A DNA stretch of 64,000 nucleotides. Source: Malacoraja senta. Its lineage: Eukaryota. Of the stretch, positions 1 to 64,000 are shown piece after piece. Both the position numbers and the translations under genes were made by a program. The first letter of the stretch is position 1, and each line of letters begins with the position of its first letter. The notes under the pieces were generated by a model. The model was not told the origin of the DNA. It was given only the letters and a program-made list of their open reading frames with translations, and did no database searches. Where the stretch lies: positions 18,848,001 to 18,912,000 of the forward strand of contig CM075985.1 in the NCBI GenBank assembly GCA_038087875.1, given 5' to 3'.

Positions 1-357
1 CCATTCCGTATCTGACCTCTCTGTCCTGGGTCTCCTCCATGGCCACAGCGAGCAACACCGTAAATTGGAGGAAATGCACCTCATATTCCGCTTGGGCAGT
101 CTACATCCTGGTGGCCTGAACGTTGAATTCTCCCAATTCTGCTAGCCCTGGCTGTCCCCTCCCCTTCATCAGCCATCTGGTTGTCTCCGCCCCTCCCCCA
201 GCCCTCGGGCTCCTCCTCCTCCTTTTCCTTTTTTCCTTTCTTCTCCCCACCCCCTATCAGTCTGAAGAAGGGTTTCGGCCCGAAACGTTACCTATTTCCT
301 TCGCTCCATAGATGCTGCTGCACCTGCTGAGTTTCTCCAGCATTTTTGTGTACCTTC
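1..357 (+). mobile_element. Penelope-like 3' end/pLTR, same family as 22049-24820
   Basis: Matches 23918-24083 and 24640-24820; hammerhead-like core at ~262-290. Confidence 0.85.
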
Positions 358-359
358 AT

Positions 360-1775
360 CCACTGATCTATTGGCCCGGTATGCAAACTGCAGAGGGTCC
401 AGCAGGGGGTTCATGATAATTTTCAGCTTGGTCTTTCAAAGGTCTTTATGACTACAGAGGACAGTGCGACAGGCCTGCAGCCATTAAGACCAGTAATCCT
501 TGAATTTTCCTCTTCTCAGCTTGTATTTGGCATACCTGTAGAGGTCTGCATCCCCGCTCCTGTAGGCCTCATCATTAGACTGGGGAGCTGTCTGAGTTCT
601 GCTGTAAACCAGGGCTTGTCGTTGTTGAACTAGATCCGGGTCCTAGTGGGAATGCAACTGTCCTCACCAAAGCTGACAAATGATGCCACAGTGTCTGTAT
701 ACTCACTTGTGGTTGCTTCCCTGAACACATTCCAATCAGTGCAATCAAAGCAGGACTGTAGGTTTTCAATGCCCTCGCCTGTCCACCTTTTCATTGTTCT
801 GACCACAGGGACAGCAGATTTTAGTTTCAGCCTGTAGGTTGGAATAAGGTGAACTAAACAATGATCAGAGAGACCCAGAGCCGTCCGGGGAACAGAGCCA
901 TATGCGTTCTTGATGAAGTGTAATAACAGTGATCGAGTGTTCTCTGCCCTTTGGTGGGGCAGGTAACGTGAAGTCAGTACTTTGGAAGGTCTTGGCTGAG
1001 ATTAGCCTTACTAAAGTCCCCCAAAACAATGACCACTCTCTACCCTCATTACCTGGTCAGCGAGTTGCGTTTGCGTCTCACTTACGCAGGCTTGGGGGAA
1101 TGTAAACTCCAGCGAGAATAAAAGAGGTAAATTCTCTCTGAGAATAAAAGGGTTTGCAGTTTATAAAGAAGGATTTTCGATTGGGAGAAATTAGACTGTA
1201 TCGTGATGTCACTGCACCAGTCCTGGTTAGTATAGAAGCATATTCCACCGCCTCTTGATTTTCCCGCTGACTCTGCTTCGCGGTCCGCTCTATGTAGTTG
1301 AAAGCCAGCCAGTTGCAGCGCATTGTCTTGGGTTGACTCACACAGCTAGGTCTCGGTGAAGCACAGGGCAGCGGCTCGAGAGAAGTCCTTGTTTGTCTGG
1401 CGCCGGAGTTGCAGTTCGTCCACTTTGTTGTTAAGAGAACGTAGATTTGCAAGGGATATACTCGGGAGCGGTGTGCGTAATCCTCGTCGCCAGAGTCGGG
1501 TGAGTGCTTCAGAGCGCTTCCCACAGGTCCTCCTCCATCTCAAGACCTTGAACACAGCCACAGCCCCGCCAACGAGTATGTCCAAATAATCCAGCGAGTG
1601 AGAGAAATCCGGAACGATATCTGGAGGTACCGTATGTCTGATGTTAATGGGTTCCTCTCTCATGAAAGTGATCTTTGTGGGGTTTTCACAGATGACACAA
1701 ACAAACAAACACATACAAAACAGCAAGGAGCAGTACACCTTGGCAGCCATCCTCAGCGCCAGCCAGAAGTCCAAA
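360..1775 (-). mobile_element. Rex1/Babar-type LINE 5' half (AP endonuclease region), degenerate
   Basis: LRTPLPSISLANLRSLNNKVDEL…CFTET and CKPFYSQREFTSFILAGVYIPP across frameshifted ORFs 1346-1801 and 1078-1524. Confidence 0.75.
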
Positions 1776-3849
1776 TATTGTAAGCAGTGTGGGAAAGACA
1801 TGATTGTGGCAATCGTCTACCTTGCAGTTTATGGGTTGGGCACTGAAGTTGGGTCACAAAGTACCTGTGATTGTGCTATGTCTGTAGGGAACTTAGCTGC
1901 TCTGGTTTTGTGATAATAGAACTTCTGGGATGACATGTGCCTAGATGGGCCGGTGCAGAGACAACATTGAAGGTGAAAATAAAGGTATTTCCTTTCTCAC
2001 TGTGTTTCTTTTCAAAAACAACAGATTTGGTCTACAGCTCTAATTTATTTTGTCGATCTATCTTTAACAACTGCCACTATCATTGTTTCATATCCTCTGA
2101 GATGGAAGAGGTCAGGCATAAGGCTTCTTCCCAGCATCTTCATGAAGCACCACATGGAAAGCCACCCTGTGAACAGAATCAAAATGGTGCAGTTCACTTG
2201 TTATTGAAAGACGTTCACTTGCTCCTCTTCAAATTTCATCTACTGCATTCGGTGCTCCCAACATGGCCTCCTTCATATCAATGAGACCATGCATAGAATA
2301 GCCAACCATTTCACCACACATTCCTCTCTGTCAGCCAAGGCCTGCTAGATTTACAGCTTGCTAAATACTTTAAACTTCCCATTCCCATACCGACCTTGGC
2401 CTCTTCCATTGCAAGAGTGAGACCACACAAAACCTAGAGGAACAGCACTTCATATTCCACTTACAATCCAAGTATGAGCATATGAATTTTCCAACTTAAA
2501 GTAACATCCCGCCTGTACTCACCTTTCTTTGCAGTGCATGCCACGCCCATTCTGATATGCTTCCATTTCTCCCACCGTCTCCCAACATGGCCCTCCTTGT
2601 TAGAGCTCCCCTGCTTTACACTGATACCTGCTGCTTGTGCCTGCTCCAGATGGTTGCAGTTCCCTAATTTTCTACCAGAGTTCCCCATGCAAAGGGGGAA
2701 GAGTGCAGGTGCCGCTAACCTTGAGCCTCCTGCAACGGGACATGTTGGTTACTGGAAACATGCTTTGCTAAGTGTGTTCATAGTAACTTAATCTCAAAGC
2801 CTCTTTGTGTCTAAATCCTCTGAGGTTGTTACAGGGACATCCACACCAAAATGTCTGTGTGAGCAGGGAACAGTTGCAGTAAGTGGGTCAACAGAGCCTG
2901 ATTTGGCAAAACTAACCAACACATCACCTTTACCATTGTCTTTGACAACCAATGTGCACAAACTCGTGGAATGTGCAACACTCACTGGATTTCTTCATGT
3001 CCACAAAAAAACAAAGCGCTGGAGTAACTCATCAGGTCAGGCAGCATCTCTGGACATCATGAATAGGTGACGTTTCGGGTTGGGACCCTTCTTTTTGTCT
3101 AGGCTATTTTCTGACAACCATACATGTTGATGTCAGAAGACCAGTTTAAAAACCTTTGCAAACAGGAAACATGGGGGAGAATAAAATGGGATTAATGTAA
3201 GTGAGTGTTCCTTATTCCACATAGACTCAGTGAGGTTCAGGGCCTGTTTTTGTGCAGTTGACTCTGCGACTATGACTCATACAGGAAAGACCAGTATCCT
3301 TTGGCAAAGAGACTGAAAATGCTTTCAGGTATCCTGGACATTACCTTAATGTAATGCTTCCTTATCATGAAAAATACAGCACAGTACGCCATGTCAGCTC
3401 AAAGAATTGTTGAGGCAAACCACAGTTTCCTGCTCTCTTTACATGTCCTTGCAGTCATAGACATCAGGTACACACATCTATTTTTTTAAATGTGATAGAC
3501 GATTCTGCCTCAATCATCCTTTTGTGCAGTGAATTCTGGACCCCACCATTTTGGTGAAAAAACATTTTGATATTCCCTCTTGATATAACTTAAAGTGTGG
3601 CACCAATACTTTATAAATGTCCATGTAATCTGCACCAGCACTTCATGAAAATAATCTGGACTGCTATCAGCAAACAACAAAGTGCTGGAGGAACTCAGCA
3701 GGTAAGGCAGTGTCTGTGGAGAGAAATGGCCAAATAATGTTTTAGGGTCGAGACTCTTCATCAGACTGCTCCTTCCATCTCCCTCCACAGATGCTGCCTG
3801 GCCAATTGAGTTCTTCCAGCACTTATCATTTTTTTGCACAAGATTCCCG

Positions 3850-4088
3850 AGTCAGAGGGTGGTGAATCTATGGATTTCTTTGCCACAGAAGGCGGTGGAG
3901 ACCAAGTCAATGGATATTTTTAAGGCAGAGATTGATAGATTCTTGAGTAATATGGGTGTCAGGGGTTATGGGGAGAAGGCAGGAGAATGGAGTTGAGAGG
4001 GAAAGATAGATCAGCCATGATTGAATGGCATAGTAGACTTGATGGGCTGAATGGCCTCATTCTGCTCCTAGAACTTATGATCTTATAA
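3850..4088 (+). mobile_element. CR1 3' end fragment (similar at 26390-26620, 61098-61235, 30316-30450; older CR1 pieces at ~5120-5610, 7575-7870, 18100-18370, 32215-32465, 46680-47070)
   Basis: CAGAGGGTGGTGAATC…GATCAGCCATGATTGAATGG…GGGCTGAATGGCCT CR1 3' UTR. Confidence 0.75.
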
Positions 4089-6944
4089 AGATTCCACCTA
4101 CTGCAGCCTCTTGGATCTCTGGGCACCTATCCCCTGGACTGCAATCCTGCAGTCAATTCCTCCAGACCCACTATTCCCCACTTGATCATATAATATTTGT
4201 CCAAGAGCATACAATCCAAAGTTTTCTCAATACTGAGGTCAGTAGTCTGTATGCTGTCTCTTCCACTGCACATGCTTCCTGCTCTTACTACGAGGAGCAA
4301 GAAGATGTCACTCTAACCTGCAGCCTACATTCAATATCACGTGAGTACTGCCTGCACTGGCAGGTGCAAAGCACTGTGTCGAAGTGCCCTTTCTTCCTGG
4401 CTATATAACTCCAGCTTTCGCATGGCAGTGTCGTGTTCACCTCATGCTCCTGGTCTGCTATCCTGTTTCCACGTCCACATTGCAGGATTTTAACAGTTCA
4501 AGGTCCATATCATTTGCATTTGCTTTTGACTTGAAGCCAACTCTTTTGAAATCAGGTCACAGAGCTCAGAAATCATTTACACCTCAGTTACCTTGAACGG
4601 GAGTAAGGTTTAGTGGGAACATTCTGATTACTGTATCTCAGGAGTAGATAGTCACAAGAAATAAACTGGATTTAAATAATCCTTTGTCTTGAGTACTATA
4701 CGTAAAAAGGCATCCACTCATTTTGTTTTCATTTATGATATATTAATATGAGGCCAACATTTATTGTTAGTCTTTAATTTCACTTGGAGAGGTAGTGGTG
4801 AGCTGCATTCTTGAACCATAGCGGTTTGTGGAGAAGGCAATCTCAGGGCGCTGAGAGGTTGAACATTCCAGCACATTGACCTAGCAACTCTGAAGCTGTG
4901 GCACCGGGTGTCCAAGTATCTAAGTTGATTTGAAGAGAAACTTGGACATGTCCCAGGGTGATACAGTTGACCGCAGATGTTGGAATTATTGAGCAAAAAT
5001 TAAAGTGCTCTTGGAACTCAGGCAGCATCTGTGGAGGGAATGGACAGATGATGTTTCAAGTCAGGACTCTTTTTCAGACTGTTGAAGGGTCCCAACCCAA
5101 AACGGTGTCTATCCATTCTCGAATCAAAGTCATACAGCGTGGAACAATTTGCCTCCAGACCCATTATTCCCCACTTGATCATATAATATTTGTCCACAAG
5201 TGTTGCACAATTTGCCCACACTGACCAACATGTCCCATCTACAGTAGTCCCACCTGTCTGCGTTTGGCCCATATCCCTCCAAACCTATTCTATAGGTTAG
5301 GCCCAACTCATCCATGCCAACCTAGAGGCCCCATCTAAGATAGTCCGATTAGCCTGTATTTGACACAGATCGCTCTAAATCTATCCTATCCATGTACCTG
5401 TCTAATGTTTCTTAAATGTTGCAATAGTTCCTGCCTCAACTACCTCCTCCGGCAGCTCATTCCATACATCCACCACACTTTGTGTAAGAAAATGTTAACC
5501 CTCAGGTTCCTATTAATCTTTCACCTCTCACCTTAAATCTATGTCCTCTAGTTCTTGATTCCCCTACTTTGGGCAAGAGTATGTGATCTCTTCCTCTCAT
5601 GTTTGTGTACACCTAAACATACTTTTCTCCACACGACCTGATGGGATTTATCCGATTCTCCCCTAGATTCTGCCTCACCCATTGAGTTCCTCTGCATTTT
5701 TCTCGGATGTGCCCCAACTGACATTTTTTTGTAATAGAGATTGTTAAGTTAGGAGCATTGGCCTTGATGGTTTAGTGCAAATCAAATTGGTGCAAATCAT
5801 CTCTAAGTAATAGATACTGAATATAGTGGAAGTTGGTAGATGGGATGCTAAACAATCAGGCTTTCTATTCAAGGTAATATTGATATTCTTGAATCTGGCT
5901 GATCTAGGGAAGTTGAGAGTATCACCCTGATGTTCTCTGTAGAAATGGAAAGGCTTAGAAAGAAGTAAAGAAGTGATGTCCGGTCTTGCTGCATACAGTC
6001 ATGGAACTCCTAATTTTCTCAGAAGGACTGAGATGATTGGCCGACAACATATACAAATCTAGGTCATGAAGAGTATGACCCCATTGGCTTTAATTTTACT
6101 GGGCTTCTTGATGTTGCATTTAGTCAAATATTGCCTTGATGTTTCAGACAATCAATTTCACTTCCTATCTGGAGTTCCCTCTTTTGTCCAAGTTTGGACT
6201 GAGGCTATATGTGGACTGGAGCTCAGTGACTCTGATGAAGCATGATCAGCATGTTGAGGAGTAAATACCCATTGGTGAACACTTGATCACCTCATTGATT
6301 ACTTTGCTGAAGAACGCTTCAGTGAATAAGTCAATGATGACTTGAAGCTCACATTCACATGCTCACCAACCCAACTCCCACCTGCAATGTTGACCCAACT
6401 AATTGGAACTGATTCAAATGTTAATCACTGCAGTGACTACTTGGGGACAAGTTCTGTCAGAAGAAAGCTGTTCAATCAGAATTTGTCTCATTACACAATA
6501 AAGCACAATTTACACTTCCTAAATGATCTGATAACAACTTGACTTGTTAAGTAATGGCCAAGAATGTTAATCTTGATGTGGACAGAGGAAAATAAATTAA
6601 ACAATTCACTGAAATTGCATCAGAACATCAACCTGAAATGTTAATTCCACAGATAAACTAAAAATGCTGGAGTAACTCAGCAGGGCAGGCAGCATTTCTG
6701 GATAGAAGCATCTGCAGTTCCTTCCTCCACATGACTCTCCACAGAGGCTGTCTGACCTGCAAAACATTGCCAGCATTTTGAGTGGCTTCATATTTCTATC
6801 ATCAGTAGGTTTTGTTTTGTTCCTGAGTTGAAATTGCAAGATTGTTCTGATTCTGAAAAGCATTTTAACACTGGTTGTTGGGCCCTAAGTGTATCCTCTG
6901 TGCAATCAACAACCTGAGCAAATATTAAACTATCATTTGATATT

Positions 6945-7410
6945 TGAACATTGAATTCTCCAACTTTAGATATACTCTGCAAAACACCCCTCTCCCCTTC
7001 CTTCCCCTCTGAGCCCCAGCTTCTGTGCATCATTTCTCCCTCCCTCCCCTTCCTCCTACATTATTTCCCCAATCTAAACAATCCTCACCTCGTTAAACCC
7101 CTGGCACACAACTCGCATCTCTCTTATCCTTTTGTTCACACCTTATGTGTGTTCATCTCTGGCCTTTGTCCAACCAACTGATTATCAAAACCTCCCCTCG
7201 CCTGTATTCACCTATGACCTCCCACGCTTTGTCCTCCCCCTCCACTACCTTCCTTTCTCCCCACCCCTGCATTCAGTCTGAAGTAGTGTCCCAACCCAAA
7301 ATGTCACCACTCCATGTTCTCCAGAGATGCTGCTTGACCCACTGAGTTACTCCAGCATTTTGCGCCTTTCCTTGTGTCAAACCAGTATCTGCAGTTCCTT
7401 GTTTCTACAT
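6945..7410 (+). mobile_element. Older Penelope-like 3' fragment (others at ~2190-2510, 9895-10200, 12495-13180, 13725-14182, 42050-42322, 48868-48967, 59725-59850)
   Basis: AACATTGAATTCTCCAA ORF end, pyrimidine-rich UTR, GAGATGCTGC..TGAGTTACTCCAGCA pLTR tail. Confidence 0.7.
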
Positions 7411-9048
7411 TAAACTTCCGTTATGTTTCCACAATTTGTGTGATTCACACATTTGTGTAAACTGCATGGAAAGCTTGTGTACAAATGCAACAATATTTAC
7501 TAACATGCATGGATTATGTGAGATTGGATGTCATGAGATCAAACTTTAGTTCAGAGGTTAGTTTGTTAGTTTTTCCTTGTGTGGAAATGTCAAAGACTGG
7601 GGGGGCATAGCTTTACCATGAGAAGGGCAACATTTAAAGGAGATGTGCATGGGCAAGTTTTTTTACAGAGTGTTGAGTGCCAGGAATGTGCTGCCAGGTG
7701 TGGTGGGTAGAAATAGATACAATGGTGGCTAAGAGGCTATGCAGAGAATGGATGGATATGGATCATGTACAGGCAGAGAGGAATAGTTTAACCTGACATC
7801 ATGTTCATCGTGGGCTGAACATTGTGGGCTGAAAGGCCTGCTCCTGTGCTATTCTGTGCTATGTTTTATGGATCAATTACAATTGCCCCCACAAATGCTT
7901 CCTGACACTCTGAGTACTTCCATCAATTTTTGCTTTTGTATTTGATGTCAAAGAATGTAACAAACAAGTGTTGGCAATCCAGAGTGAAACGATCCTGCCG
8001 TTTCCACTTTCTAGATATTGGTTGCTATTCTGGGTATTTACTATGTGTATTCAATGAAAACCCTGTTAGTATTGTTAATTACAATGGAGATGACAGCAAA
8101 AATGCAGTGAACAAAATGAGTCTTAAGTGGTAAATCTTACCAGATCAACGACATCAATCCCATTCTGGAGTCTCACGAGGTCGAAGGTTTGCTAATTAGA
8201 TGTCCTCATTTTTTCTTGACTATAAGCTATGTTATCTGCTTAAAGGTTACCTACCAAACCACGTGGTTTATCCCTGCCAGGGAATAAATAGATAGATCAT
8301 TAGTAAAAGTATAGGCACAAGAATGCACTGAACTTAATAGTAGAATTTAGCCATGCGAGGAATTTAATTTCAACAGTTAAAATGAAATTTCCAACAGCCA
8401 CCTCCTTATCTACCTCATTCATCCAAGACAAAATGTTTTGATAATAGATGCTGCGATCAGTATTCTCATTCTTCATAGAGTCGTTTCTGCTTCAAAATTG
8501 CACAATTCAAATTCACCTTTAAAAAGGCCAACATTTCTGACCTGCATCAGTAATTAGCAGAACAGAATGTCAGAAAATGTATTCTGTAAAATGTATGTTT
8601 ACAAGCAGCCCGTCGTCGAAAGTGAGAAAACCTTTCAGTAATAAGAACGGAGAATACTGGAAATGCTCAGCGGATTAGGAGACATTCAGTATATTTTCAA
8701 GTCTCCAACAAATATGAAACTGTTTCAATTTAAAATTGTTGGTGCTTAATTATTTAACCATCAGAAAAAAATTCTTGTAATTTGCAAGTTACAAGAAATA
8801 GTGCGCAATATTCCAAAAGTGACTTTAAATTAAGTGGTCAAACTGTCATGGGTTAAGTAATTAGTTTGAACTTATAATCAAATGTAATTGACATGGCTCC
8901 ACTGGTTAAAGACACCTTCGTATTGACTGGATAATTACATGGGTGACACTGAATGCTGTTTGAAATGCTGAGTAGTATTTCCAACATTTTCTGTTTTAAA
9001 TCATCGAAATGTTTCCTTCCTTCTGCCAAATTAATTGGTTGTAAATAA

Positions 9049-9310
9049 TGTTTAGTTTTAGAGATATAGTGTGGAAACAGGCCTTCGGCCCACCGAGTCC
9101 ACTCTGACCAGCGATCAGCTCTACACTAGTTTGATCCTACAAACTAGGGACAATTTACAGAAGCCAATTAACCAACAAACCTGCAAGTCTTTGGGATGTG
9201 TTAGCAAACCAGAGCACCCAGAGGAAACCCACGCAGTTACAGGGAGAATGTACAAACTCCATACAGAGAGAACATGTAGTCAGGATCAAACCCGGGTCTC
9301 TGCGCCACAT
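9049..9310 (-). mobile_element. V-SINE (HE1-like), 5'-eroded
   Basis: Same consensus, reverse strand. Confidence 0.8.
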
Positions 9311-12152
9311 AATTAATACAGTAAATTTTCTGAGGCTCGATGTCAGTGAAAATAATGTGTCAGTATTTTGGCCCTCATGTTTACACATGACCATTTTGAA
9401 ATTTGCCACGTTTAATGCTACGCATTTTTCATTGGTTAAACAAAATAGACCAAGCGTTGACCTTGTTTTCCTTGAATATTGCTCATTTCCAACTGAGCTT
9501 TAGTATCAGGTGAGAGAGTCGACCCCCAGTGTGCACCTCATTGTACCAAATAAACACACGGCAAGCAACAGAGTCTGGCTGCCTCACTTTGGAATGTTTC
9601 ATAAAACAAGGTTGCTGTTGTTTCACGTCAGCGTGCACAGGCTTCCTCATACTCTTGTCTCACGCCTCCAAATGGTTCTTCTTTCACAGCCTTAAATGCA
9701 CGCACGCCCTTGGAAGTCTCACCTCACGTGTTGTTGTTACATTTCAGTACTTGTCATCGCTGTTTGATGCTCAGCTTTCTGACACCTGAGTTGCAGTGTT
9801 TCTCCTGCCAAAGACAGGCCTTTTAGGCTCAGTCTCTGTTCAACTTACAAGATGACTTGCCCAATAATGCTGAAGGGGTATAAATAAATAAATATAGACA
9901 CAGGGAACTGCAGATGCTGGGTTACAAAAAAAAAGGCAAAGTTCTGATGTAACTCAGCAGGTCAGGCAGCATCTCTGGAGGACATGGATAGGTGACATTT
10001 TGAGTCAGGACCCTTCTTCAGACAATAAATAAAATTCCTACATGTAGGAACGAACTGCAGATGCTGTTTTAAACTGAAGATAGACACAAAAAGCTGGAGT
10101 AACTCAGCGGGTCAAAAAGCATCTCTGGAGAAAAGGAATAGGTGATGTTTTGGGTCAAGACCCTCTTCAGACTGAAGAAGTGTCTTGACCCGAAACGTTA
10201 TCTGTGAAATAAAAATGTGTTGTGTTGAGTAAAGGAAAGGTGGAGGTGAAGAGTTGGACAGTGAAGTTGGGCCAAACCTGGGAGATTGATGAGATGGATG
10301 CTGAGAAAACGCTTCCCTTTATGGGAATATCTAAAACTAGAGTCATTGGTTCAACATAAGACGTTCCCATTAAAAACAAAGTTGAAGAGGAAGTTATTAT
10401 CTCTGAGGTTCGTGAAACTTTAAAAAATTCTGCTCTTCTGAATGCAACGTCACTGAATACATTGAATGTGGAGTATAACAGACATTTACAAATAAGTGAA
10501 GTTGAGGGGCTTGGGGAGAGAACAGAAAAGTGGTGTTGTGACCAAGATTGCATCAGCCATGAATTACTGCTAGACGATGCAGGCTTGAGGGGTTTGCTGA
10601 TCTAGTCCTGCATCCTGTGATAATGTTATTACATAAATCTCAATTTCCTTGTACCAAGTCATCTTTCAAATCATCCCATCTTATTCCTGTTATTAGTCCC
10701 CATCCCTTCATGCCTGGCTTTAAGTCTTACAAATTCCCTTTACCTTTCTTTCAACTTTTCATCTATTGCCTTAAGTCTCATCCCATTTTATCCAAGCTTT
10801 CAATCACCTCTATTTTCTTGGGTCAGCATTTCTTCCTGTCAGATTCCACTTTCTTGCCTTCTATGGGATAATTTCCTACATTAAAAGCACAATATCGGTG
10901 CAAACGACTATCAGTGTTTTGGGAATCCATTAATACCAAACTTCAAATGAAATAAGCAGTAAATTCAACATGTAACAGGTCTAACTTCTTATCTTCAGGA
11001 ACTTGATATTTACATTTGACGATTATTCTGTATTGTACAGCAACGTTACCTGTCAGTTTTATGGACAACTAAACTAAAACCTAAAGAATGATGACTGAAA
11101 TGTTAATGTTTTAATATTGAAACTGCTGCATTTGAAAAACGTTGGCAATTCTCTGGATCTCAATGCTGCATTAATGTGTGAGGTTTAATTCAGGAATCTG
11201 CAAGACCTATAATTGACCTCAACTATTCTAGTAATCTAGATATGATTTTTTTCCATTATTGTTTTATTTTTAAAACTTTGCTGCTAACGTCAATACCAAG
11301 AAGGGAACAGTTAGAATTATAATTTCAGTTTAATATGTGCAATGGTGGGACATTTAATTGTCTTCACTCTCAGCTCTTGCAGTAATGAATACATGCACAC
11401 ATACAACATTTCCTAATTAACAGATTGACATTTGCCAGCCCTTTGCACGTATCAGCTGTGGGAACTCAGTGAAAGCTACGCTTAGGGTTGAACCTGCCAA
11501 TTCCCAATCCCCCTCTGTGGAGAACATTTTCATAATTGATCAGCACTGATCCAAGACCAGAAACTTACAGTATAGCACATTTCATTTGTGTTATATTGAA
11601 AACGCATTTGATTTTGACTATCCTCACTCAGAGATAGCACTGTAACATACAGTATATTCCTTTCACCTTTCGTCTTAAATGTGTGGCACACTCTCAGAAT
11701 AATCTTGAAGCAGCATTTCTTCTAATACCTGCTGAGGAAGGAATATCCCACTATTTCTTTCTCTTTGAGGATATTTTACAAAGTTATATAACCCATTAGC
11801 AATCACATGATGCTAATATGAGTTACATTAACAGGTCTGTTAAAATTAAATAAACTTATTGAGAAACTTACCTCTGAGAAACTCTCATGCTAATCATGAC
11901 AGATCCAAAAAAGACAGAATTTTAGCTATGAGGGAGGAATTGCAAAACATATACATGGAATACAAAATCAAATTTCTTATTTATATCTTTAGCTTGGCTT
12001 GTTGCAAACCTGCACCTAATACCGCTTTTTTTTCTCACCTTAGCTAGAAAATCAGAGTTGTTTTTACTTTTTAAATAAACCCAAGCACCTTATCAAATTT
12101 GAATGCTAGGTAGATCACATTGAATTCTTACTGACTAGGCCTTTATCTATAA

Positions 12153-12469
12153 GTGCGGCACGGTGGAGCAGCGGTAGAGTTGCTGCCTTACAGTGCCGGG
12201 GACCCGGGTTCGATTCTGACTTTGGATGCTGTCTGTGTGTGCGGAGTTTGTACGTTCTCCCCGTGACCTGCGTGGGTTTTCTATGTGAACTCTGGTTTCC
12301 TCCCACACTCCAGAGATGTACTGGATCGTAGGTTAATTGGCTTGGTATAAATGTAAAATTGTCCCTAGTGTGTAGGATAGTTTTAATGTGCGTGGATCGC
12401 TGGTCGGTGCAGACTTGGTGGGCCGAAGGGCCTGTTTCTGCTCTGTAACTGTAAACTAAACTAAACTAA
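12153..12469 (+). mobile_element. V-SINE (HE1-like)
   Basis: Same layout as 14977-15298. Confidence 0.85.
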
Positions 12470-14976
12470 GTTATAACAATGCAAATGAGGGAGAAAAAAA
12501 GACACAAAATGTTGGAGTAACTTGGTATCTCTGGAGAACATGGGTAAGTGATGGGTCGGGACCTTTCTTCAGACTAATTGTGGTGTGGTGGGGGGGTGAA
12601 AGCTGGAAGAAAGGAGGGCAGGACAAAGCTTGGTGAGTGATAGGTGGATATAGGTGAGGGGGAATAATAGGCAGATGGTTGGCCAAAGGCCAGAGATGAA
12701 AATACAAAAGGTGTGGCACAAAGATAGAAGAGGTTTGAATTCTGAAGCCAGGGAAAGGAATATAGGTGGAAGAGAAGGGGTGCAATGTATACAAGTCCGG
12801 GTGGGACTCAGGGAATGGAGGGAGGGAGGAGGAAAACAAAGGGTTGTTTCTAGGTTAGTTACCCAAAATTGGAGAATTCAATGTTCATACAGTTAGATTG
12901 TAAGCTATTTCTTCCAGCTTTCTCTCCCCCACCCCACCACCCCACCACAATCAGTCTGAAGAAGAATCTCAACCCCAAACCTCCCCTTTCCAAGTCTCCA
13001 GAGATGCTGCCTGACCTGCTGAGCTACTCCAGCACTTTGTGTCTCCTTTTTTCTAGATCAGCATCAGACTAAGGAAGGGTCTCAACCCGTAACGTTACCC
13101 ATTCCTTCTCTCCAGAGATGCTGCCTGTCCTGCCGAGTTACTCCAGCTTTTTGTGTCTATCTGCAGTTCCTTATGTCTACATTTTGACAGAAATGAAGAG
13201 GCAGGTTTTACACTTCATTCTACACAGACCATTGCACTTCAGCTGAATAGCTTCATATCACAACCTGGTAATTTGATATCCAATGTACAGTATTGTCAGA
13301 AGATTATTTACTGGCATTGTTTATGAATGTCAAGATCCTGGATGTCATTGGTCTGATGATGTGGAATAAAAATACAAAGTCCTTGTAAATCTAGTTCTTA
13401 GAAACTGGAATTTAGATACAGCTAAAGCCTGGTAAATGCCTTAATCTCTCCTTAAGCAATACAGTATATCCACCCTTATTTATGGGTTCAGAAGCTAAAT
13501 TACTGAACCTTCGCTGCTGACTTTATACAAATACATAATATCTAATAAAACACAGACCTCACTATAAAGCAGCCCTGTGGGTGACAAGGCAGGTCTCCAC
13601 CAATAAAATTACTGCTTACTTCAAAGGCATTCAATAATTAAATTCAATTTTTCTACAGATTTTCGGCATAACCTATTACTCAGCTTCATGGTGAATGTCC
13701 ACTGAATAAGGACAATTTGAGTATCAGCAAAGACACAAAATGCTGGAGTAACCCAGCGGGTCAGGCAGCATCTCTGGAGAAAAAGAACAGGTGAGGTTTC
13801 GGGGCGGGGCACTTCTTCAGACTTACGTATCAGGAAACTGTTTTTTTTTTGTAGAATCAAGGAACTGCAGATGCTGTTTTACAAAAGAAGACACAGAGTG
13901 TTGGAGTAGCTCAGCGGGTCAGGCAGCATCTTAGGCGAACATAGACAGGCAACATTTTGAATAGGGAAGATAGTTCTATATCTTTTGTTCTACCTGTATT
14001 TCTCTCTACATTACCGTCTATATCTCTCGTTTCCCTCTCCCCTGATTCTCAGTCTGAAGAAGGGACTTGACCCAAAATGTCACCTGTTCCTTTTCTCCAG
14101 AGATGCAGTCTGACCGGCTGAGTTACTTCAGCTTTTTGTGTCTATCTTTGGTTTAAACCAGCATCTGCAGTTCCTTCCTACACTATTTGAATAGGGATCT
14201 GGAAAGCTGGAAGAGAGCTGGGGCAGGTCAAAGGCTGACAGGTAATAGGCTGACAGGTGAGGAGGGCTATTTGATAATGATTGTAGTGGCGGGAGAGTGG
14301 TGGGTGACGGGGGGGGGGGAGGGAGGAAGGGGCAGGAGCAAGAAATCTGGTAGACAGGAGGGGCAGGAGAAAGCCTGGCAGGTAATGATTATGAGGGGTG
14401 GGGGTGGGACAAAAAAAGATGGAAGACAGGAGGGGCAGGATAAAGCCTGGCAGAATAATTTTTGTGATCCGTTAATCATTAACAGTGCATTTTACATTGT
14501 TGTTTCATTATAGATTGAAGTCATTTCCTGCACTCTTTTATTGTTAGATCAGGCATTAACATTATGAAGGAACAGCTTCCCTTGGGCTTTAACGACAGGA
14601 ACAAATGGACATTACTGGATGCTGGAGGTGCAAAATTACAGAAAGATCATCTGTGTCCCTGATGTATAATTTTCACAAAACACAGAGGGAATAAAGTACT
14701 TTGTATTTTATAATGAAAAGCGGTTACAAGGTATATTCAGCCACGGAAGTATTTCTAGTTCATTACAAAGTTAAATAAGGACTGAATTATTGAATAATAA
14801 CTGTTGCTGACCTCTTGCTCTGCTTATCACTCATTGAGAAAGCAAAGTTAAAATCAATCATGAAGCACAAAAGGAAGTGTGGCCAGCGGCTGAGCTGATT
14901 CAAAGAGCATTTCAGGGAGGTTAGGGACTTCCTTTCATCCATTCCTGCCCTCCAGTCCCTAACTCCTTCACAACTT

Positions 14977-15298
14977 GGGTGGCACGGTGGCGCAGTGGTA
15001 GTTGCTGCCTTACAGTGCTTGCAGCGCCAGAGACCCGAATTCGATCCCGACTACGGGTGCTGTCTATACCGAGTTTTACGTTCTCCCCGTGACCGCGTGG
15101 GTTTTCTCCGAGATCTTCGGTTTCCTCCCACATTCCAAAGACGTGCAGGTTTGGAGGTTAATTGGCTTGGTAAATGTAAAAATTGTCCCTAGTGTGTGTA
15201 GGATAGTGTTAATATGCAGGGATCGCTGGTCGGTGCGGACTCGGTGGGCCGAAGGGCCTGTTTCCGTGTCATATCTCTAAACTAAACTAAACTAAACT
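14977..15298 (+). mobile_element. tRNA-derived V-SINE (HE1-like), full length
   Basis: A box TGGCGCAGTGG, B-box-like TTCGATCCC, V-domain GTTCTCCCCGTG…GGTTTCCTCCCAC, CR1-like tail GGGCCGAAGGGCCTGTTTC plus (TAAAC)n. Confidence 0.88.
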
Positions 15299-15849
15299 CA
15301 TGTGCAGAAAGGAACTGTAGATGCTGGTATATACTGAAGATAGACACAAAATGCTGGACAGGCAATGTCTCTGTAGAAAAAGGAGAGTGACATCTTCCTT
15401 CACAACTCAGCTTCTCACCAACGTGTCCTGGGTCCGGTGAAGTGTAGACATTATTGGATTGGAATATTGAGGTCTGCACTAAAACCCAGAGACCTGACTT
15501 CAAATCTCAACTAAGACAGCTGCGGAATTTAAATTTGATTCATAGCCTGGATATTCTTTAAAAAGAAACTAGTAATTAGCAACAATCACCCCAAAAGTAC
15601 TGTAGAAACAAGGAACTGCAGATACTGGTTTAAACAAAAGGACACCAAGTGCTGGAATAATTCAGCGGGCCAGGCAGCATCACTGGAAAACATGGATAGG
15701 TGACATTTCGGGTCAGGACCCTTCTTCAGTGAAACGTCACCTATCCCTGTTCTCCAGAGATGCTGCCTGCCTAAACTCATGTGTAGAAAGGAACTGCTGG
15801 TATATACTGAAGTGCTGGAGTAATTCAGCGGGTCAGGCAACATCTTCCA

Positions 15850-16287
15850 GAGTCGCCTCCCGGAGGTGCCGCTGTGGCCGGAACCTTGCGGCCTGGGCCT
15901 CGCGAGTCGGCGGTGGAGCCTCACGGGTCATCGAAGCCCGCAGCCATCGGTGCCTGGGTCTGCGGAGCCCGCGGCTAGGGCCTGGGTCGACACCACGGAG
16001 GCATCCAGAGAGGACCCGGCAGTGTTACTGGAGAGGTCGGTGCGGCGGACGATGATGGCGCCGACCGACGGACGAGGACGGACAGGCAGAAGTGAGGACA
16101 CCGCTGCCGAGGGAAGGAACTATGGAAGACCCGGTGTTGGGGAGACCACCGTGAGAGGGAGAAAAGAGCAAAAGGGGACTGGCACGATGTGGGAATTTGT
16201 AACTTTGTAAGTGCCCTTTATGGGCGACTATTTGCATGCCTTGGGTATGCAAACAAAGAATTTCACTGTGACACATGTGACATTAAG
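15850..16287 (+). mobile_element. More distant GC-rich element with Rex/L2-type 3' end
   Basis: CpG-rich body, GAATTTCACTGTG…TGTGAC end, (ATTCA)n-like tail. Confidence 0.5.
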
Positions 16288-16700
16288 GATTCAATTCCAA
16301 TTCAAATCAACCTGCTGAGTTACTTCAGCACTTTGTGTAATTATATCACAAAAGTACTGATTGTCCTAATAATCTATTCTCTTCACAAATGCTCTTCCAG
16401 AAGCAATCTGTCAAACCTGTCTGATCTGGCCTATGTGTGGCTACAGACCCACCAATGTGATTTGACTTTTAAATGGTTTAACAATGCAATGAATTCAAGG
16501 GCAAATGGAGACAGACGATAATTGCTAATTTAGTCACCGACGCCCAGATCCTAATACAAACAAATAGGTAGGTACGGGGCAGGAGGAAGGGGGCAGGGGG
16601 GCGAGGTGGAGGAGCGGAGAGGAGAAGCAGAGGCAGTCAGCCAAGCAGATAGATGAATAATATACTTCTATTTTCTCTATTCTGTGAAGATAAATGAGTG

Positions 16701-17030
16701 AACACTGACTTTTCTAACTTCAAGTAACCCTTGCTTTCCCCCTATCTCCATCCCTCCCCCTTCCCAGTTCTCCAACCAGTCTGACTGTCTCCATTTTACC
16801 TCTGTTTGCTTTGTTGTTACCTTCTCCAGCTAACGATGATCTATTCTACATTTTCCTTGATCTCCATCCCCTTTGTCCTGGTTTCACACCTTACACACTT
16901 CCTTATCTATGTATCTCCCTCTCCCCTGACATCAGTCTGAAGAAGGGTCTCGACCAGAAATGTCACCCATTCCTTCTCTCCAGAGATGCTGCCTGTCCCG
17001 CTGAGTTACTCCAGAATTTTGCATCTATTT
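16701..17030 (+). mobile_element. Penelope-like 3' UTR/pLTR insertion with 14-bp TSD
   Basis: AAGATAAATGAGTG at 16687-16700 and 17031-17044; CTGAAGAAGGGTCTCGACC core. Confidence 0.8.
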
Positions 17031-17487
17031 AAGATAAATGAGTGCCGGCTTTGTAGACTTGCAGACTGCTTTACCCAGCCATCTATCAAATATATAAACA
17101 TCAAGTCTATAATTTTATACTAACAGGAAGATTTTCTTGAATTATAGGCTGGTATTTTAATCCTTTTTTTTTGTTATATTTCTTTTTGTGGACGTCTAGG
17201 AGCCCAGCATTTTAGTTTGGGCTTGCAGCAAGTAGGGAGCAGCAAATGTAAGAATTGTCTGGAAATTCTCGCAGAGCTGGAGGTATTTGCATTAACGTCC
17301 CAGTGCACGAGGTGTGTTGCGTCCCTGGTGCCAGGTTCGAGGACGTTTCTGAGTGACTGCAGAAAATTCTCAAGGGGGAAGGCTACCAACGACATAGATG
17401 GGACAAGGGATGTGGTTCTGCAAAGTGAATGTGCATGTTAGACAGGAAATTAAACAGCAAGACCTCAAGGATAGTAATCTCTGGAAA

Positions 17488-17816
17488 CTTAGTTTAGTTT
17501 TAGTTTAGTTTAGTTTAGAGATACAGCAGTGAAACAGGCCCTATGGCCCATCGATTCCATGCCAAATAGTGATCCCCGCACACTAACATTATCCTGCACA
17601 TACACTAGCGACAATTTACACATACACCAAGCCAATTAACCTACAAACCTGTACGTCTTTGGAGTGTAGGAGGAAACCGGAGCTCCCATTGAAAATCCAC
17701 GCAGCTCACGAGGAGAACATACAAACTCCATACAGACAAGAACCCGTAGTCAGGATCGAACCCAGGTCTCTGGCACTGCAAGGCAACAACTCTACCCCTG
17801 CACCACCGTGCCGCCC
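17488..17816 (-). mobile_element. V-SINE (HE1-like)
   Basis: Reverse complement of the same consensus; (TTTAG)n tail. Confidence 0.85.
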
Positions 17817-18616
17817 ACACCTTCAAGTGTCACATGCTAGTGAGAGTGTGGGACAGGCAACATGTCTGGAGAGAAGGAATGGGTGATGTTTCAGGTCGAG
17901 ACCCTTCTTCAGTCTTGAAATGTCACCCATTCCTCCTATCCAGAGATGCTGCCTATCCGCTGAGTTACTCCAGCATTTTGTGTCTATCTTCAGTGTAAAC
18001 CAGCAGCTGCAGTTCCTTCCTACACATGATATATGCATTTGGCCAGATCAGGGATAGTCAGCATGGCTTTGTGTTTGGAAAAGGGCGCCTCATTCCCCCT
18101 CTAAAACTTGAGTACATAGGTTTAAGGTGCAATGGAAAGATTTCTAAGTGAACTAAAGGGTAATGTTTTGACACAGAGGGTGGTGCATACATGGAACAAG
18201 CTGCCTGGAGAAGTGGTGGAATTGCAAAGTTTAAAAGACACGGCAGGTACATTGATAGGAAAGATTTTGTGATATATGGAGCAAGCCCAGCAAGTGGGAT
18301 TAGATCAAACGGGCAACTAGGTCGGCATTGACGTTGATCTGGACGGCCTGTATAACTTTTTGACTCTATGGCTATGTGTGCCTGTGGTTTCAAGAGGTTC
18401 TTCTATTGTATGGATGCTGGACGTCCATTAAAACTTACTGCTATACAGGAATAACCACGCTGTAAACTGATATAAACTGTTTCAGTTCTCAACGAAATGT
18501 TTACGTTATGGCTTGCCAAACTAGAATATTAATGCCCTCTGAATTATTCTATTGCTTCATACCATTCACTGTACATAAAGCAGGAAAATGTGAACAATCT
18601 TTGGATGAAAGTCTTT

Positions 18617-21600
18617 AAGAAGGAACTGCAGATGCTGGAAAATCGAAGGTACACAAAAATGCTGGAGAAACTCAGCAGGTGCAGCAGCATCTATGGAGCG
18701 AAGGAAATAGGCAACGTTTAGGGCCGAAACCTTTCTTCAGACTGATGGGGGGTGGGGAGAAGAAAGGAAAAAGGCGGAGGAGGAGCCCGAGGGCTGAGGG
18801 ATGGGAGGAGACAGCCCGAGGGCTGAGGAAGGGGAGGAGACAGCAAGGGCTAACAGAATTGGGAGAATTCAATGTTCATGCCCCCAGGATGTAGACTGCC
18901 CAAGCGGAAAATGAGGTGCTGTTCCTCCAATTTCCAGTGTTGCTCGCTCTGGCCATGGAGGAGACCCAGGACAGAGAGATCGGATACGGAATGGGAGGGG
19001 GAGTTGAAGTGCTGAGCCACCGGGAGGTCAGGTTGGTTATTGCGGACTGAGCGGAGGTGTTCGGCGAAACGATCGCCAAGCCTCCGCTTGGTCTCACCGA
19101 TGTAGATCAGCTGATATCTAGAGCAGCGGATGCAATAGATGAGGTTGGAGGAGATGCAGGTGAACCTCTGTCGCACCTGGAACGACTGCTTAGGTCCTTG
19201 AATGGAGTCGAGGGGGGAGGTGAAGGGACAAGTGTTGCATCTCTTGCGGTTGCAAGGGAAAGTGCCCGGGGAGGGGGTGGTACGGGAGGGAAGGGAAGAA
19301 TTGACAAGGCAGTTACGGAGGGAGCGGTCTTTGCGGAAGGCAGACATGGGGGGAGATGGGTAGATGTGGCGAGTGGTGGGGTCACGTTGGAGGTGGCGAA
19401 ACTGACGGAGGATTACTTGTTGTATGTGACGGCTGGTGGGGTGAAAGGTGAGGACTAGGGGGACCCTGCCCTTGTTGCGAGTGGGGGATGGGGCGAGAGA
19501 GCAGTGTTGCGGTGTATGGAAGATACCCTGGTGTGAGCCTCATCTATGGTGGAGGAGGGGAACCCCCGTTCCATGAAGAATGAGGACATTTCAGATGCCC
19601 TGGTGTGGAACGCCTCATCCTGGGAGCAGATACAGCATAGACGGAGGAATTGGGAGTAGGGGAAGCAGGGTAGGAAGAAGTGTAGTCCAGATAGCCATGG
19701 GAGTCTGTAGGTTTATAGTGGATGTCGGTCTGAAGTCCATCACCTGCGATGGAGATAGTGAGGTCAAGGAATGGTAGGGAAGTGTCGGAAATGGTCCAGG
19801 TGTATTTGAGTGCCAGATGGAAGTTGGTGGTGAAGTGGATGAAGTCAGTCAGTTGTGTGTGGGTGCAGGAGGTGGCACCAAAGCAGTCGTCGATGTAGCA
19901 GAGGTAGAGGTCGGGGATGGGGCCCTGGTACGGATTGAACAAGGATTGTTCGACGTACCCGATAAAGAGGTAGGTGTAGCTGGGGCCCATACGTGTGCCC
20001 ATAGCTACGCCTTGTATTTGGAGGAAATGGGAGGAGTCAAACGAGAAGTTATTGAGGGTAAGGACCAGCACCGCTAGGCGGAGGAGGGTGTCAGTGGCCG
20101 GGTATAGGTTGCTTCTCTGGTCGATGAAGAACCGGAGGGCTTTGAGACCATCCTGGTGGGGGATGGAGGTGTAGAGTGACTGGACGTCCATGGTGACGTC
20201 ATTGCCACAGACAGCTGTGGAGGCCAAGTCACTGAATATTTTAAAGGGAGAGATTGACTGATTCTTGGTCAGTATGAGTGTCAAGGGTTATTGAGGGATG
20301 GCAGGAGAATGGAGTTGAGAAGGAAAGATAGATCAGCCATGACTGAATGGCGGAGTAGACATGATGAACAAAATGGCCTAATTCTGCTCCGAGAACTTAT
20401 GAATAAAGCCCAAACAGTTCCTCACAGTAGATTTCCCTCACAGCATCTTACCCTTAAAATATCTTTACTAATTAAAATGACTGTATTCATGATGCCAAGA
20501 GACAATGGATCAGTCAAATATCTTATTGCAAAGGTCATATCAGTAACCTGATAGGAGAACGAATGCTGGTTACTATGTTAAATATCTCCGGATTCCTTTT
20601 CTCAAGGCCAGGCATTAGTTACAACAACATCACAGGAAAGCAACGTAAAATGGGCAAGAGATGACAAACTTAAAAAAGGAAATCACAAATTGCCAATCAT
20701 TATTGTTCCCTTCATTATCAGTGCTTGTTGGAATCATTTCAATGCTTGCACTCTGCTTATGTGCAGTGCTTCATGTTTGTTGCGGGTTGCCTTTGAGAAA
20801 TGAGAAATAAATATAAAGCTGGTATCTCTGGTTCCATGTCCCCACCCTCTTACACCAGTAATTTTACAAATTATAAATAATTTACTGTGGTATTGCTCAT
20901 AAATAAAAGATAAGAACTTAACTTTGGGCTGGGTTTTGCAGTAGGGCGGAAGCGATCACAGTCCCTTTGACGTTGACAAAAGCCACTCTTTGGTGACGTC
21001 AGTCGCTATCATGTCACGGGAATCCTGGCACGCAGGTACAGTGACGTCTTCAAGCTGGCTGAGCAGCAAATTCCATTGAAGAATTCTCACAGACAGTAAA
21101 CCAGGATGGAAAAAACAACCTTTAGCCAATACCACAAGTATTTAACATAGTGTCAAGCAAAGATGGGAGTGCACAATCATGGCGATATTCATATTTGCCA
21201 TCTTATTTGGCTGTCACTCTCATTCCCTACATGGTCTTGTATTTTTTTTCTATCAGTTAATTCAACATCTCTTTTCTCCACAAGTTTTCTTTCTCAAAAT
21301 GTCCTCACTATTTTCATCTTTCACTATCCGATGAACACATTTTCTGCATTTCTCTCACTTTCTTTCCATCTGCTCTCTATTGCATCTTACACGTTATTCT
21401 TATCACATTGACTCGAACAATGGTTTGTGACTTGGAATTTCAATAATTCCAAAAGCGTGTTGATCCTATTTGTCCAGAACTATGAAGCAATAAGAAATAG
21501 GTCCTGGAGGGTAGTGAGTATAGGACTGAAGATAGGAGAACTGATTACAATACAAATACAATACAATACAATACGGTTTTATTCGTCACATTGCACGTAA

Positions 21601-22048
21601 AGTGCAAGTGAAATGAATTTACCAGCAGCGGTATAATGATTAAGAACACACAATACACAATAAAAATTTAACACAAACATCCACCACAGCATTCATCACT
21701 GTGGTGGAAGGCACAAAATTTGGCCAGTCCTCCTCCATTATCCCCCGTGGTCGGGACCTCAACCCTCCTCAACCGTCGCTGCGGGCATCCAGATGAGTGA
21801 AAGAGAATGGAATGCGCGGAGACGACGGAGAGTGTCTGAGGTGTCTTGAACATAGGTAGGGAGGGATTTAACCAAGGGGGATAGGATGGAGTCAAGGTTG
21901 GTGGAGATGAATTTGGTGGGGCACGAACAGGCAGAGACAATGGGTCTACCGGGACAGTCAGGTTTGTGGATTTTGGGGAGAAGGTAAAATCGGGCCGTGC
22001 GGGGCTGGGGAACGATGAGGTTGGAGGCTCGGCCGGGCAGGGCGTGGG
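18617..22048 (-). mobile_element. Left arm: Penelope-like RT/GIY-YIG copy, decayed, interrupted by 20197-21801
   Basis: ORFs 19544-20284 and 18850-19347 match the + arm protein. 20196 corresponds to 22698 and 21802 to 22677, so the arm is continuous across the interruption apart from 20 bp. Confidence 0.9.
20199..21803 (+). repeat. 1.6-kb direct duplicate of 26419-28021, inserted in the Penelope left arm
   Basis: ~98% identical by eye; near-identical spurious ORFs 20291/26511 and 21163/27382. Confidence 0.95.
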
Positions 22049-24061
22049 TCTTCTTCCCCCATTGATGACCCCTTTTCCCGTCTCCAACGCACCCCCTCCT
22101 CGTGGAACCCCCCTCGTGGCCTTCCGGCTTTAGAACTCTTTATCAAAAACTGCCGCTGTGACATCAACCGCCTCAACTTCTCCACTTTCCTGTCTCACTC
22201 CAATCTCTCCCCCCCTGAACGTACTGCCATCGACTCACTCCGCAACAACCCAGATTGGGTTATCAAACGCGCCGACAAGGGAGGTGCCGTGGTAGTCTGG
22301 CACGTCGATCTCTACAAAGCTGAGGCCAAGCGCCAACTCTCGGACACCTCCTCCTACTTACCCCTGGACCATGACCCCACTGACGAGCACCAGGCCACCA
22401 TCTCCAGCACCATCACCGACTTCATCAACTCCCACGCCCTGCCCGACCGAGCCTCCAACCTCATCGTTCCCCAGCCCCGCACGGCCCGATTTTACCTTCT
22501 CCCCAAAATCCACAAACCTGACTGTCCCGGTAGACCCATTGTCTCTGCCTGTTCTTGCCCCACCGAACTCATTTCCACCTTCCTTGACTCCATCCTATCC
22601 CCCTTGGTTAAATCCCTCCCTACCTATGTTCAAGACACCTCAGACACTCTCCGTCGACTCCGCGCATTCCATTCTCTAGGCCCTCACCCCCTCATCTTCA
22701 CCATGGACGTCCAGTCACTCTACACCTTGATCCCCCACCAGGATGGTCTCAAAGCCCTCCGGTTCTTCCTCGACCGGAGAAGCAACATATACCCGTCCAC
22801 TGATACTCTCCTCCGCCTAGCGGAGTTGGTCCTTTCCCTCAATAACTTCTCGTTTGACTCCTCCCATTTCCTCCAAATACAAGGTGTAGCTATGGGCACA
22901 TGCATGGGCCCCAGCAACGCCTGCCTCTTTATCGGGTACGTCGAACAATCCTTGTTCAAAACGTACCAGGGCCCCTTCCCCGACCTCTACCTCCGCTACA
23001 TCGATGACTGCTTTGGTGCCACCTCCTGCACCCACACACAACTGACTGACTTCATCCACTTCACCACCAACTTCCATCCGGCACTCAAATACACCTGGAC
23101 CATTTCCGACACTTCCCTACCATTCCTTGACCTCACTATCTCCATCGCAGGTGATAGACTTCTGACCGACATCCACTATAAACCTACTGACTCCCATGGC
23201 TATCTGGACTACACTTCTTCCTACCCTGCTTCCTGTAAGGACTCCATCCCCTACTCCCAATTCCTCCGTCTACGCCTCATCTGCTCCCAGGATGCGGCGT
23301 TCCACACCAGGGCATCTGAAATGTTCTCATTCTTCAGGGAACGGGGGTTCCCCTCCTCCACCATAGATGAGGCTTGCACCAGGGTCTCTTCCATACCCCG
23401 CAACACTGCTCTCTCTCCCCATCCCCCCACTCGCAACAAGGGCAGAGTCCCCCTAGTCCTCACCTGTCACCCCACCAGACGTCACATACAACAAGTAATC
23501 CTCCGTCAGTTTTGCCACCTCCAACGTGACCCCACCACTCGCCACATCTTCCCATTTCCCCCCATGTCTGCCTTCCGCAAAGACCGCTCCCTCCGTAACT
23601 GCCTTGTCAATTCTTCCCTTCCCTCCCGTACGACCCCCTCCCCGGCCACTTTCCCTTGCAACCGCAAGAGTTGCAACACTTGTCCCTTCACCTCTGCCCT
23701 CGACTCCATTCAAGAACCTAAGCAGTCGTTCCAGGTGCGACAGAGGTTCACCTGCATCTCCTCCAACCTCATCTATTGCATCCGCTGCTCTAGATGTCAG
23801 CTGATCTACATCGGTGAGACCAAGCGGAGGCTTGGCGATCGTTTCGCCGAACACCTCCGCTCGGTCCGCAATAACCAACCTGACCTCCCAGTGGCTCAGC
23901 ACTTCAACGATCCCTCCCATTCCATATCCGACCTCTCTATCCTGGGTCTCCTCCATGGCCAGAGCGAGCAACACAGGAAATTGGAGCAACAGCACCTCAT
24001 ATTCCGCTTGGGGAGTCTGCATCCTGGGGGCATTAACATTGAATTCTCCCAATTCTGTTAG
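22049..24061 (+). CDS. Penelope-like element polyprotein: reverse transcriptase + GIY-YIG endonuclease (5'-truncated, 670 codons open; Neptune-like)
   Basis: Frame stays open 80 codons upstream of the tracked 22289 start (…VIKRADKGGAVVV). Motifs: LPKIHK, PGRPIVS, MDVQSLYT, GVAMG, RYIDDCF, Cys linker CNRKSCNTC, LIYCIRC..YIGETKRRLGDRFAEH. Confidence 0.92.
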   Translation, partial: SSSPIDDPFSRLQRTPSSWNPPRGLPALELFIKNCRCDINRLNFSTFLSHSNLSPPERTAIDSLRNNPDWVIKRADKGGAVVVWHVDLYKAEAKRQLSDTSSYLPLDHDPTDEHQATISSTITDFINSHALPDRASNLIVPQPRTARFYLLPKIHKPDCPGRPIVSACSCPTELISTFLDSILSPLVKSLPTYVQDTSDTLRRLRAFHSLGPHPLIFTMDVQSLYTLIPHQDGLKALRFFLDRRSNIYPSTDTLLRLAELVLSLNNFSFDSSHFLQIQGVAMGTCMGPSNACLFIGYVEQSLFKTYQGPFPDLYLRYIDDCFGATSCTHTQLTDFIHFTTNFHPALKYTWTISDTSLPFLDLTISIAGDRLLTDIHYKPTDSHGYLDYTSSYPASCKDSIPYSQFLRLRLICSQDAAFHTRASEMFSFFRERGFPSSTIDEACTRVSSIPRNTALSPHPPTRNKGRVPLVLTCHPTRRHIQQVILRQFCHLQRDPTTRHIFPFPPMSAFRKDRSLRNCLVNSSLPSRTTPSPATFPCNRKSCNTCPFTSALDSIQEPKQSFQVRQRFTCISSNLIYCIRCSRCQLIYIGETKRRLGDRFAEHLRSVRNNQPDLPVAQHFNDPSHSISDLSILGLLHGQSEQHRKLEQQHLIFRLGSLHPGGINIEFSQFC

Positions 24062-24083
24062 CCCTTGCTGTCTCCTCCCCTTC

Positions 24084-24637
24084 ATAGATATACATAGATA
24101 CATAGAAAATAGGTGAAGGAGTAGGCCATTCGGTCCTTCGAGCCTGCACCGCCATTCAATATGATCATGGCTGATCATCCAACTCAGTATCCCGTACCTG
24201 CCTTCTCTCCATACCCCCTGATCCCTTTAGCCACAAGGGCCACATCTAACTCCCTCTTAAATATAGCCAATGAACTGGCCTCAACTACCTTCTGTGGCAG
24301 AGAGTTCCAGAGAATCACCACTCTCTGTGTGAAAACGTTTTTTCTCATCTCGGTCTTAAAGGATTTCCCCCTTATCCTTAAGCTGTGACCCCTTGTCCTG
24401 GACTTCCCCAACATCGGGAACAATCTTCCTGCATCTAGCCTGTCCAACCCCATAAGAATTTTGTAAGTTTCCATAAGATCCCCTCTCAATCTCCTAAATT
24501 CTAGCGAGTATAAGCCGAGTCTATCCAGTCTTTCTTCATATGAAAGTCCTGACATCCCAGGAATCAATCTGGTGAACCTTCTCTGCACTCCCTCTATGGC
24601 TATAATGTCCTTCCTCAGATTTGGAGACTAAAACTGT
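24084..24637 (-). mobile_element. Young CR1 LINE 3' fragment nested in the Penelope right arm
   Basis: ORF 24184-24588 nearly identical to the C-terminus of 61780-62718; (CTATGTAT)n-type tail; Penelope sequence resumes at 24640. Confidence 0.9.
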
Positions 24638-24947
24638 CCCTCAGCCCTCGGGCTGTCTCCTCCCATCCCTCAGCCCTTGGGCTCCTCCTCTGCCTATTTC
24701 CTTTCTTCTCCCCACCCCCCCATCAGTCTGAAGAAGGGTTTCAGCCCGAAAAGTTGCCTATTTCCTTCGCTCCATAGATGCTGCTGCACCCGCTGAGTTT
24801 CTCCAGCATTTTTGTGTACCTTGGATGAAAGTCTTTGGGAACTTCTGCTGACACCAATACATTTCACTTGATCACTTTTTTTTATTTTTTCCTCTTCCTT
24901 GAAGCTAGAGGAATGTCTTCAAGGCAAAAGATCTTTAAAACTTAAGC

Positions 24948-25081
24948 GTGTGGGAAAGAACTGCATACGCTGGTTTAAATCGAATGTAGACACAAAATGC
25001 TGGAGTAACTCAGTGGGACAAGCAGCATCTCTGGAGAGAAGGAATGGGCGATGTTTTAGGTCGAGACCCTTCTTCAGACTG
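24948..25081 (-). mobile_element. 134-bp pLTR mini-element with 10-bp TSD
   Basis: AAACTTAAGC at 24938-24947 and 25082-25091. Confidence 0.8.
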
Positions 25082-25273
25082 AAACTTAAGCACTTGGTGG
25101 GCTTGATCATTTAAAGTACAGTGTTTCCAATTTTCAGTTGACATCAAACCAATTTACTGCCTGCAGGATGTTGTCTTGTATGTTTCCTCCCACACTCTAG
25201 ACATTGGCTCCAAAAAGCCTCTCCAGACTAGAAAGGCCCCATATTTCCATCAAGCATATTTCCATCAGGTTCA

Positions 25274-26096
25274 GTGGGCGGCGCGACTCTCGTCAGCAGC
25301 AGCCTCTGCAGTCGGTCTGTCTTTTCTATGTAGTTTTTGTTGGGGGTTTTTTGTCGGGGTATGTGTGTGGGGGGGTGGGGGCGGGGAACTTTAGGGTCTT
25401 TCCCCTGCACGGGAGACCCGACCTTTTCTTTGTCGGGTCTCCGTTGTCGTTGGGGCTGGGCAACGTGGAGCGGCCTCCAGCAGGAACGACCTGGGGCTCC
25501 AGTTGCGGAGCTGCGGACTACTCACCGTCGCGGGGCTGGCCGAGTCCGGAGCGGGTGGAGCTGTGGTGGAGCGCTGCTGCGACCCGACCCCCGGAGATTC
25601 GGAGGTTACAACCGCGGGTCTGGCGGACGGCAACACCGGAAGCCCGCGGGTCCCTGGTGGGAGACCGCTTTTCGGGGCTTCCGCAGCGGCGACTTCTCCC
25701 ACCCGAGTTGCGGGTTGAGGAGCACCTGGAGCGGGGCTTGGAATGGCCGCGGGACTTTGCGAGCGCGCACCGGGGCTCTAACACCAAGACCCGGTGCGCG
25801 ACCTTGCATCGCCCGGCGTGGCTTTAATGGCCGCGGGATAATCACCATCGCCCGCCGGGGGCTTTGACTTTGACTTTGACTCTGACATCGGAGGGGGGAG
25901 TGCAGTGGAGAGATAAGGTTTTTTTTGCCTTCCATCACAGCGCTGTGATGGATGTATGTGTAAATTGTGTTGTGTCTCGGGTCTTTTTCATTTTGCAATG
26001 TATGGCTGCAGAAACGACATTTCGTTTGGACCTCAACGGGGTCCAAATGACAAATAAATTGTATTGTATTGTATTGTATTGTATTGTATTGTATTG
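25274..26096 (+). mobile_element. GC-rich ~830-bp non-coding retroposon (LINE-tail dependent), copy 1
   Basis: 5' GTGGGCGGCGCG…CTGCAGTC, two 3' hairpins, AATAAA, (TTGTA)n tail; homologous copies elsewhere in the window. Confidence 0.75.
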
Positions 26097-26418
26097 CATG
26101 CAGCACTGCTCCCGTTGTGGAAAGGGTAAAGATCATGCTGCCCAACTATTTTCACGTCTTGGGCATTTTAAAGCAACTATCTATATTCTGGCCACAGTAA
26201 AAAACATTTCCTATTTCTAAAGGTACTAAAACAGTTCCACAACAGAAACAGAAGTAAATAAAATTGTCTTGAAGGCTATGTCCTCTCCCTTGTAGAATTA
26301 AGCATGAGTGTACCAACAAGATGTGAAATTCTTGATCGATCTAGTCTCTATCCCACAGCGCAGAAGGCATAATTCTGCATAAAGTTTATTTAGTCAGAGG
26401 GTGGTAAATCTGTGGAAT

Positions 26419-28021
26419 TCATTGCCACAATCAGCTGTGGAGGCCAAGTCACTGAATATTTTAAAGGCAGAGATTGACTGATTCTTGGTCAGTATGGGTG
26501 TCAAGGGTTATTGGGGGATGGCAGGAGAATGGAGTTGAGAAGGAAAGATAGATCAGCCATGACTGAATGGCGGAGTAGACTTGATGAACAAAATGGCCTA
26601 ATTCTGCTCCGAGAATTTATGAATAAAGCCCAAACAGTTCTTCACAGTAGATTTCCCTCACAGCATCTTACCCTTAAAATATCGTTACTAAATAAAATGA
26701 CTGTATTCATGATGGCAAGAGACAATGGATCAGTGCAATATCTTATTGCAAAGGTCATATCAGTAACCTGATAGGAGAACGAACGCTGGTTACTAGGTTA
26801 AATATCTCCGGAATCCTTTTCTCAAGGCCAGGCACTAGTTACAACAACATCAAGGAAATCAACGAAAAATGGGCAAGAGATGACAAACTTAAAAAAGGAA
26901 ATCACAAATTGCCAATCATTATTGTTCCCTTCATTATCAGTGCTTGTTGGAATCATTTCAATGCTTGCACTCTGCTTATGTGCAGTGCTTCATGTTTGTA
27001 GCGGGTTGCCTTAGAGAAATGAGAAATAAATGTATAGCTGGTATCTGTGGTTCCATGTCCCCACCCTCTTACACCAGTAATTTTACAAATTATAAATAAT
27101 TTACTGTGGCATTGCTCATAAATAAAAGATAAGAACTTAACTTTGGGCTGGGTTTTGCAGTGGGGCGGAAGCGATCACAGTCCCTTTGACGTTGACAAAA
27201 GCCACTCTTTGGTGACGTCAGTCGCTATCATGTCACGGGAATCCTGGCACGCAGGTACAGTGATGTCTTCAAGCTGGCTGAGCAGCAAATTCCATTGAAG
27301 AATTCTCACAGACAGTAAACCAGGATGGAAAAAACAACCTTTAGCCAATACCACAAGTATTTAACATAGTGTCAAGCAAAGATGGGAGTGCACAATCATG
27401 GCGATATTCATATTTGCCATCTTATTTGGCTGTCACTCTCATTCCCTACATGGTCTTGTATTTTTTTTCTATCAGTTAATTCAACATCTCTTTTCTCCAC
27501 AAGTTTTCTTTCTCAAAATGTCCTCACTATTTTCATCTTTCACTATCCGATGAACACATTTTCTGCATTTCTCTCACTTTCTTTCCATCTGCTCTCTATT
27601 GCATCTTACACGTTATTCTTATCACATTGACTCGAACAATGGTTTGTGACTTGGAATTTCAATAATTCCAAAAGCGTGTTGATCCTATTTGTCCAGAACT
27701 AAGAAGCAATAAGAAATAGGTCCTGGAGGGTAGTGAGTATAGGACTGAAGATAGGAGAACTGATTACAATACAAATACAATACAATACAATACGGTTTTA
27801 TTCGTCACATTGCACATAAAGTGCAAGTGAAATGAATTTACCAGCAGCGGTACAATGATAAAGAACACACAATACACAATAAAAATTTACACAAACATCC
27901 ACCACAGCATTCATCACTGTGGTGGAAGGCACAAAATTTGGCCAGTCCTCCTCCATTATCCCCCGTGGTCGGGACCTCAACCCTCCGCAGCCGTCGCTGC
28001 GGGCATCCAGATGAGTGAAAG
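26419..28021 (+). repeat. Donor copy of the 1.6-kb duplication
   Basis: The CR1 tail at its left end and the GC-rich element at its right end continue beyond the duplicated boundaries, marking this as the original. Confidence 0.9.
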
Positions 28022-28643
28022 TCCAGGTAACTCCTGAAAAACGGTGCCTCCCCCACCGCAGACCGCGGCTTCAGGTTGGTGTAGGCCGCAGGCCGGCGGT
28101 CGAAGATTTAAAGTCCCCGCCGCGCCGTAGCCAGAAGCACCATGGACCGCAGGGCTGGCGATCGAAGCTCCCCTCCAGGGGTGATGGTAAGTCCACGCCG
28201 GGCCCGCAGTAGAAGTAGGCCACGGGCCAGCAGTGGTGGCTTCTTCTGCTCCCGGATCCCCCGCGAGGGATCCCGGGCTGCGGACGCCGCGCCAGCTGGA
28301 GCTCTGCAGACCGCGACTTCAGGCTGCCGCGGGCCAGCGAAACGGAGCACTCCCCTCTGGCGAGCCCCAGCGAGGGCTCGCCTGCTCCACGCCGAGAGTC
28401 CACGCTGCGCCCACCGCTGAAGCCCCAGGCGTGTCTCAGGGAAAGGCCGCCCGATCCTTGATGTTAGGCCACGGGGGGAGCGACCTGGATAAAGTCGCCT
28501 CTCCGTGGAGGAGGCGACCGAAGCGGTTTCCCCCTTACCCCCCCACACCACCCCCCACACAAAACGTACAAAGAAACATTATAAACAGACTTTAAAACAT
28601 ACTAAAAAAAATTAAAAAGCAGAAAAAACGGACACGCTGCTGA
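27765..28643 (-). mobile_element. GC-rich retroposon, divergent subfamily
   Basis: (TACAA)n tail, shared hairpins and T-rich/G-run 5' region; its 3' 260 bp are duplicated at 21546-21803. Confidence 0.7.
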
Positions 28644-28739
28644 CTAGAATGGTCTACTATCATAGACAGGTGACACTTGCCAGCACTATTACATTGAAGT
28701 TAAAACCCAATTGGAACATCCATAATGTTCAACCAGCCA

Positions 28740-29048
28740 GGGTGGCAAGATGGCGCAGCGGTCGAGTTGCTACCTTGGCGCCAGAGTCCGGGGTTCGATC
28801 CTGACTACGGGTGCTTGTCTGTACAGAGTTTATAGTTCTCCCCGTGACCTGCGTGGGTTTTCTCCGAGATTCGGTTTCCTCCCACACTCCAGACGTACAC
28901 GTTTCTAGGTTAATTGGCTTGGCATAAATGTTAATTGTCCCTAGTGTGTGTAGGATAATGCTGGTATGTGGAGATCGGCGGGCGGTGCAGACTCGCTGGG
29001 CCGAAGGGCCTGTTTCCACACTGTATCTCTAAACTAAACTAATCTAAA
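28740..29048 (+). mobile_element. V-SINE (HE1-like)
   Basis: Same consensus. Confidence 0.85.
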
Positions 29049-29973
29049 ACCAATGCAACTTGTCTGGGTGAGAATGAAACCCAGAGCTTGGAGCTGGAGA
29101 CAAGCAAAGTTCACTTGAGTTGAGAGAGAATAGTTTCCCACGGAATTCGAAGGTCTAGATGCCTGAAGCTAGTTGAACAATGACAGGGTTGAAGGAGGAA
29201 CTGGTCAGGGGAAGTGAGACAAGGAGGGGAGTTGACAGGAATGAGTGATGAGAACATTGGGACTGCCATATGAACATTTTGAGGCTGGGGCTCATACGTG
29301 GTCTGAGAGGAGGTGCTGGGTCCAAATTCAATCAACCGACTTTATAAAGAACAACAACTATCGGAACTAACTATTTTCTTGAGAAAGAGAAGTGGGTCAT
29401 TTATTTCTTGATAATGCCAGGCAGGTGAAGTTCTGTTGTGCCTGATTCAATGTTTGTGGAAACGGGTGACTTTTACCTTATCTGTAATGCAGCGAGAAAG
29501 AGTGAATCTTTTCGAGAAGGAGAGGTTGGGGTAGGAAGTCTAGCCTCATTCTCTTTCTGATCTAATTCTGATCTCACTGTTTCCACCTAAATCCCACTTT
29601 CCTTGCTATCCTTACCTAAAATGGCCATCCCAGGATATCTTGGAGGATTGGATTTCAGATATCACTATCCTTTGAGTGAAGAAGTCCTTCCTGACATCAC
29701 CCTTGAACAGATTAGCTGTAATTTAGTTGCAATCTCCACAGCGAGAGGAAATGGTTTCTCTCTGTTTACCCTAAGAATCCTTTAATCATCTTAAACACCC
29801 AATTATATCACCCTTAATCTTCTGTTCTTGTGGGACCACAAGCCTAATCCACGTAACCATGCTCATAATTTAACTCATTTATTCCCAATACCATTTAGAT
29901 GAATCTTTATTGCAACTCACCAAAGATAATCTGTTTTTCCTGACGTGTAGTTCACCAAACTGAATACAACAAC

Positions 29974-30235
29974 TTCTTCTTCGGCCCCCCCTCGGTCATG
30001 GCTGACCATGGGTGTCTCCAGGGTTGAAGGACGCCAGTGCGTGACTTTGTTTAATGTGGGGAGACTGGTGCACAGACAGCCACCACACAGTCCTTGACAG
30101 ATCTGGGTCAGGATCCAGTGACATGGAGTCCAAGAGGACCGGAGACCCTTTTCTGCTGCAGCCTTCCCAGCCATTGTGACGCTCCACTAAGGTCAGCCAT
30201 CATCCTCTGCCTGTTCCACCGTTGAGGTCTTGGTT
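29974..30235 (-). mobile_element. Short retroposon with (GAA)n tail, possibly RTE-related
   Basis: GC-richer block ending in GAAGAAGAAG on the - strand, inserted in an old CR1 remnant; family assignment is from memory only. Confidence 0.4.
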
Positions 30236-30716
30236 CCTAAGCAAAGTTATATCCAATTTTAGCTCAAATCTCACTCCTTTGTATTTCAGTTCCAATGCAA
30301 CAAAAATAACATCGGAAATAGGTGCAGGAGTAGGCCATTCGGTCCTTTGAACCAGCACCACCATTCAATATGATCATGGCTGATCATCCAGAATCAGTAC
30401 ACCGTTCCTGCTCTCTCCCCATATCCCTTGATTCCGATAGCCCTAAGAGCTACAATATATAGTTTTTCTTATTATGAGCTGTATCGTATTTATTTCTTTG
30501 CAGGGATATGTAGATTTCTCTCTCTGCAGTCCATAACTTCCATCATTTATTTTAGTATTTGTTTTGTAAATCTGTAGAAGATTATCTTATACTTACCCCA
30601 CACTGAACTTTAATTACCAGTTTTTATCAGTAGTGAGATTATTTTGCAATGATTTGGTTCCAACATGACTGATTTTTATGCCACTTATGGACATCAGCAA
30701 ACTTGGATATGAAACA

Positions 30717-30891
30717 TGCGTAGGAAGGAACTGTGTATGCTGGTTTACACCTAAGATAGACACAAATTGCTGGAGTAACTCAATGGGTCAGGCAGCATCT
30801 CTAGAGAAAAGGAATAGGTAACGCATCGGGTCGAGACCCTTCTTCCGAACTGCCTGACCCGCTGAGTTACTCCATCATTTTGTGTCAATCT
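30717..30891. mobile_element. Miniature fold-back pLTR element with 14-bp TSD (1 mismatch)
   Basis: TTGGATAT[G/A]AAACA at 30703-30716 and 30892-30905; inverted arms. Confidence 0.75.
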
Positions 30892-31605
30892 TTGGATATA
30901 AAACACTCTTTCATCATTTGAGTAATTTCTGACCACGGTGAAAAGAAGCCCCTTATGGTTCTTTACCAGTTATATTCTGGCCACCGGATCATGTAACCAC
31001 GAGATCTACAGTATGTGTGCCTCCTACCTAAATAGACCTTTTGCCTTTTCAAAGGTTTAGCTCCAATTCCATACTGTTTCACGTATCTCAACAGTCTCTC
31101 ACCTGGAACTGAGTTAAATGCCTACTGTAAGTTAAAATAAATAACATCCATGGACATAGGCTTAACTACCATGTTAGATATCTCTACAAAATCTCAGCTT
31201 GGTTTGTTAAACATCACTTACTGTTTATTATTGATGGTCTAAACTCCAAAAGAACTCAGTATTCTAGGAGTGCCTTCACCTCCGTGTTATAATTTATGTA
31301 TCATTTGGCTCAGGTCAATGTGACCTTTCACCATCATAGTGAAAGGCACAATAAATACATGGTGGAGCCAATTTAACAGTGGGGAAGAATGTATTTATAG
31401 AATGTAGCATTGACCTTGGGCTATTTTGCCAAGTCACTCTTTGAACGTTGTCTTATTGCTGTTTACACACATTGCAACATGCACATTGCTCCTGATAGAC
31501 AGCGCACAGTAGAGTTGGCATATTTTAAAAGAAAGAGATAAACTGGTTGAGTGATTTGGGAGAGAAATTCCACAAGGCTGGTCAAACAAAGTAGAAGTGT
31601 TCAGA

Positions 31606-31920
31606 TAGATACATAGATACATAGAAAATAGGTGCAGGAGTAGGCCATTCAGCCCTTCGAGCCTGCACCGCCATTCAATATGATCATGGCTGATCATCCA
31701 ACTCAGTATCCCGTACCTGCCTTCTCTCCATACCCCCTAATCCCTTTAGCTACAAGGGCCACATCTAACTCCCTCTTAAATATAGCCATGAACTGGCCTC
31801 AACTACCCTCTGTGGCAGAGAGTTCCAGAGATTCACCACTCTCTGTGTGAAAATGTTTTTTCTCATCTCGGTCTTAAAGGATTTCCCCCTTATCCTTAAG
31901 CTGTGACCCCTTGTCCTGGA
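31606..31920 (-). mobile_element. CR1 3' fragment, same young family
   Basis: Near-identical to 24084-24400. Confidence 0.88.
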
Positions 31921-33037
31921 TGTTTGCGGTAAACTGATAAAATCAATTACAAAAAGTTGCAAACCAGAAGTGGGAGGGCTTCTGAATGCTGTCTTACTCC
32001 ATATGTAAGTTGTGACAGCCAAAGATAAATATATCTTCCAGACCAAGAGAGATACCCAAGATAAATAGATTTACACTCCATACCATTTTATCAGTCAGTA
32101 TGCCCAGTAATACATGAACAACACAGCACAGAGGTTTTTCAGCCCAACAGCAGCCCATCTTTGGTGTAAACCTACATCAGCAGTTCCTTCCTACTCCTCT
32201 GTCAATGATTATAAAGTCATAGGGTCATACAGCGTGGAAGCAGCCCTTTCGGCCCAACTTGCCCACACTGACCAACAGATCCCATCTACACTAGTACCAC
32301 CTACCTGAGTTTGGCCCTTATCCCTATAACCCTGTTTTGTCCATAGACCTGTCTAACTGCTTCTTAAACATTATGATAGTCCGTACCTCAACTACCTCCT
32401 CTGGCAGCTTGTTCCATACACCCACCATCCTTTGCGTGAAAAAGTTACCTCTCAGATTCCTATTTTTATGTTCTGAACAAGCATTCTCTTATCCTTATTC
32501 TATCTCCATGCGTGAAAATGACCAGATCAGAACTGCTGACTTAGACCATGAAGCTGACATGGGCCAAATGCTGAGAGCAGGGATCACCTGTGTGGGCAGT
32601 ATACAGCTGCAGGCTAATCAACTGCTGTCTGATAATAACTTTCAATATGTTCAAACGTTTTAACATGTGATGGAGGCCAAACATAACTTCCATAGATACA
32701 ATGGTGTCACACTTACATTCAGATATCAGGTACAATTACATGGTCACAAGGGATTTGGCTTGGATGGAAAAAATTTAAACATCAACATTTTCCTACACCT
32801 GTTCTCTCGTTTGAAACCCGTTAACTATATTTCGATATAAAATGTCATGTGTAAACAAATACTTCAATCCTGCAGTACTTTTCTAATTGTTTATAATTCA
32901 ATAGTTTCTGACCATGGAACCTTTTATAACTGCTGTATTGTAAATTTTGTAGACAGTTGGAACCAAAGAGGTATAGATACATTCTCTCTGTATTTCTTCT
33001 CTATCTACCTCTCCACCCCACACCACCCATCACTTGC

Positions 33038-33196
33038 NNNNNNNNNNNNNNNNNNNNNNNNNNNNNNNNNNNNNNNNNNNNNNNNNNNNNNNNNNNNNNN
33101 NNNNNNNNNNNNNNNNNNNNNNNNNNNNNNNNNNNNNNNNNNNNNNNNNNNNNNNNNNNNNNNNNNNNNNNNNNNNNNNNNNNNNNNNNNNNNNNN
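33038..33196. other. Assembly gap (159 N)
   Basis: Run of N flanked by pyrimidine-rich low-complexity sequence. Confidence 1.
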
Positions 33197-33253
33197 TGGC
33201 TCTTTCTCTCAGCCTAACTCTTTCTCTCTATTTAACTCTTTCTCTCTATTTAA

Positions 33254-34388
33254 AGGGCCTATCCCACTTAGGCGACTTCTTTGGCGAGTGCAGGAGACAC
33301 TGCGCTCGCCACATGGTCGCAGGTGGTCTCCTTCATGGTCGGGAGGAGTTCCCACATTCTGGGAACTAGTCGCGGCCTCAGTATGGTTGCCAAAAAATTT
33401 TCAACATGTTGAAACATTTTCTGCGACCAGAAATTGGTCGCCATGGAGAAAATCGATACTTTTGTAGTCGTAAGTAATCGTAGGTAATCGTAGGTAGTCG
33501 TAGGTAGTCTTAGTTAATTGCTTTTGCGGTCATTTTCATTGGCTCATTGATTTTAAAAATGTATGTAAACAGCAGCACGTGATGCGCTGTCATTCCAGTG
33601 CGGTCATTGCTCAATTTTACTTTCACTGGATCAGACGGTGTGAGACATGGTTCCGAGGAGAAGGCTTCAGCGCAGGGGCAGAGCACAATCCGCAACACCA
33701 CCCACCAGGCTGTTATCAACATTTGTTTGTTTATAAGACTTTTGTATGTTTCATTACCAATAAAGGAAATCCCTGAATTTTTAACCTCAAATTGATGTAT
33801 GAATATCATTCTTTTTCGCAGTAGTCCCTCATGTCATCACTTATATCTCATATTTCATTTCTCATATATTTAGATCATTGAAACACACACAAACGCAAGG
33901 AAGGAATGCACTGTATTTAAAGTTTGACTTTTCACATTTATTTTGATGAAGAAAACAAACACAAGCATTTCAAATGCACTGCATTTAAAAGAACATTTTT
34001 ATACATTTGATAAATCTAACTGATTTATCGAATACACTGTATATACACTGAATTTAAAAGAACATATTTGAAAAATCTAACTTCATTTTTTTAGGTGATT
34101 TTACGACTATAGTCATAGCCAGTCGTAGCTTGTCGTAGCTTGCTTTCTGTGATTGTAGTCGTCTGTAAGTTGAAGGGGGTCGTCTTCAGTCCCCACTATT
34201 GGGTTGCCAATTGTCACGAGTGCATCGGCGATTAAGTCGTAGATAGTCGTAGCTTGTCCTACATGGTCGTAGGATGTCTTCTACATAATCGTAGGATGTG
34301 TTTGATACATTCAATTTTTCGGCAATTCAACAAGACTATGACAGTCGCCTGCACTTGCAAAAGAAGTCGCTTAAGTGGGACAGGCCCT
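33254..34388. mobile_element. Non-autonomous PIF/Harbinger-type DNA transposon
   Basis: ~45-bp imperfect TIRs AGGGCCTRTCCCACTTARGCGACTTCTTT…, TAA on both sides (33251-33253, 34389-34391), internal GTAGTCGTAG repeats, no transposase. Confidence 0.8.
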
Positions 34389-35182
34389 TAATTCTTTCTC
34401 TGTCTATCTCTTTCACAAGAAAAAGACTGTTTCACTTTCAATTGTATCTAAGTGCTCTGTATAAGTTGTTGTATAAATGCAGGCCAATAGGTCTTCAATG
34501 TCAGTTATACAAAGCAGCTGCTGATGTCTTAAATGACCATCCCTCTGAATGCACATGCTTCCTTCTACTTTGTGTTGAATGTTGTTGTTTTTTCTTTTGG
34601 GAGAGGTCAACCATGCTAACAGTGATGAAAGTGGACATCCACATGCTATTTCAAAAGTTCTTGAATGCTCGCTTGAAATATTGTAACCCACAAAGATACT
34701 CAGCAGGAACTGAGAAATTGGATTAAGTTGGATTGATCTTCTTTGGCAGGTATTGATGCAAAGAGCTTCATTTTATGCAACAAATTTCCAGAATTACATC
34801 TGCTTCCATTGGGAATGATTAGCACACATAACCATCAGTTGTGTAACAAAAACAGAAAATACTGTTAACACCTAGCAGGTCAGGCAGCATCTGCAGAAAG
34901 AAAAACAAAGTCAATGTTTCAGGTCGAGGATGAAAAGTCATTGACCTGAAAGTTTCTCTGTTACTCTTTCTACAGCTGCTGCATGATCTGTTAAACACTT
35001 CCAAAATTTTCTATTGTTGTTTACGCGTGAGCATCTGCATTTTTTTTATTATCAGGACCTTGCTTGGTTCACTTCCTAAAAAAAGGAAGGACTCTAAGAT
35101 ATCTCTATGTGAAGCACCATGCATAAGTGAGAAAGAGTTAGTTACTATAGGTGCTGTGAAGCAAGTAAGGGAATATGCAGGA

Positions 35183-35525
35183 ATTAGTTTAGTTTTGTTT
35201 ATTTTATTGTCATGTGTACCGAGGTACAGAGAAAAGCTTTTTGTTGCGTGCTAACCAGTCAGCAGAAAGACAATACATGATTATAATCAATCTATTTACA
35301 GTGTATAGATACATGATAATAGAATAACGTTTAGTGCAAGGTAAAGCCAGCAAGGATAGTCCGGGGGTCATCAAAGAGGTAGATAGTAGTTCAGCACTGC
35401 TCTCTGATTGTGGTAGGATGATTCAGTTGCCTGATAACAACTGGGAAGAAACTGGTGGTGTGTTTTCACACTTCTATACCTTTTGGCTGATGGGAGAGGG
35501 CTGACGAGGGAGTGGCCAGGGAACG
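35183..35525 (-). mobile_element. Rex1/Babar-like LINE 3' end (similar at 36920-37025 on -, 56465-56772 on +)
   Basis: FFPVVIRQLN-like remnant; TGTACCTCGGTACA hairpin, GACAATAAA and (AAACT)n tail. Confidence 0.6.
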
Positions 35526-38200
35526 ACTTTAAATTTAAAGGGAATTTAAAGCAGATGCCTTTTGAGGAGCACTTTAAATAGGTGCATTTTATGCTCAGGC
35601 ATGTTGATATTGTGCCTATCTCTCATTCTACGATGATTCAACGTGTACTGGACATTTGTTTTCACTGTAACATGAAGATTCATTTTTCAGAAGCTTCTTT
35701 GCTGCACCATTTATAAGCAGGCAACTTTAATCCAATACAGATGTGGTGGGCTCGAATGTCAGTAGATTCTAAAGGCAAGTTGCTTTACATTAACAAGTGG
35801 AACTGTCAGAAGGAGAAGCTGTCAGTGTATTCTGAGCTGCTCTCCCACGATGTAAAAGCACCTACGGGCTATCAAGGAATAATCCAATCAAAGCATTTAA
35901 ATGACATCATGAGCTCATCACAAATTGTTGGTAACCATGACTTGAACCCTGAGATTAGATTAATACCTTGTATTCGCTCTTTGGTATTAAAGCATGTATG
36001 CCTGTGTATTTCGATAATATTTTGTTCATCTCTGTCAATTTAAGGTATTTTATTTAAAGCTGTCAACATGCTCTTCACCCCTAATGTGTGACAAATTATA
36101 CACAAAATGATTGTCTTGTGACGTTGATTAAGTATTAACAAGATTTACTGCATGATGGTTTAGCAGGATTTAGCATTCTCTCATTTTATCAGTATGTTTC
36201 CAGTAAACATACATGTGTGCTGCCTGCCACACACATTTACACACTTGATAATGAGAAATTCTATATATATCTCAGATAATTGATTGCAAATACTGTGGCA
36301 TTTTCTTTAACAGGGTTCTACATTGTTTGTCCACATCTGTAATTAGAGGGAGTGTTGAGTATTTCCAAGAAGATTTAATATAGTATGAAGATTTTAATAT
36401 TTTTCAATAATGAATAGTAAAATGGGAGTTTAATAGGGCTGCATTTCTTTATCAGTTGCCCTTGCAAACAATAACTGGCTCAATAAATATTGAGTAATCC
36501 CACTTTGTGTAAAACATCAATTTGCTGTTTGGGGTAACAATTTTTTTTTTCCATTTCCAAGCACTTTCACACAACAGTAGCAATTTGCTTTTATAGACTT
36601 GTAAAGTTGTCTAGCACAGAAACAGCCCTTTGGGTCATCATACCAAACCTTTAGCCCATCTACAATAATCCCATTTGCCCACATTTGGGATTGGAACCTT
36701 TATTGCCTTGCCTATTTAAGTGACTGTCTAAATGCCTCTGAAATCTAGTAATTGTATCTGATTCCACCACATCTTTGACAGTGAATTCCAGATATCAACC
36801 GCTCTGCATGTGTAAAAAATGTATCTCCTTTTGCAGTGTGTAAAAATGATTCCATCAACTCCTCTGGCAGCGTGATCCAGAAAACAACCACTCTTTTTGT
36901 AAAAAGTCTTCAATCAGTCAGTTTAGTTTATTGTCACGTGTACCGAGGTACAGTGAAAAGCTTTTGTTGCATGCTATCCAGTCAGCAGAAAGACAATACA
37001 TAATTACAATCAAGCCATTACAATGGCCCCGAGATCCACTTTAAATCGCCTACTTCTCATCTTAAAATGTTGCCCTCTTGTATTTGATACCCCTAACTTG
37101 GGAATACAGCACTTTAGTGAGGCAAAGTATCCAAATGCACTTCTTGGGAGCAATACCAAATGGAATATTTTATTGCACCACATACAGGTACTTTAGAACA
37201 GGGGACCAAAAGATAGGTTAACAAGATCTAAAAGATAGTCATAAAGGAGGTTAATCAAAAAAAAGCAGGGAGATATAAGGTTGCAACGCCAGGGCTTATT
37301 CTGGAAGGTATTCCTCCCCATTTAGTGGAACGACTAAAATCAGAGATATTCAAGAGGGAAAAATTTGAGGAACTCGGAGGGATTGAAGAATCAGAGGAGC
37401 TTGAAGGAATTGTGGAGTTAGGAATGGCCATGACTGAGTGATCTAGAAAAGGGATGTGAATTGTAAAGCAGATTTTTTTCCCAATATGGGGGCCACAGTA
37501 AAGATTATTGAATGACCTGAACCAGCAGCACAATTTTGGTGAAATAAAAGATTATTCGGAGTGAAAATGTGGCCAGACGAGAACATAAAAGGAAGTTTGT
37601 GTTTATAGCGACAGAATGAATATCCTGGACTTACCAAGAATTCTTCTATGGAATTTTACAGAACAATATTTTATGGCGCAATAATGCAGCTGTGTGTGCT
37701 GTTGCTGCACATCTGCAGAAATCTTGGCTTCTTTCCAACCTCTGGTGCTGTCCGTGGAGTTTGCATGTTCTCCCCGCGACTGCATTGGTTTCTCCACAGT
37801 ACTCCAGTTTCCTCCCACGTCACAATGTTGTGGTTAAATCGGCTGCTATAGTTGTTAACTGGTTGCTGTAAATTACCCCGGGCACAAATGGGTGGCAGGA
37901 GAATTGGGAGAATTGATGGATACGCAAGAGAGAATGGACCACGGGGAAACACTTGGAGAAGCGGGGTTGATGGAATGCTCTGAGAACTGGCACAGACTCA
38001 ATGGATTGAGTATACTCCTTCTACGTCATGCAAAACCTTAAGAGAAACAGACCCATTGCCCTCTGTTATGTTGTACTCCAAGTCAGGCTCTTCCTGCCGC
38101 AGTTCAGCTTACCCTGTCTACATATCCTCCTGTTCCTTCAATACTCAAGCACTAACTGAGCTGTATCTTAAATCCAGTTATTCTTCGCTGTCCAAGATAC

Positions 38201-38992
38201 ATAGAATAGAGTAGAATAGAATGTTTTTATTGTCATTCAAACATAGAACGTTTGAACGAAATTTCATTCCTACAGTCATGACATTACAAAAAAAACAAGA
38301 CACACACTTAACACAATTTATACAAACATCCATCACAGTGAATCTCCAACACCTCACTGTGATGGAAAGCAAAAGTCTTATCTCTTCCCTTTGTTCTTTT
38401 CCCGCGATCCAGCAGTCCAACTGCAGCGTCGATGTTAAAGCCCCCAGCGGGCGATGGTGAGTCCCGCGGCCGTTTAAGCCGCCCCGGGCGATGTTAGGCC
38501 CTGCTCAGAGTCATTTAAACCCCACGATTCCGGCGGGAGAATTAGCCGTTGCGGGAAAAAGCGGTCTCCCACCAGGGACCTGCGAGCTCCCGATGTTCCT
38601 GTCCACCGGGCCTGTGGCCGGAGCCTCCGAAGCTCCGAAGTCGGGTTGCAGCCGCACGCCACGACAGCTCTCCCCGCTCCGAAGTCGGCCAGCTCCGCGA
38701 TGGTGAGTCTGCAGGCTCCGCGACTGAAGCTCTCAGGTTGGTTCCAGTTGGAGGTCGCCGCCGGCTCCACAATGTTAGGCCCAACGACACCGGAGACCCG
38801 ACAGGGAAAAAGTTGGGTCCCCGTACAGGGAAGAGATTAAACGGTTTCCCCCACCCGCCCCCCCTCGCCCCCCACATATACACAGCTAAAAAATAATAAA
38901 TATTAGAACCAAAAACATACATCCAACGGGACAAAAATGTTTTTAAAGACAGATGGACTGCAGTCGAGCCGCTGCCGTTAGGTGCCGCCACT
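38201..38992 (-). mobile_element. GC-rich retroposon copy
   Basis: Alignable to 25274-26096; (TAGAA)n tail. Confidence 0.75.
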
Positions 38993-39629
38993 CCGCATAA
39001 ATTAGTCTTGAGAGTACTGGTAGATGCACATTTAAAAATGTTTATTATTATAGCAGAGTTTGACTGTTTAAATAAAATGAGGGTGTCAGCCTTTGAAACA
39101 GTGGAATCCTGCTGTGCTCAAAGGAATTTATAGTACATCATGTGTAGTTAATGTTTTATTTGATTTATTCTAAATATGGAACTGCCTGCTTAGAGTATGT
39201 GCAATTATCTTCCCTGATTGCAATAATGAAAGTTTACCTGGTGCTAAGAGTCGTCTTTCCAGGTATTTCATTTCATGGATGGAAATCAATATTTTCAGTA
39301 CGCGCTGACAACTTGCTGAGTAACTTGCGTTGAAATCTGATGTGCATTTTGTAGAATCTAAATAAGTAAATTAGGTGAGTCGACCATTCTTTCTTGTACC
39401 TGGTATATAAATAATATCTCTCCCAAGGTCTCATGCCATGTTAAGTGAATTACATCAATAAATTGGCCCACCACATTCAAAGGTCAACTAACAGCAGCAA
39501 ACTAAAACCTCTTCATTTTATTAAAATAAGCTGAAAGAAGTTATTAAAATCTTACACCAAATATCTTAAACGGGATTTTTTTTTTTCTGTCGGGTTTGAT
39601 TAAAGGAACAAATTAAAGATAATAAATTA

Positions 39630-39950
39630 AAAAGCATAAAGGTTAATATACTGGACTAAAACCCTGTTCCACTGACATGAGTTTGAATACCAGCAGATGG
39701 GGATTTAAATTAAAGTAATTAATGAGCTGTTTTAGTAATGCAACCCATGAAAATATTGGATTGTTAATTTTAAAAAGAAACTGTGCTTCACTCGTAGTCT
39801 CCAGAGAAGGAAATCTGCTATCCTTACCTAATTTGGTTAACATGTAACTCCTAACCCACCGATGTGGTGATTTGTAACTGTCTCTTCAATTCTGTCGGTT
39901 AGGGAAGGTCAATAAGGACCAACCTCGCTGATGTTGCCTGTATCTCATGA
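39630..39950 (+). mobile_element. Old SINE-like repeat (related pieces at 15430-15600 with 16355-16550, and 54960-55340)
   Basis: Shared GAAGGAAATCTGC..TCCTTACC…ATGTGG…GGCAATAAAT pattern in three places. Confidence 0.5.
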
Positions 39951-42900
39951 CTGCGGGCGGCAAGAGTTACAGCTCTACTTGGCAGGGAATATTTATAGCT
40001 GATCAATAACTTAAGAATTTTCTCCATTTCTAAACCTACTGCTGGTAGTAATCACGTGACTCGAGCCGATCGATAGATGCGATAGATGAAAGTGGCCACA
40101 ATTCAACTCTAATTTGTTATCCAGTGAACCCAATTGGAAGGGTATATGTATGAGGATGTTGGGTGAAGATAGGATCACACTTGACAATGAAGTCTCCTCT
40201 GATATATTTCAAAACCTATTTATTTTCCTCAGCAGAGACATGAAAAATCACCATTTAGAGAAGTTATCAGTGTGCTCCTTGTGTGTATTGGATGCATTTT
40301 CTACTAAGGAGTCGCAATGATTTTCTTTCCAAGAAGATTTAACCAAATACTTTGAGAATGTTATGGAGACTCTGACAAAACTCTCAACATACTGTTGAAA
40401 ATTGTAGATGAAAATTGGCATAAATGTAACATAAAAGATCAGATAGGGTATTTGGACTGAATAGTGTGAAATAAAAACACCATCTACTCTTGAGGTTTGC
40501 AGAAAGTGAGTCAAATCTTTTAAGTTTCAAGCGGATGGAAATTGAAATAACTTGTGGAACTATTTTTTGGTGTATTGTTCTATTCTTATTAAACTAGAAG
40601 GTAAAAAATTCCATCTGTAAAGGTACTGGCCTAGAAATGTATTCTCGTGATCTCAGATAAACAATATTATTCAATCAACAGTGCAAAATACAACCCAATT
40701 CCAGGCCTCATTTTTATAATGACACAGGAGGAAGCCATTCAGCCCGTCAGATTCGTGCCAGCGCCCAGGAAGCAATCTAATTAGTCCCATCCCTCCCCTC
40801 CTTATTTTAATATCATAAACATTCAGTACTCTGCATGGGGCAAGTGAGACTAGCGCAGGTGGGACAGAGTTGGGCTGCTGGGCCTATTTCCATGTTGTAT
40901 GACTCTATGACTCTGTGAGCAGAGAGAAAGAATGTGAAACATTAATTGTACATCACATTCCATACACGTCTAACAACATTGTCAGCAATTCCGGCATTTC
41001 AATTTGTATTTCATACTTTAAATAACTGTGGTATTTTGCTTTTGCTTTCTAGTGGGGTTTTCTGTTGGAAAGTATGCTAATGATAAAGCAAGATTGAATG
41101 AACAGAATCTATCTTTCCATACCCTATCCTCAACTCTGTCATGGTAGGTTAGCATGTTGACACTAGGATCAGAATTAATCAATACCTACTTGCCTGAGGT
41201 GATGAGACAGTATTGTATCCTAATGACATACAAATAATTGAATAACAAACTTACCAAAAAAAGACATCAAATTAAAATAGAAAAACAGCAAAAATAAAAG
41301 AGCTGTTATATCTTTAAGTAAATCCATATTTTCAAAGTAATGAATTACCACGAGGATTGAACCAATTATATTCCAAATAGTGTCAATAAAATTAGGCTTT
41401 CCATATTAATAAATCTCAGTGGAACAATTTCAAATAAGAATAATAGCATGATATTGGGATAAAACTGACTAAAACCAGTATTGCTAAAAGTGAAAGCAAC
41501 TTCCATTCATAATTCATTGACCTGGTCATGCCTCCATATGGATATGATTGCCTGATAGAAATGCTAATTCTAGCAGTCATTTACGCATATCTTTTCATAG
41601 ACTTATTTCATCATCGAGTGGAATTATGAATACACAGGAAATAGACAAAATCTACCACTTATTTAAAAAATAATCATGAATATTGCTACATTTCTAAGAA
41701 AATGGCAATGGGGAATGCTTCTGCCACAGATGCAGCAATCTGAACGATTAATAACAGTTTGCTATAAAACACAATTGAATGTCACATAGTACCATTGCTT
41801 TTTTGGTCAAATGTCTTTGTCCACTTTTACACAGCCACTCTTGCATTGATGAAAGAATCATGTTCCTGGAAGACATGTAATAAATCATAAAGGCTGAGCC
41901 AAATGCATTGCAGGAATGATTAGAAATGTATGTTTTTGCATGGAATGTGGTGCCCATTTTATTACAATTACAAATTTATTTGTAAAATGAATTCGCACAT
42001 CTCAAAGAATCAATGGCATTATACCAAAAAAATCATAAACTGAACATTTGGGCAACTTACAACCCAGCAGTATGAGCGTTGATTTCTCTAATTTCAAGTA
42101 ACTCCTGAAATCCCTACTCTCCTCTCTCCCCCACCTTATCCTACTAGTTCCACTGTTCGCATCCTTGTATCCTTCTCGTTAGCACATCTTCCCCAGCCAA
42201 CAATGGGCCATTATGGACTCCACCCTTCCCAAGTAGGGTTCCGACCCAAAATGTCACCTATTCCTAAACTCCAGAGATGCTGCCTGACCGGTTGAGTTAC
42301 TCCAGCATATTGCGTCTGTCTTCCCTTACTTTAATTTTCCAATTGAAAAGCCCAAAGTTCATCAGTTTTTTTTAACACTTATGGTTTTTCCAATAAATGA
42401 TGCATTCTCCACAAATCACTCTGATCTTGTAGCCCTTTTAGTTTTGTGCCCTTGAGTTTATATTGCCCCATCTTCTTATTCCTTCCAAATTGTTATATGG
42501 TTTTTTTCTGTCATCATCCTCCCATTCCACCAGCTGTCTACCTCTCCTTGAAGTCCATTTTGCAATCCTTTTTGTAAGTAATTGTACTTCTAAGTAATGT
42601 GTCCTCCATAACCAACTATAAGTCATAATGTCAACTCAGCTGAACTCCACTGTATACATCCTTTGACAAACAACCTTTCACTTTTACTCTATGCTTACTG
42701 TCACCTAGCCAATTTTCTATCTGAGACACTACAGTCCCTTTTATTCCCTGGGTTTCAGGCTCTATGATAAGCCCATTATGTGGCACCTGCTATCAAATGC
42801 CTGTTGGAAGTTAAATATCACATCAACTGTGTTTCCCTCATTGACTCTCTCTATCAACTCATCATGAATATTCTATCTGGCTATTTAAACATGATTGGCC

Positions 42901-43784
42901 TTTTAATAACATTATGGTGTGTTTTTTTCTCTAATCAATCTGTACCATGTTATTTATATTATTTGTAAAAAAATAAACGACTGCCATTTAATACTACAAT
43001 AAAATTATCAGGTTTGTGTCTTACCATATCGAACAAACTCTCATCAAAGTCACTAATGACTCCTTACTCTCAGTCTTCATTCACACATTTCTTCAGATCT
43101 TCCACTTTCTGGGCACTTGCTTTAATCGCTTAGGCTAACACAATATAAATGTGAGTCCCAGTTGATGTGTGCAGCAATACTTTCAATAGCAATAGCCATG
43201 TGCAGAAATCTTTACACTGAGAGGATTACATTGTTGACTTCCTACCCATGAAATATTTAATGGAGGTTAATCATGCTCTGCGGTTTATGATCCGTTTAAT
43301 TTTGGGGCTATACTACATAATATCCAAAAATCTATCGTTTGTTTTTCCCTAAATAAGTCACCATGACCACTAAAATAAACAGATGGTGGCATATTTCTGC
43401 TTAAAACTAAATTAACACCAGAAGAATTATCTAAGTCAACTAATGTCAATTGTCAAAAATTGTGCTGATGGCTCAAATGTGGCAAAATATATTCTTGTAA
43501 TAAAGAAGCAATGGCAGTGCCAAACTATAATTATAATGTAATACAATAACACATCCATGTCTGATGGTGCAGAACCTTTATTTGACTTGTCTAGACCGTC
43601 TTAGTATAATATTGATTTCCCAGACAAAATGCAAAATACTTCACACGTTGGAAATCTAAAATAAACAAATAAAATGTTGGAGATTTTCAGCTAGTAACAC
43701 AGTATTGTGTTGGGAGCAAACAAAATGATCAGACTTTTAGAACAGTGGTAAAGAATTGAGGAATCTAGTTCATTCTCCTTAATT

Positions 43785-44431
43785 GGGGCAGCTCAGTGGC
43801 ACAGCTGCTACCTCACAGCGCCAGAGACTTGAGTTTGATCTTGACCTTGGGTGTTCTCTGTGTGGAGTTTGCATGTTCTTCCTGTGACCGCGTGGGTTTT
43901 CTTTGGGTGCTTTAGTTTCCTCCCACCTCCCAAAAACATGCAAGTTTGTAGGCTAATTGATCTCCCAATGTGCTCCCAATGTGTATGATACAATACGATA
44001 GAACTTTATTTATCCCAGGAGGGAAATTGGTCTGCCAACAGTCATAAAGATACATGAAAAATGAAATTAAAGTGATGAGTGGAAAGGATTGGGGATATGC
44101 AAAGATTTGGGGAGGGGAGTTCAGTCTACCCCATGACAGAAGGGGGAGGAGTTGTACAGTTTGATAGCCACAGGGAAGAAGGATTTCCTGTGTCGTTCGG
44201 TACTGCATATTGGTGGAACCAGTCTGTTGCTGAAGGTACTCCTCAGGTTGACTAGTGTGTCATGGAGGGGGTGTATTGTCCAATATACTCTGCAGTTTGA
44301 GGAGCATCCTCCCTTCCAAGGGAATGGATAAGAAAGTGCAATAACACAGAACAAGTGATCAATGGTCAGTATGGACTTGGTGGGTCGAAGGGCCTGTTTT
44401 TATGCTGTATCTCTAAAGTAAACTAAACTAA
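43785..44431 (+). mobile_element. V-SINE interrupted by a Rex1 fragment
   Basis: Head 43785-43985, tail 44320-44431. Confidence 0.75.
43987..44315 (-). mobile_element. Rex1/Babar LINE 3' end nested in a V-SINE
   Basis: HPLH…STERHRKSFFPVAIKLYN C-terminus; 3' end AATTTCCC-loop-GGGAT-AAATAAA plus short-repeat tail. Confidence 0.75.
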
Positions 44432-47400
44432 GATATACTCATGGGGGGGTTTCATCATTTCTGTACCTCTGTTACAAATCAACAAGATGAATGGTCTTTT
44501 TCCATGCTACATGTTTCTATCAGTCTAATTCCATCCCTAAACTCTAAATCGCATTTTCAATAAAGAGGTACTTGAAGATTTCTTCTCAATATCCCTAATG
44601 TGTCCCTTTATGTGGCTAGGTGTCTAATTTTGTTTGATATTAATATTCTTTTTTAATGCTTGAGGTGTTTTCCAATGCTAATGGTCATATATAAATAGAT
44701 TATTTTATCTATTCAGTGAGGCATGCTGTGAACTGATAACAAAAATCCAAGTGAGTTTTATTCTATGTGCAGAGGATGAGCCAAGATCATGATAATAGTC
44801 TGAAGACGAGTCACATTCCGAAGCATCGTCTGTCCATTTCCCTCAGCAGATGCTTCCTGACCCACTGAATTCCTCCAGCAGTTTGCGTTTTGCTCAAGAT
44901 TCCAGCTTCAGTACTCTTTCATGTCTCTCGATTACAGTATTAGAAGAATCGTTTTCAGAAAATTCTTGTAGTTCTCAGAAATATTATATTTGATTTCTTG
45001 TAAATTTAATGAATATCTAAGGGCATATGTGCACATTAAATATGAAATTTCCAAAACTTTGAGAAGAGGACAAAATTGCCCAAAGTTAATTTGAGGAAGG
45101 ATAATATTTCTGATAATATACAACTTTTATTTTTGCTTACGACAATAGGGACTAACAATTGCAGTCAGGATAGAATAGAACAACATTCCCCAGTCATGGT
45201 AGTAAACACTGCAAGCAAAATAAATCATGTAATTATTTTTTCCTGGATGGAAGTTTCTATTAGGAATTGCTAATATCAAACCTATCATTGCCAAAGATAT
45301 TCCTCCCCTTGTTCTTCTTTTGTGTCTATCTTCCATGTTTCAAATGTTGACATCGCTGTCAGCGTCTGTGTTGAAAAGGACGCAAGCTTTCGGCGACAAT
45401 CAGTGGGAGCCATCATTTGTTGTAATATATGATGGTGGTAGCAGAATTAGCTCAGGATACCTCCTGTTTCCAGCCCCACGACGTGGACGCTTCTGCTATG
45501 GGGCCATTCTTCCCCTGATTCGATTGCAAAGGCTTAATTAATCTTATACCTAGATGAACTACTTTAGAACGTGTGTCAACTTGAATTAGTAAAATGACGG
45601 CATGTCCTTATTGCACATACTTTTGGAATGACAAATTTGGAAAACTGTCAATGTTCAGAAAGGAATATTAATCAGTATATTTGCAAAAATCACTGAATAT
45701 CAGAAATTGCAGATTCAAACACAAATTATTCTATCACTCACTGTAATGTGTACATATATGTGGGTGTCTTTAAGACCCACTTGTTATGATGTAATTTGAT
45801 TCTTGACTCATTTATATACCAAGACATTGTGGCTTAGTGAGGGTTACAGCCTTCAAAACAAGACATTCAATTGTAATACAGAAAATGCTGGAGATACTCG
45901 CAAATTTGGCAGCATCCGTGAAGAGTGATATCGAGTTATTGCATCAAACTGATGACCTTTCATTTTTATTTAGAGCTCTATCTTTGGTTATATGCCTAAG
46001 CAAGCTGCAGGATAAAGACACCTACAAATGCTCATCCAGCATATGAAAGTCACAACTGTGTGTGCATTTTGGTGGCTGTTCAATGAGGTACTCAAATATC
46101 CTGATAAAACTGACACATGCCTTCTCAGCAACCAACAAGTCAGCAATGCAGATACCTCAGGGGGAGAAGCGATTCAGGGCAATAATAGGCTGTAGCCAAG
46201 TAAAGATTTATGTAATTATGCTGGTTGAAGATATACATCTAAAAGCTGTCTTTCAATTTCAGAATCTAGTTATGTAGATGAGTGGATGAGATTGCCTTTC
46301 ACAAGACAGGTTTTCAGGATATAAAGATATATCAAATCTAGTTTATTTCTGGAGGCTAAGTTAAGAGGATGCTGACTTTGTTTGACATTGAACTAGCTTT
46401 ATTTCAATGACCCCTCCCACCCTTGAGGTGAGTGACGCAAGCTTTACTATGAAACCTTGTTACAACTACACTACGAAAACACGTTCCTGCCAATCGTGGT
46501 AATAAAACCTTCATGTACTTCGAGAAGGCTGCAGGTGGACTGGAGGAATGACTGACAATGTGCTAACAAAAACATTAGAGTCAGTGGTTCAGTAACTCGA
46601 ACGTTACCCTGCAGTTGGAAGATTGTGAATATAAGGCTCTCCTCAGAGTCCCGAGCATTACCTTCCAGGTTAATACTCCAGTGCAGAACTTAAAGAGTGC
46701 AACGTTATTGCAGGTGGTATCATTCAGATGGAATGGGGCAAGTAACATTTGCGCCAGGCACTGACCATCTTCAACAAGACTTGCCAGGAAGAGTGTAACC
46801 ATCAACCCTTAACATTAATTGGCATTACTGTCACTGAGTCATCGTTATGACCATCCTAAGCGAGGTCGTCATTGAGCAGAAACTCAGCTGGATGAGCCGC
46901 TTCTATGCTGGCTCTACAACTGTGAATCAGAAGGTGAGTATCCTGCAGTTAATACGACAAATCTCCCGATACCCCACTGCCTTTCCACCAGCTACAACGC
47001 ATGTCAGGGGCGTGATGGAATACGTGCCACTTGTCTAAATGAGTGCAATCCTGGCAGTGTCAAGAAGCTAGAGGTTCCAAGGAATAACTGTAGATGTTGC
47101 ATTTCCTCACTCCATCCGTGTGAGGGTCTCTTCCCATGACAGGGTTTGCAAGGGGGCTATGTCAGGGGTCAGGGGGTGCCGATAACCAGATCTGCTCAAC
47201 AGAGCCAACCGAATGTTCAATGATGGGAATGTTTGCCCCAGGTATAGGTTTAGTTTTTGTTTAGAGATACAGCGTGGAAACAGGCTCTACGGCCCACCGA
47301 GTCCGCACCGACCAGCAATCACCCGTGCACTAGTTCTATCCTACACACTAGGGACAAGTTTACAGAATCCAATTAACCTACAAACCTGCATATCTTTGGA

Positions 47401-47514
47401 ATGTGGGATGAAAACCGAGCGCCTGGGAAAACCCACGCGGTCACAGGGAGAACATACAAACTCTGTACTTACAGCACCTGCAGTCAGGATTGAACCTGGG
47501 TCTCTGCAACTGTA

Positions 47515-48759
47515 AGCCACTGTCCCACTTAGGAGACCTAAACAGCAACCTCTGGTGACCTTGCCCGCCACCCAAGGTTTCCATGAGGTTTCCATGAGGT
47601 CACCGGAGGTTGTGGTCACTCTCCCTAATGGTTGAAAGTGGTTTCTGCGTGGTCGAGGCTTCATCTAAGTTGCTGCTATTTTTTCATCATGATTAAAACC
47701 GGCCTCGACTAAAAATAGGTTGCCGTTTTAAAAATCGATCATTTTTTTGTCGCAGGACAAGTCGAAGCCAGTTTTCTTCATAGTCGAGGAAGGTTTTCAA
47801 CATACAATACAATACCGTATATTATCATTTGGACCTCAAATCAAGTTCAAACAAAATTTGGTTTCTGCAGTCATACAACAAGAAAAGAACCAAGACACAA
47901 CACAATTTACACAAACATCCATCACAGTGAATCTCCTCCTCACTGTGATGGAAGGCAAAGTCTTGTCTCTCCCCTGCACTCCCCATTCTCCTCCCGATGT
48001 CAAAGTCAAAGCCCCCGGCGGGCGATGTTAAGTAAGTCCCGCGGCCATTTAGGCCGCGCCGGGCGATGCAAGGCCGCGCTCCGGGTCTTGATGTTGGAGC
48101 CCCCGGCGGGCGCTAGCAAGTCCCGCGGCCATTTAAAGCCGCGCCGGGCGATGTAAAACTCCACTCCATGTCATCTTCAACCCCGCAACTCGGGCGTGAG
48201 TAGTTGCCGTTGCGGGAGCTCCGAAAAGCGGTCTCCCACCAGGGACCCGCGAGCTCCCGATGTCACCGTCCACCAGACCTGCGGCTGGAGCCTCCGAATC
48301 TCCGGGGTCGAGTCGCAGCCGCGCGCCACCACAGCTCTCCACGCTCCGAACTCGGCCAGCTCCACGATGGTAAGTAGTCCGCAGGCTCCGCGACTGGAGC
48401 CCCAGGTCGTTCCGGTTAGAGGCCTCTCCACGGTGCTAGGCCCCAACGACAACGGAGACTCGACAGAGAAAGGTCGGGTCCTCCATACAGGGAAAATATT
48501 TTAAAAGTTTCCCCACCCATCCCCCACACATACCCAGTTAAAAAAAAACACTATACACTACACACTACACTCAAACAAGACAAAAAAAGAAAAAAAGACA
48601 GACGGACTGCAGAGGCCGCTGCGACGTGGGCCGCGCCGCCCACGGACTATGCGTGGGAGGTGGTAGGAAGTTGCAGGTCACCTCGACCTTGATTTTTATT
48701 GGGTGGCAGGCAAGGTCACCAGAGGGTGCTGTTTAGGTCTCCTAAGTGGGACAGGGGCA
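47515..48759. mobile_element. Harbinger-like MITE carrying a nested GC-rich retroposon
   Basis: ~58-bp TIRs GCCMCTGTCCCACTTAGGAGACCTAAACAGCA…CCACCCA; flanks GTA/TTA. Confidence 0.75.
47801..48643 (-). mobile_element. GC-rich retroposon copy nested in the MITE
   Basis: Alignable to 25274-26096 end to end. Confidence 0.75.
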
Positions 48760-48867
48760 TTAGGTTGCTCTGGCGCTGTGCCACCCTAATTGGTTTTTGA
48801 TTTATTATTGTCACGTGTACACAAATGCGTACAATAGAAAGTGCAAAGAAAAGAAACAGTGCAGAAA

Positions 48868-48905
48868 CAGTCTGAAGAAGGGTCTCGACCCGAAACGTTG
48901 CATAT
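48868..48905 (+). ncRNA. Minimal hammerhead-ribozyme-like motif in a pLTR (representative of many copies)
   Basis: CTGAAGA core, stem II GGGTC-TC-GACCC, GAAA, palindromic AACGTT stem III; Penelope-like pLTRs are known to carry minimal hammerheads. Confidence 0.6.
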
Positions 48906-49339
48906 TTCCTTCTCTCCATAGATGCTGCCTCACCCGCTGAGTTTCTCCAGCATTTTTGTCTACCTACTGCAGAATAAGATGTTGGTAGCAGGTTTGGGAA
49001 ACAGGTGGGCGTGGATCACTGCAGCCAGCAGGTCCGGGGTCTTTTGTACATGAGCATATTTTACATTTGGTGCCCTCCCTCACTCAAATATGTCACCAAG
49101 TCAACATTCGCACTACTGTGTGTGGGAGGTTGGCTATGAACAATGTGTCTGCCATACTTCTTGTATTACTGCAACGATGACACTTAAGAAGTGCCGAAAG
49201 GCACATGAAAGTCAAAAAAAAATGAATGTCGCTGAAAGGAACTCAAATCTGTGATTTAAAATGCTGAAACGGTGCATAATCAAATGTAATCTTACAAAAT
49301 GATTGTTTTTTTTTAAATAAAGCATGAGCTGGATTGGGC

Positions 49340-50668
49340 ATCGGGTTCAATGGTAGAGGCGATCAGCTTGCACTAAGCGGGCGGCTGTTGCGGCTGTACG
49401 CTGCGCCCTCTGCTGTCCCTGATTCCAAGTGGAAACCAGCCGTCGACAGGATAAAGCAGGTCAGAGCGAACCGGGGGAGGGGAATCCGGGACAGCCACCA
49501 TGTCTGCAGCGCTGCGTCAACTGCGCCGCTCTCCCTCTTTCATGTTGCGCGGATCAAGGGAGGGGGTTGGCAAAGCAGCCATTTGCAGCTAATTCTTATG
49601 CCTTTAATTAGCTTTTTTTTTAAATGTACATCTTTGAAACGCGTGCTCAAGTGGGAAAAAAATAACCAGAAAAAAACGCGCGCGAAGGAGCAGCAATCTG
49701 CGAGAGCGGCGACTCCTCTGCCGCAGGGAAACACGCGTTACAATTTGATAGTGCGCAGTTTGTGCATGGTTAAGGCATTATTTTCCACGTTGGCGGGGTG
49801 GGATATAATATTCTGCATTATGTTTATATACAAAATAGGGATTTAATTTGTTTTAAAAAAGCCAACAGGTATTGTCAGCATGAGCAGGAGGAGGGAGAAT
49901 TAAATGGATGGATGAAGCGAGCGTCCTGGGTTTCCCGCCAACAATGCGAGGCGGGCTGATTGCACGGGATCCCCGCTCTATGCAAAGAGCCGCCTTTCAT
50001 TTGGCGTCTCCGCTGCCTGCGAGCAGCCGCCGAGCGCCGCGCTCAGACACTGTAAACCTGCACTGTCTAGTACTATCGACAAGTAGTGCGCTGCCCGCTG
50101 GCGGGAACCGCCCAGAGACCCCGCCTCAAGTGTAGCGGAGTCAAGGTGCGGGAGGGGGCGGCGTGAGTGAGTGAGTGAGATCGCCACTGCGGAGCTGGCT
50201 ATGCATTGCACACTGCATCCTGCTCCAAAAAAAAAAAAAGCAAGCCTCTCCCCGAGTGAGTGGGTGATTATACAACTGAGGGTTTGTAATTAAGCGGATT
50301 GATTCCTCAGCGCCAGCGATCCGCCCCTGCCTGCTCTTCTCTATAGGAGTTGAGAAGTTGGTCTGTCCTCATTTAGATCAGCAACGCTGCAAGAGGCGCT
50401 TGTGAGCCAGGGCTTTGAGCTGCTGACACTTAGTCACTGCAAGGAGGGAGCGGCACCGTGTTCGTGGAGAATATCAAACACGCAACGCATTTACTTCGGG
50501 ATTTACTCGCCTTTTTAAAAAAAAAACATACACACAATCAGAAATCTTCGGAGGGAATTACCGAGCGTCTTCGATTAGCGCAAATCTTTTTTCTTTTTGC
50601 GTTGAATTTTTAATTTCTCTCTACTGGGAACGCAAAAAAGGGTATAAACAGCGGGATTTCACTTTGCG
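49340..50668 (+). promoter_or_regulatory. pim3 CpG-island promoter and 5' UTR
   Basis: Sharp rise in CpG/GC against a CpG-depleted background. E2F-type TTTCCCGCCA (49931-49940) and TGGCGGGAA (50099-50107), GC box CCGCCC at 50321, TATA-like CTATAG at ~50341. No ATG between 50341 and the start codon. TSS not determinable. Confidence 0.7.
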
Positions 50669-50756
50669 ATGCTACTCTCCAAGAAGATCGGTTCGTTTGC
50701 TCACATTTGCAGCCCGACCAACATGGATTTGCCAGTGAAAATCCAGTTACAACAAG
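50669..50756 (+). CDS. pim3: pim3 coding exon 1 (88 nt, phase 1)
   Basis: ATG at 50669, [29 protein letters not shown], donor AAG|GTACAA at 50757. Confidence 0.9.
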
Positions 50757-53593
50757 GTACAAGCCCCGGTTCCCCTTGGAACTGTGTGTGTTTTTTAATC
50801 TATATGGAGTGTCGATGTTTAAGTAATCGTTTGGGGAATGCTGCATTGGTCGTAGTGTCTCAATGTTTTGATGCGCTGTGTAGTGTTTGGGGACGGGCTG
50901 CGGTTTGTCATGGGTTGCGTTGTGCCCATCAATTGCACGAGTTCGTCCCGCTTTACGAGTGTGTGTCAAGGGGATTACAATCAAAGTTAATGCGGATTGG
51001 AATTAAAGTTAGAGTTGTTATTTTGCACACTTTTTTAAAGTAAAATGTCGTTGTTTTCCCCCGTTCTACAGTGAAGGAGCGGGAGCCGTTTGAGAAAGTG
51101 TATCAGATCGGGGCAGTGCTGGGCAGCGGCGGCTTCGGCACAGTCTACAGCGGCGTGAGGCTGAGCGACGGGCTCCCGGTGAGTTACTACCCCCGACCTG
51201 CCGCCACACACACACACACACATACATACACACACACATACACATTCCCCGCGACCCCTCTCGACCACCAACTCATCCGCTTTTCCTCTTTTCTTCCAGG
51301 TTGCTGTCAAACATGTGGCCAGAGACCGAGTGACCGAATGGGGCTCGCTGGTGAGTTACCCTTTCCCCCCCAATCCCTCTTTTCACACTTATCGCAGCGA
51401 GGAGCTAAAGTGCGCTGCAATACATCGCTTACAGTGAGCGTTGTCCTCATAATGTTGAGATTGGCGTTTGGATTCTATTCAGTGCGGAGCATCTGTAAAT
51501 TCAGCTTGCTTAGCCTTTGGGAGGAGGGAATGGGGGAATTCTAGTAATTTCGATCTAGAAGGAGAAGGTTGCTGCCAATTTCTTTATTTATAGAAATCAA
51601 AGAGGCAGATGTTGGAAGCAAAGTTTTTTTTTTAAAGGAGTGTTGGGTGCATCCATCACCTACTTTAACGAGGGCTGGCATTTTTTCCCCGTGCAATGAC
51701 ACAAGGACACGTTATGTTTAGGGTGCACGTTGCGGGCCAGTTGGTCGATGCGGGTTTTTTTTTTAACCTGCAGGTTTTACAAGGTATTTATCCATTGCCC
51801 TGGGTTTGGTGTTTTGTAGAACGGCAGCCTGGTGCCCCTCGAGATCGTGCTGCTCAAGAAGGTGGCTGGAGGCTTTCGAGGAGTCATTAAAATGCTGGAC
51901 TGGTACGAGCGGGGTGACAGCTTCTTGTTAATCATGGAGCGGCCGGAACTGGTCAAAGACCTGTTTGATTTTATCACCGAGAAGGGAGCCCTGGAGGAAG
52001 AGCTGGCGCGGGTCTTCTTCAGGCAGGTCCTTGAGGCAGTCCGGCACTGCTACAACTGCGGTGTCGTTCACCGGGACATCAAGGACGAGAACCTCCTGGT
52101 CGACCTGCGCTCCGGCGAGCTCAAACTCATAGACTTCGGGTCGGGGGCGTTGCTCAAGGACACGGTCTACACAGACTTTGATGGTAATGCACTGTTCTGG
52201 GCTTTCCAGTGTGTGTGTGTGTGTGTGTGAGAGACTGCAGTCGGCTTTCCCCTGTATCTGCCTATTTAATGCAATAATTGAGACTCGAGCCGGTTTATGC
52301 ACTCGTTGATTTAAGAAGTTAAAATATAATTGCCTTGTGAACGAACGCCCTTCGCTTTTTGAGGAGTGAATTGTCCCCATCTCAACCCAGCTGGGTCCCC
52401 TCGCTTCTATCCCAGGGTTTATACACCAGGTTTTGGCTCCGGTTAGCGAGCCCAGCAGAAGCGAACCCTGCCACCCGCCCTCCGCCGGGCTGCGCACTGC
52501 TTCCTCCCACCTTGTTGTGAAACTCGAGCCCTCCCCGGGTTAACCCTTGCTGGGGGCTCTGGTTTGTGGCTGGTAGCTCCACCCAGGCGCCCAGCGCTGC
52601 GGCTTCTCGCCCGCTCCCTCCCTCCCTCCCACCAGCCCGCCGCTACTCCCTGCAGCAGACAGCGAGCTCCACCCCGCCCCTGCCTACCCGCTCTTTTTTT
52701 GTTTTCATCCTATTTTACACCCATTTCCAATTTATTTCCTCACCCTCTCTTCTGGTTGGTTTTTTTTTTTTGCATCGTTCTCCGTTTCCCTTCATCCCTC
52801 CCTTTCTCTAGTTTGTTTCTCTCTTGCTGGTTGCCTTTGCATTCGCTTTCCCTGCTGCTGTTACTGCTGCTGCCAGGAATCCCACCATCCGAGGCTTCCT
52901 TACGTTTGTAAACAAAGGAGTCAGCTGACCAGCTGACTGCAGGGAGTTGATCTACAGACTAACCGGGGTCTGTCTCAACATCTGACCAAGATCAGAGGGA
53001 ACTTGTTTCGTAGGATGTGGTCACTTGCCGCGTTTTGTGCCCCACACCCACTTCCAATTCTGCAATGTAATTAGCCTTCTGGCTGCCCCCGGCTTAAATT
53101 CTGTTTATTTATTCTTCACAGGCACAAGAGTGTACAGTCCTCCAGAGTGGATCCGTTACCATAGATACCACGGGAGATCTGCTACTGTGTGGTCTTTGGG
53201 AGTGCTGCTGTATGATATGGTTTGTGGGGATATCCCTTTCGAACAAGATGAAGAGATCTTGCGAGGTCAAGTGTACTTCAGGAGGCGAATTTCTTCTGGT
53301 GAGTGGGATTTCAAGCAAGTGCTGGAGTGTCTTGTAATGTAATGCCTATTTTGGGGCACTTTTTTTTATGCCGATTTCTTAACACTTGTTTACTATGTTT
53401 GTTTTCAGAATGTCAGCATTTGATCAAGTGGTGCCTTGCACTGCGGCCTTCCGAGAGACCCATGCTGGAACAGATCTTTGAACACGCTTGGATGCGAAAG
53501 GCTGAAGTAGTTAAAACCGAGGACTGTGACATCAGGCTGCTGAGCCTAGACCTCGAGACCTCCAGCACAAGTTCGAGCAAGGAGAGTCTGTGA
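50669..53593 (+). CDS. pim3: PIM3 serine/threonine kinase, spliced CDS join(50669..50756,51072..51178,51300..51350,51820..52183,53122..53298,53409..53593), 972 nt, 323 aa
   Basis: Six exons join in frame with GT-AG boundaries. Motifs: GSGGFG loop, VAVK, PIM hinge [26 protein letters not shown]-terminus [38 protein letters not shown] and C-terminus [14 protein letters not shown] match PIM3 rather than PIM1/PIM2. Confidence 0.95.
51072..51178 (+). CDS. pim3: pim3 coding exon 2 (107 nt, glycine-rich loop)
   Basis: Acceptor ttctacag, (V)[35 protein letters not shown], donor GTGAGT. Confidence 0.95.
51205..51244 (+). repeat. (CA)n microsatellite in pim3 intron 2; (GT)n at 52209-52228 in intron 4
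   Basis: Seen directly. Confidence 0.95.
51300..51350 (+). CDS. pim3: pim3 coding exon 3 (51 nt)
   Basis: Pyrimidine tract plus ccag acceptor, [17 protein letters not shown], donor GTGAGT. Confidence 0.95.
51820..52183 (+). CDS. pim3: pim3 coding exon 4 (364 nt, hinge, catalytic loop, DFG)
   Basis: Acceptor ttttgtag, [15 protein letters not shown]...HRDIKDEN...DFGSG...TDFD, donor GTAATG. Confidence 0.95.
53122..53298 (+). CDS. pim3: pim3 coding exon 5 (177 nt)
   Basis: Acceptor ttcacag, [27 protein letters not shown]...RRRISS, donor GTGAGT. Confidence 0.95.
53409..53593 (+). CDS. pim3: pim3 coding exon 6 (185 nt to TGA)
   Basis: Acceptor ttttcag, [18 protein letters not shown]...SSSKESL*. 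Confidence 0.95.
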
Positions 53594-54890
53594 AATAACA
53601 CGTGCTTCACAGCAGATGGGGAATTCGACATAAAAAGGACCCTGTGGTGGTGCCACCAGCTTGTTGTGGGAGGGGGATAATGGTTTATTTCTGATCCTGT
53701 TCTCTGGGTGGGGGTGGGAACACGAGGGTGGGGGGGGGGAAGTGGGGGAGAAATCTGACTGCTGGTTACTGCTCTGAATTAATTTTGTTTTCTTTTGGGA
53801 ACATTGGAGTTTTGAGATAAATGGGCCAGTACTTAGCAATGACTGACCTTTATTTTTTGGCAAAAAGTGACCTCCAAACAATGCAAACTCTGCTCTCATA
53901 GAGTCTGGACTAAATGTTCTTTGCTTTCTGAGTGCCTTTTGAAAGCTGCTTTAATTCACTGGTGATGGGATACTTGAACATACTTTGTTCCCCTTCTATC
54001 TGCTGCTCAGAATACTTTGGCCTGCACAAAGGTGTGTACAGAGACATCAAGAACTGTCTGCCAGCAATGTTGGTTTTTCCTCTCTGGTTTTCTTTATAAT
54101 TTTCCTTTCCCAAGCCATCTCAACCACTGGATAGATGCCCAAATTTCGATTTTCCCCTTCTCTCCCATCAATCTGCGACTTATTTGTTCATGGCCAAGGC
54201 ATATCGGGGCATGGTTGTATGCACAATCAATGCAATTCAAGGACACTTTCAAGACTGTACATTGTATGTAATGTAAATTATGTTTCATTATGTATTATAC
54301 TTGTTTTTATTTATTTGTATTCTTAAAGTTAGACTGTCCACAAATTTCACGTGGCTATTTATTTGTTTAATTTATTTTAGAGAAAAATTCCAACACTGCT
54401 GTTCTGCTTCCAAGATGCTTGATTGGTTAGTCTAGGATATTTCTGCATTCCTTTTTTTTCCTCTGCATTTAAAAAAAATCTACCATGCAGGTTTCAGTCC
54501 ATTTGTCATGGAAAGTGATTGGAAGCTTTGTGTCAAAGGTACCCTTTTAAAAAGGGAAATAGATGGATTTTATTTTCTTCTAACTTTGTGGTGTTCAACC
54601 AAGGCTCTTCATGGCTGTTTGTATTAGAAGTGTAAAGTATACTGTTTGAAAGGTTTTAAATTATTGAAGTTGTACAGTCTCCATCATTGGCTTAGGAAGG
54701 TAGAGTGGCAGTCGACCTTTTTAATTTATTTCAATAGCTGTGTTTTTTGTGCACTAGATCTAGTTGCATTTATGCAGCTTGGATTTGGGAGTTTTTTTTT
54801 TCCAATTTAGCTGTGCGAAATAAATGATGGATGGAGAACATATTTTTTTATACAAGCATTTCAATTAAAGTTCACATTTTGTACAAAATT
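53594..54890 (+). other. pim3: pim3 3' UTR with AU-rich elements
   Basis: Repeat-free U-rich sequence after the stop; TATTTAT clusters at ~54305-54320, 54355-54378 and 54721-54731. Confidence 0.7.
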
Positions 54891-54905
54891 TGTTTCCTGT
54901 CTTGA
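54819..54905 (+). terminator. Candidate polyadenylation signals AATAAA (54819-54824) and ATTAAA (54864-54869) with downstream GT/T-rich tract
   Basis: Hexamers seen directly; repeat-derived sequence resumes at ~54960. Confidence 0.6.
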
Positions 54906-57900
54906 CTGACTGTTCATATGTAAACTTCAAGGGCATGTGTTTTAAAAGCATATTTCCAACTGCAGTGGTTAAGTTAGTGGGTTAGAACAATGGGTTAACA
55001 ACCAAGAGGAGGTGAAATTCCAGCCTGCTAGCTGTGGCATTTAAAGTCCGAATAGTTAAAAGAGACCAGTCTGGAGAAGGGTCTTGACCTGAAACGTCAC
55101 CCATTTCTTCTCCCTGGAGATGCAGCCTGAGTTACTCCAGCTTTTTGTGTCTATTTTCTGAACAATAACTGCAAAGTACCATTTTGTCATTTAAAACCCT
55201 CCTGTTTCACTGTATGGAAATGCAGATGCATTGTGTCCTTCATGGGAAATCCCTACCCAGCAGCATAATGGGAGTAAATGAAGAATGTCTTCAATTCAAG
55301 GTGGCAGCGAATCGCGTTTCAAAGCATAGGCAATAAATACCTGTGGTTGAAAAATAAAGTCCATCAGATAAGGAAACAGGCCAAACTACACTGATGCCAA
55401 CCCACAGCTATTGATTCAACTGCCCTCTTAATGGTGTATAAATGCCATTACTGTGGGTAATTCACTACCACTTCCCAAAGGCTGTTGGAGAAGAGCGACA
55501 TATTATGCCACTGCTAACTCCAACCCGAAAAATCGTATCAATGTTGCAGTGGACAACAGGACCTGAAGCAAACTAATTTGGAAGATGCAATATATAAATG
55601 GGGTGGCACCAGCTTTGTCTTGTTTAAAATCAACTGGTGTGGCCAGAATTCTCTTTGGGATTTAATGTAAACATAAGTTCAGTTCTTTCACATATTATTT
55701 AGGAGATAAAATGATGAAACCAATGCAAGTTAGTTAATTGTTTACATTTTTAATTGTTTAAAAGTCACAAGCTTGGTAGTATTCAATGTCTGGATATTTA
55801 CACGGGTTGAAGTGTCTACCAGTGAGCCTTGTGCCTTTCACCTTCCAACAACCAGTGAGTGCAGTTACACACTGAACTGGGGGTTAATAAGGGTAAATGA
55901 TGGCAGAGACTGCAAGAGACAAGCTATGTATGTGGCCCTATTCATGATTGACACATAATATGATCAATGTTTTACACAGTAATTACTACATCTTGCCAAT
56001 TACATAATTTCAGCTAACAGCTGATTCAAATTTTACCTTGCCAATTTACTTTATGCGGAATTGGCTATTTACTACTTACTAGTTTGAGTCCTCGCCTATG
56101 ACTTGACAGTGGCTGTTAAGTTGTGTGAAACTACCTTTAAATTTAAAACAAATTGCCCTGAACTGCCCATATTCCAGAGAATGCAAACCTAATTTGTGTA
56201 ATTGTTACTTGTAATTTAACCCTTGGGAATACAGGTTCCATTCTGGTAAATTGATACAGCAGTCTCCAAGGTCATTTAAAATGTGTTATCCAAAGTTGCT
56301 GTTTACTCCAGGTGTTACTTAACCGGGGCTGTGTTTACTGCAAGCAATACTGCGTCCATCTCTGAATGCTAACCTGCTAGCATCTTACTGGTTTTCTTGA
56401 TTACTTTCTGTATTAGTCAGATGTTTACATGTACATTCGTTTTCAGAACCTCCTAAATGTAAAACTTTACTACGCATACCTCCAGATTCGGGGACAGTTC
56501 CCAGATGTCATTACACAACTGAACTGTCCTCTCACCAGCTAGAGAGCAGTCCTGTCCTCCCATCTTCCTCATTGGAGACCTTCAGACTATCATTAATCAC
56601 ATTTTATTGGACTTTATCTTGCACTAAATGTTATACCCTTTATCCTGTATCTGTACATTGTGGACGGCTTGACTGTAATCATGCATAGTCTTTTCACCGA
56701 CTGGATAGCACACAACAAAAAGCCCTTCACTGTACTTTGGTAAATGCAACAATAATAAAATAAACTAATAAACAATTAAGTGACTGTATGGGATTAAAAT
56801 GGAGTATCCCACATTGAAATTAATGTGACACATATTAGCTCATTCTCTTTACAGTTCTTTATCACTATTAACTTAGATAGGTTGCTTTCTATGCTATTAG
56901 ATGATACATATGCTTAAAGGTTGAGGGTCGATATAGACTCTTGTTGACACCAATCATGATCTGCCAATTGGAATACATGGTAGAAGAAAAAAATAATCAG
57001 TTGACTTCCTCCTGGTCAATTTCTTCAAGCATGACCTTTTTGTGAATGTGTGCTGCTAGCTGATTGTTCATTTAGAAATTCTTCAGGTCACATTGGTTAT
57101 TCTCAGTATCTCAAGTGTTACACTAATTGGTCAATAATTCCCCAAGCTTCCCCTGTAACAAACTGGAAAAATGTGAAGAATTTTCAAATCTAATGAAGCA
57201 GTGAAGGGATTGCTGGTATTTTCACCTTTCCCACTCTAGGAAACCATCTGTTGCTTGTCATTGTAAATTTATTTTCATTATGTTATTTTTATGTCAATCT
57301 TGATGAATTCCTGGCCCGATTCAGCTTTAGTTTCCTTGACGAAATACTTTCTCTACTGTAAATATAACCACAGATTACTCAACATACCTGCCCTTCCTTT
57401 CATTTACAGTAATCATTATCAATTTTCAACTGCTCCGCATTCCTTTCTCGTGTGTTGTTCCTTCTAATAAACTTTGTAGTTTCCTTCTCATAGTCCATCA
57501 GCGTAGCTCATGTTATTTGTTTAGTCACCCTGGGATCTTTGTTTCTGCCTACTGGAGAACAAGAGGAGGATGGGACTGATTGGGCTGTTCCACTGGGAGC
57601 TCACATCGTCCCGAGGGCCTGAACAGATCCCCATGCCATGAGGAGGTTTCTCCCAGTTGTTGGAATCTCGAGCACAAAAAAGTAGAGCTGCAGAAATAAC
57701 TCAACAGGTCAGGCAGCATCTATGGTGGGAAATGGACTGTCGACATTTCGAGTCAAAACCCTTCATCTAGATATTGACCTGCAATGTCAAATATCCCTTT
57801 CCCTCCATAGATGCTGCCTGACACTCTGAGTTTCACCAGCAGTTCTCTTTTTTGCTGAAGATTTCAGCACCTGCAACCTCTTGTGCCTCCATTTTACCGT

Positions 57901-59964
57901 TAGGATCTTGCAAGTTATTTTACATCTTTTAAAACCATTTTCCTTTTAAATTTACATTGCCTTGTTAAAATGTTGTCTACTATAGGTATTAAATCTTGCA
58001 ACGAGACTTGAACAACTGTTCTTTCCATGTAAAATGAGGTCCAGTGACAAGAGAAAATGACAAGAGATTGCATTGGATTTTGGGACTATACTTAAATCAG
58101 ATTGCTCTCTATATTTGGATTGTGTCAACAAGAGCTGGTTTATTTTGCTTCACTAAACTGCTGAGTAAAATGTAGGGTTTTGCAAATATGTACAAGGGCC
58201 AAAGCCTGACCTGATCAGTTGAAGGTGGTTTTAACCTGCTAATGTTTTGCAAGCTGCCCGGAAATTTGTTGCAAAGTAGAGTTGTGGAATTCGTGTGGAA
58301 TAGGGGTCTTATCCACAAGTGAATCATTTCCTTTTTGGCAACAACACGGAACATCCTGATGTCTTGGGATAGGATGTAGAATCCTAAAATATATAGAAAT
58401 CCTAAAATCAAGTTTTTTATGGTAATGGTTTCCATCACAATGGTTTCATTCACAAGTTCTACAAGTTTGCTTTAAACTAAAAGTTTGGTCACATTTCACC
58501 ATTAATGCAATGATAGGAACTGAAGATCCCATGCTAATTCAGTACAGCCCCTGGAGTTCAGTATTCTGCTTAGTGGCGATGGGCATTGTAAAGGCTGGTG
58601 GGGGAACCATAAGAGATCAGCATTTGAGTATAAATGGGGTGTTCTTTTCTGAGATGCACTCTACAATGATATTGGACATCTTCAAATTAAAGGGACTCGT
58701 CTGAATATTCCAGACTAAAATGTAAATTGCAATTGATTTGATCTTTACACTGGACTAGATCGCGTTTGCCTGTCTCATTGTATTTAAATCCAGTTGCCAC
58801 GCTGACTGAACAATTGCTTGCTCAAACGAGCCCTACTTGCAATAGTACTTGTGCACTGCAGGTGGTGCTATTGAGGGCTAGGTTTCTTATCCAAAAAAAC
58901 TTGTTCTTGAGAATTGCAGCTGTAGGTAGCAGTAAAACTTGTGTATCTATTTTCAGGAAAATATGCACAACATGGTTTATTTTAAATGATTTTGTTTTCT
59001 GTACAGCTGCCCTTAAAACACGTTCACAGCTGGAAGGTGAACGGAGAACCAGTTCCCAGCACTTTCACCCACCCACTAAATCTTTCAAAGTCACCTCTGC
59101 AGCGCCTCACCTAAACTGAGAACATACAAACTAAACCTTAGCAAGTGTCTTTGCAGAATGAGCACACTGGCTTCTCTCCTCCCCTCCACTTAGACAGTCG
59201 TGGACTTCCTACGGCTTGGTTGGAACTCAGTAAAAGCCAGTGTCGAGTTTAAGCCACCCTCGCCTGCATAACTTTGTTTGTTCTCCTTGGACCAAAGAAG
59301 GTTGAGAGGATTTTTAATAGAGGTGATTAAGATTATGGCTGGTTTAGTCAAATAGGAAACTTGCTTCCATTAGCTGATGGTGCAAGAACCAGGAGACACA
59401 GGTTTAAAGTTTAGTACTAAGATACAGATGGGATGTGGGGGAAAGGAATTCCAGGTTAGAGAGGATGATGAAGACATCACTCAGTTCTTCAAGAAGGAAT
59501 TGGATACCCACCCGAGAAAAAATAATTTGGTGGCTTAGGAGGAAAGAGCAAGGGAATAGGATCAGAAGCGGGGGGGGGGGGGTACTTGGAGCCATGATAG
59601 ACTTGAACTGCATGACCTTTGCTGGTCAGAGATAATTCTATGAACCAAGAGCCATTCCATTGAATGGGTTTATACAATTTTTTAACGATATTCCAAACAG
59701 TTGACAAACCATGTACAATATAAATTGTGCATGTAGGAAGGAACTCCAGTTGCTGGTTTACTCTTAAGATAGACACCAAATGTTGGAATAACCCAGCGAG
59801 TCAGGCAGCATCTCTGGAGATAAGGAATAGATAATGTTTCGGGTCGAGACTTTTAAGATGAGAGGGGACAGATCTGAGAGGCAAGGAAATGGCAGATGGA
59901 ATTTAACTTAGACAACTGAGGAATGATGCATTTGTCACCAAATGGTGGTGGGTATATGGAACGA

Positions 59965-61030
59965 GCTTCCTTTAGTCCAGGGGAAAGTGCCAGACTGTCC
60001 AACCTCTCCTGATAACCAGCTGTCCAGTCGAGCCAACGTTCCTGTGAATCTTTTCTGCACCCTCTCTAGTTTAATTACATCCTTCCTGTAGTTGAGCAGT
60101 CAGAACTGCATATAATATTCCATATGCAGTCTAACTATTGATTTGTACAACTGTAACATAATGCCCCAACTCCTATTCTCAATGTCAAATACCCGTGTTG
60201 TCACTTTCAGGAAACTATGCACATGTACCTCAAGGACTCAATGTTCAATAACACTCCCGAGGGCCCCCCCCCTCCCACCCACTGTGCATGTCCTTGATCT
60301 AGCTCCCATTGTAACCTTAGACAGCCTTCATCACTGTCCACTATACCACCAATTGGGTGATCTGTAATCTCACTAATCATGTCACCTACTTTCTCTTCCA
60401 AATCGTTAATATAGATATGACCACGTGTAGGGGACCCATGACTCATCTCCGTGACATCCACTGGTTACAGGTCTCCAATCTGGCAGTCAACCCTCAATTA
60501 CCACTCTTTCGCCTCCACTACCAAACCAGTTTTGTATCCAGTTTGCTATCTTGTCCTGAACCCCACGTATTCTAATATTCTGGACCAGCCTACCATGTGG
60601 GACCTTGTCGATGGCCTTGCTGAAGTCCATGTAGACAATGCCTACTGCCCTGCCTCTATCAATCCTCTTGGTCTCCTTCTTGCTGAAATTTGCGAGATAT
60701 GATCTCCCATGTACAAAGCCATGCTGACTATCCCCAATCAGTCCTTGCCTTTCCAAATGCAAATAACTTCTGCCCCTCAGAATCCCTTCCAGTAACATTC
60801 CCATCACTGATGTAAGTCTCATGGGCCTGCAGTTTCCTGTGTTGTCTTTGTAGCTCCTCTTAAATAAAAACTCAGCATTATCTATTCCTCAGTCATCGCG
60901 TATCTCACCGGTGGCTAATGAAGATACAAATATCTCTACCAGGGGCCCATTCATCTCCTACTTTGCTTCCCACAACATCATATGATACTCCTGGTCAGGC
61001 CCTGGAGAATTATCAATTTTTATGAGCTTT
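59965..61030 (-). mobile_element. Older, degenerate CR1 RT fragment
   Basis: ORF 60487-60822: QHGFVHGRS, YMDFSKAIDKVPHGRL. Confidence 0.8.
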
Positions 61031-61246
61031 GAGTTCCTCATTTGTAATGTGTATACGCTTTCAGGATATCATTGTTCTCTTTCATAAATTCACTAATACG
61101 GGTGTCAGGGATTATGGGGAGAAGGCAGGAGAATGGAGTTAGGAGGGAGAGATAGATCAGCCATGATTGAATGGCAGAGTAGACTTGATGGGCTGAATAG
61201 CCTAATTCTGCTTCTTTCACTTATGATCTTATGACTGACTTCCATG

Positions 61247-62810
61247 ACTGCATCCCAGAGTACTTAAGGAAGTAGCTCCAGAAATAGTGGATGCATTAGT
61301 AATAATCTTTCAAAACTCTTTAGATTCTGGAGTAGTTCCTGAGGATTGGCGGGTAGCAAACGTAACCCCACTTTTTAAGAAGGGAGGGAGAGAGAAAACG
61401 GGGAATTACAGACCAGTTAGTCTAACATCGGTAGTGGGGAAACTGCTAGAGTCAGTTATTAAAGATGGGATAGCAGCACATTTGGAAAGTGGTGAAATCA
61501 TTGGACAAAGTCAGCATGGATTTACGAAAGGTAAATCATGTCTGACGAATCTTATAGAATTTTTCGAGGATGTAACTAGTAGCGTGCATAGGGGAGAACC
61601 AGTGGATGTGGTGTATCTGGACTTCCAGAAGGCTTTCGACAAGGTCCCACATAAGAGATTAGTATACAAACTTAAAGCACATGGCATTGGGGGTTCAGTA
61701 TTGATGTGGATAGAGAACTGGCTGGCAAACAGGAAGCAAAGAGTAGGAGTAAACGGGTCCTTTTTCACAATGGCAGGCAGTGACTAGTGGGGTACCGCAA
61801 GGCTCAGTGCTGGGACCCCAGCTATTTACAATATATATTAATGACCTGGATGAGGGAATTGAAGGCAATATCTCCAAGTTTGCGGATGACACTAAGCTGG
61901 GGGGCAGTGTTAGCTGTGAGGAGGATGCTAGGAGACTGCAAGGTGACTTGGATAGGCTGGGTGAGTGGGCAAATGTTTGGCAGATGCAGTATAATGTGGA
62001 TAAATGTGAGGTTATCCATTTTTGTGGCAAAAACAGGAAAGCAGACTATTATCTCAATGGTGGCCGACTAGGAAAAGGGGAGATGCAGCGAGACCTGGGT
62101 GTCATGGCACACCAGTCATTGAAAGTAGGCATGCAGGTGCAGCAGGCAGTGAAGAAAGTGAATGGTATGTTAGCTTTCATAGCAAAAGGATTTGAGTATA
62201 GGAGCAGGGAGGTTCTACTGCAGTTGTACAGGGTCTTGGTGAGACCACACCTGGAGTATTGCGTACAGTTTTGGTCTCCAAATCTGAGGAAGGACATTAT
62301 TGCCATAGAGGGAGTGCAGAGAAGGTTCACCAGACTGATTCCTGGGATGTCAGGACTGTCTTATGAAGAAAGACTGGATAGACTTGGTTTATACTCTCTA
62401 GAATTTAGGAGATTGAGAGGGGATCTCATAGAAACTTACAAAATTCTTAAGGGGTTGGACAGGCTAGATGCAGGAAGATTGCTCCCGATGTTGGGGAAGT
62501 CCAGGACAAGGGGTCACAGCTTAAGGATAAGGGGGAAATCCTTTAAAACCGAGATGAGAAGAACTTTTTTCACACAGAGAGTGGTGAATCTCTGGAACTC
62601 TCTGCCACAGAGGGTAGTCGAGGCCAGTTCATTGGCTATATTTAAGAGGGAGTTAGATGTGGCCCTTGTGGCTAAGGGAATCAGGGGGTATGGAGAGAAG
62701 GCAGGTACGGGATACTGAGTTGGATGATCAGCCATGATCATATTGAATGGCGGTGCAGGCTCGAAGGGCCGAATGGCCTACTCCTGCACCTAATTTCTAT
62801 GTTTCTATGT
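61247..62810 (+). mobile_element. CR1 LINE, 5'-truncated, RT domain split by one frameshift
   Basis: ORFs 61287-61787 (NYRPVSLTS, YLDFQKAFDKVPH) and 61780-62718 (GVPQGSVLGP, KFADDTKL, TRGHSL); (TTTCTATG)n tail. Confidence 0.93.
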
Positions 62811-64000
62811 CCTGCCCAAAATAACAAACTGCTTAAATCGCAGGCAGGAGGGAAATGGACAAGTGATGTTTCGGGTTGGGACACTTCTTTAAGCAGCGGA
62901 AAGTGTGGGGAAAGAGCTGGCAGGTGATAGATAGGATTCAGGTGGATTCCCATGTCCTTCAAGGTAAATATAGATGTCATTATTTTTGTTAAGCTACTAC
63001 AAATTATATCATCATTAACCTTTATATGACTGATGTTGGTCACCAGTGATTCTTTAAAAAGTCTCAGATTTTATATAGTTTATGAAGAAGCCTGTTTTTA
63101 CTAACCCTGTTAATGTCTGTGCATATTTCTCTGGTTCCATTTTTAATTGCTTCAGGCAATGTGACAAAACCTACAAAATGCATAAATGAAATTGCATCGA
63201 TCCTAATACACCTCATAGAACCTTCCAAATTAATTTCACTCATTTGGGAAAGGCAAATGGATAAATCAGATTAACTGATAGATACATCTTCATCACCTGC
63301 ATCTGTGGACAAAAATGCAAAACCATGATGTCCGACTAATTTTATTTTCCTGAGCCTCATCAAGTCATCCAGCACAAATCATTGGTTCCTTTAATAAAGG
63401 ATTGCAAAATAAGAATTCCACACAGATTCAATTCTACATTCAACATTTTCTTTTCAAATTTCTATTACTTTCCCAACACATTTTTCAAAAACTCTGACAA
63501 ATCTTAATCACGTTGCAGCAGTTATGAAGAACATAATGTGTGGAATTAGTTATTATTAAATAACCTAGAGAGTTGTTGCATTCTCTAATAATCTCCATTA
63601 ATATTACATAAAAGAAGTAGTTTCTCCAAAGTGACATAAAATGTTAAAATTATAATAATTATTAAAAGTGTTCACAAGAAAACATTTCAGGTTTTTATTT
63701 GAGTAAACAATGACAATTGATTCAATACGTCAATAGGTAATCGGTCTCTAGTGCAAATTAGAAACAAAATAAATTTTACTACTTACTAATAATTTATACA
63801 ACTTTAAAACAGCCATTTCAAGACAATTGGTTATCTTCCTAGACACAGATGTGTTGCTAAGATGGCACAATACCTGTAGATATTTTTACATTGTTTGAAT
63901 TCCTTCATTGAATTCCAATTTACATGGGAATTAAGGACATGATCCAATTGAAAGGATTTATTCTGATACGTTTAGAGAAAGCGAATTGCCGGGAAATTGT

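Follow-up and report, generated by a model that had tools for sequence, protein, structure and literature searches.

Head-to-head Penelope-like element copies inside a single target duplication in the genome of Malacoraja senta

The stretch of Malacoraja senta DNA analyzed here (64 kb in full, referred to as the window) contains a fold-back unit bordered on both sides by the same 16-mer, which raises the question of whether such a structure was built in one retroelement insertion or in several steps. Our analysis revealed two 5'-truncated copies of a Penelope-like element (PLE), arranged head to head with their 3' ends outward, inside a single 16-bp target duplication (TSD). It is likely that this head-to-head unit represents one insertion event of an endonuclease-bearing PLE.

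Architecture and coding content of the unit

The 16-mer flanking the unit occurs exactly twice in the window (Table 1); the chance expectation for such matches, with up to two mismatches allowed, is 0.11. The inverted arms correspond to 18642-20196 plus 21802-22048 on the left and 22431-24083 plus 24639-24826 on the right, with an identity of 92-97% per block and 95.4% over 1797 aligned nt. Both outer ends are 3' ends of the element, as the orientations of the ORFs and the order of RT followed by GIY-YIG agree, and the right end lacks the terminal 31 nt of the left one. The TT after the last letters of the right copy may be assigned to the element or to the target. An earlier, sequence-only reading of this DNA had proposed an exact 16-bp TSD, inverted arms of about 1.8 kb, element 3' ends on both sides, a right end approximately 30 nt short and a TT overlap with the target, all of which were corroborated. 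The same reading regarded 382 bp between the arms as a spacer, and this proved to be incorrect: the segment belongs to the right copy, whose ORF it extends in the 5' direction, and homology to a full-length PLE protein of 904 aa sets in with the first codon following 22048. The right copy is 5'-truncated at about residue 237 of an ORF of approximately 900 aa, while the left-copy part 21802-22048 matches residues 127-210 of the right-copy ORF (tblastn). Neither filler nor a palindrome was detectable at 22048/22049, the two copies being joined directly.

Table 1. Coordinates of the features in and around the head-to-head unit.
Feature	Position	Strand	Basis
Left TSD copy, 16 bp, TTGGATGAAAGTCTTT	18601..18616	.	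Exact match, one of only two in the window
Left-copy 'tail', 31 nt, element sense TTCGATTTTCCAGCATCTGCAGTTCCTTCTT	18617..18647	-	Arm-end alignment; right copy without tail
Left PLE copy, 3' part: non-coding end, GIY-YIG, C-terminal RT part	18648..20198	-	
1.6-kb block from neighboring host DNA	20199..21801	+	97.9% identical to 26419-28021
Left PLE copy, 5'-most part; 5'-truncated at 22048	21802..22048	-	97% complementary to 22431-22677
Head-to-head junction of both 5'-truncated copies	22048..22049	.	Arm homology stops at 22048
Right PLE copy, RT and C-terminal GIY-YIG	22049..24083	+	Frame open 22049-24061
CR1-like LINE 3' fragment, later insertion, 5'-truncated	24084..24638	-	Copies elsewhere, junctions, ORF2 C-terminus
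Right PLE copy, 3' end, tail-less, last letters ...GTGTACC	24639..24820	+	Arm-end alignment
Right TSD copy, 16 bp	24821..24836	.	Exact match
Donor of the 1.6-kb block	26419..28021	+	1582 bp right of the right TSD copy

Concerning the coding content, the ORF of the right copy is open on the + strand and carries the RT followed by GIY-YIG, while that of the left copy is broken into pieces on the - strand. The right-copy protein shares 50% identity over 669 aa with the 904-aa protein, for which the precomputed Pfam entries include RVT_1, and 1942 homologues were found at E<=1e-10 among the 8000 candidates scored. This protein match and the homologues indicate a single ORF with a PLE-type RT. Among named proteins, the closest come from sharks and rays and are annotated as 'uncharacterized'. 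Pfam RVT_1 alone reached 22.4 bits, below its cut-off of 29.6; the GIY-YIG domain scored 22.8 bits in the left copy (cut-off 22.6) and 20.2 bits in the right one. The GIY-YIG motif (...LIYIGETKRRLGDRFAEH...) is found at the C-terminus in alignment with the homologue, which places the endonuclease C-terminal to the RT.

In addition, the putative minimal hammerhead core CTGAAGA-A-GGGTnnnnnCCC-GAAAC, with the usual bulged base, is intact in five related copies (0.16 expected). It is point-mutated in both arms of the unit (18716-18740 in the left copy, 24728-24752 in the right copy) and no Rfam hammerhead model matches them; an Rfam search covering 17000-26500 and the best-preserved related copy returned no hammerhead family, only weak chance matches to miRNA/lncRNA models. 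When a stem-loop at the start sites was sought by folding the 129-nt 3' end RNA, the z-score was -1.3, no better than for shuffles. A direct pseudo-LTR around a full-length copy is missing, as there is no direct repeat of the terminal region inside the unit and both copies are 5'-truncated. Such an absence is normal for truncated insertions and compatible with PLE membership.

Family termini and the origin of the two arms

About 30 related 3'-end copies are present in the 64 kb. The termini of approximately 27 related copies form two classes, i.e., about 13 with the tail and about 14 ending near GTGTCTATCTT without it, and both outer ends of the unit agree with these family termini (the tail and an end near GTGTCTATCTT, respectively). 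Among the related short copies of the window, about one in two carries the same 31-nt tail, and within the unit it is present at the left end only. The arrangement recurs in a miniature head-to-head unit at 30703-30905, where only one end carries the tail and the two copies of a 14-nt TSD match at 13/14 positions, and adjacent anchor matches of related copies are oriented head to head four times and tail to tail once. Around the candidate head-to-head pairs 13733-14177, 178xx-18019 and 57654-57844 no exact repeat of at least 8 nt was found, these copies being old. Short related copies are also arranged as tandems. A tail-like target preference at the tail-less ends was considered and rejected, since it failed across the other tail-less copies.

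Each arm of the unit holds element sequence that is absent from its partner, namely 382 nt of 5' ORF sequence in the right arm and the 31-nt tail in the left one, and therefore neither arm was copied from the other. The private sequence in both arms thus favors separate reverse transcription at each of the two 3'-OH ends left by a cut with a 16-nt stagger. Such a mechanism, with the two products joined at their 5' ends, had already been put forward from the sequence, and it is supported by the private sequence of each arm together with PLE biochemistry. A purified PLE protein (PAc) cuts and extends both target strands, and it begins reverse transcription at two sites that flank the tail at a distance of about 30-40 nt from each other (PMC11167929). 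At the present locus, the element endonuclease would have nicked both target strands 16 nt apart, and element RNA would have been reverse-transcribed from each exposed 3'-OH. The top-strand 3'-OH, at the end of the 16-mer, may have primed at the distal start site and given the left copy with its tail, while the bottom-strand 3'-OH may have primed about 31 nt further upstream and given the tail-less right copy. Both cDNAs would have ended early (at approximately 1.83 kb and 2.22 kb), and their 3' ends, which are the element 5' ends, would have been joined at 22048/22049; the TSD would result from fill-in of the 16-nt overhangs. The templates may have been two RNA molecules or one tandem RNA. 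At a later stage, the CR1-like LINE fragment would have entered the right arm and a copy of 1.6 kb of nearby host DNA the left arm.

Self-priming has also been discussed for PLE inverted repeats (PMC3846280). According to this idea, a single cDNA primed at the right nick would snap back, its folded 3' end copying the cDNA itself into an inverted arm. The topology would be right, with antisense followed by sense on one strand; palindromes are frequent at PLE inverted junctions (PMC3846280), and in the window a palindrome (CTTCAG-A-CTGAAG, about 10165-10177) marks the junction of one short copy. However, the 31-nt tail of the left arm is absent from its supposed template, the right arm, and the center is neither palindromic nor a mere loop, but contains the unique 382-nt stretch without a palindrome at the junction. 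Furthermore, copying into the target primer would create an inverted duplication of the flank and not a direct 16-bp TSD. We consider snap-back very unlikely. The private sequence in each copy and the two alternative start sites therefore favor priming at both nicks over the older self-priming idea.

An already inverted master locus could also have been transcribed through and inserted as one RNA, in which case part of the 4.6% divergence between the arms could be older than the insertion. This would require that the left border, as the 5' end of the RNA, coincides with the antisense of the canonical tail terminus. Moreover, the inner junction has no second copy in the window, and the miniature unit at 30703-30905 is truncated elsewhere, a difference to be expected if units are built anew at each event. 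Insertion of such a pre-formed unit appears highly improbable.

Integrity of the locus and the inserts within the arms

Contigs of two related species, approximately 4% diverged (3.9-4.7%), track the left flank to 18614 and 18616 and continue for a further 118 and 156 nt, unlike anything in 18030-24029; neither arm is present at their left junction. Judged from this junction and the compared stretch 18030-24029, the relatives' contigs fit an empty site and suggest that the insertion is lacking there. For comparison, the uninterrupted site would read ...GTCTTT straight into GGGAACTTCTGC..., with a single 16-mer. A paralogous empty site was sought in the window and none was found, the flanks being unique. 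These contigs also bear on the possibility that two independent insertions hit the same spot, or that one copy was duplicated in inverted orientation at the DNA level, the 16-mer match being unrelated to the pair. The abundance of the family in the window would fit such an origin, and PLE endonucleases have been reported to recognize their own tail sequence. However, the exact 16/16 repeat lies precisely at the two outer element ends, independent insertions would need a separate TSD for each, a DNA-level duplication cannot result in a tail on one arm only, and neither arm is found at the relatives' left junction. We regard both variants as highly improbable.

With respect to the assembly, tandem and inverted PLE structures are known to cause confusion, and no read or contig was seen to bridge 22048/22049, so the assembly is the sole source for the inner junction. 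An artefact such as a chimeric fold-back or an erroneous joining of two PLE copies is nevertheless exceedingly improbable. Chimeric palindromes are near-identical, whereas the arms differ by 4.6% and each has its private insertion; one TSD is common to both outer borders, which points to a single locus, and the right-copy ORF is open up to the junction. In addition, a contig of the same species spans the flank into the tail (18176-18637) with zero differences, and independent contigs agree without differences with the junction between left flank and tail, as well as with the 1.6-kb block in its left-arm version.

The arm divergence (4.6%, or 3.6% without CpG transitions) is about the same as the divergence from the species that apparently lack the insertion (3.9-4.7%), an observation that counts against the single-event model. 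Either the GC-rich element mutates faster or the arms were non-identical at birth.

Two later insertions had been postulated within the arms. This holds for the CR1-like LINE fragment of the right arm, whose left edge is a microsatellite-like 3' end; its TSD does not exceed 2 bp, and copies of it lie at 62265-62810 (95%) and 31600-31920 (96%). The left-arm block, in contrast, is copied host DNA and not a transposon. Its assignment to a nested CR1-like LINE was wrong, as only its first 204 nt or so are LINE-derived. In the donor, a dead CR1-like fragment of 240 nt precedes 1.4 kb of low-copy DNA, and LINE 3' transduction is unlikely given that this fragment is a dead stub. About 20 nt of the arm were lost at the insertion site of the block.

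The offset between the starts of block and donor is exactly 6220 bp, equal to the spacing of the two TSD copies, and the distance is 1582 nt both times, from the left TSD copy to the block and from the right one to the donor. This exact register is not explained by the single-insertion model. Tandem duplication, in-register gene conversion or heteroduplex repair, a consensus or polishing artefact and a haplotype mix-up were each rejected; they predicted arm replacement, near-identity or half depth, none of which was observed. It is very unlikely that the block arose through the PLE machinery, or through repair of the palindrome which that machinery created, and not in an unrelated later event. 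If it did, the template would have been switched between element RNA or DNA and the neighboring target DNA with length or register preserved. To our knowledge, a register-keeping switch of this kind has not been described for any retroelement.

Comparison with known systems

The architecture of the unit is textbook for the PLE class and represents no new product type. The insertion architecture of canonical endonuclease-bearing PLEs is reportedly also covered by Evgen'ev and Arkhipova in 2005 and by Arkhipova in 2006. The sequence-only reading had implied something unusual, yet an inverted 5'-truncated copy inside one TSD, with a 30-40-bp tail at one end, is the standard description of a PLE insertion (PMC8557442; PMC3846280). 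As in canonical PLEs (Arkhipova et al., 2013, PMC3846280; Craig et al., 2021, PMC8557442), 5' truncation is strong, the inverted copy lies head to head inside one TSD, a tail of about 31 bp is confined to one end, and host DNA is captured inside the element; the terminal repeat contains a putative minimal hammerhead motif, mutated in both arms. In contrast to them, there is neither a full-length copy nor a direct pseudo-LTR, both copies being truncated, and the arms, at 1.8 and 2.2 kb, are long. The TSD of 16 bp also differs from the 8-10 bp of the rotifer examples, and the host is a cartilaginous fish. The unit raises no new question and makes no old one newly testable; it is rather a clean natural specimen of PLE integration, a process that is only partly understood so far.

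The closest biochemical counterpart considered is PAc, the Poseidon element of Anolis carolinensis, which cuts and extends both strands of AT-rich targets (Frangieh et al., 2024, PMC11167929). The spacing of its two internal RT start sites equals the tail, which fits the tail-bearing and tail-less ends observed here; the ends of the unit would thus use two alternative start sites, as lately found in vitro. The start sites at our locus are deduced from genomic ends only, while the joining of two products and the origin of inverted copies were not shown in the PAc study (PMC11167929).

The unit also resembles L1 twin priming, in that the second 3'-OH of the target would prime reverse transcription as well and leave an inverted segment inside one TSD. 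Twin priming, reportedly set out by Ostertag and Kazazian in 2001, is said to involve one RNA to which the second primer anneals internally, so that the segments do not overlap. The L1 product has one outer 3' end, whereas the arms of the present unit overlap by 1.8 kb (1797 aligned nt) and a genuine 3' terminus lies at each outer end. Finally, long terminal inverted repeats inside a TSD give the unit the overall shape of a fold-back or TIR DNA transposon, but it has no transposase; its repeats consist of the coding body of a retroelement, and its ends correspond to RT start sites. Caution is thus advisable when cartilaginous-fish genomes are annotated, as long inverted repeats enclosed by a TSD can stem from retroelements and not from DNA transposons.

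Structure and coding content of the unit

The unit consists of two truncated copies of a Penelope-like element (PLE) lying head to head within one target site duplication (TSD). Exactly two copies of the 16-mer TTGGATGAAAGTCTTT exist in the window, one at each border, against an expectation of 0.11 matches in the window even at two mismatches, which bears out the exact border repeat reported by the sequence-only reading. A repeat search and BLAST identified the inverted arms (18642-20196 and 21802-22048 against 22431-24083 and 24639-24826) with 92-97% identity per block. Once both interruptions had been taken out, global alignment gave 95.4% identity across 1797 aligned positions, the differences comprising 43 transitions (17 at CpG), 39 transversions and five gap events. 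The sign of the GC skew reverses at the unit centre, as expected for two opposite-orientation copies of one strand-asymmetric sequence.

The open frame of the right arm has matches to RVT_1 and to a C-terminal GIY-YIG domain, and the GIY-YIG piece of the left copy reached the Pfam cut-off. Among 8000 candidates scored, 1942 homologues of the right-arm ORF were found at E<=1e-10. The nearest named ones are uncharacterised shark and ray proteins (Chiloscyllium, Rhincodon, Mobula, Hypanus), which makes the host a cartilaginous fish. The ORF is also 50% identical over 669 residues to a 904-aa protein, covering residues 237-902. The arms belong to an endonuclease-bearing PLE. Since the same ORF lies in broken pieces on the minus strand of the left arm, both outer ends are element 3' ends, as had been claimed from the sequence alone.

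The 382 bp at the centre had been described as a spacer, but they are not foreign. Protein alignment to a full-length relative begins at the first codon past 22048, and the segment is thus simply further right-copy ORF. Left-copy homology ends exactly at 22048, and no palindrome is present at 22048/22049. The unit is made up of two 5'-truncated copies (left about 1.83 kb, right about 2.22 kb) joined directly at this point.

Features of the window
Position	Strand	Feature
1-357		Same PLE family, third copy (about 90% identity), 3' end without tail, clipped by window start
2208-2469		Endonuclease fragment of a more distant PLE (about 52% aa identity)
7234-7403, 10048-10175, 14049-14177, 17930-18019, 24954-25082, 48868-48965		~130-nt PLE 3'-end derivative (examples)
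10160-10200		Short inverted partner at 5' end of a minus-strand copy
17844-17966		Hairpin made of two short PLE-end copies, head to head
18601-18616, 24821-24836		TSD of the unit
18617-18647		31-nt tail of left copy
18617-22048	minus	Left copy
20199-about 21801		1.6-kb block interrupting left arm
22049-24820	plus	Right copy
22049-22430	plus	Right-copy ORF formerly read as spacer
22049-24061	plus	Open frame of right arm, to stop
24084-24638		CR1-like LINE fragment interrupting right arm
26419-28021		Donor of 1.6-kb block
30703-30905		Miniature fold-back
33038-33196		Run of 159 N (gap or mask)

Outer ends and proposed mechanism of insertion

Both copies share a terminus that reads ...CCAGCATTTTTGTGTACC in element sense. 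Beyond it, the left copy has a further 31 nt (TTCGATTTTCCAGCATCTGCAGTTCCTTCTT) up to the TSD; the right copy abuts the TSD without this tail, and the following TT can be assigned to element or target, in agreement with the earlier description of a right end about 30 nt short with TT microhomology. The tail is genuine element sequence: ~130-nt non-coding derivatives of the PLE 3' end form tail-bearing (about 13, ending ...CCAGCATCTGCAGTTCCTTCCTACA) and tail-less (about 14, ending near GTGTCTATCTT) classes. This derivative is very abundant, with about 30 sites scattered in the window, singly, in tandem or paired head to head, and starts at a minimal hammerhead core (CTGAAGA..GAAAC).

Each arm holds element sequence missing from the other: only the left one has the tail and only the right one the 382 nt of ORF, so neither arm was copied from the other. 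Snap-back copying of one cDNA as the source of an inverted arm is excluded by this private sequence, as is inverted duplication of one copy at the DNA level. On the top strand the 3' end ...GTCTTT-3' is joined to the tail antisense, and the bottom-strand 3' end ...CATCCAA-3' leads into the antisense of ...GTGTACC. It follows directly from these junctions that the two ends would be the 3'-OH ends left by a 16-nt staggered cut, each apparently continued by a cDNA that began at one of two family termini. Both cDNAs would then have stopped early, their 3' ends would have been joined or have primed on each other, and fill-in of the overhangs would have produced the TSD.

Interruptions, contig evidence and age

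Both interruptions had been regarded as later insertions. The one in the right arm is an ordinary 5'-truncated 3' fragment of a CR1-like LINE that has further copies elsewhere in the window and hardly any TSD. The 1.6-kb block interrupting the left arm is different, having been copied from host DNA nearby (97.9%, 33 substitutions). LINE sequence makes up no more than the first ~204 nt of the block, the remainder being low-copy DNA by depth, and an independent run shows both versions at roughly single-copy depth. The LINE stub of the right-hand version reaches 34 nt further upstream, which identifies that version as the donor. The block is an insertion and not a replacement; about 20 nt of arm were lost, one junction holds a 2-nt filler and the other shows 2-nt microhomology. 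At 2.1% divergence the block looks younger than the PLE insertion. Its start precedes that of the donor by exactly 6220 bp, which is the TSD spacing; 1582 nt of arm separate the block from the left TSD copy, and 1582 nt of flank separate the donor from the right one. The chance of this register is about 1 in 4600 for one boundary, before allowing for scan size. Nothing else shares the 6220-bp register, and no mechanism fitting it was found.

Contigs of low-coverage runs were compared over 18030-24029. A same-species contig (run X17) matches 18176-18637 without difference, from unique flank to 21 nt into the tail; none bridging 22048/22049 is listed among these contigs. In the related species H and I (runs X25 and X28), whose flank is about 4% diverged, contigs of 730 and 597 nt track the flank up to 18614 and 18616 and continue for 118 and 156 nt matching nothing in the compared interval. 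They leave the flank at the end of the 16-mer and therefore represent orthologues without either arm at the left junction, where an empty site predicts such divergence; they speak against a one-arm intermediate. Mis-assembly of the unit is argued against by the 4.6% difference between the arms, the private interruption in each and the one TSD common to both borders. Arm divergence (3.6% without CpG transitions) is comparable to that from H and I in the flank (3.9-4.3%) and of the 1.6-kb block from H (4.7%), so the insertion is old, close to the split from these species. Such arm divergence points either to faster mutation in the GC-rich element than in the AT-rich DNA around it or to arms that were already different at birth.

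Related fold-backs and published PLE insertions

A miniature of the same design in the PLE 3'-end family joins a minus-strand tail-bearing copy head to head with a 41-nt plus-strand tail-less copy, between flanks TTGGATATGAAACA and TTGGATATAAAACA (14-nt TSD, match 13/14). Adjacent anchor matches of related copies no more than 400 bp apart are head-to-head in four cases versus tail-to-tail in one, the latter being the right end of the large unit beside an independent copy. In both TSD-flanked fold-backs the TSD begins with TTGGAT (24821-24826; 30890-30905), resembling the tail start (TTCGAT / TTTGGTT; cf. 18642-18647). This likeness, inconsistent across the remaining tail-less copies, may stem from target preference or from microhomology at the start that leaves out the tail. 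The hairpin pair at 17844-17966 gave a sub-threshold match to the plant miRNA family MIR2118 (26 bits vs 85), a chance hit. The short inverted partner at 10160 has a palindromic junction, CTTCAG-A-CTGAAG, a junction type that gave rise to the self-priming model in published work.

The unit fits the published picture of PLE insertions, for which Craig et al. (PMC8557442) are among the sources: an inverted 5'-truncated copy, a single TSD and a tail of 30-40 bp at only one end are typical. Units with inverted pseudo-LTRs in 8-10-bp TSDs and a "characteristic 31-bp extension" have been described, with head-to-head as the commonest inverted arrangement and host DNA captured within elements (Arkhipova et al., 2013; PMC3846280). 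Two adjacent internal reverse-transcription start sites, the interval between them being the tail, have also been reported; they are alike on both target strands, which the purified protein cleaves and extends, and a dimer is predicted for this protein (Frangieh et al.; PMC11167929). The earlier proposal of two separately primed cDNAs is thus sound, but it is not new. The feature is real and was correctly read, and it adds one more member to a known kind. Its own contribution is that, at least in this event, the sequence itself argues against the self-priming model under discussion in 2013.

Follow-up and report, generated by a model that had tools for sequence, protein, structure and literature searches.

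Background

Long inverted repeats are known sites of DNA breakage and reverse transcriptases (RTs) are known to jump between RNAs. The Penelope-like elements (PLEs) of Adineta vaga are reported to capture host DNA, as seen in the unique spacers of 0.9–1.5 kb inside Pen1, in unrelated sequences lying between pLTRs inside target site duplications (TSDs), and in N-rich inserts which have been ascribed to template jumps (PMC3846280). L1 insertions have been reported to carry local duplications or inversions produced when their ends are remodelled prior to ligation (bioRxiv 10.1101/2024.12.14.628481). The capture of host DNA by PLEs and the formation of templated insertions have each been published already, and the structure described here, a 1.6-kb copy of neighbouring DNA inside one arm of a PLE fold-back, is a scar of a known general kind. 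It lies in a 64-kb window of contig CM075985.1 from Malacoraja senta, the window being the whole stretch of DNA analysed. A sequence-only reading had proposed that the segment was a templated insertion made at a break or by a template jump of the RT.

Structure of the Penelope-like element

The positions of the features are collected in Table 1. Two 5'-truncated PLE copies arranged head-to-head make up the element, which is dead; a TSD bounds the pair, one copy has a tail, and the two copies are inverted relative to each other. The right copy contains a frame of 670 aa with 1942 homologues (best E = 1e-226), which aligns with residues 226–887 of an 889-aa RT and GIY-YIG protein and is 52% identical to it over 664 residues. 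The RVT_1 match was weak, 22.7 bits against a cut-off of 29.6, and this match together with the homologues of the frame identifies a PLE-type RT. The GIY-YIG match scored 20.2–22.8 bits (sequence ...LIYCIRCSRCQLIYIGET...AEH...QH...) and the cysteines sit between the two motifs as described in PMC8557442. Matches to the GIY-YIG and RT domains were also found on the minus strand in the 3' part of the left copy, which contains frameshifts and has indels at 18746, 19482 and 19660 (16 bp). Both copies are without about 220 N-terminal codons and all of the 5' sequence, and the 5' part of the left copy ends at its own truncation point.

A 31-nt 3' tail is present on the left copy only, at 18617–18647. 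A string resembling the CUGANGA...GAAA core of a minimal hammerhead occurs in the 3' tail of the right copy and is mutated in the left copy; the Rfam hammerhead models gave no match at the gathering score or at E ≤ 1. A search for exact direct repeats of at least 13 nt between 18560–18660 and anything 0.5–20 kb downstream returned the 16-bp TSD alone. The inverted 5'-truncated partner, the 31-nt tail at one end and the 16-bp TSD together make up the canonical EN+ PLE architecture. The unrelated 555-bp repeat is found in the right copy only and its empty site can be seen in the left arm at 18828.

The two copies meet at 22048/22049. Bases 18642–20196 and 21802–22048 of the left arm pair with 22431–22677, 22698–24083 and 24639–24826 of the right arm at 94–97% identity, and 22049–22430 forms a 'loop' present in the right copy only. 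Prior to the insertion the arms were ~1.82 kb long with a 382-bp spacer, and an inverted repeat of this length was presumably unstable. The outer arms are now 1555 bp long and 2501 bp apart, in agreement with the earlier claim that the insertion interrupts the inverted repeat.

Table 1. Positions and strands of the element parts, the inserted segment, its donor and nearby repeats.
Feature	Position	Strand	Basis
Left TSD copy, 16 bp, TTGGATGAAAGTCTTT	18601..18616		Sole exact direct repeat of at least 13 nt
Left PLE copy, 3' part (outer arm)	18617..20196	-	Inverted match to 22698-24083, 24639-24826
Filler bases CG, left junction	20197..20198		Match neither element nor donor
Inserted 1.6-kb copy of downstream DNA	20199..21803	+	97.8% to 26419-28021
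Near-identical tract, 539 bp	20944..21482		1 difference vs donor; ~16 expected
Left PLE copy, 5' part (inner arm)	21804..22048	-	Inverted match to 22431-22677, 96.8%
Right PLE copy	22049..24083	+	Translation, Pfam matches, homologues
20 nt of element absent from left copy at insertion point	22678..22697	+	Three-way comparison
Unrelated 555-bp repeat, right copy only	24084..24638		95-96% to 62265-62810, 31600-31920
Right PLE copy, 3' tail	24639..24820	+	Hammerhead-like core 24728-24751
Right TSD copy, 16 bp	24821..24836		Direct repeat, spacing 6220
Old dispersed repeat crossing donor left boundary (26419)	26392..26622	+	85% to 3850-4080
Donor (original) copy, 1.6-kb segment	26419..28021	+	Starts 1582 bp past right TSD

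A copy of downstream DNA within the left arm

The inserted segment aligns with the donor in direct orientation over 1605 columns (E = 0) with 33 mismatches and 2 one-base gaps, and the offset between the two copies shifts from 6220 to 6218 along the alignment. It interrupts the left, inverted, 5'-truncated PLE copy. The extent and location given by the sequence-only reading were correct to the base. The segment is pieced together from fragments of old repeats and stretches of unique sequence, and the earlier term 'host DNA' should be reworded. A search for a Pfam-supported ORF in the segment found none and it has no coding content. The 64 kb contain two copies and no third, and none of the other local low-copy duplications in the window could be tied to a PLE insertion as further cargo.

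The old dispersed repeat begins 27 bp ahead of the left boundary of the donor and runs across it uninterrupted, and because of this extension the downstream copy must be the source and the copy in the element the product. The donor has itself been retained, intact and among the repeats native to its locus, and the uninterrupted state of the recipient is visible in the other arm. A retained locus has been copied in an established direction, and as judged from these sequences the segment appears to be a templated copy of neighbouring DNA and not a transposition. This was the core of the earlier proposal and it holds. It is highly probable that the insertion is genuine and was templated in cis, regardless of when it was made. 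The description 'acquired cargo' is right in that a copy was inserted but should not be taken to mean a mobilisable load; since the pair is 5'-truncated and dead, the insert is a scar.

By three-way comparison the left junction reads ...CCATGGTGA/CG/TCATTGCC... and the right junction reads ...GTGAAAG/AGAATGG..., in which the AG, the final two bases of the inserted copy, is common to donor and element. The 20 right-arm bases opposite the insertion point have no left-arm partner. Neither a duplication of the recipient site nor an A-run at the end of the segment was found at the junctions. The comparison and the alignment bear out the CG filler, and the 2-bp AG microhomology, the 20-bp loss of element and the absence of a TSD or poly(A) were likewise as previously claimed; this combination is the junction anatomy of a templated insertion. 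With its flanks the filler reads TGACGTCA, a palindrome which was considered as hairpin-opening (P) nucleotides and rejected as it centres on neither terminus. The string AGATGAG occurs near both junction partners and was not used as a junction, and no G-quadruplex was found at the breakpoint on the G-rich strand scanned. The nearest arm-to-arm mismatches lie 30 and 18 nt from the junctions and no patch of identity adjoins them; therefore the other arm was not the template for repair and this possibility is ruled out.

Divergence of the insert and the arms

The uncorrected divergence was 2.1% for the insert and 4.6% for the arms. However, the near-identical tract differs from the donor far less than the rate in the rest of the insert would predict (P ~1.6e-6). 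Outside this 539-bp tract the insert and arms differ by 3.0% vs 4.6% at all sites (p = 0.047) and by 2.72% vs 3.50% at non-CpG sites (p = 0.31). The apparent youth of the insert is owed mostly to the tract and to CpG content, and the statement that it is half as old as the fold-back was withdrawn once both had been corrected for. The changes in the arms look neutral (23/73 synonymous) and the derived amino-acid changes number 14 in the right arm and 18 in the left, a symmetrical decay which therefore makes the arms usable as a clock; a suggestion that the arms were unequal at birth is unsupported by this split. The dating cannot separate copying at the time of integration from later repair of a break. 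The point estimates put the insert somewhat younger than the arms, which speaks against integration timing.

Register of the insert with the target site duplication

The TSD copies are spaced by exactly 6220 bp and the duplication is offset by the same amount: TSD and junction are 1580+2 apart, TSD and donor start 1582. A 6.2-kb tandem duplication cannot lie behind the equal offsets as only the TSD and the insert match at an offset of 6218–6220. A repeat-family pair at an offset of 6209 (24117–24181 vs 30326–30390, ~84%) is at the level of chance for the ~350 repeat pairs in 64 kb. The filler CG differs from the donor bases, AT, at the in-register positions. The chance of a register match is roughly 1e-4 per comparison and ~1e-3 to 1e-2 if alternative landmarks are allowed. 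Physical rulers were considered, namely alignment by a recombinase filament, coupled resection, hairpin symmetry and an empty-allele template, and none was convincing. The match may be due to chance because no physical ruler could be named that would equate the length of a nascent strand with a distance along the target.

A rule by which the nick-primed strand in PLE integration switches to the downstream target strand at a distance equal to its own length (1582 nt vs 1582 bp) is unlikely. If it were true, then the growing cDNA would be held in alignment with the target duplex or an empty-site homologue would be used in register, and the capture of flanking DNA would follow from PLE integration as a by-product, regularly and predictably. 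A register found to recur would open a rare way into the intermediate of PLE integration, which is poorly understood.

Possible origins of the insert

We tentatively prefer a locally templated copy-and-paste insertion made during PLE integration, an explanation that falls a little short of being probable and is put slightly ahead of a break in the palindrome that was repaired later. The head-to-head pair would have been inserted with each strand of a cut staggered by 16 bp priming one cDNA. In the left copy the plus-strand 3' end, still growing, would leave its RNA template after 1580 nt, pick up two stray bases, CG, and land downstream of the target on the bottom strand of the flank, where it would copy 1.6 kb; this bottom strand would be single-stranded, given resection of the nicked top strand. 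The 3' end would regain the element template 20–22 nt further on at AG and extend for 245 nt, after which the left copy would be joined to the right copy. In this scheme we infer the timing of the event, the polymerase and the single-stranded state of the donor. The CG filler, the 2-bp microhomology and the 20-nt skip fit a 3' end that quits and regains one template. The donor starts 1582 bp from the target nick, on its downstream side and in direct orientation, and this is one of the two configurations that a top-strand-primed 3' end can reach on a resected target. The register match counts for integration because the target site matters only then, and the failure to separate the age of the insert from that of the fold-back at non-CpG sites outside the tract counts for the same timing. 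No feature dates the event directly to integration.

The junctions fit an origin by breakage of the inverted repeat equally well. Repair after integration is a serious possibility in which the left arm would have suffered a double-strand break, or a fork would have stalled there, at a point 265 bp from the inner edge of the arm, letting the left 3' end copy 1.6 kb from ~4.6 kb downstream by microhomology invasion (of SDSA, MMBIR or FoSTeS type), the ends being rejoined by microhomology-mediated end joining with the loss of 20 bp. The 2-nt filler, 2-bp microhomology and small deletion are the textbook signature of templated insertions (PMC8421209), the former ~1.82-kb arms and 382-bp spacer are a structure of the kind known to break, the break falls within the inner 15% of the arm, and the insert is nominally less diverged than the arms. 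This age gap, however, vanishes without the 539-bp tract and CpG sites. Such repair also leaves the exact TSD register unexplained, as it does the side and orientation of the donor, and kilobase-long synthesis with an end loss of only 20 bp and a homologous inverted arm left unused would be unusual. If the PLE RT had jumped off the element RNA onto a minus-strand transcript from the adjacent DNA and later returned, the geometry would be the same as in copying coupled to integration, and template jumps have been proposed for PLEs (PMC3846280). Such a jump is nevertheless distinctly unlikely: nothing points to a minus-strand transcript here, the nearest gene evidence is a plus-strand kinase exon ~24 kb downstream of the donor, over its 1.6 kb the insert stays colinear with the genome and bears no mark of splicing or poly(A), and an RNA donor would leave the source in the immediate flank unaccounted for.

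A mis-join or mix-up of haplotypes might have put a second copy of 26419–28021 into an element of a type that is hard to assemble (PMC8557442), and there is an N gap at 33038–33196, 5 kb past the donor. Neither junction is close to this gap, though, and both are clean, with filler and microhomology and with the element resuming 20 nt on; moreover 33 substitutions, non-uniformly spread, against only 2 one-base indels resemble neither read error nor a duplicated consensus, and an assembly artefact is very improbable. Independent insertion of the segment at both sites as a mobile element can hardly be credited. Both boundaries are common to both copies, as they would be in copies of a transposon, but the donor boundary lies inside the older, continuous repeat, the mosaic joins unrelated old repeat pieces to unique DNA, and the terminal repeats, TSD, poly(A), supported ORF and further copies in the 64 kb expected of a transposable element were all missing; the recipient lost 20 bp and gained no duplication. 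Nor does the segment resemble a retroelement transduction: it lies inside the element, with 1580 nt between it and the 3' end and 245 nt between it and the truncated 5' end, and derives from the flank of the present insertion site and not from that of a source copy.

Comparison with described systems

Taken as a single case the insert is an ordinary structural scar. Its value is that a templated insertion on the kilobase scale can here be followed directly in the sequence, from donor to recipient and across both junctions, with its direction known and the uninterrupted recipient preserved in the element's own mirror copy, making it a clean natural example. To the reports of host DNA pickup by PLEs it contributes a case from a vertebrate in which the donor is identified. 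As a result of the event 1.6 kb from upstream of a Pim-type kinase exon has been duplicated, and the direct repeats of this length, now 6.2 kb apart, could mediate a deletion.

Canonical EN+ PLE insertions (Craig et al. 2021, PMC8557442; Arkhipova et al. 2013, PMC3846280) share with this one the strong 5' truncation, the head-to-head inverted 5'-truncated partner, the TSD, the tail at one end only (31 nt here) and perhaps the hammerhead motif, for which the 3' tail has a minimal core-like string; all that sets this insertion apart is the 1.6 kb of non-element sequence inside one arm. With the captures in Adineta vaga (PMC3846280) it has in common kilobase-sized non-element DNA within a PLE unit bounded by one TSD, and the proposed cause, template switching in replication of the element, is the same. 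In contrast to Adineta vaga, the donor is identified here as the immediate downstream flank of the element's own insertion, the segment does not lie between body and pLTR but interrupts the RT-coding part of an inverted partner that is dead, and there is no sign of the composite ever having been copied on.

Templated insertions attributed to MMBIR, FoSTeS or SDSA with template switching (PMC8421209) likewise have a nearby cis donor which is retained, 0–2 bp of microhomology and short filler at the junctions, a small loss from the recipient and no TSD. Compared with these, 1.6 kb is at the long end of the length range, the recipient is a retroelement fold-back, and the TSD register has no known counterpart in that literature (e.g. 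PMC8421209). In L1 twin priming (bioRxiv 10.1101/2024.12.14.628481; PMC2837659) both nicked strands prime cDNA to give inverted halves within one TSD, and the ends made by target-primed reverse transcription are open to remodelling that yields local duplications or inversions, as may have happened here. The class of element and the endonuclease are different, and the L1 cases described lie at the junction of element and target and are mostly inverted, whereas the copy in this PLE is direct and internal to one arm.

Structure and junctions of the duplicated segment

Self-comparison of the window aligned the segment at 20199-21803 (the cargo) with that at 26419-28021 (the donor) in direct orientation over 1605 columns with 97.8% identity. 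There were 33 mismatches and two one-base gaps, the offset between the copies shifting from 6220 to 6218 along their length. The cargo lies in the left arm of a fold-back, a head-to-head pair of dead, 5'-truncated copies of a Penelope-like element (PLE), and the donor lies in the downstream flank of the same insertion. The junctions were read from a three-way comparison of the recipient copy, the donor and the mirror arm, i.e. the right PLE arm, which shows the uninterrupted state of the left. At the left junction the element stops at ...CCATGGTGA (20196) and is followed by a filler, CG, matching neither element nor donor, after which the cargo starts with TCATTGCC. At the right junction the final AG of the cargo also belongs to the element sequence. 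The 20 nt of the mirror arm at 22678-22697 have no counterpart in the left arm. The three-way comparison found no duplication of the recipient site and no A-rich stretch at the cargo end. The sequence-only reading had claimed a direct copy inside the left arm with two extra bases at one junction, microhomology at the other, 20 bp of element lost and neither target-site duplication (TSD) nor poly(A), and it was borne out on each point. Spanning the left junction (20193-20202) is a CRE-like 8-bp palindrome, TGACGTCA, which the filler completes.

An old dispersed repeat at 26392-26622 (85% identical to 3850-4080) extends unbroken for 27 bp past the left boundary of the donor at 26419, and the recipient copy diverges from both the donor context and the 3850-4080 repeat exactly at TCATTGCC. 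The donor includes an inverted piece of another old repeat at 27765-27936, the remainder being unique. No third copy of the 1.6-kb segment was found within the window, and no supported ORF within the segment. Given the boundary inside an older repeat, the mosaic content and the lack of a third copy or an ORF, the downstream copy is the original, sitting in its native context, and the element copy is derived. The repeat crossing the boundary, together with the lack of a third copy in the window and of an ORF, also rules out the segment as a mobile element, and independent transposon insertion at both places can hardly be entertained. Four further low-copy local duplications, two direct and two inverted (46-100 bp, 89-95% identical), were seen in the window, none clearly linked to a PLE insertion.

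The fold-back insertion

Features of the fold-back and of related repeats (window coordinates)
Feature	Position	Strand	Basis or remark
Left arm of inverted repeat	18642-20196 + 21802-22048	-	window self-comparison
Right arm of inverted repeat	22431-22677 + 22698-24083 + 24639-24826	+	window self-comparison
16-bp TSD, TTGGATGAAAGTCTTT	18601-18616 and 24821-24836		bounds whole unit
Low-copy local duplications	4154-4203/5145-5196; 35197-35296/36921-37019; 47516-47575/48699-48758; 33253-33298/34344-34389		
Other members of ~555-bp repeat family	31600-31920; 62265-62810; 30309-30454; 3853-4070		
Short PLE 3'-tail copies (examples)	14049-14141; 16930-17020; 24986-25082; 30760-30848; 48868-48964		~27 in 64 kb

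The two arms are 94-97% identical. The right PLE copy has an open frame of 670 codons at 22049-24061 (+) with weak Pfam matches to RVT_1 and GIY-YIG and 1942 homologues (best E=1e-226), the best named being from sharks and rays (Chiloscyllium, Rhincodon, Mobula, Hypanus). The frame aligns with residues 226-887 of an 889-aa homologue, thus the right copy lacks ~220 N-terminal codons together with all 5' sequence. The 382-bp 'loop' at 22049-22430 is additional 5' sequence present only in the right copy. The left copy runs on the minus strand and ends at its truncation point, 22048, so the two copies lie head-to-head and their 3' ends face outward. The left copy carries a 31-nt 3' tail (18617-18647), which the right copy lacks, and has lost 16 bp at one site and 1 bp at each of two others. 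The right tail contains a minimal hammerhead-like core at 24728-24751, mutated in the left copy; Rfam reported nothing there. Several of the short PLE tail copies contain a CTGAAGA...GAAA hammerhead-like core, and some are paired as miniature head-to-head units.

An unrelated 555-bp repeat (24084-24638) has inserted in the right copy without an obvious TSD, its empty site being visible in the left arm. Old relatives of this repeat family, in the opposite orientation, form the first ~200 bp of the donor.

As had been claimed, the cargo interrupts a long inverted repeat, which now consists of outer arms of 1555 bp, separated by 2501 bp, and inner arms of 245 bp. The insertion also yields 1.6-kb direct repeats 6.2 kb apart. 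Onward carriage of the cargo by the element is impossible, since 5' truncation affects both copies and the interrupted one also carries frameshifts. A protein-kinase exon at 51832-52230 (+) lies ~24-30 kb downstream of the region. Approximately 6 kb upstream of this exon, 45440-45516 (-) matched the Rfam CPEB3 ribozyme model over its full length (RF00622; model positions 1-78) at 42.3 bits, above the gathering score of 35. This match, in a cartilaginous fish, is to a family described as mammalian; no reverse-transcriptase ORF was found beside it.

Relative age of cargo and fold-back

Raw divergence was 2.06% between cargo and donor and 4.56% between the arms, and these figures alone would suggest that the cargo is younger than the fold-back. 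The cargo differences are very unevenly distributed, a tract of 539 bp (20944-21482; donor 27163-27701) having one difference against ~16 expected (P ~1.6e-6). The simplest reading of this tract is later gene conversion between the copies, with constraint as the alternative. Outside it, cargo and arms diverge by 3.0% and 4.6% over all sites (p=0.047) and by 2.72% and 3.50% with CpG sites excluded (p=0.31). In the shared ORF of the arms 23 of 73 differences are synonymous, and 14 polarised amino acid changes are assigned to the right copy and 18 to the left. Such changes match neutral decay from one starting sequence and make the arms a fair clock. As the stop-free right copy has about as many derived changes as its frameshifted partner, its open frame looks like luck rather than selection. 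The cargo thus either matches the fold-back in age or is somewhat younger; the data do not discriminate between these two.

Origin of the cargo

Whatever its timing, the cargo is very probably a genuine cis-templated insertion rather than a transposition. Mis-assembly is most improbable given clean junctions and divergence that is patchy and dominated by substitutions. An RNA template for the cargo is scarcely less doubtful, as an antisense transcript is not evident and splice or poly(A) marks are absent from the cargo. Whether copying occurred at integration or later, the plus-strand 3' end at 20196 would leave its template, copy the bottom strand of 26419-28021 and rejoin the element 20-22 nt further on.

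We lean slightly, and tentatively, towards copying during PLE integration. The donor would then be just 1.6 kb from the nick, its side and orientation would be reachable by a top-strand-primed 3' end after resection of the nicked strand, and the target site has a role solely at integration. Arm mismatches within 18-30 nt of both junctions indicate that the mirror arm did not serve as template for repair, which also counts for integration, as do the attribution of kilobase-scale host captures by PLEs to template jumps (PMC3846280) and the remodelling of L1 ends before ligation (bioRxiv 10.1101/2024.12.14.628481). Breakage or fork stalling in the palindrome after integration, with microhomology-primed synthesis and then end joining, is a serious possibility, though we hold it somewhat less probable. 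The palindrome would have had 1.82-kb arms around a 382-bp spacer, with the break 265 bp from the inner arm edge, and the junctions fit such repair as well as they fit integration (PMC8421209).

The TSD copies are 6220 bp apart, as are the first bases of cargo and donor. The stretch between the left TSD and the cargo comprises 1580 nt of element and 2 of filler, i.e. 1582, and that between the right TSD and the donor (24837-26418) is also 1582; both lengths are independent of cargo length and of the later 555-bp insertion. Chance would give this match in register at ~1e-4 per comparison, or perhaps 1e-3 to 1e-2 allowing for other landmarks. The filler CG differs from the donor bases at the in-register positions (AT). 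Recombinase-filament alignment of a TSD-anchored heterologous tail, an empty-site homologue, coupled resection and hairpin symmetry were weighed as rulers and none was persuasive. The match is therefore recorded as verified but unexplained.

Comparison with known insertions

Published PLE insertions combine a TSD with a 5'-truncated partner copy in inverted orientation and a tail of 30-40 bp at one end (PMC8557442; PMC3846280), and a tail of 31 bp has been reported (PMC3846280). The fold-back resembles them in having the partner, the one-end tail and the TSD. Only the register match would represent something new in kind, which a single case is insufficient to establish. Fold-back architecture, capture of host DNA by PLEs and templated insertions are already described; the locus is a well-resolved new example in which the donor is identified as the insertion's own flank.
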